Part shown: in pieces, positions 1 through 64,000 of the stretch | How the letters are laid out: the number at the start of each line of letters is the position of its first letter | Position numbering within the stretch: position 1 is the first letter of the stretch | Assembly: GCA_020891255.1 (NCBI GenBank) | Contig: BQFW01000009.1 | Coordinates: 434,001 to 498,000 of the forward strand | DNA length: 64,000 bases | Source of the DNA: Entomortierella parvispora E1425 | Lineage: Eukaryota > Fungi > Mortierellomycota | Reading direction: 5' to 3' | Position numbers and translations under genes: made by a program | Notes under the pieces: model-generated | What the model was told of the DNA's origin: nothing | Seen by the model: the letters and a program-made list of their open reading frames with translations, nothing else | The model's database searches: none

Positions 1-3
1 GTA

Positions 4-1075
4 TCAGATCTGGAACAATTCAAGTTTTAGCCAGCAAGTTATCCTGGCAGCACCAGATGGGGATCCTTCTTCGGCCATCGTCTCCATCATCCAGTCAAAG
101 TCCTCAAACTCGGTATGACCTTCGATCGTATGCAAACGTAACGTCAGAGTCTCCAGGTCCTTTAGCCGTGTCAACTGCTTTAACGGATGGCACCGATCTT
201 CCTCATCCAACTGAGAAACGTCGCCGCCGTGCGCAATGGCCCCTTGCCCCCAAACTGCATGGTCGTATGATAGAACTCCACCGTGCGAAGATTTGGACTG
301 ACAGTTGCCATGTATGCATAGGCACGCGCCAATTGCTCATTCGTCGTCATAACATACGGCCCTGAGGCGGCAGCCGCAAACTCGGCCGCACTTTTAGGAG
401 TGACCCTTGGGTCGGTGACCAAGCCTAATTTGAGTGTCAAAAGTCCTTCACAAACCCAGGTATAATCGCAATTCAAACGGATGGGTTCAAGTGGGATCGG
501 TAGCGGGTCCAATTTCTTGCTCCGATGTCTACTCTTGTTGCATTTATCGTCCTCAACTGTACCAGCCGCCAATCGAATGGCCTCCAACTCTGCTGCTGCC
601 GCTTTGGCAGCTTCCTCCACGGCTCTCAACGCCAACGCGCTGTCACGATCTTTGACAGCCTTCTTAAAGGAATCACTCATACTCATAAACTTATCGACTA
701 GTCTTCGAGTACGTAGGGCGGACTCAGGGGCCTTTAAATGCTTGAGGTACTGGTTCCAGCATAAACAATGATCAATCGTCCACTACGCTATTCTCGGTGT
801 CGTCCCTGCCCAATGATCTCAACGGTCTCTATCGTTTGTCTTTTAGAATGCCATCTAAAGTTGAATTGATAGTCCTCAAGCGGAGCAGTGACAAAGTGAA
901 GAACGCGAAGATCCGGCAACCAGTGGCAGCTGTACTCTGCCGAGCAGAGATATCGACCGCATGCAGCGTCTTCACGGTAGGGCTCCCACAAAAACGCATC
1001 GATCCTGCCACTTTTCATGAGCTTTTCAATAGTATAAAACTCTACCCTCTGGCAATGGAAATCAGTCGGTTCGAT
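4..1075 (-). pseudogene. Decayed F-box/LRR-family gene (C-terminal part), running off the left edge
   Basis: Minus-strand fragments 788-1018, 180-779 and 4-236 join only through frameshifts or stops (near 790 and at the G-run near 240). They carry WVCEGL, LKQLTRLKDLETL and DFDWMMET..WLKLE, matching the C-terminal pattern of the intact F-box gene at 6115-7584 (WVCLGL, LKGLAHLKYV, DVSWMATHWRRLE). Confidence 0.4.
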
Positions 1076-2346
1076 TCACCAGGGCCGACTAAATTCCACG
1101 ATGCGGAAGGCGATCAGTTCAGTCTAGACAGATATAACTCGCTCAGTGGATCTCTGGTGGATAGTCACACGCCTGGGATACAAGCGCTGGAGAGGATGCT
1201 GTGAGAGAGGGGTTCTGGCCGGGGATCGTTCCTCATGTTCTTCAAATGAGGGCCCACTGTCGGCTCTGCCCTGTGTTCATTGTGTTCACTGTGTTCACAA
1301 GGGACACCATCGCTTTTCTGCCCTTACCCATCAATCGGATTGTTTTTCTGAAGGAAGAAGGGTCCAACGAGATGAGAGCTGATAGAGTATAGAGTCTATT
1401 AAGCCATGCATCCATATATGCATTCATTCGTTCATTCGTTTATTCTCTCTTCTTCTCTTGTAGGTCAGTCAGCATACATAGTTAAATTCGAAGACATGAT
1501 CAGATGAACAGGTGGCTAAACTATAGACAGACGTGGTGTTGGTTTGACGAACTTCCAGAATAGAAAAACAAGTCGAGAGTGTAACCAGAAACAAGGTGCA
1601 GGTCAGAGGTTGGAAAAAAAATAAAAAAAATAGCGAGAATCGAATTCAGTCCTCCTGCCCTGGTCTATTCCTCCTTGAGACAAGATACGACATCCAACGG
1701 ACAAAACAATTTGATCAACATGGGCCAATCGATGTTCAAAGGAGAGGAACAGGGGGAAGGAAAGAGAGGACTGTCGCCCGTCATCGGCATATCCACAGGG
1801 AGGGACTCGGTGTGGTCGACAGAAGTATTGTGAACATACATTGGCTGTTGATATCAGTGTGGGCTGGGTTGGAGAAAGCCGTAGGTTGTGGTGAAGACGA
1901 GGACAACAGCAAATGAAATCGAGACGTGTGGTGAAGTTGCAGAGGCTAGTGGTAGTGTTGACTGCAATAGGACAAAATGTATCTTGACTGATAGCGAGAT
2001 ATGCAACAAGAGAAGAAACAGTGGGCGAGTATGACACAGACGAAGGGGGGAGTTGTGAGCAGAGCTTCAACAGGGCAGAAAGGGACGAGACAACGCAGGG
2101 CGAGTGGACTGAGAGTCGAAGAATTCGGGGCGATGGGCGCACAGAACAGAAGACTACAGATCCTAGATTTGGGATCCTAGGTAAGAGAGGCGTACCAAGT
2201 CCTATTCTCACATCCATAACCGACAGTTCATGACACCTGTCTTTCCAATCCCTTACTTTCCGAGCCCTTGATCTTTTTACTCCCTTGTCTTTTCAGCCCT
2301 TTGGTGTTCTTGTACACTGCTGTAGTCCCTTTGTGCTCTCTCTCAA

Positions 2347-2552
2347 TGTTGTCCCTTGATGTTGTCCCTTGATGTTGTCCCTTGACGTTGTCTTTAGATG
2401 TTGTCCTTCGGTGTTGTCCCTAGATGATGTCCTTGGATGCTTCCGTTGGTGTTGTACCCTCTTGATGTTGTCCTTCAGTGTTGTCCCCTGATGCTGTTCC
2501 ATGATGTTGTCCCTTGATGTCGTCCCTTGATGATGTCCCTTGTTGTCCTTAG
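2347..2552 (+). repeat. 13-bp minisatellite (TGTTGTCCCTTGA-like), ~16 degenerate units
   Basis: Read directly: tgttgtcccttga x3, then cgttgtctttaga, tgttgtccttcgg and further variants. Confidence 0.85.
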
Positions 2553-2716
2553 TCCTTTGATATTGTTCTTTGCTTGTTCGTTGGTGTTTGCCTAGGTGCT
2601 GATCTTTGGTGTTTCCCCTAGCTGGATGATCGGCAAACACCATCGATGACCATTAAAAAATTGCCTCACCCCCTTTTGACTTGCACCAGTTTGGGAAGCT
2701 ATAGACATCCTTCGCA

Positions 2717-2723
2717 TATAAAA
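2717..2723 (+). promoter_or_regulatory. Candidate TATA box of small secreted protein gene 1, with a likely 5'-UTR intron (~2902-3020)
   Basis: TATAAAA lies about 320 nt upstream of ATG 3042 and is conserved in copy 2 (9901-9907). CAG|GTAAGG...CTATAG|G splice-like signals are present in both copies. Confidence 0.4.
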
Positions 2724-3041
2724 TGCCGCGCCTTACCTTACAGTCCTTTACCATACCACATTTGATCTCAACATATTCACCCCAGACTCGAAACAGGGAC
2801 CGCAAGAACTATTTCAAGTGCCATCGCAAGTACTGTACCTTCGACACCTGTCGCCCGCACGCACGATCAACCCCCACTCTTGACTTATCTTCCACACTCA
2901 GGTAAGGTAGTGAGACTACGATTTTCTGATTCATGAAAGGTTACAGCGACTATACTATGGCCGATACGATGATGGCTCCCTCAATCACACCATAACATCC
3001 TCATCTAATCGTCACTATAGGGAAGCAGCTATTTCTTCAAA

Positions 3042-3302
3042 ATGTTGTTCAGAACGTTTTTCGCCTGTGCCTTTTTTGCACTGTTGAGCTCATCGACAGT
3101 TTATGTGGCTGCGAGAGGTTGCACTGTGCTCGACCACGGTACCGAGAACGGCGAAAAGTTCACACGCTACTGCTGTCGATGCGATACAAATACATGTGTC
3201 GAGACTCAATCAGAAATTTGCAAGGAGCATAATAAGCGGCCGAGCGATGGTGACAGGTGCCCTAAGGGTAAATGGACCTGCTGGAAGTTCGATTACGAAT
3301 AA
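3042..3302 (+). CDS. Small secreted cysteine-rich protein 1 (86 aa; signal peptide plus 8-Cys mature domain)
   Basis: Hydrophobic leader MLFRTFFACAFFALLSSSTVYVAA, then a 62-aa region with 8 Cys (C-CC-C-C-C-C-C). The paralog at 10226 keeps all 8 Cys. Confidence 0.85.
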   Translation: MLFRTFFACAFFALLSSSTVYVAARGCTVLDHGTENGEKFTRYCCRCDTNTCVETQSEICKEHNKRPSDGDRCPKGKWTCWKFDYE

Positions 3303-3975
3303 TAGCTGGCCAAGTCGAATATAATGACAACTTAAGCTTATTGACCAGGACCATGAATGTCCCATTCATTTTTCATGCCTATGCCGCTTTTCTCTTTGAT
3401 TTATCTCTTGCCTTGCTCAACGACAGAAGATGAGGAGAGAGCAATTTTCCTTTCCTTACAGGTAGTCTTTTCTGGATTTTCGCAATAAATTTTAATTTGG
3501 ATCAAGTTTCACATCTCTACTGGGGGTGGACATGGAAGAGAAAGTCGGCATTGATGCATTCGACTGGATGGCAGAGCTGCCTTGACATGCAGCTGACAGA
3601 ACGGCAAATTAATGCGACGGAGCGATTGATCTCCGCACTCAGGATAAGTTATCCTGACGGACCTGGTTAACTCGAAGTTGCGGCCATGGTAATCCCGAAA
3701 AATGAAAAGGTAAACTAAATTTTCCCACCAGCCATTGTATTGAATCAAAAGTGCCGACATTCATTGGTGTTCACTGCAAAAGCATGTCTTCCCAAGGTCA
3801 ATTTTCCCAGCTTTCCTCTGTTCATCCGCAGACCAATCGTTTCCACCAGCTTCTTCTTACACCACTCTCATCACTCTTCCGCTTCATTTTCTTTTTCCTA
3901 GTTAGGATAACACTCGCACACTCTTTCCCTGGCCCTTCTGCCTCTCCTTCACCCTTTTCCCATATTCTTATCCGT

Positions 3976-5931
3976 ATGACAGCAAGGTCAGGCGATGAAC
4001 AGGTGCAGCTGAAAGTGATCATCGTGGGCGCTGGCATAGGCGGGTTGCTGCTGGCCATCCTTCTGGAAAAGATCGGTCTTGACTATGACATCTTTGAGCG
4101 GTCCAAGGAGGTACGCCCTCTTGGTAAGCAATGCAAGCACCATCGCCATCGCTTTTTATTTTATCTCAATCTCCCTCTAAATGCATTTGTTTTTGACAGG
4201 TTCTATCATGAGTATCGGGCCCAACATCCTTCCAGTGATTGAGCAATTGGGTCTTTTAGATGATCTCTTGAAGTTCTCCTTTCCAGTTCCAACCCTGAAC
4301 ATCTACAACGAGGACATGAGTCATGTTGGAACGACATCCTTTGAGGCCTTCAAAGAACGGTAAATGGCTGGCTGAAGGAAGGAAGGGGGAAGAGGGCTCA
4401 GGCAAACACCACTCGGCCACTGGACTAACAATCTCTGTGTAACTTGGTACCTTTTTTTTTTTTTTTTTTTTGAAGTGGCGGCTATGATTTCTTGGCCTTC
4501 AGTCGGCCAGACTTTCACCATCTGCTGTTGTCACAGATCCCAAGCCATAAGCTTCACCTGGGGAAAAAGGTCCTTTCTTTGCTGCAGGGAGACCGTGGTG
4601 CCATGATCAGGACCTCTGATGGTAAAACCCACGAAGGAGATATTGTTGTGGGTGCCGATGGTGCTCACAGCGCCATCCGCCAGTGCTTGTACGACCGACT
4701 GGCCGAGGAGAACAAGCTGCCACGATCGGATAGCACAAACCTCGATCTGGGTTACAATTGCATGGTCGGGGTTGCTACAGGACTCGACTCAGAAATATAC
4801 CCTGGGCTGAAGGATGGACACGCCCATTTTTGCACAACTGTTGCATACAATGTTCCTCATTCGGCAAGCCTTTGCATTCTCAGTCATTTGGGGATAAAGG
4901 AATCAGATGTGTCTGCTGAGAGAGATCTAATCGTTCTTGTTTTCTTTCTCATCGCAACAAACAGTGGCGGATTTTCATGGTTCCCGGTAATAGGATATGT
5001 TGGAGTGTCTCTGTCCAGATCACCCTCAACGAGGGAAAGACTCAAGCGATGCGCAATTCAGAGTGGGGCCCTGAGGCCATCGAGGACATGGTCAAGTTGG
5101 TAGCGCACCACAAGGTTCCTGTGGGAGGTACACTTGGAGACTTGATCGAGGCTACTCCAAAGGATCTCATCTCCAAGGTGGTCCTTGAAGAAAAAATGTT
5201 TGAAACCTGGTATCATGATCGAACTGTTCTTCTTGGAGACGGTAAGGATGTGCTACATAAACAGCCAGGAGCTATATAGCTGTACTCCCACAATCTCACC
5301 CAGGCTCATTTCCTCCGAATTTTAGCCTGCCACAAAATGATGCCCAGTGCGGGACAGGGCGCCTGCAACGCAATGCAAGGTAAATCTTCTTGCCAGTCGC
5401 AAGGCCAAAAAGTTTTAGCCCGTGAAAAACTCAAAGCATCCATCACTCACACAATTTCAATATCACACACACAGACGCCGTAATCCTTGCCAACTGTCTC
5501 TTTGACCTTCAATCTGGATCCATCGAAGACATCACTGCTGCCTTCAAGTCTTACAAGAACCAACGGTGAGGAAAGATCTTGCAGTGACAAATTGTCGGCT
5601 GGGTGCAATCAAACTCACTTTTTTTTTTCTCTTTCCATTTTGAAGTTACCCACAAGCGAGTGCTCAATTCAAGATCAGCCAGCAAGTAGGAAAGATCTTT
5701 TATGGTCACTCGTTTACAGAGCGTATGATCCGCTATGCAATCTTGAACTGGGCACCAAAGAGCCTGGAGTCTGGCAACTTTGTCAAGGCTTATTCCTACA
5801 GACCACAGGCGGTGTTCTTGCCCCAGGTTGAGGACCGAGGGCTATTTAAGGCGCTGCCTCAGCACGAGTCGAGGAGAATGAAGGCCTGCGAGGAAGCGGC
5901 CAAGAGCCAGCGGCAGCCTCAGCCGCTGTAG
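3976..5931 (+). CDS. FAD-dependent monooxygenase (FAD_binding_3 type), multi-exon
   Basis: IIVGAGIGG Rossmann motif, VVGADGAHSAIR (DG motif), and VLLGD|ACHKMMPSAGQGACNAMQ (GD motif) across GT-AG introns such as 4124-4199. Confidence 0.9.
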
Positions 5932-6114
5932 CTGAAAGAACACGAAGACCGATCAAATAAGCGAAATAAACTATACTTCCGCCACTCAGCGGACAACACA
6001 ATCTGACGTCTTATGTCTGGGAGATCATGTTTTGGCCCCTTTACAGCTTCGTGGATCAGTATTAACATAATGCACGATACTCTCTTGACTCAATTCGGTT
6101 TTAATGTTTACTTT

Positions 6115-7584
6115 CTACAAAGGCAGCGTCCACCTCTTCTTATTGTAGGAGCCAATTACAGGTCTGGGAGCCGATTCAAGTCGCCTCCAGTGGGTAGCCA
6201 TCCAAGAAACATCAGCATTTGAGAGTGACGATGGCTTTGCAAAGTCGACGTACTTCAGGTGCGCAAGTCCCTTCAGGGCGTCCAAACCAACATCCAATCG
6301 ATAGCAGAGGCCATTGTGGTCTCCGACGTGGTTGTCTGTCCACAGCTTTTCGAGGTTGGTCAAGAGTCCCAGCTTCCTATGAAACGCAGCATGGCCCTCT
6401 GGTCCGCTGTAGACGCGAATCGTCACCTTGAAAGATTTTAGACCCAGACAGACCCAACGGTGCGAATCAATGCCCTCATAAATGTCTCCATCGTGCATCA
6501 CGGGGGCCGAGAACGTTTTGATATTGGGAAGGGTCGCGAGCATTTTGTGGATCATGTTGCTGGTCACATACCTGCAATTGTCTAGGTTCAAAGTTTCCAG
6601 AGTCGCCACAAGGCGTGGAGATCTTTGAAGAGCGTTCCATATGTCTTTGTCAAACCCCGAGTCCTCCAAATCCAATTCTGTCAGATCTGCTTCAGCCCTA
6701 GCCTCTATGATTTGGTCAAGGCCCCAGTGCAGGTCCAGACGGAGACTGGTTAAATGAGGCCATTGATTCCCCTTCAGGCAGTCCAGAAATTCTTGCAGTG
6801 CTGTTCGGTCCGTAGAGCTAGAGCCGTTCAACAGGCAGATGTGCCTCAGATCGGGGCAGAGTTTCAAGAATTCAGTGCATCCTGAAATCTTTAGCTGATA
6901 GATTTTCCTCAAAGAGAACCGACGGATGCTCATCATTGGTCCCTTCAAGAAGTCTGCCTTTTCCTGTTCGTCCTTCCAGGGTTTGAGATCATCCGCTGGG
7001 AAATGGACGTCATGAAACTCCAATTCCTTGAGTCGCGAGTATCTCCAGGCCTTAACACAGAGTCTCCAGTACTTTTCGTATTGCATCGCTCGACCACCCA
7101 GGTAAACGGATTCTAGGGCCTTGCAGTGGGTCATCCATTCAAATTCCATCTGGTCGTCATTGTAGAGTTGTCCAATATAGATACGCTTGAGAGTGTGACC
7201 GTGCTTTTTCATAAAGGGCTCAAGATCATCATTTTCGAGATGACAGGCGTAATTGTCTTCAAAAGTCAGGACGGACAGATGAGGAAAAACAAGGGTGTCT
7301 GATTTGACAATGACGTCTTGGAACGGCATGATATTGCAGATCAGAGTATGGACAAAGGGGGCGTGCAAGATGATGGTCTGGATGCCCGGATGTCGGTAGG
7401 ATTCCAGTCGGAACTCGCGCCAGAGATTGGGCGTAAAGCTCTTTTGCCAGCCTTTGCAGACTCGGATACAGATGGTCAAGATCGTCGGGGTGAGGTAGCG
7501 GACTAGGTGGTCGCGGATTTTTGGATGGGTAATGACACTGTCTATCTTTTTGCCAGGGTGGCGTATGAGAAAGTGGGGAGCCAT
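6115..7584 (-). CDS. F-box/leucine-rich-repeat protein (489 aa, intronless)
   Basis: N-terminal F-box-like HPKIRDHLVRYL..CIRVCKGWQKSFTPNLWR followed by LxxLxL repeats (CPDLRHI, WPHLTSLRL, LETLNLDNC, WVCLGL). Confidence 0.8.
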   Translation of the reverse strand: MAPHFLIRHPGKKIDSVITHPKIRDHLVRYLTPTILTICIRVCKGWQKSFTPNLWREFRLESYRHPGIQTIILHAPFVHTLICNIMPFQDVIVKSDTLVFPHLSVLTFEDNYACHLENDDLEPFMKKHGHTLKRIYIGQLYNDDQMEFEWMTHCKALESVYLGGRAMQYEKYWRLCVKAWRYSRLKELEFHDVHFPADDLKPWKDEQEKADFLKGPMMSIRRFSLRKIYQLKISGCTEFLKLCPDLRHICLLNGSSSTDRTALQEFLDCLKGNQWPHLTSLRLDLHWGLDQIIEARAEADLTELDLEDSGFDKDIWNALQRSPRLVATLETLNLDNCRYVTSNMIHKMLATLPNIKTFSAPVMHDGDIYEGIDSHRWVCLGLKSFKVTIRVYSGPEGHAAFHRKLGLLTNLEKLWTDNHVGDHNGLCYRLDVGLDALKGLAHLKYVDFAKPSSLSNADVSWMATHWRRLESAPRPVIGSYNKKRWTLPL

Positions 7585-7640
7585 GGGCGCACAATACAGA
7601 AGGTAGGGAATAAAAACAGAGATGAGAGATGAGGCAGAGT

Positions 7641-7688
7641 AGAGATGAATGTAGAGATGAATGCAGAGATGAATTTAGAGATGAATTT
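7641..7688 (+). repeat. 12-bp tandem repeat AGAGATGAATNN x4 upstream of the F-box gene
   Basis: agagatgaatgt agagatgaatgc agagatgaattt agagatgaattt. Confidence 0.75.
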
Positions 7689-9631
7689 GGAGACGAAAGA
7701 AGGAAGAGGTCTCTGGCTCCTCTTCTCGCAGGAAGAGCTGCGGGCCCTGACCTTGCGGCGGACACAGCCCAGCACGAGGCGGATCGACACGCGAAGGACA
7801 CGCGTAGATTAGTCGAATTTTTATTCTAGAATATTATTGTGACTATCAGGTAGAAATGACCCAGAGAAAATTTATTAATATGGCGCTCAGTTGTAATTGA
7901 CGAGACAGAAAGCAGATTTGACCTGAGAATACTTACATAAGTTGAGAGAGAACTCAATTCCTGACATGGGGTCGACTCGCGATACATGTGGAAGGTTTTG
8001 ATCCAGACCTATGGTGCTGGTGTTCGTTCGGGGGTGCGACCAAAGAATGGTGCCTGTTCGCAAAACATATACGCAAAAGATGTTCGCAAGTCTAGAGTGA
8101 AGCGGGTGGAGGTGGAAGTTAGCTTTGGATCATCATGTGCCCATCCAAGGATCAGTGTTGATCAAACTCTCAAACGAACAAGCAAACTGCAAATAGACTC
8201 GTGTTCGCAAGGAGAGACCGCATCACGCAGGTCTCTGATGGAGTCTAGATGACGACAGTATGAGAAGTGAACGTTGAGTGACCATCTCTACAGCACCAAC
8301 GCAAAAGACAAGGTCTGAAGGCCGCGTCTGTTCCACAGGGAGGCACTGCCTTTGTCCTTTTGTCCTTAAAAGCTTTACACGAACCTGAAGGTTATATAAC
8401 GAGGCAAGGAACGATCGTTCACCAGACGAAGGAAAGTCAGTATGGATGCTCGAACAACCTCTAGCAAGGCTCCTTGGTACAAAACTTCCAAAGAGAGCAG
8501 AACATTTACCTCGTCATCGTCCTCTCCTCTCGTCGACCTCCTCGAGCTTCTTGTGTGGCCGTAGGTGTGTGTCTAGGTGTGTGGTATTCGGTAGTTGGGG
8601 GGGATGGAAGTGGGGGGGGGGGGGGGGAATGGGATGGTGGGTAAGTTGAGAAAGAAAGAAAGGAAAACCGAAGAGGTGCAGGTCTTGGCGGGCAGTTTTC
8701 AAGATTGATCGCGGTGACTGCTCAATGTGTTTCATTTTATCATCATGATATCTGCAAGATTATTTTTTTTTAGGCGCAAAGCACAATAATAAGAACTTTT
8801 TAATCCAACTATCGTAAGGGCCCAGGACTGAGATCTGCATGCCCCTTTCTCCTCTTTTTTTTTGGGAGGACCTTGGGAAGAAATAAATAGGCAGGTTTTG
8901 AAGAGTCGAATTCACTCCTCCTGCCCCGGTCTATTCCTCCTTGAGACAAGATACGACATCCAACGGACAAAACAATATGATCGACATGGGCCAATCGATG
9001 TTCAAAAGGGAGGAACACGGGGAAGGAAAGAGAGGACTGTCGCTCATCATCGGCATATCCATAGGGAGGGACTCGGTGTGGGCGACAGAAGTATTGTGAG
9101 CATACATTGGCTGTTGATATCAGTGTGGGCTGGGTTGGAGAAAGCCGTAGGTTGCGGTGAAGACGAGGACAACAGCAGATGAAATCGAGACGTGTGGTGA
9201 AAGTTGCAGAGGGTAGTGGTAGTGTTGACTGCAATAGGACAATGTATCCTGACTGATAGCGAGATATGCAACAAGAGGCGAAAAGAGAACAAACGGAAGA
9301 AGAAACAGTGGGCGAGTACGACACAGACGAAGGGGGGGAATTGTGAGCAGAGCTTCAGTAGGGCAGAAAGGGACGAGACAGCGCAGGGCGAGAGGACTGA
9401 GAGTCGAAGAATTCGGGGTGATGGGCGCACAGAACAGAGGACTACAGATCCTAGATTTGGGATCCTAGGTAAGAGACGCGTACCAATTCCTATTCTTACA
9501 TCCATTACCGACAGTTCGTGACACTTGTCTTTCCAATCCCTTACTTTTCGAGCCCTTGATCTTTTTACTCCCTTGACCTTTTCCTTGTCTTGTACAGTAC
9601 AATGCTGTAGTCCCTTTGTGCTCTCTCTTGA

Positions 9632-9705
9632 TGTTGTCCGCTGATGCTGTCCCTTGATGTTGTCCATTGATGTTGTCCTTAAATGTTGTCCCTTATTGTC
9701 CTTGG
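9632..9705 (+). repeat. 13-bp minisatellite, ~6 units (shorter homolog of 2347-2552)
   Basis: tgttgtccgctga tgctgtcccttga tgttgtccattga tgttgtccttaaa and further units, at the homologous position. Confidence 0.75.
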
Positions 9706-10225
9706 TCCTTTGATATTGTTCTTTGCTTGTCCATTGGTGTTTGCCTAGGTGTTGATCTTCGGTGTTTCCCCTGGCTGGATGATCGGCAATATTGGGGAGT
9801 TCAGGAAGTAGGAATACAAACACCATCGGTCACCATTCAAAAAATGCCTCACCCCCCTTTTGACTTACACCAGCTTGGGCAGCTATGGACATCATCTTCG
9901 TATAAAATGCCGCGCCTTACCTTACAGTCCTTTACCATACCACATTTGATCTCAACATATTCACCCCAGACTCGAAACAGGGACCGCAAGAACTATTTCA
10001 AGTGCCATCGCAAGTACTGTACCTTCGACACCTGTCGCCCGCACGCACGATCAACCCCCACTCTTGACTTATCTTCCTCACTCAGGTAAGGTTATGAGAC
10101 TACGATTTTCTGATTCATGAAAGGTTGTAGCGACTATACTATGGCCGATGCGATGACGGCTCCCTCAATCACACCATAACATCCTCATCTAATCGTCACT
10201 ATAGGGAAGCAGCCATTTCTTTAAA

Positions 10226-10489
10226 ATGTTGTTCAGAACGTTTTTCGCCTGTGCCTTTTTTGCGCTGTTGAGCTCATCGACTGTTTATGTGGCTGCGGCA
10301 GGTTGCAGTGTGCTGGACCACGGCATCGAGGAAACCGAGGACGGTTTTGCGTTCACACGCTACTGCTGTCCATGCGTCACAGGTGTATGTGTCAAATCTC
10401 AAACAGCAGTTTGCAAAGAATTTAATATGGAGCCAAGCGATGGAGACAGATGCGGTAGGGGTAGATGGACGTGCTGGAGATACGGTTAA
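10226..10489 (+). CDS. Small secreted cysteine-rich protein 2 (87 aa), paralog of 3042-3302
   Basis: Identical 24-aa leader, the same 8-Cys skeleton, and shared FTRYCC, PSDGDRC and WTCW blocks. Confidence 0.85.
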   Translation: MLFRTFFACAFFALLSSSTVYVAAAGCSVLDHGIEETEDGFAFTRYCCPCVTGVCVKSQTAVCKEFNMEPSDGDRCGRGRWTCWRYG

Positions 10490-10662
10490 GAATTATAGCT
10501 GGCCAAGTCGAATAACATGACGACTTAAGCTTATTGACCAGGACCATGAATGTCCCATTCATTTTTCATCCCAATGCCGTTTTTCTCTTTGATTTATTTC
10601 TTGCCTTGCTCAACGACAGAAGATGAGGAGAGAGCAATTTTCAATAAATCTTAATAAGAGGT

Positions 10663-11007
10663 TTGGATCAAATTGACATTAATTTTTGCCGCCCTGTCAG
10701 CCGCATGCCACAAGTGGAGACCAGCGCAGGCGTGTGCATCAACACGCCTTGCGTGTCTGCGACCCGCTTTCGACCCGCTTGGCTGGTTATTGGGACTGTT
10801 TTTGGGTCCTGCGAAGCGTCTCCGTCGCACACGCTCACATTTATTTTGTGCTCAACTCAAGCGAGTTGTACAACACGTACGCAGGTTGACCCCCCAAAGT
10901 GCACTTTGTCGACAAGCGTTTCACATCTCTACTGGGGGTGAGATGAGTGGACATGGAAGAGAAAGTCGGCGTTGACAGAACGGCAAAATTAATGTCAATT
11001 GATCCAA
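10663..11007. repeat. ~41-bp imperfect inverted repeats enclosing ~345 bp (MITE-like)
   Basis: 10663-10703 ttggatcaaattgacattaatttttgccgccctgtcagccg versus the reverse complement of 10967-11007, ttggatcaattgacattaattttgccgttctgtcaacgccg. No target duplication is evident. Confidence 0.5.
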
Positions 11008-11232
11008 GCGGAAGCGGCCATTGATCTCCGCACTCAGGATAAGTTGTCCTGACGGACCTGGTTAACTCGTTCTACTTCGGAGCAATCACATATTGTTAAA
11101 CGTGATCCATCTTTATTTTAGCGCCTCCAAAAAAAAGAGAAAAAGAAATTTTTCGAGGATCATGAACCTCACCATCTTTTCGCTGGATCCCCTCCGCGTT
11201 TTCATTGCCTCCATTCCTACACTGTTTCACTT

Positions 11233-12168
11233 ATGTCTAATGGACACTCCTCTGACGGACCTTCGGCTCAGATGGCCGCCGATCCCGTTCCCCTTGATGT
11301 CAGGATGGCCCAGCTGGAACAGCAGTTGGCCGCACTCATTGGCATCCACCAGAAGTCAACTGGTGACTTCGATCCCGAGCTCTTTCCCCTCCAGTCTACT
11401 CTCGGATACGTTCCCAACCAGAATTTCATCGACCTCACTACGTTCGGTTCTGGTTGTCTTCTCAAAACTCCATTTTGTTTGGCGCCGTTGGCCCCCTCTG
11501 AAAAAGCAGCTTTCGCAGCAAGAAGCCCTGCCATTGTTGGCTACGACTATTCCACCCCCGTGCCACCAGAGGGACTCTCCCTCCCTGCAGAGCTTAAAGC
11601 GCACGATAAGCAGCTGTCCGACATTCAGTTCCAACTGTCCCAAACAACCAAGTACTTGGATTATTTCATGGAACGTACGTCCCGGGTGCCTCAGGACCGT
11701 CTTCCTTTCCTCACGGTCATGGAACATCTTGCCGGCATCCGCCGCCTCCTGTCCGGTCAGGCTTCTGCGATCTCGCAAACCCGACTCGATAACATCGTCC
11801 GATGGGTCAACCCCAAGGTCAAGAACCCTCCCCAGGTATCCAGCGCCTCTGCGCCTTACTTGGTGGAGACCAAGGTCATGGCCGACCTCTTGGCAGTCAT
11901 GGAGACAAATACTCGCATTTGGCAGCCTCAAGCCAAGTCCTCAGAGCCGGGTTCATCCCGCAAAGGCCGTGCCAGGCCTAAGAAAAAGCCCCGTGGTCGT
12001 TCCCCCGAAGCTAAGACAACTCGTTCCGCGTCGTCCCAACCTCAGGCTCAGCCTGAAAAATCTTCGGAGCCGGTTTCATCGGGCACGACCAGATCTACGT
12101 CTTCAGGCCCTAAGGGCAAAGACAAGTCGGGTTTTTCTCGCCCTCCTCCTCAGAGCCGGACCCAATAG
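11233..12168 (+). CDS. gag: DIRS ORF1, Gag-like (311 aa)
   Basis: First long ORF of the element, upstream of and overlapping pol, with a basic low-complexity C-terminus. Assigned mainly by position. Confidence 0.7.
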   Translation: MSNGHSSDGPSAQMAADPVPLDVRMAQLEQQLAALIGIHQKSTGDFDPELFPLQSTLGYVPNQNFIDLTTFGSGCLLKTPFCLAPLAPSEKAAFAARSPAIVGYDYSTPVPPEGLSLPAELKAHDKQLSDIQFQLSQTTKYLDYFMERTSRVPQDRLPFLTVMEHLAGIRRLLSGQASAISQTRLDNIVRWVNPKVKNPPQVSSASAPYLVETKVMADLLAVMETNTRIWQPQAKSSEPGSSRKGRARPKKKPRGRSPEAKTTRSASSQPQAQPEKSSEPVSSGTTRSTSSGPKGKDKSGFSRPPPQSRTQ

Positions 12169-15100
12169 GAGGGCGGTTAGCACGTTTCCGGTCAGCCTGG
12201 CGGCGTCTCACGGACGAGCGCTGGGTTCGCTCGACGATCGAGAAGGGGTTCAAGATTCCCCTGACCTCGATCCCACCAGTGTCAGCGACAAAGACAGTCT
12301 CGTACCCACTGTCTCTCGAGGCCCAAGCAGCCTTGGACGAGGAGGTCCTGCAACTCCTCACCAAACAAGCAATCGAGGAAGTCTCCCCATCGGAGGAGGG
12401 ACATCGGTCCCCCCTTTTCGTGATAGCCAAATCGAATGGCAAACTTCGCCCAGTCTTAAATCTACGACAGGTAAACTCCCATCTTCCACGCCACCGCTTC
12501 AAGATGGAGTCGGTACAACAAGTTTGCCGTATGATTCGGCGCAAGGATTGGTTGACATCCATCGATCTAACGGACGCGTTTCTTCACATTCTCGTCCATC
12601 AGGCGTCCCGCAAGCTCCTTCAGTTCGATTGGGGTGGCCGTCGTTTTCAGTTCCGAGTCCTCCCTTTTGGCTTGTCCCTAAGCCCATGGGTCTTTACGAA
12701 GATCCTTCGCCCAGTCATCAGATGGGCGAGATCGGTGGGCATCCGTCTCTCCCCGTACTTGGACGACATCCTCTTGGCAGCGTCTTCCAAGACCTTGGCT
12801 CGGGCCCAGGCCCAACAGGTCCGAGCGAAGCTAGAGAGCCTGGGTTATCGGATCAACCTCGATGTAACAGGAATACGGTGACATCACGCGATGTGTACCT
12901 ACAAAAGCTAGAAACTTGCAATATAATAAAACTCACTTCTTGTCTCCACTCCACCCTCGATACTCCTATTGCATGGTAGCAAAGGTTTTCGATCCACTGA
13001 CCTCACTGACCCACTGACCCTCCGACACACTTACACCCTGGACCCCCTCGTATCCCTCTTCGATCAACTCTCCCTCGACAATTCACCCAACATGGACCCC
13101 GCGACACCGTCATTCAAATTCCCTCATCCAACACCGTTCAACGGCAAGCGCGACGGATTCTCTGTTCTCGGTTTTCTGAAACGCATGACCTTTTTCTTCG
13201 ATGGCGCTGGAATTGCCGAACCTCGCAAGGTCGGGGTTACCCTTGCCTTTGCCGGCGATGAGGTTATCGGCTGGTGGGCACTCTTAAACAAGCCATCCGA
13301 CACCTCATTCCCGGATTTCAGCGAGCTCCTTGCCACCGAGTTCAGTCCTGCGAAGTTTAAGGAGCACATTCTCGCCCTCACAATGCAAATGAAAATGACA
13401 CTACCATTGAACATCTCCAACGTCATGGCCTATATTACCAAAGCCCGTGAATACCACCTGCTCCTCCAGTCTTACTACGCCGACAACGCAGTTCTCAACG
13501 ATACTATCCGTACTGCCTTTCTCAGTGGTGCACCTACTCAGCTTCGCCAGATGCTGGAAGTGGCCATTGTTAATGCAGGCAACGACACCATAGATCTGCC
13601 CAGACTCTTTAAGGCCGCGGAGGAGTTCGGTCGTATCTTCCACACTGAAGACCCATCACTCGGTGCCAAAGCACTGGCTGCCTCGGGATCCTCTGCTGGT
13701 ATCACCGACCCCAACGCAATGGAAGTGGACAATATTCATATCCAACTCAACAATATCCACAAGCAACTCGGCACCCTTCACCGCTCCTTACAGAACCGCC
13801 CCACCAACGGTACTAACAACCCTTCTCGAGATCGCCCCGCACCCCTGACCGCCGCCGACCGAGAGTACCTTGTACGTAACGGTGGCTGCTTCCGCTGCCG
13901 CGAATTGGGTCACATCAGTCCCAATTGCCCTAAGTACGGCAACGGCAGCCGAGGAATTAATCAAGTAACCGCGGGTGAATCCCCTGATTCGGGAAAAGCC
14001 TCCGGCAACTAGGGTCGGTCCGGACCCCAGTTGTCGAAACTGTAGCCAACAACCCTGAGCTAAGTACCTCAAATAAAACTTCACTTGATTCTACACCTCA
14101 GAAACATGACTCCAATCATGACAAGCGAACTCACATCCACGATGCTCTGGTTGTTCTATCGGACCGAAACCAAAACCAAACCAAAAAACCTGTTGCCTCG
14201 CCCGCTCCAGTTGCCCTGTCCGCTCCTCTACCTAGATCCTCCGATACAGATGAACCGGACCCTCTCGCTGTACCGCCGGCACCTAGTGTACCTCTGTCCA
14301 AAAGTCAGTTGAAGAAGTTGAAGCGTCGTGCGATTCGCCTACACGAATTCACTGTCCAAAAGGCAGAGAGCCAACTGCTCACTTTCATCGGTTCTGTCAA
14401 TGGCCACGCTGCCAGAATCCTGATTGATGGTGGTGCAGAAGGTAATATTATCAGTTCGTCTTTTCAAAAGCGACACCAGCTCCTCCGCACTGAATGCTTG
14501 CCCATCCCCATCCTCCTCCCCAATGGCTCTTCCTCCCTCACATCACACACCGTCCCCATCACCCTCAACCGCAGCGACTACTCCGATTCGCTCAACCCTA
14601 TTCTCTATCCTCTCAACAAATACGACCTCATCCTTGGCAAACCCTGGCTCACCAAAGTTAACCCTTGCATCAATTGGCGCACCAACGATCTTCATTTCAC
14701 TCACAATGGAATCGATGTCAAATGGAGCTGCCGCGGCTTCAAGGCCGATCACATCCAAAGCCGCACCAAAGGACTCCTCCTCACACACATGCACTTTCAT
14801 TCCATGGCAACCCTGCCCGGCTCGGAGGTGTTCCTGGCCCTTATTCGCAACACCCCAGAGCCCTCTGAAGAAACTGACCAACCGCGTACAATTCCCGATA
14901 TGACCCCAGAGGTGCGGTCCATTGTCATGGAAGAGTTCGCTGATGTCTTTCCGGAGAAACTCCCGGACGGCCTGCCCCTAGACCGTGGTGATGCTATGAA
15001 GATCGAGACCGACCCGACAGCCGACCCACCCTTCCGCCCTGTCATTAGACTTTCAATCGCCGAGCTTGACGAACTTCGCAAACAACTGGACCAATTGCTA

Positions 15101-18100
15101 GCAGCAGGTTTTATCAAACCCAGTACCTCTCCCTATGGCGCCCCCGTGCTCTTTGTGCGGAAGAAGGACGGCACACTCCGAATGTGCGTCGACTACCGTG
15201 GCCTCAACAAGATCACCAGGAAGAACAGACACCCGTTGCCCCGTATCGACGAGCTACTTGACCGCTTCCGTGGAGCACGCTATTACTCCAAGTTGGACTT
15301 GTTATCCGGTTATCATCAGCAGCGTATCTTTGAACCACACACACACAAGACTGCCTTCCGTTGTCGCTATGGTCACTTTGAGTTCAATGTTGTTCCCTTT
15401 GGCCTTACTAACGCTCCTGCTTCGTTCCCCAATATGATGTTGCGAGTACTCGATCCAGTCTTGGACAAATGGGTTGTCGTGTATCTCGACGATCTGTTGA
15501 TCTACTCCAAGACAAAGAAAGAACACCTGCAGCATCTCCGAAGCGTCCTGGCTCTCCTCCGCAAGAATGGTCTGTACGCGAAATTGAGCAAGTGCTCCTT
15601 CATGCAAGACGAAACTGAATTTTTGGGCCACACCATCACCAAGGACGGGATCAAAACATCGGCCGGGCTCAGCAAAGCCATCAGTGACTGGCCCACCCCC
15701 AAGAGCACAAAGGACGTCCAGCAATTTTTGGGGCTTGCGCAATTTTATCAACAGTACGTATCGGGCTTTGCAGGGATTGCCCTCCCTCTCTCTTCCCTCC
15801 TCGCCAACAACACTCCCTTCAAATGGACCGACGAACAACAATCTGCATTCCTTCAGCTCAAACGCGCCATCTGCTCCGCCCCCGTCCTCCGCATCTTCGA
15901 CCCTGATCTCTCACCTTTGTCGAAACAGATGCATCCGGTTTCGCCATCGGTGCAGTGCTGCTGCAGACTGACCGGGAAGGGAATACCCATCCCATCGCAT
16001 TCACTTCCAGGAAAAATGCAGTCAGCTGAGCGGAACTACCCTGTCCATGAGCAGGAACTGTTGGCTGTCATCCATGCGCTCCGCACTTGGCGCTACTACC
16101 TCGATGGAACCAAGTTCAGCGTCCACACCGACCACGCCACCCTCCGCCACTTCCCCACACAGCCCAAACTCACTCGTCGACAGGCTCGCTGGATGGAGTT
16201 GCTTCAGGAATACGACTTTGACTTCAAGTACAAGCGAGGAGTTGACAACATCGTCCCAGACGCTCTCTCCCGACGACCGGACTACCGCGAGCCTGACCCT
16301 GTTGAGCTATACAACCTCAGCGTCTCCCTGTCCCCGGACGTCCGTGACCAGCTTGTCCAGGACTACAACGACGATCCTCGACTTGGACCCATCTACAAGG
16401 ATTGCCTGGATGGGAAGGTTGCCAATGGATATTCATTCCAGAACAACCTCCTCTACTTTACCCGACGTGGAGCAACCACCCTGGCCATCCCTCGGCACTC
16501 CCCGATCCGCCTCACTCTCTTGCACGACGCTCACGACTCTGCCACTGCTGGACACTTTGGTTTTCAAAAGACTTACGACAACCTGCGCCGTTTCGTATAT
16601 TGGCCCCACATCGCCAAGGATACCCAGCAGTATGTAGCAACCTGCGAGAAGTGTCAAAGGAACAAGGACTCACAGGATCGACCAGCTGGACTCTTGCAAC
16701 CGCTACCCATTCCTTCGCAACGTTGGGAGGTAGTCACCATGGACTTCATCGGCCCTCTTCCGCCCACAGCTAGAAATTTTGACGCCATCACAGTGTTTGT
16801 CGACAAGCTGACCAAGCAAGCTCACTTCGTCCCCAGTACTACCTCTGCCACAGCCGTCGACGTCGCCCACCAGTTTTTTGACAACATCTTCAAGCTGCAT
16901 GGCACACCAACATCCATCATCTCGGACCGCGACACTCGATTCACTAGTAGATTCTGGCAAGAGTTGCACAGGCTAATGGATGTCAAACTTGCACTGTCAA
17001 CCGCCTACCACCCACAGACGGATGGGCAGACAGAGGTTATGAACAAGACGCTGAAGACTATGTTGAGAGCGTTTATTGACAACAAGCAGTCTAACTGGGA
17101 CCAGCTCCTTCCGTCACTGGAATTCGCCTATAACAACGCTGTCAATGCATCCACGGGATACTCGCCGTTCTTCCTCAACTCTGGCCAGCACCCTCGTCTC
17201 CCCACCGCTCTCCTCGGTAAACCCAGCAGCTCAGTCCCCACTGTCGATACCTTCCTGACTGAGCAGGCGACCACCCTTGCCCTGGCCCAGGATGCTCTGC
17301 AGCGTGCTCAGGATCATCAGGAGCAACAGGCAAACAAGCGACGACGGGATCACAAGTACAAGGTTGGCGATAAGGTCCTGCTGCGTGCCACCAATATCAC
17401 CATCCCTGCCGACAGTATCAGACCAGCCGATAAACTTCGACCTCAATTCCTTGGCCCGTTCACACTTTTGGAGCAACACTCACCTGTCACCTTCCGCGTC
17501 GAGCTGCCACCATTCTACAAAATCCATGACGTCTTCCACGTTGATACCTTTCGACCCTATTTGCCGTCCCCGGAGTCACTCGGCATTCGAGCTCCTGCCC
17601 CCGTGGATCCCACTGTAATTGACGGCGAAGAGGAGTATGAAGTGGACGAAATTTTAAAGTACCGCTTCTACCGCAGACAACACCAGTTCCTAGTGTCATT
17701 CAAAGGCTACGGCAGAGAAGCTGACGAATGGCTCCCAGTAAGCAACTTGGACAACTGCATGGACTTGGTCACAACCTTCAAAGAGCAGCACGGTATCATT
17801 TTTTAAAAGGGGAAGGTGTAACAGGAATACGGTGACATCACGCGATGTGTACCTACAAAAGCTAGAAACTTGCAATATAATAAAACTCACTTCTTGTCTC
17901 CACTCCACCCTCGATACTCCTATTGCACTCGACAAGTCCGTTTTCAAACCGACTCAGGTTATCAAACATCTCGGCTTCTTCATCAACACCCGCAAGATGA
18001 CCCTGTCCCTTCCCAAGGACAAGGTGCGGGATCTTCGTCGGGCAGCTCTACACCTGTTCCAGTCAACGCTGGTCCCTCTGCGTCGATTGGCCTCCTTTTT

Positions 18101-19115
18101 GGGCAAGGCCCAAGCCGCGGTTTTAGCGGTCCTGCCCGCTCGTTTGCAGACCCGCCGCCTCTTGTCCTGCAAGGACACTGCTCTCGCTTCAGGGAAAACA
18201 TGGAGCGACTCCACCACCCTAACTCCGGGAGCCAGAGAGGACCTGGAGTGGTGGTGCGACCACCTAAGGAGCTGGACAGGACAGTCTTTCCTTCCACAAC
18301 ACCCGGACGTGGAGCTCTTCACGGATGCGAGCGACTGGGGTTGGGGCATTGTGACAGCGACCGAGACCTTATCAGGACCGTGGTCGACAAAGGAAAGACT
18401 CCAGTCTATCAACTGGCGGGAACTGCACACAGTCTGGAGAGCGATTCAGGATCCAGACATCAAGGGCAAGGTAGTACGAGTTCATTCCGACTCGACAACC
18501 ACGTTGTCCTACATCACCAAGTTCGGGGGAACACGTTCATCCCCCCTGATGGATCTGGCTCGTCTCATTTGGGATTACTGTCTGGGGACAGGAACCCGAA
18601 TCATGACGACATTCATCCAGTCCGAGGACAACCCTGCGGACATCCCATCGCGCAACCTGTGGCTCCAGACAGAGTGGTCACTCAGTCGCACCTCCTTCCA
18701 GCGGATCGATCAGCAGTTGGGTCCCCACTCCATCGATCTCTTTGCGAGTCGGGAGAACCACCAGCTCCCGAGATTCGCGACGTGGCAATGGGATCCCCAG
18801 GCAGTGGCGACGGACGCCCTCTCGATCCCATGGAAGCACGAGAGGATCTTCGCCTGCCCCCCGTGGGCGATGATATCGCACACCCTGTCCAAGATGCAGC
18901 GGGAGAGAGTCTCAGGCACCCTAGTCACTCCCCTGTGGCACTCGGCGATCTGGTACCCGACCCTCCTGGACCTACAGGTCGGTCCACCGCTCATTCTCCC
19001 AAAGGAAGAAGGACACGCCTTTTTTCCCGACGGGAATCCTCTGCCCTGGACGTTGGCGGCGTGGAAGCTCAACGCCAACGCATCGAGGGTCAAGGCGCGT
19101 CACCGGCTACTGTGA
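12114..19115 (+). CDS. pol: DIRS pol: reverse transcriptase, RNase H and adenine-methyltransferase-like domain; split by the Gypsy (pieces 12114-12862 and 17933-19115)
   Basis: PIGGRL..F..W, GFKIP, SIDLTDAF, VLPFGLSLSP and YLDD. The rejoined junction reads INLD|KSVF. RNase H motifs FTDAS, RELH, SDS and PAD. MT-like motifs DLFAS and CPPW. Confidence 0.93.
12863..12973 (+). repeat. Gypsy 5' LTR (111 bp)
   Basis: TGTAACAGG...TATTGCA, identical to 17817-17927, and contains AATAAA. Confidence 0.96.
12974..12984 (+). promoter_or_regulatory. Primer-binding site, probably for initiator tRNA-Met
   Basis: TGGTAGCAAAG directly follows the LTR. TGGTAGC is complementary to the 3' end typical of tRNA-iMet; the host tRNA sequence was not checked. 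Confidence 0.6.
13092..14012 (+). CDS. gag: Gypsy Gag with CCHC zinc knuckle
   Basis: PTPFNGKRD capsid-like start and CFRCRELGHISPNC knuckle. The first in-frame ATG downstream of the LTR and PBS is at 13092. Confidence 0.9.
   Translation: MDPATPSFKFPHPTPFNGKRDGFSVLGFLKRMTFFFDGAGIAEPRKVGVTLAFAGDEVIGWWALLNKPSDTSFPDFSELLATEFSPAKFKEHILALTMQMKMTLPLNISNVMAYITKAREYHLLLQSYYADNAVLNDTIRTAFLSGAPTQLRQMLEVAIVNAGNDTIDLPRLFKAAEEFGRIFHTEDPSLGAKALAASGSSAGITDPNAMEVDNIHIQLNNIHKQLGTLHRSLQNRPTNGTNNPSRDRPAPLTAADREYLVRNGGCFRCRELGHISPNCPKYGNGSRGINQVTAGESPDSGKASGN
13988..17806 (+). CDS. pol: Gypsy Pol (protease, RT, RNase H, integrase, chromodomain), reached by -1 frameshift; carries a compensated internal frameshift
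   Basis: The frame is open from 13988. Motifs: ILIDGGAEGN, YLDD, HHCC zinc finger, DDE (MDFI, SDRD, QTE), GPF, and chromodomain EEEYEVDEIL...WLPVSNL. Confidence 0.93.
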   Translation, partial: FGKSLRQLGSVRTPVVETVANNPELSTSNKTSLDSTPQKHDSNHDKRTHIHDALVVLSDRNQNQTKKPVASPAPVALSAPLPRSSDTDEPDPLAVPPAPSVPLSKSQLKKLKRRAIRLHEFTVQKAESQLLTFIGSVNGHAARILIDGGAEGNIISSSFQKRHQLLRTECLPIPILLPNGSSSLTSHTVPITLNRSDYSDSLNPILYPLNKYDLILGKPWLTKVNPCINWRTNDLHFTHNGIDVKWSCRGFKADHIQSRTKGLLLTHMHFHSMATLPGSEVFLALIRNTPEPSEETDQPRTIPDMTPEVRSIVMEEFADVFPEKLPDGLPLDRGDAMKIETDPTADPPFRPVIRLSIAELDELRKQLDQLLAAGFIKPSTSPYGAPVLFVRKKDGTLRMCVDYRGLNKITRKNRHPLPRIDELLDRFRGARYYSKLDLLSGYHQQRIFEPHTHKTAFRCRYGHFEFNVVPFGLTNAPASFPNMMLRVLDPVLDKWVVVYLDDLLIYSKTKKEHLQHLRSVLALLRKNGLYAKLSKCSFMQDETEFLGHTITKDGIKTSAGLSKAISDWPTPKSTKDVQQFLGLAQFYQQYVSGFAGIALPLSSLLANNTPFKWTDEQQSAFLQLKRAICSAPVLRIFDPDLSPLSKQMHPVSPSVQCCCRLTGKGIPIPSHSLPGKMQSAERNYPVHEQELLAVIHALRTWRYYLDGTKFSVHTDHATLRHFPTQPKLTRRQARWMELLQEYDFDFKYKRGVDNIVPDALSRRPDYREPDPVELYNLSVSLSPDVRDQLVQDYNDDPRLGPIYKDCLDGKVANGYSFQNNLLYFTRRGATTLAIPRHSPIRLTLLHDAHDSATAGHFGFQKTYDNLRRFVYWPHIAKDTQQYVATCEKCQRNKDSQDRPAGLLQPLPIPSQRWEVVTMDFIGPLPPTARNFDAITVFVDKLTKQAHFVPSTTSATAVDVAHQFFDNIFKLHGTPTSIISDRDTRFTSRFWQELHRLMDVKLALSTAYHPQTDGQTEVMNKTLKTMLRAFIDNKQSNWDQLLPSLEFAYNNAVNASTGYSPFFLNSGQHPRLPTALLGKPSSSVPTVDTFLTEQATTLALAQDALQRAQDHQEQQANKRRRDHKYKVGDKVLLRATNITIPADSIRPADKLRPQFLGPFTLLEQHSPVTFRVELPPFYKIHDVFHVDTFRPYLPSPESLGIRAPAPVDPTVIDGEEEYEVDEILKYRFYRRQHQFLVSFKGYGREADEWLPVSNLDNCMDLVTTFKEQHGIIF
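17805..17816 (+). promoter_or_regulatory. Polypurine tract
   Basis: AAAAGGGGAAGG lies immediately before the 3' LTR. Confidence 0.85.
17817..17927 (+). repeat. Gypsy 3' LTR (111 bp)
   Basis: Identical to 12863-12973 and followed by the TSD CTCGA. Confidence 0.96.
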
Positions 19116-20071
19116 CCATTTTTTCACAGTCAGCTCTCGCTCGCTCTCGAGCAAAGTCCTACAGCTCCCCCCAGAGGGCCTGGATCGCGTATTGCTCGGA
19201 CCAGGGCCTCGATGCTCAAGCCCCGTCCCCCTTCCAGGTCTTGAACTACCTTTCGGAGCAGATCACGACCAAGAAATGGTCTCTGGGCACAGTCAATGCC
19301 CATAGATCGAGTATCCTCAACATGCTCTCTAATCGAGATCTGATCTGGGCGAACCCCTTCTTCAAGGAGTTCTTTTTGCATTTGAGCAGCGATCAAATCC
19401 GTGACCACACCAACAGCCCTGTCGATGTTTCTCCAGTCCTCGAGTTCTTCACCAATTTGGGTCCGAACGATGGCCTCAAGGACGACCTATTGGTGCCCAA
19501 ACTTTGTTGGTTGTTGGCGGTCTGCGGTTTCATGCGCCCATCAGATATTGCCCGCATTGACTTGGCTCACAGCCAGGTCCTCTCCTCGGGGGCTTTGGAG
19601 CTCCAAGTCCTGGGCCCCAAGGAGAAAAGACAGAATTGTCCAATCATCAAGTCTGTCTTCATTCATCCCCACGACAACCCCCTTTTTTGTCCTGTCGAGG
19701 CGTACAAGTCTTATGTTGCACGCCTAGAGGGTTCGTCAGTCAAACCCGTGAAGCATCCTCGCATCAATCGGGAATACTTACCGTTGATTCGACACATTCG
19801 TATGGGGGACAGGGTGGTCGGTTCTCAGACCATTAGCCGCCATATCAAGAATGTCTCTTCTCGGATCCCTCGTCAAGAAGGTAGCTCAATGCCATCCGGT
19901 CGCTCCATTGGCTCATCTCTGGCAGTAGAGCACGGTGCATCCGTCGACGAAGTGCAGGCCCAAGGGTTTTGGGCACACTCAGCGACGTTCGATGCCTTTT
20001 ATCGGCTTTCCAAGCGGACCACGACGAATTTGACTAAAGTCACTCTTACTGGTCCTGTCTCTTTGGAGTAA
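17933..20071 (+). CDS. DIRS tyrosine recombinase; catalytic domain ~19100-20068, with the frame open back to ATG 11162 once the Gypsy is removed
   Basis: WIAYC/LNYLS N-terminal domain, FMRPSDIAR, GPKEK, FCPVEAY, SGRSIG, GFW and TFDAFY. Stop at 20069-20071. Confidence 0.92.
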   Translation, partial: QVRFQTDSGYQTSRLLHQHPQDDPVPSQGQGAGSSSGSSTPVPVNAGPSASIGLLFGQGPSRGFSGPARSFADPPPLVLQGHCSRFRENMERLHHPNSGSQRGPGVVVRPPKELDRTVFPSTTPGRGALHGCERLGLGHCDSDRDLIRTVVDKGKTPVYQLAGTAHSLESDSGSRHQGQGSTSSFRLDNHVVLHHQVRGNTFIPPDGSGSSHLGLLSGDRNPNHDDIHPVRGQPCGHPIAQPVAPDRVVTQSHLLPADRSAVGSPLHRSLCESGEPPAPEIRDVAMGSPGSGDGRPLDPMEAREDLRLPPVGDDIAHPVQDAAGESLRHPSHSPVALGDLVPDPPGPTGRSTAHSPKGRRTRLFSRRESSALDVGGVEAQRQRIEGQGASPATVTIFSQSALARSRAKSYSSPQRAWIAYCSDQGLDAQAPSPFQVLNYLSEQITTKKWSLGTVNAHRSSILNMLSNRDLIWANPFFKEFFLHLSSDQIRDHTNSPVDVSPVLEFFTNLGPNDGLKDDLLVPKLCWLLAVCGFMRPSDIARIDLAHSQVLSSGALELQVLGPKEKRQNCPIIKSVFIHPHDNPLFCPVEAYKSYVARLEGSSVKPVKHPRINREYLPLIRHIRMGDRVVGSQTISRHIKNVSSRIPRQEGSSMPSGRSIGSSLAVEHGASVDEVQAQGFWAHSATFDAFYRLSKRTTTNLTKVTLTGPVSLE

Positions 20072-20167
20072 CAATATGTGATTGCTCCGAAGTAGAATGC
20101 CCTCTTTTGGTCGAGGGGTCTCCCCGAAGGCCATTCTACATTCTGCGAGGAGCAATCTCATATTGTT
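20070..20167 (-). repeat. DIRS internal complementary region (ICR)
   Basis: 20070-20097 is the exact reverse complement of the left terminus 11070-11097. 20098-20167 is the exact reverse complement of the right terminus 20298-20367. Confidence 0.95.
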
Positions 20168-20246
20168 AAACGTGATCCATCTTTATTTTAGCGCCTCCAA
20201 AAAAAAGAGAAAAAGAAATTTTTCGAGGATCATGAACCTCACCATC
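20149..20246 (+). repeat. 98-bp direct repeat of DIRS left-end sequence 11079-11176
   Basis: Identical apart from one base (agcaatcaca versus agcaatctca). Confidence 0.93.
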
Positions 20247-20297
20247 GAAGCTAAGGATGACCCTACGCGAAGGAGCAAACAAGGGCGGGTGGGAGGG

Positions 20298-20367
20298 AAC
20301 AATATGAGATTGCTCCTCGCAGAATGTAGAATGGCCTTCGGGGAGACCCCTCGACCAAAAGAGGGCA
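20298..20367 (+). repeat. DIRS right terminal repeat (70 bp)
   Basis: Perfect inverted partner of 20098-20167. Its first 19 nt are also inverted relative to 11079-11097 (one mismatch). Confidence 0.93.
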
Positions 20368-20490
20368 AAGTTGCGGCCATGGTAATCCCGAAAAATGAAA
20401 AGGTAAACTAAATTTCCAACCAGCCACTGTATTGAATCAAAAGTGCCGAAATTCATTGGTGTTGACTGCACAAGCATGTTTTCATCTTTG

Positions 20491-20542
20491 GAGATTCCTG
20501 GTTATTCAAGGTTTACGAGATTCCTGGTTATTCAAGATTTAC
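20491..20542 (+). repeat. 26-bp tandem duplication
   Basis: gagattcctggttattcaaggtttac followed by gagattcctggttattcaagatttac (one mismatch). Confidence 0.85.
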
Positions 20543-20861
20543 GTTGAGCTTCACCCGAAGGATATAAGTCGCTCCACCCCATTGTTGTCTATAGGGCAAT
20601 AGTGGAGGTGTAAAAGGGGGGATCAAAAAGACAACGCCGAGATCACGTTATAAAGCAGGGGATAATATCCTACTTGAAGGCGAGCCGAGATTGTCTTCAA
20701 TGTTCCAACTCAAAAATAATGCAAATCGTGTTGGGTCAAGGGTTGAGCTATCTTGGCGTGGGGGTTTTTTTTATTTTCTCTCTAGGAGGACTTTACGAAG
20801 AATATTTACATACGGTGTAGAAAGGAAAAGAGGGACTCTGGAGTCAATAACGCAATGCACT

Positions 20862-23800
20862 TTATCCAAAAAACGACTCCAACGAGGCTGCTGAAGCAGG
20901 TTGCAACTGTTGGTGTTGGTGTTGCTGCTGCTGCTGCTGCTGTTGTTGTTGTTGTTGTTGCTGCTGTGTGAGATGACTAGAAAAGTTCAGTGGCATTGCG
21001 GTTGTCACATCAGTAGCAGAGCGAAGGCCAAATCCCCCATCAGCCACCATGACGGACGAAGTTGTTGTCGTAGATGTGAACGTGTTGGACAAACCTAACC
21101 CTTGCGGATAAAATGACGTGCCGAAACCAGACCCCGTTGAGAACATTGTTCCTTGATGGTAGGGTTGCTGCTGTTGGTGCGAATATGTCGGTGCCACCAT
21201 GGGCGTAGACGATGTTGACGTGGACGAGTTTGAGATGGGCTGTTGAGGAGTCTCATACTCGAAATGATAAATCGGCTGCTGTGACTGATGTGTACCATTG
21301 GCAGTCGAAAATGGCAAGGAAGACAGCATCAAGTTGTCATTTGGGTCCCTGTAAATGTTGCCACCTGTCCCAACGGTGACACCTCTTGAGGACGCAGCAA
21401 AGAGAGGCAGACTGACATTAATGGGCACCATGTCGACGCCCGGAAATGAAAATCCATCAGACAGAACAGCCTGCTGCTGTTGTTGCTGAAGCGTCTGCAA
21501 CTGCGATCCCATGCCCGGTCCATAAGGAAGGCCGCCGTTGGGTTGGATGCCAGACATTGCATAGACACCCATTTGCCTCCGCTTCCTGATGATGGACTCC
21601 ATGTCATGCATCTTTTCACGGCCTTCGCCCAGACCAATCCCTGACGATTCCTGAAGGGTTGCGGCTGGTTGAGGATCCTGAGTAAGCGATTGTGGCTGTT
21701 GCTGCTGCTGCTGCTGCTGCTTCTGAGATGGTTGTTGAGGAGCAACTCCAGGTTGTTTTTGCTGCTGTTGCTGCTTTGACGATCCAACAGAAGCACTTTT
21801 GTCGATTTGAAGACACCGTGCAATCATTTTTTGTTGAGCCGCTTTTTGTCTGTCCTCCAGCGATTCCAGATCTGCAGTCAGCCACGAATAAAAGTACTGA
21901 TAATCCAGATCCTCAAACATCTTCAACAATCTCGCCACCTTGCTGACCTGACCCCGACATCGACTCCTGAGCCTGGGTGAGAACGTGGTCGACGACGGCG
22001 AGGATGGCGACGACGAGCCTGTGGCATCATTCTCCGATCCTGACTTGACATTCCTGCTCTCCATCAACAGTTTGTCATAAATCCTCAGACACCAATCCAG
22101 CCCTGCACCCACACAGGCCATCCGCGCTCGTTCAGGGTATCGCTCCAGGATCATGGTCGACCAGATGACCAGCCGATCCGCTTCCTGGACACATTGCATG
22201 ATCTTGTCCAGATAGTCTTGTCGTTTCATGTAGTGCTGCTGCTGAGCGATTTGCTGTTGCAGTGATGCCGTGGATAGGTTTGGCATACCAGCAACAGAGA
22301 TTGAGCCCGAGCGCTGATTCGCCATAGGTGTCGCACCAAACTGGGGCGTACGAGGAATGATTGACGAGGCCGGCGTAGAGGACAGTGTCATAGGTGAGGG
22401 CACCGAGGATGTGTTTGAGGAATTGGAGGACGATGACAGACTCATTTCCATGGGGGTCGAGAACGTATCGAACTGAGGGGTCGCTCCAGTCTGCCGTGCT
22501 GTATTGGCAGATGATGGTGATGAGGGCATAGCAGTCGCCAAGAGATCGGTCCCGACAAGTAACATGTTTGGATACAATAAAAGAATCCTCAGCATGGAGT
22601 AGATTGCCTGCAATCCGACTGCTCGACCATTCACTCGGGGGTCCACACGTTCCAGTCGGGAAGCATCAGTCTGAGCCATCAGTCTCGGAGGCAAATCCTC
22701 AGTCCAGAGCTTGAGCGACAGGACCAGCTCTGCCTCTGAATACTCCGTCGCCAGAATATCCTCTGGAGGCAAGTTCAAGTAATAAGCCGGTTGTGGTTGC
22801 TCCTTTGTTCCATCCTGAGTTTGTTTTTGCTGCTGATGAGAGGCCATAGACACCGCAGCTTTCCGACTCGCCTCAATCAATCGATCCTTCTCCTTCAACT
22901 GGGACTGAAAGTACGAATGAATCTTGCGTCCGATTCTCCAGAGATTGATTTCCTTGAGCATGAACCACCGTGTCCAGAGTCCATCGTCATGATCCAATTC
23001 TGTCAAGGCCGGGAAGGGTGCTTCCAGGAAATGATCGTCCATCTGGGCTAACTGACCTCGAACCACATGGTGAACAGAATCAAAGACGTAACAGGCCCAA
23101 AAGAGCCATGTCCGATTCTGCACCACAATTGGCTTTGGCATCCATCGAGTGCAGTCCACATGAAGCCCCAAAAACGCCGACTCCGTCAACAGCTTGAGCA
23201 ATTCGACTCGAAGCTGAGTCCTTGGGTAGACGTAGCAAAGAAACAAGCATGCTTGAAGATATGTGACAGAATAGGTGGGTCGAATGTCCTCCAGATGAAT
23301 CATCAAGCCTAGAAAACAACAGAGGTTCCCATCACGGTGTTAGTCTTTCGAATCTGAAGGACCTTTCTTTCAAAAAAAGAAGTTTCAGATGTTTCACTCA
23401 CCATAAGCGCGGTTAAAATACCGCATGTACTGTTGCTTGTTCACATCCTTTCCAATGGCTTTTTTCGTGGCTCCGTCGGGCCTTATAGCTTTTGATCCAA
23501 TATTTTCAATCTCGGGGTCGATTCGGACAGCAATGCCTGCAATGGTGTTCAGCAAAATTCTCGACACCAAGTTTGACTTTGACTGTTTGGCTTGCTCCAC
23601 TACCAATGGTGTGATAAACGGTGGGAACAAATGCGAGTTCTGAAGTAGCAAGATCACGAATGATAAGAGAAGTCAATGTGTTAGTCCACAGACACAATGG
23701 TCAAAAGAAGCGCCAAAACAAGTAAATGACGTGACCGCTCACCTTATAAAACACCTCAATCGACCGCTCAATCTTGGCCACCGGTGGCAAGATCAACAGC

Positions 23801-25615
23801 TCCTGGTTCGTTGGCAAGGGCAGCGGGGTCGAATTTCGGACCCAAGCTGGATCTTTGGACTGAATGATCATGTCGTCGTCCCAGGAGTTGCCCTCTGGCT
23901 TCAAATTGACAGCACCGGATTTGCCCCAGAACAGACAAGAGTCGTACAAGTTCAAATCCTTCATAGCTTCCTCCAGTTGTGCGACGCTTCTGGGTGGTGG
24001 GGGTGCTCGAGCTGGGAAGGGTGCTCGCATAATCACGGATTTTTTACCCGTCTTGTTGATGGTCTTTGCTGTCCCGTTGGTGCTGGTATGAGAACCACTG
24101 GTGCTTGGCTGGATAGATGCCCTTTTATCCTTCTTTCCACTGGACGAGGCTGTGGAGGACATGGGAGAGCTAGAGGCCGCTTTGCCATTTTGAGATGGGC
24201 TCTCGCTCTTGCTGTTGCCACCACTTTGCTCCTGCGTCGCCTCGGCGCCTTCAGCAGCCCCCGATCCAGATCCACTGGTGGGTGCCGAGCTGGCCCGGGC
24301 ACTGGACGTTGTTTTCTTGGAAGGGGCTGTTCCTTCAGAGCCCGCATCCTCAGAAGGAGCAGGAGACAACTCTGGGGAGTATTTCTATGTCGTAACAAAT
24401 ATGAATTTGTCAGAGGCGGCTGTGGTTCATTTTTCATACAAAAAAAAAAAAAAAAAAAAAACACGACATTGCGCACAGGGGCTCATGCGCCAAGATGGAA
24501 GCTGTGGGGATCAGTTCAGCCCCATCTTGCGTTCCTGTTCAAAAGGCTCATCCTGACGCTTCCATTGTGTCCAGGCAAACCGCATGGCTCTCCTTTAAAA
24601 AAATACGCAGCGCTGCGCGCCCCCGCGCCCTTGGAAGTGATCTGCAGCCTTCCCTCCAAATCACGGAAACCTTGTCCTCCTGCTCCCTCCCTGTACCCGA
24701 GCCAAGGGCTCCTTTGATGTGCGTTTGCAAAGTCGATATTTCCTGACACCCATTACAAGTCTTCCAGTTTAAAACAGTCATTACCTGAATCGCGGGCGGG
24801 AAATAAGGAAAGCTGGGTATATAGGCCAAATGCTTGGCTGAAAAAGTCGACGTGGAGGTTGTCGTGCTAAGAGGAGAACTAATAAGGATGACTGAACTCT
24901 GGCGACGGCCGGTACTGCTGTTTGACAGAGAGCCCGGATGCTGTGGCTGCCCGTCAATTAAAGCTGATGTCGCGGGCGAAGGCGTATCCGTTGCATCTGT
25001 TGCAAAGGATGACGACCGAGACCGCGATTCCCGCTGTTGCTGTTGCTGTTGCTGCTGTTGTTGCTGTTGCTGTTGTTGCTGTTGTTGCTGTTGCTGTTGC
25101 TGTTGTTGTTGAAACAGTGGTTGCTCCTGTAGGCCTAGCCCTGATTGGTGAGGTTGCTGAAATCCACCGACAGGCAAAATGGAAGACGAGGAGGAAGAGG
25201 ACGCCGCAGTAACAACTTGATCCGACCTGGGCTCTCCTGCTCCTGCACTCAACGTCGATACGACTACAGCCGCGGAGGCCGCCACTGGCGACAACTGAGG
25301 GGTCTGCTGATATTGGGTCGAAGGAGACAAGGGTGCCCCAGCACTAAAATGGGTGCCGTCGTGTTGTGGATGCTGCGGCTGCTGTTGTTGTAGTACCTGT
25401 TGCTGTTGCTGGCTCTGCAAAGGCTGTTGCTGGTGCTGCAATCGGATCTGGGTCGACGGATACCCATGTCGAGGGTTATAGTAATCAGACGCCAGTTGAT
25501 GTTGTTGACTCTGTTCCGAAGGCGAGCTGTGGTAAAAAGGGGCCGTTGAAGGCCGTGTCGTTCCAGACGAAGAAGATGAGTCATAGCCAGAGCTATTTGA
25601 TCGGCTTTGTTGACC

Positions 25616-25688
<73 letters not shown>

Positions 25689-26812
25689 GGTTGTTGTGGT
25701 AACCTTTGCTGTTGATGCTGAACTTTTTGCTGTAGTTGCTGCTGTGTCTGCCGCGTTGGCTGATGTTGCGGTGGTCTGTCCACTTGTGCATAGACCTGAT
25801 GGCCACTTTGGGAAGATCCCAATCCAGCTCCTCGATAAGGCTGACTCAAGCCGCCGCTTATTGACAAGAATGAAGACGAGAGTCCGCCATGACCCAAGGT
25901 CACCGAGGCATTCGCATCTCCAAGGTGGGCCATCATCTGTTGCTCATAGATCTGTTGCTGCATCATGGACCGCATGGCAATCGACTGAGCCAGCTGAAAC
26001 TCTTCCACTTGGTCCAAGTATTGCATTTGTGCCTCCTCGGTCGAAATCTCCCTGGATCGCTTGTTGTGACGGTAAAGATCCTCGGACAACAAGGCACCAC
26101 CAACACCAGTGCTGTCTCGGCTGACAATATAGTGGCCATTGAAGTGGGCGGTAGTGGTGCTACCGTTACTACTGTTGCTTAAGTTGTTGTTGTTGCCGCT
26201 GTTGTTGTTGTTGTTGTTGTAGACAAATTCTTGAGCGTTGTTGCTGCTACTTGACAGAGACTGAGAAGGACCGTTGCTGCTGTTGTTACCAAAAGTGTGG
26301 TGTTGATGTTGTTGCTGTTGTTGTTGGTGTTGGTGCCCCTGTTGATGTGGAGGTTGAGGGGGATGCAGTACGCCACGTACGGCCTGGACCCCTCCTCCTG
26401 ACTGTGTCACCAATCCTGCCGAAACAAACGAATTCGAGAAGCTGTTATGGCCGTTATTGCTGTTGTCGTGGTTGGGGTAGGGATAGATCAATCCCCCTGA
26501 CTGATGGACGTCGTTCACCACATCGGCCATGAGCGCCTGCGCCGGGGATGTGAATGAGGGCGGCACAGCAGAAGACATGTATGCCGAGGTCGATAAAGGA
26601 TTGGTCACCGCAGTCGCGTCTGCTCTTGTACTAGGATGAGACCCCAAAGGTACCGCCGAGTTGGTACCTGTCCCCGAAATGTCCTTGTGGAGTGGTTGCT
26701 GCAACTGCAAATGCTGTTGTTGCTGTTGGTGTTGTTGATTTTGTTGCTGTTGATGATGCTGCTGTTGCTGCTGCTGTGGTTTGTGAAGATCACCAGTCGC
26801 TGTCATCATCAT
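20862..26812 (-). CDS. Fungal-specific transcription-factor-domain (Fungal_trans/MHR) protein with very long polyQ regions; four predicted exons
   Basis: Predicted exons: 26812-24785, 24384-~23740, ~23639-23402 and ~23308-20862. Motifs: IEVFYK|NSHLFPPF, YLQACLFLC, LGLHVD and RTWLFWACYVFD. Confidence 0.8.
25616..25687. repeat. Pure (TTG)~24 microsatellite encoding polyQ on the minus strand
   Basis: Uninterrupted trinucleotide run inside exon 1 of the transcription factor. Confidence 0.9.
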
Positions 26813-27914
26813 CTCTGGCGACTATGGAGAGAGAACGAGAGGAATGAAGGGAAATAAATAAAATGCCCGATTGGAGGGGCTCTGGCAGAAAGAGGCGACT
26901 CTAATTCCCGTATATTTTGGGCAGAAAAGGCCCTTGCTGCGCTGGTTTGGAGCGAAAAAAACCCTGTTCCTGAACGTTGTCAAAGAGTGGCAGGATCGGT
27001 GCAGACAAAAGGTTCCGGCGCAGTTGGAGAAAGCAAGCTTGGTAGCTCTTTTTTTCTTATTCTTTTTTAAGAAAGAAAGAAAGAACAAAAAAAAACAGCG
27101 AGTTTTCGTTCGTTGGTCGTGAGAGGAAAACGATCCGTGATGGATGATCTATTAGGGGGTGACGATGGGGAGTCGACAGGAAAGCAAGAGAGGTAGAGGC
27201 GTTAGGAAGGACCCTTTTTTCGGTAGTGTTGTTTCTCCTTGGCTTTGGGGGTAGACTTGATCCCCCCTCTCCTCCCCTCAACACCCTGTCGAGGGTGAGA
27301 GAGTGAGTCAAAGAGAACGAGAGAGAGGGAAAGAGAGAGTCACAGAGAGAAGGGGCAACGGGCATGGTCAATGCTGTTAAGGTCACCCTATCCTGGCCCA
27401 GCCCAGTCCTGCAGGCCAAGCCCAGCGTCTCGTCCCTCTGTCCGATGCAACCGGCTGATTCTGATCTCTCCACTCATTCCCCCCTTCCTGTTCTGTGGTT
27501 GGTGGCACCAACGTCCATCAGGCAGAGGTCAATTGAACCTATGCCATGTTGTTTCATACGTTTTGGAACCAAAAAGGTGTCTAGAAGCAATGTCGGTCGT
27601 CCTGCAGGCGGATGGGAGTGAACAAAGATCCTTGTGGCCAACACAAAAGCACAGCGGTTTCGATCGCCTTGTGCGAGGGTATTCTTGAGGGGCAGAGGAG
27701 TGGGAGTAGGGAGGGAAGCAGTGGGGTGCAGACAAAGACGCTTATGAATGGTTCATGAGAAAAAGAATGTTTAAAAAAGGGGAAAAGAAAAGACGAGAGC
27801 GGGAATGGAAAAAATGAGAGGAGTGAGTGACAACGAGCAAGGAAGGAAGGACAAAGAACCGTAGTCAAAAGAAGAAAAGAAGAAAGAGAGAGAGAAGAAA
27901 AGAAGGATGAAGAC

Positions 27915-27961
27915 GGATGGATGGATGGATGGATGGATGGATGGATGGATGGATGGATGGA
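27915..27961. repeat. (GGAT)~11 microsatellite
   Basis: Read directly; intergenic. Confidence 0.9.
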
Positions 27962-28848
27962 GGTGATTGGATGGAAGCAAAAGAGTGACCCGTCGGACGG
28001 TCTGTCAGCACACAGCAACAGCACACACCCACACCAAACCAAAGGGGGATTGGAGGAACGAAGAGAGAGAGGAGGTCAAAAAAAAAAAGGAGCGGCAGTA
28101 ATGGAGCAAAAAACGACCTTTTCACTTGGCTTCCCTTCTCATCTCTTCCTTCTCTTCTCTTGCCTTGCCTTCCCCTCTGTTCTGTTCTGTTTAATGTGCA
28201 ATTCATTCCCAACCAGGCAAAGTGGCGGGTGGGTGGGTGGGTGCAGGCTCCTTTTCTTTTTTTTTTTTTTCTTTTTTTTTTTTTCTTGGTCCCGTTCTTT
28301 GCTTCTTGGCTCGGTAGGCGCTCCCCTTTCTCTCTCTCTCGCTCTGTCTACCTTTTAATCTCTCTCCCATCCCGCTGCTCTATTCTGCTCTGCTCTTCTC
28401 TGCTCAGTCTTGACTTCTTTTACCTGCTGAGCTAGAACCCGAGGAGGATTGCCCACTAGAGCGACCATGCCTAACCCTATTGTCCTGAAAGAGTGGCACT
28501 GAAGCAGAATCGATCTGTCAGTTGTTTGAAGCCTGCTGGACAAGAGTGGGCTCTTTTCGTCAAAGAATGGATGATGTCTTCAGGCTCTCTTTCCCACCAC
28601 GCCCCCTTTCCCCTCCACTAACAAATGTTCTTGTTTCCTCAAACCTTCTTGCATTTTTCTTTATCAACGGTCAAGTAGAATGTGACTATGCTGCATGCAT
28701 GCGCAGAAAAACTACATGAAAACTTGGAGAGAAGAAAATAAAATAAAAGAAAAAATTGCAAACACACTGAGTCGAGAACAGACCCATCGCTGGTTTATTG
28801 GGGAAATTTAAGATCCCAAGCTCTTCAACCAGCGTGCTTATCAATCTT

Positions 28849-31800
28849 TTAAGCATGCAGAGTATTGCGAATCCGCTTCCGCTCCTGTCGGACCACCCGC
28901 TCAATCTCTGTGTTGATCGCAAACACCCATTCCTCAAGCTCGCCTCTAGACCGTGCCCGGAAGACGCCGCAGCTCTGAGGAGTGGATCCGTACACGACTC
29001 CATCCTTGACCAATCCTTGACTCACTCCCTTGAATAGGCCCGATCTGCCAAACAGGCGTGAGGACGAGTGCTCCATCGACCGAGACGCCATCGCTGTGAC
29101 CGCCAATCCTCCTCGGCGCGAAAACATCTTTTTGCGCTTGCCTCGCCAGATGGAGAATGTGCAATCCTCATCCGGGTCGTCCACAATCAGTCCATCAGGA
29201 TAAAATCGGGGCAACCGTTCCGATTCATCGTTGGTGCCATGGGATGTGTCTTCGTCCGAGAAATGGCCCGAATAGACATAAATGTCCATGAGCGAATGGA
29301 TTCCAAACAGCTTGCAGGTGCTTGTCGGGATCAAGCGACCAGAGGCCTTGGACCGTCGATGGGGATGGAACAACATCAGGTATCCCTCCGTCAAGACGAG
29401 GTACATTTTCCTGAACGTTTTGTGCAACTTTGGTTTGTAGTACAAACATCCAGACTTTGTCACACTGCGACAACCGTTGACAACGCACCAATTCCAGGTC
29501 TCGGGGCTTACTGCTGCTCGATCGTTGTCCCAGTCTTGAATCGTCTCTCCAACCTGGATCTCGTCGTCGTCTAGACTGGACGCCAACTGGTAGTTGGCCT
29601 GAGCGATCTGCATATGATCTCGGACATCCAGATGCTTCCTCAACCTCCAATAGGCCGCCAATTTCTCCAACTGATCGCACCAGAGATGCGCAGCCTCAGG
29701 GTTGAAGCACCTGAATCGAACGCAGGGCCCGTTCTTCATCTCGATTTCGATAACGTTGCTGTCTTGATGTTGCTCATCTTCCTCGATACCATGGTCGTTC
29801 TGAAGCAAGAAATCCGCCATAAAAGTCGCAGATTTCACGAATGTCTCTCTGAATGTTCCCGCGGGAACAGTGGCGCTCTTGCCATTTGCCGCCCCAGCCA
29901 CAGTTTTCTTGGTCAGGCTGTTGTGCATGGGCTCAGAAGAGTGCAAGTCCAGTTTATGAATCGCCTGGTCTGCGCCTGCGTGTTGCTGTTGCTGCTGATT
30001 TGGGTTGGAAGACGTTGATGACTCAGCTGGAGGCTCTGTTATTATGGTCGGGAAGAAATAATTGTCTGGCTCTCGCATGATCACCTGGGGTTGTTCTTCA
30101 GTCCCAGCGGCTTGAGAGCTTGACGCCTCCCTCTGTTGTGCCCTCGCTTCCTCGGCCGCCTCAGACACGCGCTTCGCAAACGAACTGATCCTATCGCGTT
30201 TGCTTTCTTTGCTTTCCTTTCCCCGCTTCTTCTTCTTCTCCTTCATATAATTGGTATAGCGGGCTGTGTTCCACTCCTTGACGCTCAACACCCGGACGCC
30301 TTCAATCTGCGTCATATCAATGAATCCACGTGCGGATCGCACCTGGGCCTTGAGTCGACGAACAGAGCGACTTTGCGCCATATCCTTGTGGTCTGGATTC
30401 GCAGATCGATGAGGACTGATGCAAAACATGAGCGCTGTGGGGTCGATTGAGCCAGCATGCTGCATGGTTGGACTGTGGGCCTTGGAAGGAATGGTATAAA
30501 TCAACATGTGGTCATGCGTGGTGAGGTAGAGTCGACGGAAGCGGCGAATAGGATTGCCCGAAAATGTGCTGACCCGCACCATGTAACCTTCAATTGGGTC
30601 AGGCTCATGAGCCATCACTCCGTTAGGCTGTCTGGCCTTGGTGGGATAATGTGTAATGGGTCGAAGCTCAAGAAGATGTGTCTATATCGATTCCAATAAT
30701 GAATGTTAGCATCCTATTTTTATTTCTTGCAAACATTCAGGCGCCTGGTAAAATGTCCATAAAACTCACCTTGTCGAGGACCTGCGGGCCAACAACAGTT
30801 GGATCCATTCGTCCTGACCATTGAGAGCCATCCGCGAATCCAATATGATCCCTCTTCAAATGAATGTTGTCCGTCTCCGAGAAAACTCTTTCGTCCCAGT
30901 AGATCCATTCAATGCGGTCATATCTCTTCCAGCACAATGCAACATCGCCATGCTGAGATGGATCCTGCCACATTTTAACCACCTCTGCCCAGTCAGGAAC
31001 CTCTGCCAGCAGAGAGAGGACATGAGATCGCAGGAGTTTAGGCGTCACCTCATCCGGTGCCACCAGAGTTGGTCGTGAGTCTTCGTTTGTCAGATAAAAA
31101 GTTTTAGAAGCTATCCGATCCGGCAAGGTGGTGGCTGCAGTCTTGAAACTCTGCACGGGAGTCTCATCCTCTTGGATCTGCATATTTTGTGGCTGTAGCT
31201 GAGGTAATGTTGCCAGCCCTGTGTCCATGTGCCCCTCATTAGTGTTTTCTGTTGATCCATCTGAGTCGCAGTCTGTCTCGGAATCAGAATCTTCCGGGAT
31301 AGGGACTCGAATTTTGACATCAAAGTCCGGAACTGCAATCTCGATATAGGACGGGATGGGAGGCGCACCATTCAAGACAGTGTATATTTCCATGTACCAC
31401 GCACAGGCCAAAGAGTATGTTCGTGGTCGCAGAATATAGACGGTCAATCCTACATCTTCCTTGTAGTTTTGAGTCAGCGCAATCGAGTAGTCCAGGGACG
31501 AATAAACGGATACAGTGGTTACGGAAGACAAGATGACTGTTCCCCTGATTTTTTTCTACGAACAGAAAAATGGACGGTGTCAGTCGCCAAAAAAAATAAA
31601 AAAAAAATAAAAAAAGGAAAAAAAGTTTGTCAAAAGTGCGCTTACGTGGTTGTAAAAAAACTCTAGTCGACCTTTCTCGACCATTGGCGAGCCTTTGGAT
31701 TTCCGCTTTATCTTGGTTACTGGCGGCTTGGGACCAACAGGGGGCCCCTTTAGTACACACCACCACTCTTTCCATCCTTGACTCTGTCGCTCCAGGCGCC

Positions 31801-33933
31801 TGGCGGTGTCCGAATTAAAGACATGAGGTCCTGGTCGTTCCGTCATTTCCTTTCTGACCAACATCCGATCCTGACGGAGGACTGGCTGGGAGTTCAACAT
31901 GGTCGACTGTCGACTAGATGACATTTGGTATTGGACCTTGGTCAAGAATCGGACATGCTTTTTGTTGTCCACGCCTTCTAGAGATTTTTGACAGTCCTTG
32001 TCTAAAGTGCAGATTGAGTCTGCAGCCTGCGGTACCGTCTTCTTGGGCGAAGACACTTCATCCTGACGCTTCAGTCCTGTAGGCGCTCGTCTTAAGAGAG
32101 CTTTTCCAAGCCGCGTACCCGCTTTAGACAATGTGGATGAGAGTGGCTCTTTGGGATCTTGTGAATCCGGATCTTCAATCCCCAAGTCTTCCACGACATT
32201 ATCGATACTGTTTTGATTAGATCTTGCGTCAGCTCCTGCCGATGTCGTTGCTGCAAAGTCACTCTCTCGACTGATGGCCTTTGCAAGTGAGTAGTGGTCG
32301 TGCTCATCCTCTTCGTCCTCGGGCTCGTCCTCTTCCTGAATAACATCGTTCACTGAGCTATGTCCTAGACTAGAGGCATACTCTCGAGCTGTCACCCATG
32401 TTTCTCCTCTTTGAATATTACGATGCATTGGGAATGAATTGGATGAGAGAGAGGTGTTTGAGCGCGAATTCCAGACGTTAGGACTGAGGTGATCCTGTTT
32501 TGGTGGCAAATTTTGAATAGGTCGAGGGTCAGGTCGCTCGTCTGAAGACGCTGACAGTCCCTGCTGGACAGCTCCTGGGAGGTCGATCTCGGATGACATT
32601 GGTGAGCTCACCAAGACAGGGTGATGCTCCTCGTGATCATGGTAGTGACCTACTGTCAGGGCACCAGATGTTGGTTGTCGATCGAATCGTGGTCGACTTT
32701 GCCTACAGAAAAAAAAGATATAAACAAATCCCCCGTTTAGGTCAGCAACTCTAGAATACAAACACCGTTGGGAAAAAAAAGGAACCGAGTCTTGACAAGA
32801 CATGTTCGATCCTGTGGTTGCCATCGTTTTGACCATGTGTGGAGAAGGGGTGGGCAGCAAAGGGGCAGCTTTGAGGGACCTCGAGATTTCATTGTGACCA
32901 AGACGCAACAAAAACACGAACACAGATCAACAAGAAATGAACATCAACAAAAATACACATACTTGGACCCGTCGCTCTCCCATCCCAAATCAGGGCCGTG
33001 CAGTATACCCTGATGGTGCCGCCGTTCCCGAAAGTTCCCCAACAGTTTTTTGAATCCACTGGGCTCGCCTTCGTCGCGCATGCTCCTGGTCTTCTTCTTT
33101 CCCTTGGATGACCACCGTGATGGCGCGGCAGAGCGAGCACCAGCGTCCTCCAACGACGATCTGATTTCCTCGCTGGTCCGGTACTCGTCTGCCTTTCCTT
33201 TGCCTTTGATCTTTGAGTTGACAGCAGTCGAGGGATGGGGTCGGTATGCTCCCGATCCAGGTCCAGATCCAACACCGGCCCCGGCGCTCTGTCCAACAGG
33301 AGCGGAGAATGATTCCAGTGATGAAGTGGTCGCCGTCATCAGGCTCGCCTGAAACGGAGACTGTCGGTTCGTATTTTTGCGTCCAAGCGATGATGATACC
33401 AGATCATCGTCATCAGTCGTTATATCGCCGTCATCCTCAGAGTCCTGATCATGCTCATAGTCATGCTGCTCCTCTTCACTGTCGTAAGCGTCCTCGTCTT
33501 GGTCGCCGATGCTCTCATCGCTACTAGAGTCATCGCTGAAGGTATAGGAGAACTTGGGTATATTTGTTTGGAGGAGGGGCCCAGGGCGCGCTGATGCGGT
33601 TGCGGTGGTGGAGTGAGAGGAGGGCGGGCTGATGCCTTTTGAGCCACCCTGGGGCGATGAAGCAGAGCCTGACGCGGGCGGATGGTGAAGAGAGAGGTGC
33701 GACCGAAGGAAAGAGGATCCTTGTTCCCACCAAGGTTTTGGGGCTTGTGGCGCCGGGGCGTCTGAGTGGCCGTGGCTGTGGCTGTGGCTGTGGCTGTGGC
33801 CAGTCTTTTTGTCCCTGGAAGAGGAGGCAGCGGCTGTGGGGACATTCGTCTGGCGCTGCACCACAGGGCCGATGAAGATGCGATGGTGGCCGGAATGTGT
33901 GGAGAGGATGGAAGACGTGTGTTGCTGTGCCAT
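28849..33933 (-). CDS. SPO71: Spo71/Mug56-like multi-PH-domain protein, multi-exon
   Basis: PH-like blocks WKEWWCVL..GRLEFFYN, LYLTTHDHML, WCDQLEKLAAYWRLRK, SGCLYYKPKLHKTFRKMYLVL and FRARS..ELEEWVFAINTEI, recognised as the Spo71 pattern. The start at ATG 33933 is inferred. Confidence 0.65.
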
Positions 33934-35565
33934 GGTCAAGCAGGGCGGCGACGAAGGGGGGCGACGAAGGGAGGAATGCCAGGCGGAAGAAGGTTGGCCC
34001 TGGACTTTGCTGTGTTGACGTTTGGAAGTTAAGGTTGAGTGAAGAGAGAAAGGAATGTAGGAATGCGATTGAATGAAAAGGAAATGAAGGATGAAAACAA
34101 GAGTAAGGGTAGTAAAGAGAGGGAAATGAATGACAAAGAAAGAAAAAGAAAAAGAAAGAATGCTGATCCCTTGAATGTGCGCAAAGACCATGTCGTCGCA
34201 CCGTCAATGACCGCGACTTTCTTTGCGACAGAGACAATGACGACAGTGGCGCGCATCTTTCTTTCTTTCTCTCTTTCATTTCCGCGCTTCTCTCTGTCTC
34301 TCTTTTCTCTTGCCCCTCTTCTTCCTCTTTTACCCTCTCTCTTCTTCCTCTCTTGCCGCTGCCCTTCATCCTCACTCTTGGATCGTGTCTGTCCAGCCGA
34401 CCCCCCTTCATCCCCATGTCTTGACGAGCGGGAGAAACAAAAAGATTTTAAAGCTTCTGCCCAAAAATACTTTCTCCGCCATTCATTTCTAGTTTGCATT
34501 TATTTCGCTGTGGACCATGCTCACTTCTCTTTTGCTCTCTTTCTGTGTTCCCCTTCGCGGAAAAAAGTGTACCAGAGAAGAGACGAGATTGGCCAGACAG
34601 CCTTTCCACTTCTTACAGCATTGTCACATCAAACAGGAAACACTTCATGGTGACGGCCAGCGGCTCCCATGTCTCTACCTAATAATGAGGTGCAAGTCAT
34701 CTAGTCCCAGTGGAAAATGCAATTGAGACTGACATGCAAACTCGATCGCTCCTTTCTCTCTACTCGAGAGAAGAAGAAAAAGGGGACACTCTCCTTTTAG
34801 ATGCTCGGTCGTTTTTGAAATAAGGGAGCTTCTAGGAGACCGGACATAGCTATGAGCTTCCAGATAAAAATCCCGTTAGGAAGCGAGGTGTCTTTTTTTT
34901 TTTTTTTTTTTGATCGCCAGAAAACCACTCCAATACTCCATTCAAATTTATATGCGAAGGTTGGGCTGTTCTTCTCCTTGGCTTATTTCCTTTGGCGTGC
35001 ATAACGCTGGTGTAACATGCTGGCGATCCCCATCCCCATCCTTATCGTCAATACAGCAAAAAAAAAAAAAAAAGTTCTTGCCAACATGTTCAGCCTGAAG
35101 CTAGATGGGTTTGGACTTTCCCGTTGTCATAAGCATTGTCGTTGACAACCTATTGACTGCTTGATCTACAGATAGCTACTGTAGCTTCTACTTTTCTAGT
35201 GCAGGACACGTAACTGACGCGCGTACCTCCCTCTTAGCCGGCAATCGCCATTGAGGAGAATACGATTGCTTTTCAATTACTTGAAACTCGGCAACACTAG
35301 AGCAATGTGAAAAAAATCTGTTAAATGAGCTCCCTTTCCGATCCCAAAGTGCCCCCCTACAGCCCATCTGGCTCCACTCCAAGAATTCCCGAGATTATCT
35401 TCTTGCTGGAGAATATGTCCTGCTCACTTGCCAACTATCCAAGGGCCATTGTCCTCTTTCTATCAGGTGATGTTCTTTTATACAAAAGGTATTCTAAAGT
35501 TGAAGGTTCTATCAACAAAGATGAGGAATAAAAAAAAACTGTCTAAAAAAAACATTTAGGAAATT

Positions 35566-38500
35566 TCAGTCGTCCTGCACGCCATCCGTGAGCTTGAACA
35601 AGAACTCTTCCACCAAACGTGCACAGACTTCTCCTCCATTGTGGGGTATCCGGCGCTCGAACCAAACAGAAGGCACATATGCTTTCTCAAGTTCGGCGTC
35701 CTCTGAGGCTTCATCCTCCGTTGCTGGTGGCGTATGAACTGTGGTCAACGCTGTTGTGGCTGCTGATGACGGGCAATGGCTCGGAGCGTGTTGTTGATTC
35801 TTCTCCTGTGGAGCCTCCTCCGTTGGTGGTGTAAGTCGCGCCATCTTGGGACCTTTGGGTCTGAAAGCCGACAAGGATGTCACAGATGACGACCGTCTGG
35901 ATCTTCGTCGACTGCCGCTCATTGCGTTCACAAGTGGCTCTGGCTCTGCAAGCTCGCCCATGTTGACAGACTCTGCGAGTGTCAAGGCTGGGGTCACCGT
36001 GGAGACCTCCTCATCTTCCTGTTCAGCCTCGCTGGCCTCGCAACTCTCCATGAACAGGCGACGACCTTCTCGTTCCTCTGTCGCTTGTCTATCGGCCTCT
36101 AGGATCGATCGCTGCCAATTGCCAGTCTCAAACTCCTCTGCAGTCATTTCCACCGGGAGGCCATGATTGATCATCATCTTGATAAGGCCATGCTCTTCAA
36201 TGAACTGGGGTCGAGGCACGTAGATTAACGGGGTGTCATGGGCAATGCACTCTGAGCATGTTCCATAACCCTATGACGCACATCACAAAAACAGTCGTGT
36301 CAGTTCTATGCAAGACCAGTACTCTCCATGATGGTTTCACTCTTTCTTTTTCCGCCTTGGTGTTCGCTCCAGCCCTTACCAGTTTGCCAATGACGATGTC
36401 AGCGGCCTCGGTTAAATCTGGCACATAAACACCATGAGGACTACGGTAGAAACCCTCGGGCAATTCATGTTCCACAGGTAATCCACAGATGACTCCGATC
36501 CATCCTTCTGGAAGGGGGTTTCCCCATCCCTGCTTCAATCTCTGTCCTCCGAACGAAACCAAGACCATCTTCTTAGTCTTGATCGTCTCTTCGTCCACAC
36601 CCAAGGAACGCAAGACATCTTCTCGTGTGTTGATGGCTTTTCTGACGACTAGAGGAACATCGATCACTTGTCGAATCAATCCTTTGGATGTCGATCTTGG
36701 GTGTTGAAGCTTGGATGTGGAGAAGATAGATGAGGAGGAGCGCGACCCATTGACGGAAGGGTTGGGCGAAGAGCTGGCAGTGCAAAGACTCTCTGGGGTC
36801 ATAACCCCTTGTGGAGTCACGCTACCCATGGAAACGTCTGTCAACGATGAAGAGAACAATCCGGACTGCTGGTGATGGTGATGAATGTCCTCCTCCGAGT
36901 CGTCCATATCAGAGATGGACGGGCTTCCGCTTGATCGTGACGACTCCAAGGCCAAGATCTCGTCCTCAAACGAGGGGATATCAATCGATCCTGGTAGTCT
37001 AAGAAGTAATGATGCCTTTCTATAATCCTCTAATGCAGCATCTGCACAAGCCATCACATCCTTGTCTAGTGGGTCGCCCTCGCGGAGGAATCTGTAGACT
37101 TCGTCAAAGGTAAAGTTGGTGATCAAGCAGGCAGGGATGCCATGGGCACTAGCAGCAGCACTAAGCAGACCAACATGGAAGGTTAGTTTCATGATTTCAA
37201 GATGGGGGTGTTGAGCGCTCTCGCCGCAAAGCTCATCCCAAAGCGATGCTCAAGCCCTTTGACCATTGCTTTTCATTTATCCGACAAGAGCACTCATTGA
37301 TCAATCATGAATGCTCATTCGACATCAAATAATCACATCCCATAGTTTGACCCATCCTTCTGTTCTTGATGGAGTGTGCTCACTATCCTTCCTTTGTTTC
37401 TTCATTTCTTTTTTTTTTTTTCACCCTCAATTACAGACTTGGCCGTTCTCCCGGGCCCTGGCCTGTTTTTCGAATCGTCCAATGTTCCTTTGCCCCATTT
37501 TCGCCAAAGCATAATAAAAAAGAAAAAAAAATGGAACCAATAAACACTCGCTCTCACGCATGCGTTCAAGGATACATTACCATGGCAAGAACGGAGCATC
37601 GGCTAGGACGCAGTCAGCTCCGACCTGGGCCAGCCAGGAGACCTCGAGCTGAATCATCTCATCCCTTCTTGACAGAAACTTCTTGCAACCCTCAATGGTA
37701 GCTTGGCGATCCACGGAGTAGGCCTATATTTACCACCGATGGTGAAAAGATCAATGTGGCAGAGATAAACGTGGAATGCAATTTAGAGACGATCAATGCG
37801 TGGACGAAACGACAGGTCGAGAATGATTGAGGGGATAAGTAGACGCAGGAGGAGAGGGCAGGAAAGGAGACGGAAGGGACAGTTGGAGAATCAAGGGGAG
37901 GAACAAGAACTCAGTCGCGCACACATGCATCTTTTCTTAAGACAAATGGGGACAGCACCAGCACACAGATAAAGACATCGCGTGTAAAAAAAATCTGATC
38001 TCCTGGGAGATGGGCCATCCAAACCCCGGGTCTCGCGTCCATCGGTTATTAATACACAAAGTCAGGGCACTCACCAATGGCTGGACGACGCCTGCGTCAA
38101 CCTTTGCGTTCCTGTATATCGCCCCTAATGCTGTCACGTCCTGAAAGATAAACTGAGGTGCATCCGAGACGATGTAGATGGTGTGGCGACTCTTTGTCAC
38201 CGGCGTTGTGGACCCTGGCAGCGTTGTCGTGACCGTGGACTTGAGGAGTTCAGTGATGATCTGATTCACTCTGGTGGCATGTCCGAATCCTGTGCACGTC
38301 CAGTCAACCGTTGACATTGACGAATTCAATTCACACGATGCATGTGCAACAGAGCGTCGAATGGACAAGAGAATAGAATAGGGACAGAGAGAGGGTAGAT
38401 AACAATGAAAAACAGGGTTGGTTGGGTCAGATTGGGTTACACACATGACGGAAAAGAATGTGAGTTGGACAGGGTCACCCGCGTTAACTGGCGACTGTGA

Positions 38501-38567
38501 GCGGGTTCTTACCATGGCCAGAGACATAGTAGCAGAAGGTATATCCTTTGGATTGGGAGGGTGCCAT
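35566..38567 (-). CDS. GT-B-fold protein like the N-terminal glycosyltransferase domain of plant L-arabinokinase; no kinase domain; multi-exon
   Basis: Exon 1 MAPSQSKGYTFCYYVSGH is spliced (intron 38290-38512) to GFGHATRV. Further motifs: VDAGVVQP, LITNFTFD, LLRLPG, LVSFGG and PDLTEAADIVIGKL|GYGTCSEC..PRPQFIEE. Confidence 0.75.
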
Positions 38568-40513
38568 GGCTGGATGGGATGTATGCGGGTCAATGGGCTG
38601 GGTATAAGAGTGGTATATGTGCTTGCGGGCGAATGGGTGTCGTGTCTGTCGTTATTGTGGGTAGCGAAAGAAGCAGAAGCAAGAGAAAGAAATGGCCGAT
38701 ATTTTTATAGTTGCGAGAGTCGTCGAGTCGAGGCCTTGGGCTGGAATGAGAGCTTGAACGGTGGAATAAAGTGAATGGGGTCGTGGTCGAGGAGCATTAG
38801 CAGTGATGAGAGCGACCAATGCAAATGCAGTTCAGCGCAACGAAGTAGAGAGCGAGCAGAGCAAGGTCGTTGGCTTTAGTCGAGAGTAGTTGAGAGCAGA
38901 GACGAACAAGTTCGACAGGCAGGGGGGGGGGAAAGGGGGGGAAGGTACAAAGCTATATAGAACCTGCACGGTGGAGGTATGGAGGGAGAATGAGGGAGGG
39001 AGATATAAATAAGTAGAAGGGAGGGCGGGAAGGATGGGGGTGGACGAAATGAAGAGTGAGGAACGGACGATGGATGGATGGCTGGATGTGTGGATGGACA
39101 AAGACGAAAGGACAGTTGGACGCCGACAGCAGCAAGACAGGCAGACAGACAGACAGACAGACAGACATGGGCGGGGGTACTTGCGCTTGCTGCAGGAGAA
39201 GGATCCCAAACAGAGACAAAATGAACACAAAAAGAGACTGCGACTGCGACTCGGGCAACCCTGCTGCTGTTGTGTTGCCTCTTTTGCTTCTCTCGGACTT
39301 TCGTTTCTATCCCATTCTATATTTGCTACTTTTAGATGAACGTCTCTTCACGGGTCCAAGCCAACGAACGCATCGGGGTGGGGCCGCGCACTCGTGTTGC
39401 CTGTCCCGTCCATGTCCCCCGACTCCATCTGTCTGTTCGTCGGTTTGTCACTCGATCGTCGCGCCGCCGTCTCCTCTTTGGGGCCACACACCTCTGGGGT
39501 GACCATGCAACACTTCCATCAGTCTGTGGTGGCGCATCTTTCCTCACGCAGACGCAATGTCGGTTTGGGCCGTGCTGCTTCCGTTGTATTTCCGCCTCTT
39601 CGTCTCCTTCCTTTTTCCCTTCTTTCTCTGCCCTCTTCCCTCGAATGCTCCTTCAATTGCAACAAATCTCTGCCAGAGTCACTTCCCCTTTGACCACAGT
39701 CGCCACAGCTCAGAGATTGGGGTCGGGCCCCGAGCCTTGGCAATCAACCAGATCCTAGGCCATGTCTTTTCGTTCTTGAGTCAGTATACCCTCGATGGCG
39801 ACTATATCGACCACCCTCTCCACTGGATCCACGATGATGATTTCAGAAAGCAGGACAAATAGCATCTCTTAAAGTTGCTTTCTGTAGCCCAGACCTCACC
39901 CACGGAACACAGACTTTTGAATGGACACCGTCCCACACTCAACAAGAAACAGCCAGCCACAGTCTGTTGTCCGAGATCTTTTACCTTGCCGACATTGAGA
40001 CCCACTCTGAGGCTGTAATTAAATTATTAAAACGACAAAAAAAAAAGGAAAAGAAAGAAACGCCACCAAATCCAAGAAGCACCAGTGTGGCTTGTGTCCC
40101 ATTCCCAGCCACGTTGTCCAGCCCTTTTTTTCATGGCCCGAAAGGGTCTCGTCCCCTTGCAGGCGGAGTGAGAGACACACAGGAGGGGGCCAGGAAGATG
40201 GTTCGTGCTTCCTCTCCTGCGGTGTTCCTTCTTTGGTCCTTGTCGTCTGTCCATCCATCTGTCCGTCCATCCTGCATTCATCAAACCTTTTTGCCCTCTC
40301 TTGTCATTGTTCCTATTCTTCCTTATTTCTGTCCCTCCCTCGCCCCTTCTTCTCCCCTTCTCTCCACTCCACTCCACTCTTCTCTCTGCGTCTCTCCTTT
40401 CTTCTCTGCCCCTCTTTAATTCTCATCATCCCCTTTTCTTCCGAGTGCAGAGTGCTTCTCTTCCAAATTCATCATCTGGTTGCTCCTGATCGCTGCCCTA
40501 CTGTCCTCCACTC

Positions 40514-42544
40514 ATGAACAGGAACGCCAACGGGAACGGGCTTCCCTTCCATGCCAACAGCCCCTCCCGGAGGTCTGCATCTGGTAATCCTTTTACCATG
40601 GCCCGTCGCATCAGCCCTGGAAGACTCTTCATCCTCGTTGGATTAGGCTTCATCTCCTTGGTTGCCATCACCAGAATTCTCTTTGGCTCAAATGGGTCCC
40701 ATAGTTCTTCCGCAGAGCAGGACGCACAAAACAATGCTGCCTCCGATGCCGAAAGAGAGCTCAAGGTGCAGCAAATTCTTGATACAAGAACATCGGCTTA
40801 CAGCTTTGACGACTTCACGGAGCAAGGGCTGGTCTTTCCAGGAAACGAACATTTGATGCCTGCAACGGCCATCCTTTTGGGCTGGAAGCGATTGGAGGGA
40901 CTCAAGCTGATTGTGAGTTACCTTGCCCGGTATCCCTACATCAAGGAGATCATTGTCTGGAACAACAATAAGGAAAACGTCCTCTCAAGGCGGGACTTTG
41001 AGATGGATCCAAGTTTTGGTCCTTTACCAGAGCTCCAGGTGTTCAATGCAAAGGAGAACTTGCACGACTTTGCAAAGTACATGTCCTGCTCTCTTGCAAA
41101 GTATCAACACTGCTACTTCCAGGACGATGATTGGCTCAACACACACATGGATGCACTCTACACCAACTTTTTGACTGCCCCCAACTTGATCCACACCAAC
41201 ACTCTGCCCATGATTCACATGGAGCACCGTCGCTGGACCTTCACGAACGAGGGTAGGTTGATTTTTTTATCGCTTTGTTACTTCATCCCTTTAATGTCAA
41301 ACTAGAGCTCCTGACAACTGTAGTTCTAACTCGGACCATTACTGTGAAATCACTCGTATAGAATACAAAATGCATGCTGGATTTTCATGGATGGGAACAG
41401 GGTCGTTCTTGCCAAGGGAAAAGGCTCAGCGTCTGCTTGAGCAAGGTGGCAACAGCAACTTGGCCAAGGATAGAATCAAGGTCATTGATATGTACTTTTC
41501 CATCTGGACCAACCAATACCCTTACCAGTTGGTCAACTACCTCACGCCTCTGGATCAAAAGAATGGTTGGAGTACTGAAGGCGTGAGCGATCACTGGAGC
41601 ATTGTCTTTAGAAACATGGTAGGCAGGACACAAAGCAAAGATCTAAAAGTGACATTGTTGGTCGGCGTGTTTTACCAGAGGCTAACTAGATATTTCAAAT
41701 AGTTGGATGCCGCAGATCGCTTGTACTCAGCCTTGGTCGCCAATCCCGAAGTATCAGAAAAGGATTACTTTCCCAGAGACGAAGATCTTCCAGTTATCAA
41801 GGACAGACATGCGAGATCACCCTGCTTCAACGACAAGTGTCTTTTCAAAACCAGCATGGATGCTTTCCCAGAGCCCAAAGCAGTTGTCTTCAACGGGAAC
41901 CTACAGACTATTGAGGAGCAGAATCAAAAATTTATTGCGTTGCCCGATTACCCCACAAACGAATTCTTTGACAAGTTTGCATACAACCATGCTGTTGACA
42001 ATGACCCTGAGACGTGCTGGAACAGCTTTAAAGGTGAGATGAAATGAGCTACCTCAATCTAAAATGGAAAATGATGCCGACCATATGAGAGTACCGACTC
42101 TAACCACCACTGTTCTAACCTCCGAAATTAGCACCTCAACCTGGTGACTCGTTTGGTTTGCAGTTTGTGAAGGGAACGGCTCTCCGGAAGTTTACCGTCA
42201 ACTCGTCCAAGTCGCTGGCGCATTTGGAGGGCAAGTTTTCGGTCCAGGTGTCTGACCATGCTGGCGTTGAATGGGTAAGATGATGATTTGTGTTTTGACG
42301 TTGACAATCCAATGGCTGATTCAAAGACTAGACTGACTTATGCACACTTTTTTCTCGTTTAAAGACAATCTGCAAACACACGGTACGCTTCCCTACATCC
42401 ACTTCGATGGCACTCGATATCAACTGCCCATCAGCGCCTCACCTGGCCAAGGGCCTGGTTAATAATGTCAAGATCGAGTTTGACCAGAGTGTAGAAAGGT
42501 CACTTGAGGTCTGTGGCATGAATGTCGGAGGCATGGTCCTCTAA
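40514..42544 (+). CDS. Type II membrane glycosyltransferase, GT-A fold (GT64/EXTL-like), multi-exon
   Basis: N-terminal TM segment (LFILVGLGFISLVAI), TAILLGWKR..IKEIIVWNNN, and a DxD-like QDDDW. The C-terminal AVDNDPETCW resembles the start of a carbohydrate-binding/discoidin-type domain. Confidence 0.6.
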
Positions 42545-42889
42545 ATGGTTCCTCATAGAATCTAATAAACACAAGCATTATGTAAAATGAAATGTGTGTC
42601 ATACAGTTGTCTGTTTGGTGGCAACGGCAGAGCCATTGTGCCATAAATTTGGCAAGAGAGAGAGAGATGCCTCGTTTTCATTTTTTGTTTCCTTTGGCAA
42701 CTTCCCTTTGCCAGAGCTTTTTACCCCCCTTTGCCTATCCTTCCTCCCTCCCCTCCCTCTCCTTCCTCTTCCTCCTCATACCCGGTTTTGCTTCTCAGCT
42801 CCACCATCGAATCAGCTTCAATCCCCTTCTCCATTACCCCAATTCCTATTCTCACCCTTCATTTCGACTCGGACAAAGTGACAACCCAA

Positions 42890-45812
42890 ATGCCGACGAT
42901 CCACTCCCGCCGCAGACGCAGTACGCTCATTCCCGACGAAGAGGGTTGCCGTGATCACATGGACTTTGAGCTCGCTAGTGCTGTCGATTCTGACAGCGAC
43001 CGCAACAGTGTTCTCAGCCCTAGCTCAATGTCCTCCACGCTTTCGTCTCTGCATTCCACCCCGATCCCGTCGTCCACTCCATCACCCTCGCCCTCGCCCA
43101 CGCCCTCGCCCACGTCGACCTTCTCTGGGGGTAACGCAGGCCAAAGCTGTCATCGTCAGCACCATCCCGACAGCCGTTGCTCTGCTCCGGACGATCAACC
43201 CTTTGTGCTGACGGAGCACCCGGCGGTCGTTTTTGCCTCGGACCGCTTATCGGACAAGACCACGACTGAGCGTTTCCACACCGCGAACGTGTTTGATTTT
43301 GACCAGACTTTGTTTCAATCACCGTTGCCGAACCCGGCCTTGTGGGATCCGTCTTTTATTGGCGTGCTCACCTCTTGGAACTACTGCGGGACTGGTTGGT
43401 GGCATAACCCTGGAACGTTGGAGCTCGGACCCGAGACCGAGGCCAGCTGCTGGGAAGGCTGGTGGAATGAGGAAATTGTAAGTACCTCTCCTTTTTTTTT
43501 TCTTTCTTTCTTTGCTCAGTCTGAGCAAAGGATTGGGCGCATTTTTTGACTCTTTATGACATAGCGGGATGTCCTGATGAGGGAAAGGGGGTGCGTGGGT
43601 CTAATTGACTAAATGAGAATCGACCCTTTTTGTTGCACTGCAAAAGAGAAACCTCACCAAATTGCATCAACGGAAGGCCGCGAAACGACGCGAGAGGAGG
43701 TGCAGATGACCTTGGGAGTACAAAGACAAAGTTTTTATTTCTTTCTTTTTGGGTGGGGCCGATTTCGGGGCTGAAGCAGGCTGATGCAGAGAGCTGCCCA
43801 AAGAAGAGGCGTGTCCAAACCTGTTACTGGAGTTGGGGCTGCACAACATATGCATGCCAAAAAAAGGGCCGCAACTTAAACTCCTGTTCCATGTCATCTT
43901 TATCTGTCTACAGGTCACTAAAGTCAAGGAGTCATCAGCTGATCCAGGATGCTTGACGGTTCTCCTGACGGGAAGAAACGGACCTACGTTTGGGCAGAAA
44001 CTCATCCAAATGGTCACGGCCAAGGGACTGGATTTTGATCTGATTGCGACCAAGCCCACAACAGTTGCACGGATACCCACAACATCAAAAACAGCAACCA
44101 CACCGATTCCAGTCAATGGCATCCCCTCAACTCAATCTCTGACTCCTTCCACCTCCCCCGCGAAGTCGCCAAGGAAACAACAGGACAAGCACAACGTGGA
44201 AAAGTATCTCAAAGTTCACACGTTCAATACCAAGCATGATTTCCTCTACAACCTCCTGTTTGAATACCCAAAAATCCGGACCATGCATCTTTGGGACGAT
44301 CGACCCTGTCAGGTGGCCAAGTTTCGTCAGGCAGGACAAGAATGGCTTGACAAGAAGATGCTGGATCACTTTGAGATCACGGTCGTTCAGGAACCAATGC
44401 TCTACTTGGACTTGCAACTGGAGACAGATCTGGTTCTGGCCATGGTCGAGGCGAACAATCGACAGGTTGAAATTGAGCAGGCAGGCGGACCGTTCTTGGT
44501 CCCTGGTGTAGGCCTTTGTCCAAGAACCCGACCAGAACTAAGGGATCGAGCGATCTGGGATCCTTATGAGACATATGTTCCCCAGAAGCGCCTCCGGATT
44601 GATGTCAACACGATTGTGAGATATACAGGCGTCATGTTTTCGGAAAGCGTACAGGACGTCATGAAGGATATCTTTTTGGGAAACCTGAGTACTCTAACTT
44701 TGACTTCAACCGCATCCTTGGATCGCCCTATCCAATCTCAAGAACCGTGGATCGAGCGACCTCTTAAGCTAAGAGGGCAGGATCTGAGCAAATGGGTTGT
44801 TCCAGACGATTTGCATGTGACTTTTTGCCTTGGATCTTCTACCCCAGAGCATCTAGAGGCTATTGGAGGGTTAGGCGCGACCGCACTCGTGGAGGTGGAA
44901 GCTACTGGAGAGTTTGAGAACCGGGTATGGGCACTGAAGGTCAAGGAACATGACCTTGCCCTCGGTCAGGAAGAGGTAAACAAGCAGGTCTTGTACCTGG
45001 CGCCGAACGGGAAGTTATACCCGGATCTGTCAAGTCTAAAGGCGGACTATCCATCAGGTTCCCAGCAGTCAAAGCCGACTCCTTTTGTGGACCAACAGAC
45101 AGCACTAGATTCAGATCGCAAGGACAATGATCAGAGTCAACATCATCAAGACTTATCGGCTGTGACAAAGTCCTTGGAGAATGTGGATTTGACGAGGCTA
45201 GGACATGTAATTCTCAAGAAGAAAGAAGTGACGCCCCATGTCACTATGGCTTACGATCGGCTCAACGGCACCAGGGCAGTGGATTCTGGCAAAATTGAAA
45301 ACTGGGAATCTCTCGAAAGGACAGCTTCTTTTACCGTTCCTCTTTCTGATGGCCAGGACGGTAAAGAAGGAGCGGCTGGACAACAAGTCCTCGCCCTGCC
45401 TCTCCCGGATGGACCCCTAAGACTGGTTTTGATCGGGACTATTGCGCAAAAGAAGCTCCTCGGCATGAAAGCCAAGAGCTCTGCAGCCGTTCAGACTAAA
45501 GCTGAGGTCAGTCTTGCCAATGTGATCAAGTCTTGCTCAGGAGATTCGACTATTGCCTCGGGCAAGGAGTTGGGCCTGATGGTCAAGGCGGTCAAGGAAG
45601 AGATGGAAAGGATGGGAGTTGAAAATAGACTAGCGAACGAAGAGAGAATCGTGACGATTGCTCAAGAAGTGTGTGACCGAGCTGTGAACATGCGACAGGC
45701 AGGTCAAGGAACCTCAAGTCCTGACGACAAGGATCCTGTGCCAGGCCAAGTGAGTGAAAGTCAAGTTGGACAAGCACCCCCGCCGCCTATTGTCTTTCAA
45801 GCTGCCGAGTGA
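42890..45812 (+). CDS. Swiss-Army-Knife RNA-repair-like HAD phosphatase (HAD_SAK) with a C-terminal 2H-phosphoesterase-like region
   Basis: VFDFDQTLFQSPLPNP (DxDxT), WW..WN, VLLTGR and LWDDR, followed by two HxT motifs (LHVTF at ~44814, PHVTM at ~45237). Predicted intron 43478-43913. Confidence 0.75.
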
Positions 45813-46026
45813 TGGAAAAAAAAAACCAATAAAAAAAATAATACTTTTTGAGTCTTTTATTCGTTGAAGAAAGAATTGGCAAGATCGCGATGGAGCGCGG
45901 TCTTGACGTTCTGAAATAGTAGAGATGAGGTTGTGCATTGTGGTGAGCTAGACTAAAGTACTTCAAGACTTTGACAAGTAGCAGTCGCTGGCCGGTAAAG
46001 ACCTCGACGGCGGCACGGGACCAAGC

Positions 46027-46587
46027 TCACTGGAGAGTAAACTTCTTGACAGTGAAGAGAGTGCAACGATCCAGTGCCCGCTTCAACTCTTTGGGCCTGT
46101 CATAAACCCCTTTCCAGAGCGCGTTCCCTCGCTGTCGAGCGCTTCCGTGCCTCTTCGTCTTCTTTATCGCCTTGCGATCGCCGCTAGAAAATCTTCCTTG
46201 TCTCGAGTGCCTTCTCTTTCTCTTTCGCTTAGACTTTGTCCTTGTCGAATCACTGCGGTCGGCGTCCTCCTGCCGGTCCGAGTTTGGGTCTTCAGACGAA
46301 TCCGAGTTGGATGCCTCCGACGACCTTTCGTCCTCCTCGTAGGACCGATCCAGCTTGTCCAAGCGTCTCTCGCTTTGCTTCAGATCAGAGAATTCATTCT
46401 GGAGACTCCAGCGTTGTTCATGAAAGGCATCTTTGTAAGCAGCTGTTTCGTTCAAATAGACGCCTTGGATCTTGTTGGATGCTGAACGGTCTTGATCGTC
46501 CTCGTCCTCAGAGCGGATGCTTCTGGAAGAGTTGTCGTCGTCAGTGGAACCACCGAGATTCGTTTTCAACAGGAGGTAGACGTTCAT
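46027..46587 (-). CDS. Uncharacterised small protein, tandem family member A (186 aa)
   Basis: Shares IQGVYLNETAAYKDAFHEQRWSL and W...CTLFTV with its neighbours. Confidence 0.7.
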   Translation of the reverse strand: MNVYLLLKTNLGGSTDDDNSSRSIRSEDEDDQDRSASNKIQGVYLNETAAYKDAFHEQRWSLQNEFSDLKQSERRLDKLDRSYEEDERSSEASNSDSSEDPNSDRQEDADRSDSTRTKSKRKRKRRHSRQGRFSSGDRKAIKKTKRHGSARQRGNALWKGVYDRPKELKRALDRCTLFTVKKFTLQ

Positions 46588-46903
46588 CGGCCTTTGGGGG
46601 GTGGTATCGCTTTTTTTTTCTTTTTAGAGAGATATTTCAGAAGCCTGTTGTTGTTGCCGTTGTTGTTGTTTTAGAAGGAACAACGATGGAGAGGATGTCC
46701 AGAATGAAGAGAGGGAGAGAGATGAAAAAGGAAAAGAGTGTTTTGATCGAGATTTATGGGTTTGATGTCATCCACCCGACAAGGTGTCAAAAGAGTCAAA
46801 AAGTTTCGATCTGAGGAAAAGAACAATAGAGTACAGCAGTGTAACCCACGATGCCTTGAGATTTGGGATCCAGTTCGCTGATAGGGGGTAGAGCAAAGGA
46901 GAC

Positions 46904-47220
46904 TCAATGAAGCATTTTCTCATGGACCGAGTAACGGACCTGAGTGGCCATGAGGGTGAACTTTGGCTCGGACAAGCGCTCATCGATCATCTCACCCAGC
47001 TTCTCAAAAGAGATTTCCCACGAGTCCTGTGGATCGCAGGCAAAACGACCCATGTCGTTCCTCATTGAACATTTCCTCTAAATCCGCTAAAGCAAGACTT
47101 TCAAGCTGAAACTTGTAAGCGGCCTTGTAGGCGACTTCCTTCACCCGAAAGACCTTTGTCCACCCAGGACGTGGTTTCCACGCGCTTGTAGCCGTCAAAG
47201 TGGAAAAAATGTATGACCAT
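46904..47220 (-). pseudogene. Tandem family member B, broken by two apparent +1 frameshifts
   Basis: MVIHFFHFDGYKRVETTSWVDK, then VFRVKEVAYKAAYKFQLESL..EE, then DMGRFACDPQDSWEISFEK..FTL lie in three successive frames. Confidence 0.6.
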
Positions 47221-47572
47221 TTACACTTTCACGGTCGTGATATGACTGCTGAACTGCTGCAGCAGGGAGGAGGGTTGGTGCGCTGGCAAGAAAATGATGG
47301 CGAAACTGCTGTAGATGACAATGCAGATACGGTGAGCAAAACATGCGGGCGCAAGTGTGAGAACGACGGTGCAACAGAGTAAGAAAGAGAGAAAATAAAC
47401 AAGAACGGGGCAGTTGATATTGGGAAGAAATAGCTTGGGCCTCAGGATTTGCCATCATTTTTTTTCTTGCTTTATTGATGTCAATAGCAGCAGGAAGGAA
47501 CTTCACAACAGAGTGAAGAGAGAGACCAGAGACCATGGATCAGACTCGAGGAGAGCCAAGCGTGTTGTCTCG

Positions 47573-47908
47573 TTATTTTGCTTCGTGCTCTTGGACGGTG
47601 TAGAGCGTGCATTTCTCTCCTTTGGTCAACCTCTGGATCTTCTCGAAGGAGATTTCCCAGTTGCGGTCCCTTGTGTCCCGGGTGTACGTGAATGCAGGGT
47701 TGTCATCGTCATCATCGTGCTCACTGTCGAGCTCCTTGCCCCACATGATGCGTTCATACTGGAGACTCTTCAACTGCAGGTTGTGAGCGGCCCTAAAAGC
47801 TCTCTCGTTACTGCGATAGACCTCGACAGCCGTTGGAGAGTCAACTGGGCTGCCTTTGTTGTTCTCATCGCGTCTAGACTCCTGCTTCATCACAACGTAG
47901 ACTTTCAT
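47573..47908 (-). CDS. Uncharacterised small protein, tandem family member C (111 aa)
   Basis: VEVYRSNERAFRAAHNLQLKSL, WEISFEK and CTLYTV are shared with members A and B. Confidence 0.7.
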   Translation of the reverse strand: MKVYVVMKQESRRDENNKGSPVDSPTAVEVYRSNERAFRAAHNLQLKSLQYERIMWGKELDSEHDDDDDNPAFTYTRDTRDRNWEISFEKIQRLTKGEKCTLYTVQEHEAK

Positions 47909-48261
47909 AATGGTGGTGCCTTTTTGCGGTCGATATCAGTCCTGTTAGTTGGCGGTTCTGGTGAGGAGCTTGGAGTTGGAAAGGAACAAAAGAGAAGAAC
48001 GAGGGGATAGGGCCAAAACAAAAAAACAAAAAAACAAAAAACAAAAAAAAAGTCAGTTGATGTCCAAGTTTGTTCATATTTCCACCTGGATCGCCCTGAT
48101 CAATCCCCATCACCATCACGCCTGAATTACAGTCGCTATTTCACGGTGACCATGGTGCAGATACTGCGAACCACTGCGGGTACAATGCGAATACTCTCGT
48201 TAAATATTTATTATTTTTTCTTGATAATAAATATCCTTCTGACCTCTTACGCCCTTGTCCT

Positions 48262-49524
48262 CTATTTTTTACGCACTTGGTACTTTCGCTTCAGGCGTTG
48301 GGTCTTGACATCCTTGCCCAACCGAGTGATCAATCGATGACCTTGCATATGGACCAATTTCTGGACTGCCTGCAAGCTCGAGAGTCCCTCCTCCATCACC
48401 AAATAAACAAACTCCATGACGACCATCGACCGCATCTCGTAGAGACTCTTCTGGGAGAGTCTCCATTTCCCTCCATATTTCGAATTGAGGTCCTGCACAG
48501 AAGGTTCGCCCTCATAGCCGAAACGCCACTCTTGAAGAACATCGCCAACAGCTTGGATCTCCACGTTGATGCGATAATGACTGGGGACATTCCGGTCATA
48601 TTTCTGAACTTGACCGCCCACGGTCAAAAACCTAAACTCTTGGGCTGTGAACTGTGAATAGTCGCCATATTTGAGCGCGGCGGCTGCATTGGCAGCGACA
48701 GGATCGACTGGATCGTTCTCTTGAAAGTCGTCGTCGGTATCCTCATACATTTCTCGTCGCGACTTGGCGTGCGCCGCGTGGATGGCCGAGGTGGATACCT
48801 CTGGTGTGTCAGGGCGAGAATCGGTGGCCCTGGTGGAGAGAGGGGATGGAAGCTGAACTGCTCTAGCGACTGCAGCAGATTGTAGTGGTTGCGTTTGTTG
48901 TCTTGGTTGATGCTGCTTCAGTGGCGGTGATCGTTGATGTTGTTGTTGCCCTCCGTGCTGGTTCCTGAGTCGTAAGACTGGATGGAGAAGGTCACGAATT
49001 GGAGAGATGGTGGGATCCATGCGCCTTAGTTCATCCGCTTGTCCTTCCAGTGGAGTAACGAATTCAACGATATAACTTTCTAAACTATCCCACGTTGGGA
49101 GGGTGTCTCTTCCATGGTCCTCGCAATATTGCTACAAACACACATCCCACAGTCAGAAAAGTCAAACAACATTAAAATCAACAACAATAACTTTGTTTTT
49201 GTCTGTTGGAAAAAACACGGGGAGAACTTTGCTTCGCGTCAATACCTCCCAATAAACAAGTCCCTTGTCTTCCTCCGGCAAGGTCGCGGCGCGAGCGATT
49301 CTTTTTTGGCGCTTCAACTCGTCCTGTCGAAGTCCGATATCTTCGAGATAGTCATCCACAAGAGTCTTTCGCTTCCTATTGGGCAGGCTCTATTCCAAGT
49401 GGTCTGATGGGTTATGCATTACACTCCTTTTTTCACTTTTAGCGCTGAACATTCAAGAAATGTCGTGTCTTTGACCTACTACTTGCAGCATCTGCAATTG
49501 CCTTTCAGAAGATGTCTCTTCCAT
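48262..49524 (-). CDS. GCR1_C-domain (Gcr1/Msn1/Hot1, Crypton-related) DNA-binding protein; three predicted exons
   Basis: C-terminal YRIN..VGDVLQEWRFGYEGEPSVQDLNSKYGGKWR is the GCR1_C pattern. An in-frame intron at 49132-49245 gives VYWE|QYCEDHG..WDSLESYIVEFV. Exon 1 from ATG 49524 is tentative. Confidence 0.65.
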
Positions 49525-49673
49525 GAGAGCGTGAGAATTCTTGACGCAGATGAATGTGGAATGGTGGGAGACAGGAGACAATTGCCGTGACTACTCTGTA
49601 CCATCGAAAGAAGGGTAGGACCGTGCCCCAGCCCCCATCGCAAGATACATTTTATTGTTTCGAATGCTTGGGC

Positions 49674-52600
49674 TCACTTTTCAATCGCTTGCTTCTGAAG
49701 CAGCAACGTCTTCTCCATTGTTCCGAGTCCAGAGACATCGTTGATTCGAGCTCCTGTGCAGTTCAATCGACTGGGGAAGGATCCCCAGACCATGTTCACC
49801 TCAACCTCGGTCCCAGTCTCGTTCTCGACCACCCTCCAGACACAGATGGACCGATCTTTGCTTCCCGTCACAAACTCCAACCGTGCAGCCTGATTCCAAG
49901 CAACCGATGTGACCTCTCCTAAAAACTCCCGGATCATCGTCTTGCACGTCCAACTGGGATTGAATCCTTCCATTTGTTTTTTCCAAAGTCGGACAGAACA
50001 ATCAATGCCTGCAGTGGCGATCCATTCACCACAGGGTGACCAAGCGATGCTTTCAATCGCAAACTCATGCAGACAGGAAGAGTGGACAAACTCCAGTGCA
50101 CCAAAGTCCCAGATGTGCAAGGTTGCCCAATCTGCCATCGCAAGATAAGCGCCACAGGGTGAGTAAGCGATATCATGCGACTCGTAGTCCCAAACAGCAG
50201 TGCATTCAGCGGTTTCCGTGTCCCAAACAAGAATCGCCCTGTCAAACCCACTGGTAACAAGCTGGCGACCATTAGGTGAGAACGCTGCAACGGTGACAAC
50301 ATCACTGTGGCCTGACAAAACTCGTTCTTTGGCTCCTGTGTGAACGTTAATCAGTCGTATCAGCTGGTCACTGTCCCAAGTGGCTACCCACTGACCGCAT
50401 TTTGAATAGGCAACACGGTTGCCAGATTCAGTCAAATGATCCATCATTTGGGCAGCCTTGGCATCGTGAAGGTCGTAGCGGATAAGATCGGTTCCTGAAA
50501 TAAAGAACTGAAAGCTGTCCGTGGTATAATCGGCCAGATCTTGGGTGGCAGGTTGGATCTTGAGCGGACGGGAGTAACCTGTCTCTGCGCTCCATTGTCT
50601 AACGGCGTTGTCTCTGCCACATGAGAAAATGTCGTGTCCGTCCGGTGAATAAAACACGCTAGTGACTTCGTCATCGTGCATGGGCAACTCTAGACTGTGG
50701 CCTGCCATGTACTCCTCCTTTCCTAACTCCCAGATCTTGATCGCCTTTTCTGTCCCAGAGACGACCTCCCGATCATTCAAAAAGACCACACATTTGACCC
50801 ACTCAGCGTGACCGGTCCATGAGTTGACAAAAGCCCCTGCCTCCATGGTCCACAGTCGTACAGATCGGTCCTGGCCCGCAGAGGCAATTCGTTGGCCATC
50901 TCGGGAGAATGCCACACTGTTGATTTCCTCTGTATGGCCTTTGAGTATGACGGCATCTCCACCGCGTCGAAGGTCCCAGAGCCGTAACTCCTTATTAGCG
51001 CTAGAAACAAGGCGGTGACCGTTCGGAGAGAACGAGAGTCCAGCGTCCTTCAATGGCTCAGCATTTGTATCCAGAACCCTCTCGGTAAGTCTAGTTTTCA
51101 AATTCCAAAGACGGACCTCACCATCGCTGCTGGCAGTGGCTATTATTTTTCCGATCGGAGACCAGGCAACGCATAACACTGCCTCTTTGTGTTGCTCCAG
51201 AACAAGAAGGGCGTCTCCTGTTTCAACGTCCCATATTCGCACCGTTGTATCCGAACTAGCAGAAGCTAGTTGTCGTTCGTTGGGTGAAAAGGATACATCA
51301 TTCACCGATCCCGAGTGTCCCTTCAAATTAAGGCTAGCCCCTCCTTCTTCCAAGGACCTGATTCGTACGGTGGAATCCACTCCACCAGACGCAATATATG
51401 AGCCAGATCGTGTAATATCGACACTCCAGACATGACCGACATGGTCTCCAAAGTAACGGACCTCCTTCCAGACAGAAATATCAAAGACCCCGACTCGTCC
51501 GTTCCCAGAGATCTTGTTATGAGCAATAACCATCAGGTTTCCATCTAGAGAGACAGCACATGTCCTGAAGCCTGTGACATCTATGGCTGGCTTTTCTCCA
51601 AAGCAAGCCCCCTCCATCTGTGCATCGCTCAGGTCGGCTTGCCTAAGCCAGGCCTGGGTCAAGTTGGCCCTATTCAGATTGGCGCCTTGCAATTGAGCAG
51701 AGTCAAAGAGACCAGCTGTCAGATTGGCTCCAGGGACTTGGATCCCTCGAAGATCAGTTCCATGGAAAGAAACCCCTCCCTGCACCAAGATCGTAATGGC
51801 ATTAGCGGCTGCTTGACTGAGCAAGGGGACCGTTTTGGACAACTCGACAATAGCCCTGAGCTGGTTCTTAAACTCCTCGCTTTGCTGTACGCGATCACAA
51901 AGAAAGTTGATGATGGACTGCTCGGGTACGAGGTCTTTGGTGACGAATGGGTGCTGAAATAATGGCGGCGGACTGACGGATGAGGTAAGACAGGCAGCGA
52001 GGTCAAGATGATGAGGGTCCTTTCGAGGGTCGAAAATCCTGCAAGAGTAAAAGTATTCCAGGATGGATCGATGAGTAAACGCGTACATGCTGGCGCTATT
52101 CACCGACTGGCAGTCAGCTTGTGGATCTTTTTCAAGCTTCTGAACGATGGTGCGGCAGACTAATAGACTCGACTGTCGTAAAAGCATAGCTTTTGCATCG
52201 GGACCAAAGAAGGCGGTTTTCCAAGTTCCGTCATCCTCGCAACCAGAGTACTTGACTGCATTCGCTCCATCATTTTCCTTGAACATCGACTCGGATAGAT
52301 CCCTTGAAAAGCCGACCCCTAGCTCGATGAAGTTGGCCTCTATTGAGGGTAAATCATCGTGTTCCTTCAAATTCATCTCGTCCCACGATTGTGTTGTAAG
52401 ACGGTCCAGTTCGTTCTCAAAGTGCTGTTCCACAAACTCGTCGTAGAGACGAGCTCTGGTGACTTTGGTGGCAGTACTGTCAATCGTGGGCAGAATATCT
52501 AACAGTATCTTGAGCAAAAATGGATTTTTGACGAGATCTGACATGTTGGTGATGCGCTCCAGCTGGTCCATGTATTCGTCCGCTGTCCAAACTGGCTCCT

Positions 52601-54992
52601 GACTAGAAATTTCACGCGTTTCCGATGCCATTTTGAACTGCTCGATATAGGCTCTGATCTGCTTCTCATCAAAAGGGACAATGACAGCCTCTTCATAGAG
52701 ATCGGAGTGACCACGACCACGGGATCCCTCCGGTTGGGGCTCAAGGTATCTTCGGTAGTTTGGGGCGAGATATTGACTTCGACAGCTGACCAGCATCTTG
52801 GCCGCCCATTGTCCCGGTTTGTTCAGTTGGTTGCTCACATACAGGTTGGTCCATTTCCGACACTCATCGTATCCATCGCATATCAAAATGAACTTTGCTG
52901 ACTTTTTGAGCTCATCGATTTGCTCTGCTGAAAACATGCCCAGTTGCTTCAGATGTTGTTGAATCATGTCGCTGTCGGGATTGTCTACAGCTTTCAGATC
53001 GATGAAGAGTGGAATACTTTCTCCAAGCTGATATTTCTCCCAGAGATCATGCTCCAAGTGACGGTTGAATATTGACTTTCCTGCCCCAGAGTCTCCTAAT
53101 ATCAACATGACTTCCCGCCTGCTCCCCAAGAAGGCACCCACCCGCTTGGCTAAGGGAACCAGGTTGTTGCCAGAAGCTTGCAAACTCGGCTTTGACATGG
53201 GCGGGATATAAATTGAATTGCTGTCATAAGCCTGAAGTCTCTCCTCTCGAAATCGGCTTAGGTGGAGATCGAGGTTTGGTGCGCTGTTGACTTCCTTGAG
53301 CAGCAGAGATGATTTTGGAGGAGGCAGACGAGACGTCAGCGGGTATGGATATGAAAACGGTTTGTCTCCTCTTTTTTCGATATCCTGTGTCAGCATCTTG
53401 ACCCAAGTCTGTATTCTCGAGTCCCCGGTTGAAGGGGAAGGATCCTCAGATAGACATTCTGAGATCCGCTGAAGGATTGTCGCCACCCAACGTCTAAGAT
53501 TCTGGTGGTCCTTCGAGTCCTCGTTCGTCTTGTAAAGTGCGCCGAGGAATACCACGGCATGCAGACGAGTGTTGTCATCCCACGATGGATCAACAGCGGC
53601 CTCTCCAAGCAGTTGACAGACGCCCCATTGAAACAGGTAGCCGTGGTGACTGGGTGCCTCGCAAATCAGTTTGTTCAGATCTGCGAATTGTCCTTTGCGA
53701 GCTAACTCCTTGGCGCTCCGGAGGGTGATGTACCAAAGCGCCTTCTGTCCAGAGTCAAGCCCCTCTCTCAGGCCATCAAAGAGCCCTAGTCCGTTTTCAA
53801 ACAGTGCGGATACGTCTTCAAAGCCCGCTTTGATAAACTTGCACGTGTCGATAACGGATTTTTGAACATCCTGCAAGCCCTCTATGACCTCGTTGAGGTC
53901 CAATTGGGATGCGCCTGCCATTTGGAAGTGACCGCTAGACATGCCTGCAAAATGACGAAGGGAGCACTGGAGCGCGTTTTCGTCGTCTGGCACCCATTGT
54001 AAAGCCTGAAAGGTGTACACTGACTGGTATCGTAAAAAAGGATCCTTGTTGGTTTTGAGTCCAGTCAAAATTCGAAGTAATGGCTCGTGTTCCTGGACGC
54101 GACTGAGATCCTGGATCTTTTGACTGGCCATGACATCGAGCAACCTGGAGATGGCTACTGTTAAATAGATGGAGCCCTCGTCACTCTGCTGAGCAGGATC
54201 CTCAAGTCGCCAGCGAATGGAACGTAGGATCTGGACCATGTCATCGGGACGCAGGCTACCAGGCTGAGCATCCTCGACCAACTGCACAAGACCTTGCAGC
54301 ACCTCAAAGTCCAATACCGGCGTCTTGTGAAAAGTCCTGAGGAAACAATTTAGAAGCTTTCTGTAGTACGCAACATCTAGTACAGATCCTAGGAGGACCA
54401 CTTCACGAACGGCCTCTGCGTCTTTGGTAGGATGCATGACGAATTTGTCGACAACTCGCTCCAATTGCCGCAGAATATGATCCTTTTCAACGGGTTGACT
54501 CTCCATTTTTTGCTTCCAATCCTGATGAGTCTGTGGTGCTGATGAATATGATGAAACTGATGATACTGAGAGCGTTGTTGACGGCGAAGACCTTGAGGAG
54601 GTTGACGAAGAAGATGCGGATGAAGTTGGCGATGGTGGGCGTGGGGTCTCTGCTAAAAGACTGGCACAGTAGACGAGCGTCTGTGTTTCTTCAATGCGGC
54701 CGCCGATGGCAGGAAGCTGAATCTCGACCTCGTTCTTGGACACATTGTTCCGAAAAATATTGGATCCGATCGGATCGTGCTTCGGTTCCTGACGTAAACT
54801 CAAGGCTGGTGTCGAACTCTGACTATTAGGCCCGCTCGTGCTGGCTGGTGTCGAATTTAAGAGCGTCTTGAACTTGGCAGCCAAACGCGATTCCTTGGTT
54901 TTAGGAGTTGGCGCCGAGCTTGGTGCAAGAGCCCTGGCTGAAGCAGTACCAGAGCTGCCTGGTGGGCGAGCCGAGTGCGGCAAGTTCGTCAT
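49674..54992 (-). CDS. NLR-like STAND protein: helical N-terminus, NACHT-type NTPase, pentapeptide repeats and ~14 WD40 repeats (1772 aa, intronless)
   Basis: Walker A GDSGAGKS, Walker B FILICDGYDE, pentapeptide run ANLTAGLFDSAQLQGANLNRANLTQA, and GH..V..V.FSP.G..LAS...D..VRIWD repeats. Confidence 0.92.
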   Translation of the reverse strand: MTNLPHSARPPGSSGTASARALAPSSAPTPKTKESRLAAKFKTLLNSTPASTSGPNSQSSTPALSLRQEPKHDPIGSNIFRNNVSKNEVEIQLPAIGGRIEETQTLVYCASLLAETPRPPSPTSSASSSSTSSRSSPSTTLSVSSVSSYSSAPQTHQDWKQKMESQPVEKDHILRQLERVVDKFVMHPTKDAEAVREVVLLGSVLDVAYYRKLLNCFLRTFHKTPVLDFEVLQGLVQLVEDAQPGSLRPDDMVQILRSIRWRLEDPAQQSDEGSIYLTVAISRLLDVMASQKIQDLSRVQEHEPLLRILTGLKTNKDPFLRYQSVYTFQALQWVPDDENALQCSLRHFAGMSSGHFQMAGASQLDLNEVIEGLQDVQKSVIDTCKFIKAGFEDVSALFENGLGLFDGLREGLDSGQKALWYITLRSAKELARKGQFADLNKLICEAPSHHGYLFQWGVCQLLGEAAVDPSWDDNTRLHAVVFLGALYKTNEDSKDHQNLRRWVATILQRISECLSEDPSPSTGDSRIQTWVKMLTQDIEKRGDKPFSYPYPLTSRLPPPKSSLLLKEVNSAPNLDLHLSRFREERLQAYDSNSIYIPPMSKPSLQASGNNLVPLAKRVGAFLGSRREVMLILGDSGAGKSIFNRHLEHDLWEKYQLGESIPLFIDLKAVDNPDSDMIQQHLKQLGMFSAEQIDELKKSAKFILICDGYDECRKWTNLYVSNQLNKPGQWAAKMLVSCRSQYLAPNYRRYLEPQPEGSRGRGHSDLYEEAVIVPFDEKQIRAYIEQFKMASETREISSQEPVWTADEYMDQLERITNMSDLVKNPFLLKILLDILPTIDSTATKVTRARLYDEFVEQHFENELDRLTTQSWDEMNLKEHDDLPSIEANFIELGVGFSRDLSESMFKENDGANAVKYSGCEDDGTWKTAFFGPDAKAMLLRQSSLLVCRTIVQKLEKDPQADCQSVNSASMYAFTHRSILEYFYSCRIFDPRKDPHHLDLAACLTSSVSPPPLFQHPFVTKDLVPEQSIINFLCDRVQQSEEFKNQLRAIVELSKTVPLLSQAAANAITILVQGGVSFHGTDLRGIQVPGANLTAGLFDSAQLQGANLNRANLTQAWLRQADLSDAQMEGACFGEKPAIDVTGFRTCAVSLDGNLMVIAHNKISGNGRVGVFDISVWKEVRYFGDHVGHVWSVDITRSGSYIASGGVDSTVRIRSLEEGGASLNLKGHSGSVNDVSFSPNERQLASASSDTTVRIWDVETGDALLVLEQHKEAVLCVAWSPIGKIIATASSDGEVRLWNLKTRLTERVLDTNAEPLKDAGLSFSPNGHRLVSSANKELRLWDLRRGGDAVILKGHTEEINSVAFSRDGQRIASAGQDRSVRLWTMEAGAFVNSWTGHAEWVKCVVFLNDREVVSGTEKAIKIWELGKEEYMAGHSLELPMHDDEVTSVFYSPDGHDIFSCGRDNAVRQWSAETGYSRPLKIQPATQDLADYTTDSFQFFISGTDLIRYDLHDAKAAQMMDHLTESGNRVAYSKCGQWVATWDSDQLIRLINVHTGAKERVLSGHSDVVTVAAFSPNGRQLVTSGFDRAILVWDTETAECTAVWDYESHDIAYSPCGAYLAMADWATLHIWDFGALEFVHSSCLHEFAIESIAWSPCGEWIATAGIDCSVRLWKKQMEGFNPSWTCKTMIREFLGEVTSVAWNQAARLEFVTGSKDRSICVWRVVENETGTEVEVNMVWGSFPSRLNCTGARINDVSGLGTMEKTLLLQKQAIEK

Positions 54993-55781
54993 TGAAGATC
55001 CTAACTAAATCGTATTGTTTAGTAAAAAAATTCATATCCCATAAGAATATCGGGATGGGTCTAAAGATGTTACCTTTGCAGGCTAGTGCTGTAATACTTT
55101 GATCACCAAGAAGACACGCCTTTTTGAAGTACTAGGTCAATTTCAGCTGCACCCTCTAATCGCTACTACAGAAAAAAGACTTAGTTGACATTATACTGGG
55201 CAGCAAGAACAAGGGGTTCAGCACCACGTACCTGTGCAGTCGCAACAACTGGTATCCGACAAAATTGAACGGAGAGCAGGGAGAGAGAGAGGGGATTGGC
55301 AGGATGAGTGAACAAATGAATGAATGAATGCAAAAACAAATGGATGAATGAGTGGATGAACGTACAAGGCACTGGCAGATGAGTCAATGCGGGAGTGCCC
55401 GTTCAGTGGTGGTACTCCTCAAAGACTACCACCGCCCGCCCCCCAACCAACCAACCAACTAATGTGACACGATGCACTGACCTCCAAGCATAACGGCGGC
55501 GGGAAGGTTCGTTCTTGGCCAACAGTTGGAACCACTTTACGCCCAACGCCACCAGCTCGCCCCCTGGAGGGTTTTGTTGTTGGTGGTCCGACCCTCTTGC
55601 CCCACTAGATAAAGGCTGGAAAAAAAAGAGCCGCTCACCACATTTCGGCAACGCGAACGGTTGTCATGATCACTGCTCATTGAACACACTATCCCCCCTC
55701 TCTCTACTTCCACAAACAGGTTGATTTAGATAGATATGTTTATTGCCTTGTCATGATATGATAGGGTGGGTATGTACACGT

Positions 55782-57450
55782 CTAGAAGAACTCAAGGTTG
55801 ACCGATCCCAAGGATGACTTCAGATCAATGGATCCGTGGCCGTTCTTGTTCTCCCCTTTGTTCTTCAGATGCTTGTTACCCTCCTTGGCACGAGCCGTCT
55901 GCTTTTCGTAGACAATCTCGCTCTCCGAAAAGGGGTTCTCGGAAACATGGGTGGATCCCAATTGAGTCGCGAGCGAGAAATGGCCCAAGAAGTTATCCGA
56001 CACCTGGGTCTTGACCGATCCAGTGTTGACCGAGGTGCGAAGGTAGAGCGCCTGATCGTTCTCAAGGGTAATCGTCTGCTGGACAGATCCGGTCTTGGAG
56101 GAGGTCGAGAGGTTAAGGTCGACCAAAGACGCATCCTTGGAAGACTTGCCGTCCGCGGGGCTGACATCCACCTTCACAGCACCGGTGCTGGATGCGATCT
56201 CCACGTGATGCTCCGAAGACGAGGTCAGGGACTTTGAGGAAACGGGGGTAGTCTTGACACCAAAGAAGACGTGACCGGTTGAAACTTTGACCTCAACATC
56301 CAAAGGTCCCTGAAGAACAGCACCAGACTGGACAGCAGCAACCTCCACCTTTCCAGTATTAACCCAGGCACGGAACTGATCAGCAAGGATCAAGCCTCGG
56401 GAAACAAAGTGGCCCACGGCCGACTTGACTTTGAACAATTCAAAAGACACATCCGAAAGCTCTTCTGAAGCATCGATGACAATAACGCCACCCTCAACAG
56501 TAACCGAGCCATACTCGGTAAAGGATTCGGGAACAATGATCTCAATCTCAAAACGGGCACAGGCCCTGTACCGACCATGGGAATGGTTGTCGTCCTCATC
56601 GACCCAGCGGTCCTCAAACCAAAGGAAAGCCTCAAACAAGTCCTCAGATTCAGAGATCTCGAGATGAACTCCCTGGACAACAATCTCAAACTCATCCTTC
56701 TTCTTGACATCCTCCTCACCCGTGGGGGTGACCAAGCCCGAAAGTTGAAGCGTGGGCTGCGAGACGTCGCCCTTGACAATCTTGACATGACTGCCCAAGT
56801 TACCCTTTCCAGTCTTCAACTTGAAGTTCTTGGCCGAGGTGGTGAAAGAGGAAGGACCTTCCCAATCAACCGCGTGGTCTTTGCAAACATCGTGATAGCC
56901 ATCCCCGAAAATGATATCTGGGTTGCTACTGCTATCATCGTCACCGACACTCACGCTGTCGCGAGTGTGTGGGAAGAAGCGAGGCTGGACGTAGTTGTGG
57001 TAGACCCAGATCAAGAGCAAGATTGCAAACAGCTTTTTGCAGAAGCGAGACTTTTTCTTGTTGCGACATTCATTCTTGCCTATGGTAGGAGAGAAGGGGA
57101 TTCATCAAGATGGGTAAGAATCCGACTCTTGCTAATGTTCCATGTTCCTACTGTGCGGAGAGGCTGTGTCACACATCAAACTTACATTTTCTACGACCCT
57201 CGACAGGTGCTGCTGAGTACATGGGCAGGTACCCGTTGTGTTGACCGGCCGCCTTCTCGTTTGTCATATCCACTCTGTACTCTTGAGCAGGGTAAGGGGG
57301 CAACATGGGCTCTTGAGGAGCCTGTGGTGGCTGTTGATAATGGCTATCGTGGTTGTGGTGACCGAGCAAAGGTCGACTCTCACCGTTGTGCACACAGCAG
57401 ATGGGTGGGAATTTGGAGACGCTGTGATTGCATCCGTTGTTAGTGGACAT
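55782..57450 (-). CDS. Membrane-anchored putative adhesin-domain (DUF4097-like beta-repeat) protein; two exons
   Basis: A Pro/Gln-rich exon 1 (ATG 57450) is spliced to KKKSRFCKKLFAILLLIWVY (TM), followed by recurring V.S..G.V/I beta motifs (SAVGHF, VNTGKV, SSTGAV, SKTGSV, VNTGSV, SSLGSV). Confidence 0.6.
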
Positions 57451-58240
57451 GATGTGTAAGAGGGGAGAAGTGAGAAACGATAATTCACAAGATGTAAAAG
57501 GAGAACAAGAGGGAGCAAAAGAGAAGTTTCGTGTAGAGAGAGAGAGAGAGAGAGAGACAAGGAAAATGAAGAAGGGGGAAATCTCAATTGCTCTCTTTGA
57601 ATTTATACAAATCTGGGCAAAGACTGCGGGTCTCGGCAAGTTTGTGCCAAGACCCATTCTTGAGGCTAAGTTTATTTGATCAGAATCTTCGCACGTTTTT
57701 TTGTACTCTCCTCTAGGCGGCGTCAGACCTTTCTCTGACATAATGATAAGTGTTGCTCGATGATCTCTCGATCGCCTGAGCCTGAGAAGCAAAGAGATTC
57801 CCTGGAAGACGTTAGATCTACGCGCTTCCACCTGGGGCATGTCAAGCCATCTTAAGGCACACTCTCACTTTTTTCACAACCTTCCATGAGGGCAGAAAGC
57901 CATTGATCGACAGAGCTGTAACACCAGACTGAGTCTTCTTTTGGGAATAAAGCGAGGCGGTTCAAAATGTCCAAGGACGCATGCGTAGGCGACGAACGCA
58001 AGGGGGAGGGCGATGCAGGTGAAGGCCAAGCAGGCGCAAACGCCAAAAAAAAATGCCAAGAACAGGACTGCCTTTTTTTTGAGGGACACCAATCGCATCC
58101 ATTTTGGGGAAGATGATTTTTCGACTGAGGCGGCGCGTTGTGGCGCCACCAAAGTCCATGCCGCGCCATTGTCGCGTGCAGTTGGAGATAACAAACATGC
58201 TAGAGGAGAGATTTATTGAAGAAGGGTAGCTTTCTCTAGA

Positions 58241-60084
58241 TTACGCAATCGCAAAGATCTTTTTGTTCAAACGGAAACGGATAAACAGCACAAAGAACGC
58301 AGCCACCATAGGCGAGAGACCCGCAAAGATGATAGCACCGATATACCTTCCACCTTGAGCTTTCATGATCGCCGTCGCAATGGGAGCTCCCAACAAGTTA
58401 CCGACAACGTTTCCAAAATAAAGAATACCCAAGGCGGCAGAGAGTCTTTCGACACCCACCACTTGGGCCACAACTACAGGGAAGATACTGATGAATCTAG
58501 TTTTAGAACAATCCAATTGAAGGGGGGGGGGGGGGGAAGTTAGCAGTTTTCGATAGCAAGCAACAACTCGTTTGGACCTTCTATCCTTCTCTCTTTTCTT
58601 ACCCTCCTCCAAAGACACCATAAAGGACCATGAACCCTGTCAGGATGGAGATCGTGGAAGAGACAGACCAGACAGCCAGACAAGACAATCCAGCCATGAA
58701 ACAGCACGTGAACAAGGTGTTTGTACGTCCCAAACGATCCGCAGCAACACCAAGTCCAATACGAGCAACAGCATTGATCCCAGAGTAGATACTGATCAAG
58801 TTGGCGCCAGTGGTAGATGTTTGATTCAGCTCTACATTGCTATAAGTAGGGACCAAGAACACAGGGACCATATAGCCTAGAGAGAGAGAAAGAGATAAAA
58901 ATGGAAGTTTTCGGTCGCGTTAACAAATCAATTGAAAAAAAGGGGGAATCGAGTTCCTTAAAAAAATTGCTCCACAAGCACGTCTTACCAAAGGTGACCA
59001 CAAAAGCGGTCATCATCAACCATCCGAATCCCTGGACTCTGAACAAACTGAAGTCAAAGATGGCACCCGTCTTGACCGTCTTGACTCTAGGCTTAATGAA
59101 TGCAAAGATGGCCAGGAGGAAACCCAGGATACAAAAGCCAATGATACGCTGACACCAATGGATGCCGACCTTTGTGAGCAAGAACCGCGTCAAGGGTGCC
59201 AGGGCCAGTCCACCAATGCCCGAACCAGAGACAGCGATACCATTTGCTAACCCACGTCTCTTTTCAAAGTACTGGGCCGTGACTGAGATGGAAGAGAAGA
59301 ACACAAGACCCCCTCCACAACCAAACATGAGCCCTTGGGTCAAATACAAGTGCCATAATTGAGAGGCGAAACTGGCCAGAATGAATCCCAAAGACGCCAC
59401 CGCGATACCGATCAAGACGACCGCCCTCAGACCCATAAACCGAGTCATGGGGGCCACAAAAGGACCAGGAATAAACATGGCAGCGGTGCCGATGGATCCG
59501 ACCCAAGAAAGCTGTGTGGCCAGTGCTCCATTAAATGAGCCAGCCTGAAGGAAATAATCTTGATAGACGCCAAAGGTAATGTTGCCTCCAAAGCACCAAA
59601 AATTAACAATGAACGAGGCCAAGACGACCAACCATCCAAACCCTCCTTCGGGATAATCCAAAATCTTTGCAACGTTCTCGTGAGGGCTGGCGGAGGATGG
59701 TTCCCCGACTTCAGTGACGGATCCAGAGATGGAGGAAAGTGATCCACCGTTGCGCTTGAGTTCAGAGGGCACGGTCATCGTTGCCACGCCGTCTTCTTCT
59801 TGATTCTCGGATTCAGAGATCGCTTCGAGTTTTTCGGAAATAGAGACGGGGCGAGAGCCCGCGCTCGTTGTCGAATGACGGCGAAGGTGGTGTGAGTGAT
59901 GGCGGGGGTGATGGGGGGTACTCTCTTCGTCTTCGAATTGAGCAGAGAGGGCTAAACTTGCAGAGGAAGGATTCTCGAATGACATGGCCAAGGTAGAGGT
60001 CTGAATCGTTGCTGCGGGTTCATAGTCATCTTGTTGGCCGTGGAAGGGTGTGTGTGAGACAGCGTGTGTGCTTGAGGGTGCCAT
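58241..60084 (-). CDS. MFS monocarboxylate-permease family (MCT/Mch-like) transporter, multi-exon
   Basis: PEGGFGWLVVLASF, FGVYQDYF, QYFEKRRGLANGIAVSGSGIG, GVAADRLGR and FYGVFGGG-like motif, with multiple hydrophobic segments. Confidence 0.9.
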
Positions 60085-61865
60085 TGCGCTGTGAGATCGT
60101 TCTCGGTAACGGCGAGGATGTCAGGCAGACGTGGGAGGAGGTTGGTGTTACAGGAGGCAACCGTGGTATGCAAGAGACAGCTGTGCTTGTGTGGGAAAGA
60201 GACTGCGCGGACTGGGGTATAGGTGGTAGGATGGAGATGGGAGGGGTATATTATGGAAACAAAAGCAAGAACAAAATGCTGGAGCAGATGCAAGTGAAAC
60301 GGAAGTGAGGTTGATAACAAAAGCAATAAAAGAGAAAAAGAGAACCAGAAACAAAAACGGCTGTGAGTGGCTCTTTTATAAGAAAAAAGGTGTGGGATGA
60401 GTAACGAACAGGCGACGAGAGAGTTGAAATTCGAACCGAGAACTAAGACGAACGATTAAAGGTGCGCTGTATGAACTCAAATGAGGAAGGCAAGTGGAGT
60501 GAGTGAGAGCAGGCACAGGGGTCCTTCTTTCTCCTCATCCTCACCTGTCCCCCTGCGCCCTTTGCAGTGCTTCTCGAAATACGATACAGAAGCTGTGAGA
60601 AAACGAAGCGGTCAACCACTCCCCTTCCAGCCCGCTCTGTTCGCCTTGTGTTTGTCGGTCGAGCACAAGTGGCAATGGCACCCTTCCGCAAGGAGAGGTT
60701 TTTTTGTGAAAAGGTTTGAAAGTTTTGCATCTTGTGCAAACCAAACAAGTTGAACCAATTGTCCACAACATCACATCTCCATCCTTGGCATCAAAAGGCG
60801 ATAGGAGTACACCTGATGACTCCAACTCATTCTTTTTTTGTGCACTGCGGTGAGCTGACTTCAAAAAAAAAGATCCAACGAAGATCACCAATAATTTCAT
60901 CATCTCCAGGTATCCCTGCTCCAACAGTCTTTGTAGCTGCATCCACCCCTGTTCTTCGTTGCAAAGCTGCGGCGTCAGCTTTCCTCACCCATGGATAAAT
61001 GCATTACCGTCTGGTGTTTACACACCCTGCTTTACTGGACACACAAAACAATTGATACAAGTTGGATAGAAGAATGTGATGGAAATGAATCGGAAAGTGT
61101 AGGCAAGTAACCAGAGAAGCATCAACATCAACAGAACAAAACACTTCCAAATGTACGTTCAAAGACGGGCACCAGAAAAAAAAATGGGGGAAAGGGGACA
61201 GGGTGAGACTTTGTCTGCTGGACGAAAACCTAATGAACGGGGAAAGAGGGCTTGCACAGAACTAAAGGGAATATCACCTTGACTTTCATAGCGTCCGGAT
61301 GAGACTTTTGCCGCGCGTACCAGTGAGTTGGACACCCCGCTTATCCTTTGCGGGGAAAATGCACGACATTGGAAAACATTCTCCTTCTCCCCTCCTCCAT
61401 TTCCGTCCCTTCCTCCTCTTTCTCTCAAATGTGAGCAAAAAGTACCTTGTTAGAGTCTGTCCCGTCGTGGCGAGGTGAAAGTTACGCCCAACGAGAGCGT
61501 CATGCGACATTTTTTTTGTTTTCATTGCACCAATGCACTGTTGACTAGCACCCAGGAAAAAAGAAATGTCGAAAAACCAATTCAATTCCTCGGGTCCAAA
61601 AGGCGGGCGAGTTAGGGCGAGGGTACACTGTGTAGATCCCCTAAAATAAGGTTGTTGGTTGAGCCTTGATCCGAACAAAGTTTGAGTTTGCCATTCGACC
61701 ACTGCAAACTAAGCCCCTTGAGGGACGATGGTCAACGGACCGCTGCAGGGCAGGACTTGCCAACTGTTACCCCAAGTTCTGTTCTTTTTGCTATCAGATT
61801 TATTTGTTACAATCATTGTGGATTCATGGTTGAAGCTCAGAGGCTGCGGAAGCTAGATCTTGCTC

Positions 61866-64000
61866 CTACTGGCGCTGCTGTCGGGCCGTCATCCGGCCAA
61901 TATCGTCCTTTCCAAGAACATCCATGTTTCTTGCGCGGGCTTTCACTCGAAGGTTGCGGTCATCTGTCACCAGGTAGACGCCTCCTTGCGTAGTGGATTG
62001 CAGAGAAGGCGACGATGATGACGATGGCGCAGTCGCCGCCGACTTCTTGTCCTGATGCCACAGGCACAATCCAAGAATAAAGTCGTCCACATTATGATTT
62101 CTCATAATTTCCTCGTCCTCGTCCTGATACATATCGTCCGTCTCTTCACCATCACCGCCTGAGGAGGTCTTTCGGCGATGCTGCTGATGCTGTCGTTGTT
62201 TCTCGTAATTGAATGACTCGACGCGGAAACTCAAGTCGTTCATGTAGTTGCCTCGACTAGTTTGAATCTTTAGTCGACGGGGCTTAGGGCGCATCGCCAG
62301 ACAAGTCTCAAGGTACGTCAATGCCGATGCCGCCGACGGTCCAAGAGGTGGGGGGTTGTTCTTGAGTCCATCCAGCTCGGTAATTACAGCCAATGGAACG
62401 ACGACTGTCCAGCGATCGGCATTCACCAATCTTTGGATCAGAGTCCAGTCTGCCACCAAACAGTTGGTGTCAATCACCAAAATCGAATTCTCGGGTACAG
62501 GTGCTCGATGGGAAATGTCCCCTCCATGCCTTCGATCCGTATAGGCCCTTTGGTGTGAACGACGTCCATTTCCATTGCTGGCACCACTGCTGAAGGCCGC
62601 AGGCCTAGGCTTGTACTCACGTTGCAACGAGCCAAGAGAGACTGTCATCCTTCCATTCGCGTTTGATTCGCTTAACAGCGACTTCAGCTGGTCTCGCTTG
62701 GATTTCAACTCCAAAATTTCAGACGTAGACATATGATCCCCATAGTCTAAACCGTCAGAAGAAAACAGCGCAGTCTCATCCTCCTCTTCCAGTCCAGAGC
62801 ACTCTTCTTGACTAAAACCAAACGACTTCTCGTCCGTCGAATAGTCGTCCAAAGCGACACCCAAAGTAGGGGGAAGATGAGATTTGTCGGCAAGAGACTC
62901 TTGGACTTGAGCTGCGTAATCTTCGTTGACCTTGAAGGCATTCTCACAAAAGTCAAACTCGATAACACTCATGTTCTATCGTAAGAGAGAAAAGAGAATA
63001 ATGAAGAGAGTTTGTTAATGTTTTGTCAAGACAACTGCGCAACACCTTGTCATAGAAGAAACAATAGACTGAAATCTTACCATCGCAGCAACAAGACTCA
63101 GCTCTACAATGCGTTTCGAAAGCTGCTCGATCTTGATGGAATCATGGGTCCACAGGCAGTCATCCTTGACTTCGTCATCTCCCAAGACAGGCTGCGACCC
63201 CTTGAACATTTGAGGTCCAAAGCGATCCATCGGAATCCAAGCCAAACCACGGAGCTCCCACTCGTGTCCTAGAGGCGGCGTTGAGAACCTGAATGTATTC
63301 GATGTGCCTTGCTTCGGCAGATGTGATCCTGAGGACTCGGGTCCAGATTCTGAGGCGATTTGGTCAGAGATCTCTTCAGAGAGGGCAGAAAGCATATCCG
63401 ACTGCTCAAAAGGCGACAACTGGTTCCAGTGCAGGTTCATGAACTCGGTCATCGTTGTCCAAAAGTTAGGGAGCGACTCTTGGTCAGCCATGAGAAGCCA
63501 ACTTTCCAACATATCGCTACCGCTGGAAGTCCCGAATGGTTTGCTTGCCATCCAAACCAAGACAACGTGGCAATATACGAGCCAGCCAAGCTGCTGCTCT
63601 GCTACAGCAGCTGACTGAGCCAGTTTCTTTTGGTTGTCCTCGGTCGAGCGCATGTAGTTGCGCATAGTTTGTTCCATCGTAGAGAGAAGAAGCTTGGAGG
63701 AATAAGGCAAAGTCGCCACAGAGTCCAAAAGATCGATAACAGGCCCGGTTCTTGTACTGGCTTTGGCCACCACAGATCCTGCCCAGTTGAATTCGTAAAG
63801 CGCAGCAATATTGATAACTGCCTGCATGAAGTAAAATCCATCCCATCGCTCTACAAGAGAAGTTGGCTCGAGTCCTTGATCCTGTGCAAACGTCTTTTCC
63901 TGCTGCGGGCGAGGGGAGTGGTTGCTTGTCTGAGGTCGGTGCTGTTGTCGCTGCAGTAAAGATCGAATTTGCTTTGAAAAGTTGCGGAGTCTCTTCTCAA
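61866..64000 (-). CDS. SMG6: EST1/SMG6-like protein with C-terminal PIN ribonuclease domain; 5' end lies beyond the window
   Basis: The frame is open to the window edge. Est1-type VINIAALYEF, intron 62976-63080, and PIN motifs LVIDTN, VITELDGLK, NVDDFIL and LVTDDRNLRVKA. Confidence 0.8.

Follow-up and report, generated by a model that had tools for sequence, protein, structure and literature searches.

Linked genes for two predicted secreted eight-cysteine peptides in Entomortierella parvispora: strongly diverged mature domains within closely similar flanks

The precursors of conotoxins, spider toxins and frog antimicrobial peptides share a layout in which a near-invariant signal peptide precedes a diverged, disulfide-rich mature peptide. 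How a module for expression and secretion can remain uniform when the secreted products differ was asked decades ago for conotoxins and amphibian peptides, and whether a mutator, recombination or selection is responsible is still argued; 'focal hypermutation' is an idea proposed for conotoxins. Concerted evolution in which a selected segment is kept distinct is known from the red and green opsin genes, and MHC genes combine homogenised introns with old peptide-binding exons. Published conotoxin Ds values run from 0 to 0.13 for the signal exon and from 0.34 to 0.68 for the mature exon (PMC3862624).

We analysed a window of 64,000 nucleotides from Entomortierella parvispora E1425 (contig BQFW01000009.1, positions 434,001 to 498,000), in which position 1 is the first letter of the window. 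It contains two open reading frames that may well be real, linked paralogous genes for small, predicted secreted eight-cysteine peptides, lying about 7 kb apart as direct repeats (7.2 kb). Their parts are as follows.

2717-2723 (gene 1) and 9901-9907 (gene 2), + strand: TATAAAA box, at the start of a 177-nt identical tract
2724-2901 (gene 1) and 9908-10085 (gene 2), + strand: putative core promoter and 5'UTR exon 1, from sequence signals only
2902-3020 (gene 1) and 10086-10204 (gene 2), + strand: putative 119-nt 5'UTR intron, likewise from signals only
3042-3302, + strand: ORF of peptide gene 1, 86 aa
3042-3113, + strand: signal-peptide code of gene 1, 24 codons, predicted cleavage after VAA
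3114-3302, + strand: mature eight-cysteine domain of gene 1 with stop, 62 aa, pI 6.9
3303-3489, + strand: 3' flank of gene 1, with AATAAA at 3484
10226-10489, + strand: ORF of peptide gene 2, 87 aa
10226-10297, + strand: signal-peptide code of gene 2
10298-10489, + strand: mature eight-cysteine domain of gene 2 with stop, 63 aa, pI 5.2
10490-10648, + strand: 3' flank of gene 2, with AATAAA at 10643

The signal peptide was called by inspection, from its n/h/c-region layout and the -3/-1 rule, and in both genes leader and mature code are contiguous within one exon. The putative core promoter and 5'UTR exon 1 are without any ATG, and the putative intron, which holds 4-5 ATGs, keeps its donor GTAAGG, its CTAAT (at 3005) and its acceptor TAG in both copies. 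The mature peptides follow the cysteine pattern C-x16/19-CC-x-C-x4-C-x7-C-x12-C-x6-C, with a single CC pair (cysteines at mature positions 3, 20, 21, 23, 28, 36, 49 and 56), and the two have GRAVY values of -1.27 and -0.38. Both ORFs are absent from the public annotation of the genome, which was made with RNA-guided AUGUSTUS (PMC8759367), and exact look-ups of both products in public assemblies found none on record, which shows only that the ORFs are unannotated.

Divergence between the two copies forms a mosaic with sharp limits. A preliminary description of the locus had counted about 9 differences in the 319 nt upstream, two synonymous changes in the leader, about 60% protein identity between the mature domains and synonymous differences in about 9 of some 36 conserved codons, and our alignments closely reproduce these figures: there are 9 differences (2.8%) in 2723-3041 and 2/72 (2.8%, both silent; dN 0, dS 0.13) in the signal-peptide code, the mature domains share 62% protein identity, with 8/8 Cys fixed and one in-frame 9-nt (3-aa) indel, and 9/38 of the codons for identical residues differ synonymously. 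The different C-termini that it reported are real, and are due to a TAC/TAA point difference and not to an indel. Promoter, signal peptide and flanks are ~95-97% identical, the flanks being ~5% diverged, as against a nucleotide divergence of 24% in the mature code (dN 0.26, dS 0.44, omega 0.58), where 45/186 sites differ compared with 63/1270 in the pooled flanks (Fisher p=3e-15). Mature synonymous differences likewise exceed the flank rate (binomial p=1e-8), 6/14 four-fold sites differ (p=3e-5 against 5%), and silent and four-fold sites of the mature code show about 10 times the divergence of the leader and of 1.3 kb of non-coding flank. Since silent change reaches ~10x the flank rate even where the encoded residue is conserved, selection acting only on amino acids is rejected, as had been argued at the outset; the mature dS of 0.44, against flanks at ~5%, is far from the equality, joined to a dN/dS well below 1, which the preliminary description had named as evidence against itself.

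A two-breakpoint maximum chi-square search places the divergent block at 3114-3301, from the first mature codon to the stop (0/200 permutations), and its breakpoints, 3114 and 3301, coincide with the predicted signal cleavage site and the stop, the two boundaries at which a recombination test had been suggested. Within the mature code, the three codon positions have 13/18/14 differences and many codons carry two or three changes. Mature region and flanks share one substitution spectrum (Ts:Tv 26:20 and 41:22, respectively, p=0.43), which argues against a special mutator or RIP; RIP was also rejected directly, the spectrum being unlike C-to-T. The breakpoints and the shared spectrum agree with the earlier claim that the mature segment and the flanks have different histories. 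The cysteine scaffold is under coding constraint, with P=0.0004 in a neutral test that 45 random substitutions would keep the frame open and all 8 Cys in place, and pseudogenisation was rejected on this figure, with both frames open and the 8 Cys kept. Positive selection, or selection for diversity, is not demonstrated: omega is 0.58, below 1 (0.64 when Cys codons are excluded), and is not different from 1 (p=0.2-0.28). To call the mature domain 'hypervariable' on the strength of two sequences was an overstatement.

Flank divergence is alike on both sides of the mature domain (10/212 on the left, 7/148 and 9/170 on the right, 32/650 far upstream; 7/147 in the 3' flank 3303-3449). On a finer scale the flanks are heterogeneous, with 1/179 differences in 2723-2901 and 13/82 in 2641-2722 (p=0.012), and a run of 177 nt (2717-2893) is identical in both copies (permutation p=0.002).

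Self-BLAST and pairwise alignment place both ORFs within a 2.15-kb dispersed duplication. The near-identical stretch originally described is correct for the promoter (319 nt, 9 sites), and its true extent is a 2.15-kb duplicated block, split in the second copy by a DIRS element. The components of the duplication are listed below.

1405-2150, strand not given: repeat R, in the far-upstream flank; block B counterpart 8902-9439
1636-3791, + strand: block A, ~2.15 kb, with peptide gene 1
2286-2564, strand not given: 13-nt minisatellite upstream of gene 1; shorter block B counterpart 9584-9717
8902-11069, + strand: main part of block B, with peptide gene 2; derived, truncated copy
20368-20483, + strand: last 116 nt of block B, cut off from the remainder by the DIRS insertion 11070-20367

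Homology between A and B begins at 1636 and fades at ~3791-3840, and once the DIRS element is taken out, 3622-3791 matches 11017-11069 plus 20368-20483 in one unbroken alignment (161/170). The outer ends of the duplicated block are non-homologous junctions. Arrays related to the 13-nt minisatellite are also present elsewhere in the genome. Repeat R has a third copy (G000:C15:452478-453222), which no peptide gene adjoins; R is ~10% diverged from this copy and is older than the A/B split, and with the third copy as C the site patterns among 499 positions are 39 AB|C, 12 AC|B and 11 BC|A. Block B is without the stretch 1405-1635, which A has in common with the third copy.

Block A is directly upstream of a FAD-monooxygenase-like gene. 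As the transcription-factor and monooxygenase genes abut in Gryganskiella, the F-box gene and block B appear to lie in an insertion between them; no homologue of the F-box neighbour was found. No peptide gene is within reach at the transcription-factor orthologue loci of Gryganskiella, E. beljakovae, Linnemannia, Podila, Dissophora and one metagenome relative. With the monooxygenase searched exon by exon, its position beside the transcription factor is kept only in Gryganskiella among the loci checked, and the contig there ends ~150 nt upstream of the monooxygenase start, before the relevant spot.

By every search that we performed, the two peptides appear to be a two-member family without detectable relatives. 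Neither matches a Pfam family at E<=1, including the Opy2 cysteine-rich domain, and protein searches of their own genome for other eight-cysteine genes return only the pair; a third copy of the mature domain, or of promoter plus leader, was not found in the 38.9-Mb genome. A word-index protein search gave no matches, an exhaustive profile search of 1.84 billion protein representatives gave no relative and one spurious bacterial repeat protein, and a PDB sequence search gave only noise at E>1. The best score in the ESM Atlas was 0.82, with no usable match, and in metagenome contigs a scan with a protein pattern and one with the degenerate DNA pattern DGDRC-x4-WxCW returned only chance matches in frames with stops.

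AlphaFold2 predicts the same topology of hairpin, helix and strand for both mature domains (mean pLDDT 80.5 for gene 1 and 82.0 for the best model of gene 2). The predicted fold has no clear match among known structures: Foldseek searches of both models against PDB and viral structures return nothing at E<=0.001, and the best VIA-align Z of 4.1-4.4 is at noise level. Several candidate families were considered. For the C-type lectin-like domain, those same noise-level scores align 43-44/118 residues, and the domain, at ~120 residues, is twice as large as the peptide. Hydrophobins (PF01185/PF06766) are likewise small secreted fungal proteins with 8 Cys and adjacent CC cysteines, but they are hydrophobic and have two CC pairs (C-CC-C-C-CC-C), whereas the peptides have one CC pair, no Pfam match at E<=1 and the negative GRAVY values given above. 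The fungal antifungal protein AFP/PAF (PF11402) gives no Pfam match and an Atlas feature score of 0.76 (rank 5), below the lead threshold. The CS-alpha-beta defensins of plants, fungi and arthropods are also small and secreted with 8 Cys, and the last ~46 residues of both models likewise form strand-helix-strand-strand; VIA-align superposes them on PsDef2, NsD7 and the centipede toxin U-SLPTX15-Sm2a (6bl9), which we take to be a CS-alpha-beta defensin, over 44-45 residues at 2.1-2.7 A, with a Z of 2.7-3.2 that is below the tool's stated noise level. However, neither peptide has the defining CS-alpha-beta cysteine motif, a helical CxxxC paired with a CxC of the C-terminal strand: the helix (mature residues 32-38) and the last strand have one Cys each, and a CxC occurs only at 21-23, within strand 2. 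The peptides further differ from these defensins in being neutral or acidic (pI 6.9, 5.2) and in their extra N-terminal strand.

The likeness to toxin and antimicrobial-peptide families that had been proposed is apt as a pattern. The Ds values of the pair, 0.13 for signal and 0.44 for mature code, resemble the conotoxin superfamily ranges (PMC3862624); the leader is conserved (dN 0, dS 0.13) and the mature part divergent (dN 0.26, dS 0.44), and as in conotoxin-type families the mature part has elevated dN as well as dS while the cysteine framework is preserved down to its codons. Our searches found the peptides to be related to conotoxins in neither sequence nor fold, and the differences are considerable: our pair has two members where conotoxins have dozens, is without a propeptide, encodes leader and mature peptide in one exon where conotoxin exons are separated by long introns, and has an omega of 0.58 where theirs exceeds 1. 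Moreover, non-coding flanks are measurable here and are young too, and the mutation spectrum is unchanged, so recombination is favoured over a mutator. In its young flanks and intron, in a coding segment that would be both selected and old at silent sites too, and in its sharp limits, the locus resembles the concerted evolution of opsin and MHC genes. It departs from them in that the protected segment would be the whole mature peptide, in a fungus, and in resting on two sequences only, whereas the classical examples rest on multi-species trees.

Our preferred reading, to which we assign a probability of roughly 0.45 as a whole, is that the mature domains are of much greater age than the flanks, which gene conversion between linked copies has homogenised. 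The mature domains would have split long ago (dS ~0.44-0.6), while their surroundings would share a far younger ancestry, at ~5% divergence and <1% for the core promoter and 5'UTR exon. Non-allelic gene conversion, which is common between closely linked direct repeats, would repeatedly homogenise promoter, UTRs, intron, signal peptide and 3' flank between direct copies 7.2 kb apart. The mature segment may escape either because converted genes with two identical peptides are selected against, or because dense mismatches stop or reject the heteroduplex, and the outcome would be one shared 'chassis' for expression and secretion driving two different peptides. Between these linked repeats, divergence changes significantly and abruptly from segment to segment, as is expected of gene conversion. 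Repeated conversion tracts would also yield the mosaic of flank ages, in which the 177-nt identical run stands beside the 13/82 window, and this tract, starting from the TATA box, suggests recent conversion; it could instead be due to core promoter and 5'UTR being functionally constrained. Constraint was rejected as the cause of low flank divergence overall, as 1.3 kb including intron and 3' flank are all ~5% diverged. What the data show directly is the divergence mosaic with its limits, the coding constraint on the cysteines and the lack of relatives; the conversion mechanism, selection for two variants, secretion and a role in defence, competition or interaction are our inferences.

A possible, somewhat doubtful alternative is that B arose as a copy of the whole 2.15-kb block A, at a time corresponding to ~5% divergence, and that one mature segment came from a much older source, either by conversion from a since-lost paralogue or because the duplication joined two long-lived, strongly diverged alleles, so making a balanced polymorphism permanent. 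Divergence that is equal to the left and right of the mature domain is better explained by one event affecting the entire block than by separate conversions, and several features of the block point the same way, namely its non-homologous outer junctions, the truncation of block B in repeat R, the position of B in an insertion specific to this lineage, between genes that are direct neighbours in Gryganskiella, and the sister relationship of A and B with equal branch lengths relative to the third copy of R (12 vs 11 sites); that repeat R predates the A/B split yet is ~10% from this third copy also reads as a young duplication. However, a donor for the mature domain or leader was found neither in the genome, where the lack of a third copy in 38.9 Mb means that the source of an imported cassette is absent, nor in the 1.84 billion protein representatives or the metagenome contigs. 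Allele capture needs a long-term balanced polymorphism, of which there is no sign, and flank heterogeneity would still demand extra events.

Young duplicates with very fast change confined to the mature code, driven by positive selection and perhaps a locally raised mutation rate, would mirror the conotoxin exons, in which Dn and Ds are both raised in the mature part, and would suit both the even spread of differences over codon positions (13/18/14) and the many codons with two or three changes. We nevertheless consider this quite unlikely, given that silent change is ~10x the flank rate even at unchanged residues (9/38 codons; 6/14 four-fold sites), that the spectrum equals that of the flanks without RIP's C-to-T bias, that omega is 0.58, and that with leader and mature code in one exon a mutator must switch on within 15 nt, for which we know of no mechanism in fungi. 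It is very unlikely, finally, that the ORFs are non-functional, whether open by chance or decaying within duplicated intergenic DNA, with a divergence peak that arose by neutral accident. They are missing from an annotation that was RNA-guided (PMC8759367), protein searches found no homologues and omega is not significantly <1 (p=0.2), yet the open frame and 8 Cys would survive 45 random substitutions with P=0.0004, the sole indel is 9 nt and in frame, the canonical signal peptide is without amino-acid change, each copy retains the TATA box, the ATG-free leader and the signals of the intron, both proteins are predicted with the same confident topology, and neutral decay would not make a divergence peak bounded by the mature domain.

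The contrast between young flanks and an old mature domain has known counterparts among venom and antimicrobial peptides, and would here occur in a family without detectable relatives. The locus exposes a gap in the public annotation of a Mortierellaceae genome, which omits these genes for small, predicted secreted cysteine-rich peptides, and it offers a compact test case, with the entire young/old contrast inside 2 kb and one exon, and a clean place to ask what keeps a module for secretion and expression uniform when its products differ. Both peptides are candidates for assays of antimicrobial or other interaction activity. The host, which we take to be a soil fungus of the Mortierellaceae harbouring Burkholderia-related endobacteria, invites a bolder analogy, which we regard as a long shot: ancient mature cassettes selected on one promoter and signal chassis might be a general habit of this genome, and the peptides, perhaps with a new disulfide-rich fold, might police endobacteria or other biotic partners as legume NCR peptides police rhizobia. 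If true, this would be the first such case in early-diverging fungi.

Among the ORFs of the window, a signal-peptide-like start combined with at least six cysteines occurs only at 3042-3302 and 10226-10489, the 8-Cys peptide genes 1 and 2. Both copies carry the same set of sequence signals, from which we infer a gene model of promoter, 5'UTR exon, intron, ORF and 3' flank, the 119-nt segment being read as a putative intron on account of its CTAAT motif and TAG acceptor:

2717 (gene 1) and 9901 (gene 2), + strand: TATAAAA box (sequence signal)
Downstream of TATAAAA, both copies: ATG-free stretch ending in CAG|GTAAGG (sequence signal)
2902-3020 and 10086-10204: putative 5'UTR intron, 119 nt, with CTAAT motif, TAG acceptor and 4-5 ATGs
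Between TAG acceptor and ORF, both copies: leader stretch, 21 nt
3042-3302, + strand: peptide ORF 1, 86 aa
10226-10489, + strand: peptide ORF 2, 87 aa
3' flank, both copies: AATAAA present (sequence signal)

Several observations indicate that these are real genes. Promoter, leader and intron signals are retained in both copies, the signal peptide shows zero amino-acid changes between them, and 45 random substitutions simulated in the mature code preserved the open frame and all eight cysteines in only 0.04% of cases. Both mature domains share one AlphaFold2 topology, in which a beta-hairpin is combined with a short helix and a strand at the C-terminus; mean pLDDT is 80.5 for copy 1 and 82.0 for the best model of copy 2, but confidence in the fold is moderate because copy 2 yielded four further models of poor quality. 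On the opposing side, the exact products of both ORFs have no match in a 15-billion-protein collection that does contain the neighbouring F-box protein, and the peptide genes are thus unannotated. The assembly used here comprises 38.9 Mb in 20 contigs; the E1425 genome announcement gives 19 contigs plus the mitochondrion, 38.66 Mb, and one RNA-seq set (PMC8759367). RNA-seq of the strain carries the accession DRA013164.

Self-comparison of the window reveals a dispersed direct duplication. The preliminary description had reported 319 nt of upstream sequence at about 97% identity, and while its counts hold, the duplicated unit is actually about 2.15 kb long:

1636-3791: block A, with peptide gene 1
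8902-11069, resuming at 20368-20483 past the DIRS element: block B, with peptide gene 2
11070-20367: DIRS-type retroelement, interrupting the 3' flank of gene 2
1405-2150 in the window, and L023 2478-3222 (G000:C15:452478-453222) on contig C15 of the same genome: repeat R, about 745 nt
2286-2564 and 9584-9717 in the window, also L007 5974-6093: 13-nt minisatellite, unit close to GTCCCTTGATGTT

When the DIRS element is excised in silico the junction alignment between the blocks is seamless (161/170), and block A keeps the empty site of the insertion. Repeat R is common to block A, block B (where it is truncated) and C15, whose copy is about 10% diverged from the other two; no peptide gene lies beside the C15 copy, and R holds no Pfam-recognisable ORF; it may be a mobile element or a segmental copy. 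The stretch 1405-1635 is common to block A and the C15 copy and absent in block B, and over the 499 sites common to all three copies of R the site patterns are AB|C 39, AC|B 12 and BC|A 11. Together these observations indicate that A and B are sisters with equal rates, that B is a truncated derived copy, and that R predates the split of the A and B flanks. The minisatellite array differs in length between the blocks; its minus strand has long ORFs with a 13-residue repeat, so that it could be either coding or a plain satellite. Arrays related to it lie on contigs C8, C9 and C11 and, in a metagenome relative, immediately downstream from the orthologue of the transcription factor.

Divergence between the two copies is strikingly uneven, and is concentrated in the mature region.

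Differences between blocks A and B by segment
Far upstream flank: 32/650 (4.9%)
2641-2722: 13/82 (16%)
2723-2901: 1/179 (0.6%)
Putative intron: 6/119 (5.0%)
Leader (72-nt signal-peptide code): 2/72, both silent
Mature region: 45/186 (24%), plus one 9-nt in-frame indel
3' flank: 7/147 (4.8%)

The mature region departs from the pooled flanks (Fisher p=3e-15), and a two-breakpoint maximum chi-square scan places its limits at 3114, the first codon past the predicted signal cleavage (VAA|), and 3301, the stop codon, a value attained in 0/200 permutations. Nei-Gojobori estimates are dN 0 and dS 0.13 for the leader, and dN 0.256 and dS 0.44 for the mature part, where omega is 0.58 and not different from 1 (p=0.2). 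Silent differences affect 9/38 mature codons with unchanged amino acid, and 6/14 four-fold sites differ (p=3e-5 against a 5% flank rate), bearing out the earlier claim of a synonymous excess over flank divergence; the flank, leader, mature and synonymous-codon counts behind that claim all proved correct on recount. The different C-termini stem from TAC vs TAA at one codon, with no indel involved. About 80 nt upstream of the TATA box (2641-2722 vs 9825-9906) are 16% diverged, against 0.6% directly downstream, and a 30-nt indel separates the copies at about 2634. Despite the supposedly identical promoter, regulation of the two copies may differ if the genes are expressed.

The silent-site excess excludes selection on amino acids alone as an explanation. 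Neither RIP nor a local mutator is a likely cause, given that transition:transversion counts are 26:20 inside and 41:22 outside the mature region (p=0.43), and that the change would need to set in within 15 nt inside one exon. Our preferred reading, at a probability of roughly 0.45, is that the two linked copies exchange sequence by non-allelic gene conversion, which would homogenise everything outside the mature segment, the latter staying distinct through selection or heteroduplex rejection. This reading draws on the heterogeneity of the flanks, in which a 177-nt identical run beginning at the TATA box (p=0.002) adjoins the 16% window (p=0.012). The main rival, somewhat less likely, is a young duplication of the whole block whose mature segment would afterwards have been replaced or would have come from a divergent allele. 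In its favour, divergence is equal to either side of that segment (10/212, 7/148, 9/170) and the outer block junctions are non-homologous, yet it requires a donor, and none was found in this genome or in protein and metagenome searches. By a rough clock, the mature domains would be about ten times older than their own flanks.

The surrounding gene order offers further insight into the history of the locus. The best homologues of the transcription factor near the peptide genes come from Gryganskiella, Dissophora, Podila, Linnemannia and Entomortierella. The monooxygenase-like gene nearby contains introns, and its searches covered the exons one by one. In Gryganskiella the transcription-factor gene lies tail to tail with a FAD-monooxygenase-like gene, and in E. 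parvispora the two are separated by block B, the DIRS element and an orphan F-box gene:

6115-7584 in the window, - strand: F-box-like gene, single exon, 489 aa
L008 (Gryganskiella cystojenkinii record) 13576-15366, - strand: FAD-monooxygenase-like gene, adjoining the transcription-factor gene at 10001-13579 (+ strand)

The 489-aa protein resembles an F-box only weakly (E=0.0035, short of the Pfam cut-off), and 5.8 billion protein clusters yielded no homologue at E<=1e-10. Judging by gene order, this orphan appears to have arrived with block B between genes that are adjacent in Gryganskiella. In G. cystojenkinii the stop codons of the two genes nearly overlap, and the monooxygenase-like gene is unannotated and absent from the record's called genes, probably owing to a contig end in its 5' region.

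No relatives of the peptides were detected via Pfam, word search, an exhaustive search of representatives, the sequences in PDB, the Atlas or a pair of metagenome scans, and neither the mature domain nor the promoter plus leader occurs a third time in this genome. Fold searches with the predicted models gave no match above noise; in these models the last ~46 residues can be weakly superposed onto plant defensins and onto the centipede toxin 6bl9 U-SLPTX15-Sm2a, a CS-alpha-beta defensin (Z 2.7-3.2). The defining CxxxC/CxC pairing of that class is absent in both peptides, and they are not cationic (pI 6.9 for gene 1 and 5.2 for gene 2). Nor do they show the cysteine pattern of hydrophobins. Judged by their class, that of small secreted disulfide-rich proteins, they probably act extracellularly on other organisms.

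A conserved leader joined to a divergent mature region is a pattern of a known kind: published signal and mature divergence values for conotoxin exons closely match those obtained here (PMC3862624), and the logic of classical cases, in which a selected segment lies amid homogenised flanks, is the same at this peptide pair. New here are the peptide family, an orphan one, its occurrence in a fungus, and how sharply the two parts contrast inside one exon.

Follow-up and report, generated by a model that had tools for sequence, protein, structure and literature searches.

A candidate -1 ribosomal frameshift site at the gag/pol junction of a DIRS1-like retrotransposon from Entomortierella parvispora

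The frameshift site of HIV-1 consists of U_UUU_UUA and a stem-loop. Plant luteo-like and umbra-like viruses use the shift sites G_GGU_UUU and G_GGA_AAC, and the yeast L-A totivirus uses G_GGU_UUA with a pseudoknot; fungal ribosomes use such sites. Among retroelements, gag-pol -1 frameshifting is described for retroviruses and animal Ty3/gypsy LTR retrotransposons (Atkins et al., 2016; PMC5009743), and DIRS elements are not mentioned in the portion of this recoding review considered here. DIRS1-like elements have been described as carrying gag, RT/RNase H/methyltransferase and a tyrosine recombinase (YR), with a long overlap of the pol and YR ORFs reported in all five annotated fungal DIRS elements (Piednoel et al., 2011, PMC3266345; Muszewska et al., 2013, PMC3783388). 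Neither of these two papers discusses how pol is translated. An initial annotation of the DNA analysed here remarked that frameshifting is not known as an established expression route for DIRS elements, which agrees with the literature that we searched, where no description was found; an early mention is possible.

The window, i.e., the whole stretch of DNA that was analysed, comprises 64,000 nucleotides of contig BQFW01000009.1. It contains a DIRS element that is split by a second retrotransposon:

11070..12862, + strand: left part of the DIRS1-like element, with left terminus, gag and 5' pol (RT), delimited by copy comparison and repeats
12114..12862, + strand: 5' part of the pol frame (RT), with an RVT_1 match at E = 1e-19, cut by the gypsy insertion
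12863..17927, + strand: Ty3/gypsy chromovirus in the DIRS RT, with identical 111-nt LTRs (TG..CA) and target duplication CTCGA
17928..20367, + strand: right part of the DIRS element, with internal complementary region and right terminus, delimited by repeats and copy comparison
17928..19115, + strand: 3' part of the pol frame (remaining RT, RNase H region, Dam-like methyltransferase), ending with TGA at 19113-19115
19118..20071, + strand: putative tyrosine recombinase region, with invariant R, K, R, W and Y at Cre-like spacing

Judging by its RT and the methyltransferase found within pol, the host element is a DIRS1-like tyrosine-recombinase retrotransposon. RVT_1 was matched in DIRS pol with E = 1e-19 to 4e-22 (Pfam), and the 3' part of pol gave a Dam match (PF05869, E = 7e-5) that falls short of the Pfam cut-off, a domain also listed for many relatives. 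With Pfam, no separate RNase H match was obtained in DIRS pol and no protease or integrase domain in the DIRS parts. Inverted repeats of 29 nt pair the left end with an internal site close to the right end, and the element also has a 70-nt inverted pair and a 98-nt direct repeat.

An uninterrupted DIRS copy of 4237 nt is present on contig C13. It is 98.5% identical to the left part (11070..12862), it has an in-frame stop within pol, and the segment between the 70-nt inverted arms has opposite orientation in the two copies. The window copy is dead, with a gypsy insertion of 5065 nt in RT and the stop at 19113-19115. The initial annotation predicted a Gag-Pol protein of about 937 aa; this length is reached only if the insertion is skipped, and the actual pol frame ends at the stop 12879-12881, inside the gypsy LTR. 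Because the gypsy element splits RT, the 937-aa fusion is impossible in the window copy. The candidate frameshift signal is followed 730 nt downstream by the break in pol and would therefore be an intact relic in this copy. Its components are:

11233..12168, + strand: gag ORF of 311 aa with a basic, Arg/Gly/Ser-rich C-terminus, from the ORF listing and homology
12114..12168, + strand: gag/pol overlap of 55 nt, pol being in the -1 frame, with no start codon in the overlap
12129..12135, + strand: putative slippery heptamer G_GGU_UUU in gag phase, GGT and TTT being gag codons
12132-12135, + strand: conserved core U_UUU, then a pyrimidine, from the comparison of lineages
12139..12147, + strand: 5' arm of the predicted stem, CGCCCUCCU, 3 nt after the heptamer
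12166..12168, + strand: gag stop UAG, overlapping the start of the 3' arm
12167..12175, + strand: 3' arm of the predicted stem, AGGAGGGCG, encoding the conserved G-G-R in the pol frame
12187..12191, + strand: UCCGG, proposed pseudoknot partner of loop bases 12156-12160, not supported

The gag ORF is homologous to upstream ORFs of 11 related elements and matches no Pfam family. The pol frame opens at 12114, directly after TAA at 12111-12113, and its first ATG lies at 12504 (pol residue 131), inside the RT domain; both positions had been given in the initial annotation and are borne out by the ORF listing. Also correct was the claim that conserved pol and RT motifs precede this ATG: conserved sequence begins some 110 codons ahead of it, residues invariant among relatives begin at 77, and the RVT_1 match begins at residue 108. 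The gag stop sits inside the pol codons of the conserved P-[VI]-G-G-R-L motif. The pol ORF, in the -1 frame, overlaps the end of gag and offers no usable start codon of its own.

This layout bears on the possibility that pol is translated alone, by non-AUG initiation, internal entry or reinitiation after the gag stop, without a Gag-Pol fusion. No protease domain was found that could free RT from a fusion, which would suit separate synthesis, and in several relatives an ATG overlaps the pol stop at the pol-to-YR junction, so coupled restarts may serve these elements. Against it, the pol frame has no ATG from 12114 to 12504, and since the conserved PVGGRL straddles the gag stop, any restart would need to lie upstream of that stop. 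Separate translation would also leave unexplained the phase specificity of the canonical heptamers and the freezing of synonymous positions of U_UUU in gag phase (see below), and we regard it as improbable.

The heptamer GGGTTTT at 12129-12135 was checked in the sequence and is indeed in gag phase within the overlap, as first annotated. In upstream gag, strict heptamers in phase have a frequency of 0.0049 per codon, corresponding to a chance expectation of about 0.09 in the 18 positions of the overlap. For comparison, we collected about 40 related DIRS junctions from metagenomes; the counts below refer either to 42 de-duplicated junctions or to 29 lineages. Within the fungal clade (pol identity 42-66%), gag is +1 relative to pol in every relative, and the gag-homologous ORF, where complete, has about 275-400 codons, its end falling on or close to the conserved PVGGRL with which pol starts. 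L103 lacks gag. An in-phase slip motif is present at 37 of the 42 de-duplicated junctions. Of 29 lineages, 25 have it as U_UUU and four as G_GGA_AAC, but as the lineages are related these counts do not represent independent events. Strict heptamers at the 42 junctions were found 25 times in gag phase versus 7 and 5 times in the other phases, and the window element and 18 other lineages have an X_XXY_YYZ heptamer in the upstream-frame phase inside the overlap. The overlap is just 30-54 nt long in several lineages, with the motif still inside.

The signal is conserved among the relatives at synonymous positions as well. The slip-site Phe is encoded by UUU, and follows a codon ending in U, in 25 of 25 related, non-independent lineages, compared with 38% UUU among Phe codons and 25% U at the wobble base elsewhere in gag. 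Among 19 conserved gag columns, the slip-site column alone is fixed in codon choice (UUU 10/10, preceding U 10/10 aligned lineages); all 18 others mix synonymous codons, including the other conserved Phe column with five UUU and five UUC.

Damage could also produce a frame change of this kind, either through a single-base indel as a copy decays or through polymerase stuttering on the T-run. The window copy is dead, the second copy has its in-frame pol stop, and T-runs are indel-prone; relative L053 has such an indel, an extra T in the T-run that brings gag and pol into one frame. The same observation implies that both frames can be joined without stops exactly at the T-run. Yet both genomic copies show the same -1 relation, as do about 25 distinct related lineages and a second DIRS family of the same genome, where G_GGA_AAC is followed by a 6-nt spacer and a stem. 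The T-run measures just 4-5 nt in most lineages, which is too short for efficient transcriptional slippage. Damage is thus hardly a credible explanation.

A spliced mRNA could join gag to pol as well, if an intron took out part of gag and exon 2 entered the pol frame within the overlap. The 5' stem arm, a pyrimidine tract that ends in CAG, resembles an acceptor, and exon 2 would then begin at 12154. Gag has one donor-like match to GTRNGY (GTACGT, 11675) in a compatible frame, which would give an intron of 479 nt, and GT[AG]AGT directly follows the gag stop in some distant DIRS loci. Such an intron would, however, remove the C-terminal half of the gag core, which is conserved, and donor and acceptor are both unconserved in relatives whereas U_UUU is conserved. 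The canonical heptamer persists in overlaps as short as 30 nt, and near-full-length related contigs, which may or may not be transcripts, have an unspliced junction. No poly(A) was seen at the contig ends of the related metagenome loci. We consider splicing very unlikely.

If ribosomes shift at this site, the next point is how many tRNAs would re-pair. The codons preceding UUU across lineages are GGU, UCU, UAU, CAU, GAU, CUU and UUU. The fully canonical G_GGU_UUU occurs in six lineages including the window element, and G_GGA_AAC in four. A P-site codon able to re-pair is missing in half of the lineages, so the classical tandem-slip model misfits those lineages, and in most relatives re-pairing in the P site would be poor. 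Of the canonical heptamer in the initial annotation, the U_UUU_Y core is conserved across the family, not the full X_XXY_YYZ. A shiftiness ranking of heptamers is included in the portion of Atkins et al. (2016; PMC5009743) considered here, and the last two heptamers named in it are found in phase in more distant DIRS junctions.

The variable preceding codon would be explained by a single-tRNA slip of tRNA-Phe on U_UUU, with the GGG incidental and a general GC-rich structure or G-rich sequence as stimulator. This proposal fits with stems that vary in sequence and register among lineages without a consensus structure, and with a GC content peak downstream of the site (0.64 versus 0.50) that explains much of the predicted stability. 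It accounts less well for the six lineages with G_GGU_UUU and four with G_GGA_AAC, and for the five-fold enrichment of strict heptamers in phase. Moreover, some known tandem sites tolerate a mismatch in the P site (Atkins et al., 2016; PMC5009743). A single-tRNA slip is possible, but we would not favor it.

The 9-bp GC-rich stem downstream of the heptamer is real as a pairing: CGCCCTCCT (12139-12147) and AGGAGGGCG (12167-12175) are exact reverse complements, and a perfect stem of at least 9 bp starting at most 9 nt from the heptamer arose in 0.27% of shuffles. The spacer in the window copy is 3 nt, compared with 5-9 nt between heptamer and structure at usual -1 frameshift sites, and covariation is limited to one compensatory change, U-A to C-G, relative to L022, L047 and L090 (four distinct sequences; not significant). 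Overall folding energy was unremarkable for the window copy (z = 0.01 and z = -1.4 in two tests), and no Rfam family was matched in 11000-12900. The initial annotation further proposed an H-type pseudoknot between CCGGA (12156-12160) and TCCGG (12187-12191). The complementarity exists, but the pseudoknot was rejected, since 44% of shuffles contained a 5-bp pairing of this kind and its counterpart in the nearest relative, L022, does not pair.

Across related junctions, the 45-nt segment directly after the heptamer has a mean predicted energy of -12.7 kcal/mol versus about -5.5 in the flanks. The stability peak is sharp and located at offset 0, i.e., for the segment beginning right after the heptamer, and 17 of 29 lineages have this downstream segment in the top 10% of their own element by stability. 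Stems of 10-13 bp that start 5-6 nt from the site are found in some lineages, with a compensatory change between L026 and L027. A sub-clade (L031, L038, L041, L043, L044, L060) has U_UCU_UUU-type sites without a stable hairpin. A global RNAalifold comparison of 14 junctions yielded no common structure, since each lineage has hairpins of its own that cannot be aligned with the others. In z-scores computed against dinucleotide shuffles, downstream folds were only weakly better (mean z = -0.55 versus -0.03, p = 0.08); the positional stability profile and the perfect-helix test were therefore used as evidence instead.

Taken together, phase-specific motifs, frozen synonymous sites, a 3' structure peak and the lack of a usable start codon support the junction as a gag-pol recoding site, and Gag-Pol is probably made by -1 ribosomal frameshifting. 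This central reading of the initial annotation survives the comparison, whereas four of its details do not stand in their original form: the pseudoknot, the full heptamer, of which the family conserves U_UUU_Y, the 9-bp stem, with its 3-nt spacer and single compensatory change, and the 937-aa fusion. In the proposed mechanism, ribosomes translating gag would arrive at G_GGU_UUU (12129-12135) and would be slowed by the GC-rich helix 3-4 nt downstream, the 3' arm of which covers the gag stop and the pol G-G-R codons. A fraction of the ribosomes would move back one base, with tRNA-Phe re-pairing from UUU to UUU and, in the window element, tRNA-Gly also re-pairing from GGU to GGG. Shifted ribosomes would continue in the pol frame to give a Gag-RT/RNaseH/methyltransferase fusion, and unshifted ones would end at UAG and release Gag alone. 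Ribosome slippage itself, its efficiency and the choice between a one- and a two-tRNA slip we infer from sequence.

The YR frame adds a third layer to this organization. It extends from ATG 11162 over gag and pol without stop codons. As a single sequence, the YR region gave no match in Pfam or, by sequence, in the PDB, and a profile of the YR of 12 relatives produced weak Cre matches only (E = 0.16). The invariant residues R140, K168, R262, W285 and Y295 have the spacing of Cre R173, K201, R292, W315 and Y324. No conserved in-phase motif that could serve as a second slip site was detected among relatives at the pol-to-YR junction. We tentatively suggest, as an arrangement that is possible rather than likely, that this DIRS clade uses all three frames over almost its full length, with Gag initiated at the first AUG, Gag-Pol made by a -1 shift on U_UUU_Y that mostly involves one tRNA, and an overprinted YR protein. 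The last may be a protein of 1200-1350 aa ending in YR and produced by leaky scanning to the next AUG, located between a few and 60 nt past that of gag.

The DIRS junction is thus a well-supported candidate for a -1 frameshift site of known type. The advance is incremental and not surprising, as a specialist would expect frameshifting where a retroelement pol lies in the -1 frame. DIRS reviews describe ORF overlaps and not their decoding, and a conserved, phase-locked slip site offers a concrete answer to how Gag-Pol could be made. If true, it takes -1 frameshifting beyond the integrase-bearing retroelements and into the tyrosine-recombinase order. Annotation would benefit as well, where gene callers currently split or mis-start pol in DIRS elements. 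Because DIRS elements have no protease, a Gag-Pol fusion would remain uncleaved, and such a permanent Gag-RT fusion would bear on the organization of particles and cDNA synthesis.

Compared to known systems, the element appears to share its domain set, pol/YR overlap, inverted termini and internal complementary region with published DIRS1-like elements, and differs from them in that the YR frame is open over gag too, covering nearly the whole element. The heptamer is identical or nearly identical to those of the plant luteo-like and umbra-like viruses and L-A. Those sites serve RNA-virus polymerase fusions and have an experimentally defined long-range kissing interaction or pseudoknot, whereas the DIRS pseudoknot is unsupported and the site is known from its sequence. 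Unlike retroviruses and Ty3/gypsy elements, DIRS has a putative tyrosine recombinase and no detected protease or DDE integrase domain, and only U_UUU_Y is conserved family-wide, with the short 3-nt spacer in the window copy. Like them, it has a pol that lies in the -1 frame and lacks a start codon, a heptamer of the X_XXY_YYZ type in gag phase within the overlap and, just 3' of it, a predicted GC-rich helix, an arrangement predicted to yield both Gag and Gag-Pol from one mRNA.

By its sequence hallmarks, the element that carries the gag/pol junction is a DIRS1-like member: it has an RT and a Dam-like domain, its termini appear to be inverted, with a likely internal complementary region, and a Cre-like R-K-R-W-Y signature was found in its third frame (pol+2). 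It is split by a gypsy element, whose gag has a zinc knuckle and whose pol encodes protease, RT, RNase H, integrase and a chromodomain; the target duplication is CTCGA (5-bp). At 111 nt the gypsy LTRs are unusually short; they are identical, and together with the target duplication this marks the insertion as recent.

11070-12862 and 17928-20367, + strand: DIRS1-like retrotransposon, two parts split by the gypsy element
12863-17927: Ty3/gypsy chromovirus inside the DIRS RT, 5065 nt, identical 111-nt LTRs (TG..CA)

An uninterrupted second DIRS copy (4237 nt) on contig C13 is 98% identical to the window copy, and both are damaged. The C13 pol has an in-frame stop at element position 2683-2685. 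In the window copy the pol frame stops early at 19113-19115 and the RT is broken by the insertion, so that the 937-aa Gag-Pol fusion predicted from this copy in the initial annotation is unsupported. Over the span of slip site and stem, the sole difference between the copies is C/G at 12162, a loop base. In the window copy the candidate signal is intact, in a dead element. Near the right end, segment 20168-20297 is flanked by 70-nt perfect inverted repeats (20098-20167 and 20298-20367) and lies in opposite orientations in the two copies; it resembles an invertible segment.

All positions that the initial annotation gives proved right on re-check, and the junction is laid out as follows:

11233-12168, + strand: gag ORF, 311 aa
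12114, + strand: opening of the pol frame, right after TAA, -1 relative to gag
12129-12135, + strand: heptamer GGGTTTT, gag phase
12139-12147 and 12167-12175, + strand: 9-nt stem arms, perfectly complementary
12166-12168, + strand: gag stop UAG, overlapping the stem 3' arm

Read in the pol frame, the stem 3' arm supplies the G-G-R codons within P-[VI]-G-G-R-L, a conserved motif. The ATG that comes first in the pol frame (12504) is pol residue 131 and lies within the RT domain; the RVT_1 match begins at residue 108, and residues invariant in 17 relatives begin at 77. The rate found in upstream gag would give this overlap about 0.09 strict in-phase heptamers, and a perfect helix of at least 9 bp starting no more than 9 nt from the heptamer occurred in 0.27% of shuffles. 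The spacer between heptamer and stem is short (3 nt), and, given its composition, the region has an unexceptional minimum free energy (z = 0.01 over 72 nt, z = -1.4 over 50 nt).

Pol as a protein query brought up 120 relatives and a metagenome scan 80 loci, to which 3 further loci were added; named matches came from the early-diverging fungi Calcarisporiella, Circinella and Smittium. In the clade at 42-66% pol identity, the gag-homologous ORF is always in the pol+1 frame, measures roughly 275-400 codons where complete, and ends at or near PVGGRL, typically with CAG UAG G. U_UUU stands in gag phase within the overlap in 25 of 29 lineages, preceded by GGU, UCU, UAU, CAU, GAU, CUU, CCU or UUU, and the other four carry G_GGA_AAC. 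Across 42 de-duplicated junctions, 25 strict X_XXY_YYZ heptamers were counted in gag phase, compared with 7 and 5 in the two remaining phases. Canonical heptamers are present even in short overlaps of 30 nt (L032-34), 45 nt (L048/49) and 51-54 nt (the window element's family). More distant DIRS junctions have U_UUA_AAC, U_UUU_UUA, A_AAA_AAC or C_CCA_AAC in phase. The host genome holds a second DIRS family (at least 7 copies, L008-L014, on contigs C1, C5, C6, C9 and C13), with about 74% nucleotide identity over 90 nt of the RT region. At its junction (e.g., L014:1147-1200), a 6-nt spacer separates G_GGA_AAC, which is in gag phase, from a stem that encloses the gag stop in its loop; this family also has the long third frame.

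The strongest single test for the slip site is synonymous-site freezing. Outside the site, gag encodes 62% of Phe by UUC and has 25% U at third positions, whereas 25/25 lineages use UUU for the slip-site Phe, with U as the wobble base before it. In a 12-lineage gag alignment, codon choice was compared at 19 well-conserved columns; 18 varied both in codon and in the wobble base before it, including the other conserved Phe column (5 UUU, 5 UUC), and the slip-site column alone was fixed (UUU 10/10, preceding U 10/10), although its surroundings in gag are low-complexity and otherwise poorly conserved. The pattern is one of nucleotide-level constraint in the gag phase. Independent initiation of pol would leave this phase-locked, frozen U_UUU unexplained, and PVGGRL straddles the gag stop, which makes that route very unlikely. 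At the level of the element family, the proposed -1 frameshift joining gag to pol has good support, and Gag-Pol is probably made in this way at the overlap. The slip may be a tandem or a single-tRNA one, since only U_UUU_Y is universal.

In one relative, gag and pol share a frame:

L053:2575-2600: one-frame junction

Its run of T at the predicted slip site counts 7, against 6 in L051, a relative. Profile comparison identifies the upstream part as gag (probability 97.5%); the copy is otherwise decayed, with an in-frame stop in pol. The one-T-longer run fuses the frames, so a stop-free join of gag and pol is possible precisely where the slip is predicted. Mutation or transcriptional stuttering is excluded as the general cause of the frame change, because dozens of lineages share the layout and the T-runs are short.

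The 45-nt stretch directly after the heptamer was the most stable of all those from -200 to +200 (29 lineages), with a mean of -12.7 kcal/mol vs about -5.5 in the flanks and a sharp peak at offset 0 that accompanies a GC rise to 0.64. The downstream 60 nt ranked among the element's own most stable 10% in 17/29 lineages. Because the excess over dinucleotide shuffles is weak (mean z = -0.55 vs -0.03, p = 0.08), much of this signal reflects local GC-rich composition. Long hairpins behind a 5-6 nt spacer occur in several lineages, for example one of 13 bp in L026, which differs from L027 by an A-U to G-C exchange; one sub-clade has no stable hairpin. The nearest relatives (L022, L047, L090) form an 8-bp helix at the place of the window stem, with one compensatory change (U-A to C-G, synonymous in pol). 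Of the conservation and covariation suggested as a check, the in-phase U_UUU is retained, but stem covariation amounts to this pair and is not statistically significant with four distinct sequences. The suggested H-type pseudoknot is unsupported: in 44% of shuffles the loop would by chance match 5 bp of downstream sequence, and in L022 the homologous bases are not complementary. Rfam gave no match at the junction region.

Splicing could in principle fuse gag to pol, as one donor-like GTRNGY in gag (11675) could be spliced in a compatible frame to an acceptor-like CCUCCUCCUCAG at 12153. Such an intron would delete half of the conserved gag core, and both sites are unconserved in relatives; splicing is judged very unlikely.

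No stop codon interrupts the third frame along almost all of the element, and the predicted tyrosine recombinase forms its end.

11162-12862 and 17928-20071 (window); element positions 3-3938 (C13 copy, L021); also L022-L104: third frame

This frame is 1311 codons long in the C13 copy, and over 20 related lineages have 1200-1350 codons of it; synonymous shuffles predict 15.8 stops over pol and 2.8 over gag, and none was observed in either. The long overlap of pol with the recombinase is known for fungal DIRS (PMC3266345); its extension over gag may be new. In most relatives the very next ATG after that of gag comes 4-60 nt later and belongs to the third frame (5' ends compared: L022, L023, L028, L030-L032, L035, L038, L041, L042, L048, L072). 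Position -3 is often a pyrimidine for the gag ATG but A for the third-frame ATG, a leaky-scanning layout that could start a long recombinase-frame protein. The window has the reverse order (third-frame ATG 11162, gag ATG 11233). In L028, L030, L032, L041, L025 and L022, an ATG of the third frame shares bases with the pol stop codon or directly adjoins it (AUGA-like), which suggests a stop-restart route to the recombinase; this ATG is absent from the window element's family. Distant DIRS-like loci (L064:1949-1990, L065, L076, L081, L085) have GT[AG]AGT-type motifs a few bases past the gag stop, which may mark introns within these elements.

DIRS overviews treat ORF overlaps only (PMC3266345, PMC3783388), papers on Dictyostelium DIRS-1 are silent on how the ORFs are translated, and the available part of a recoding review does not mention DIRS (Atkins et al., 2016; PMC5009743). 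In line with the novelty remark of the initial annotation, no published description of frameshifting in DIRS elements was found in the literature covered, and early DIRS papers may have priority. The mechanism proposed here for a DIRS1-like element would be the same as the classical -1 frameshift between gag and pol of retroelements.
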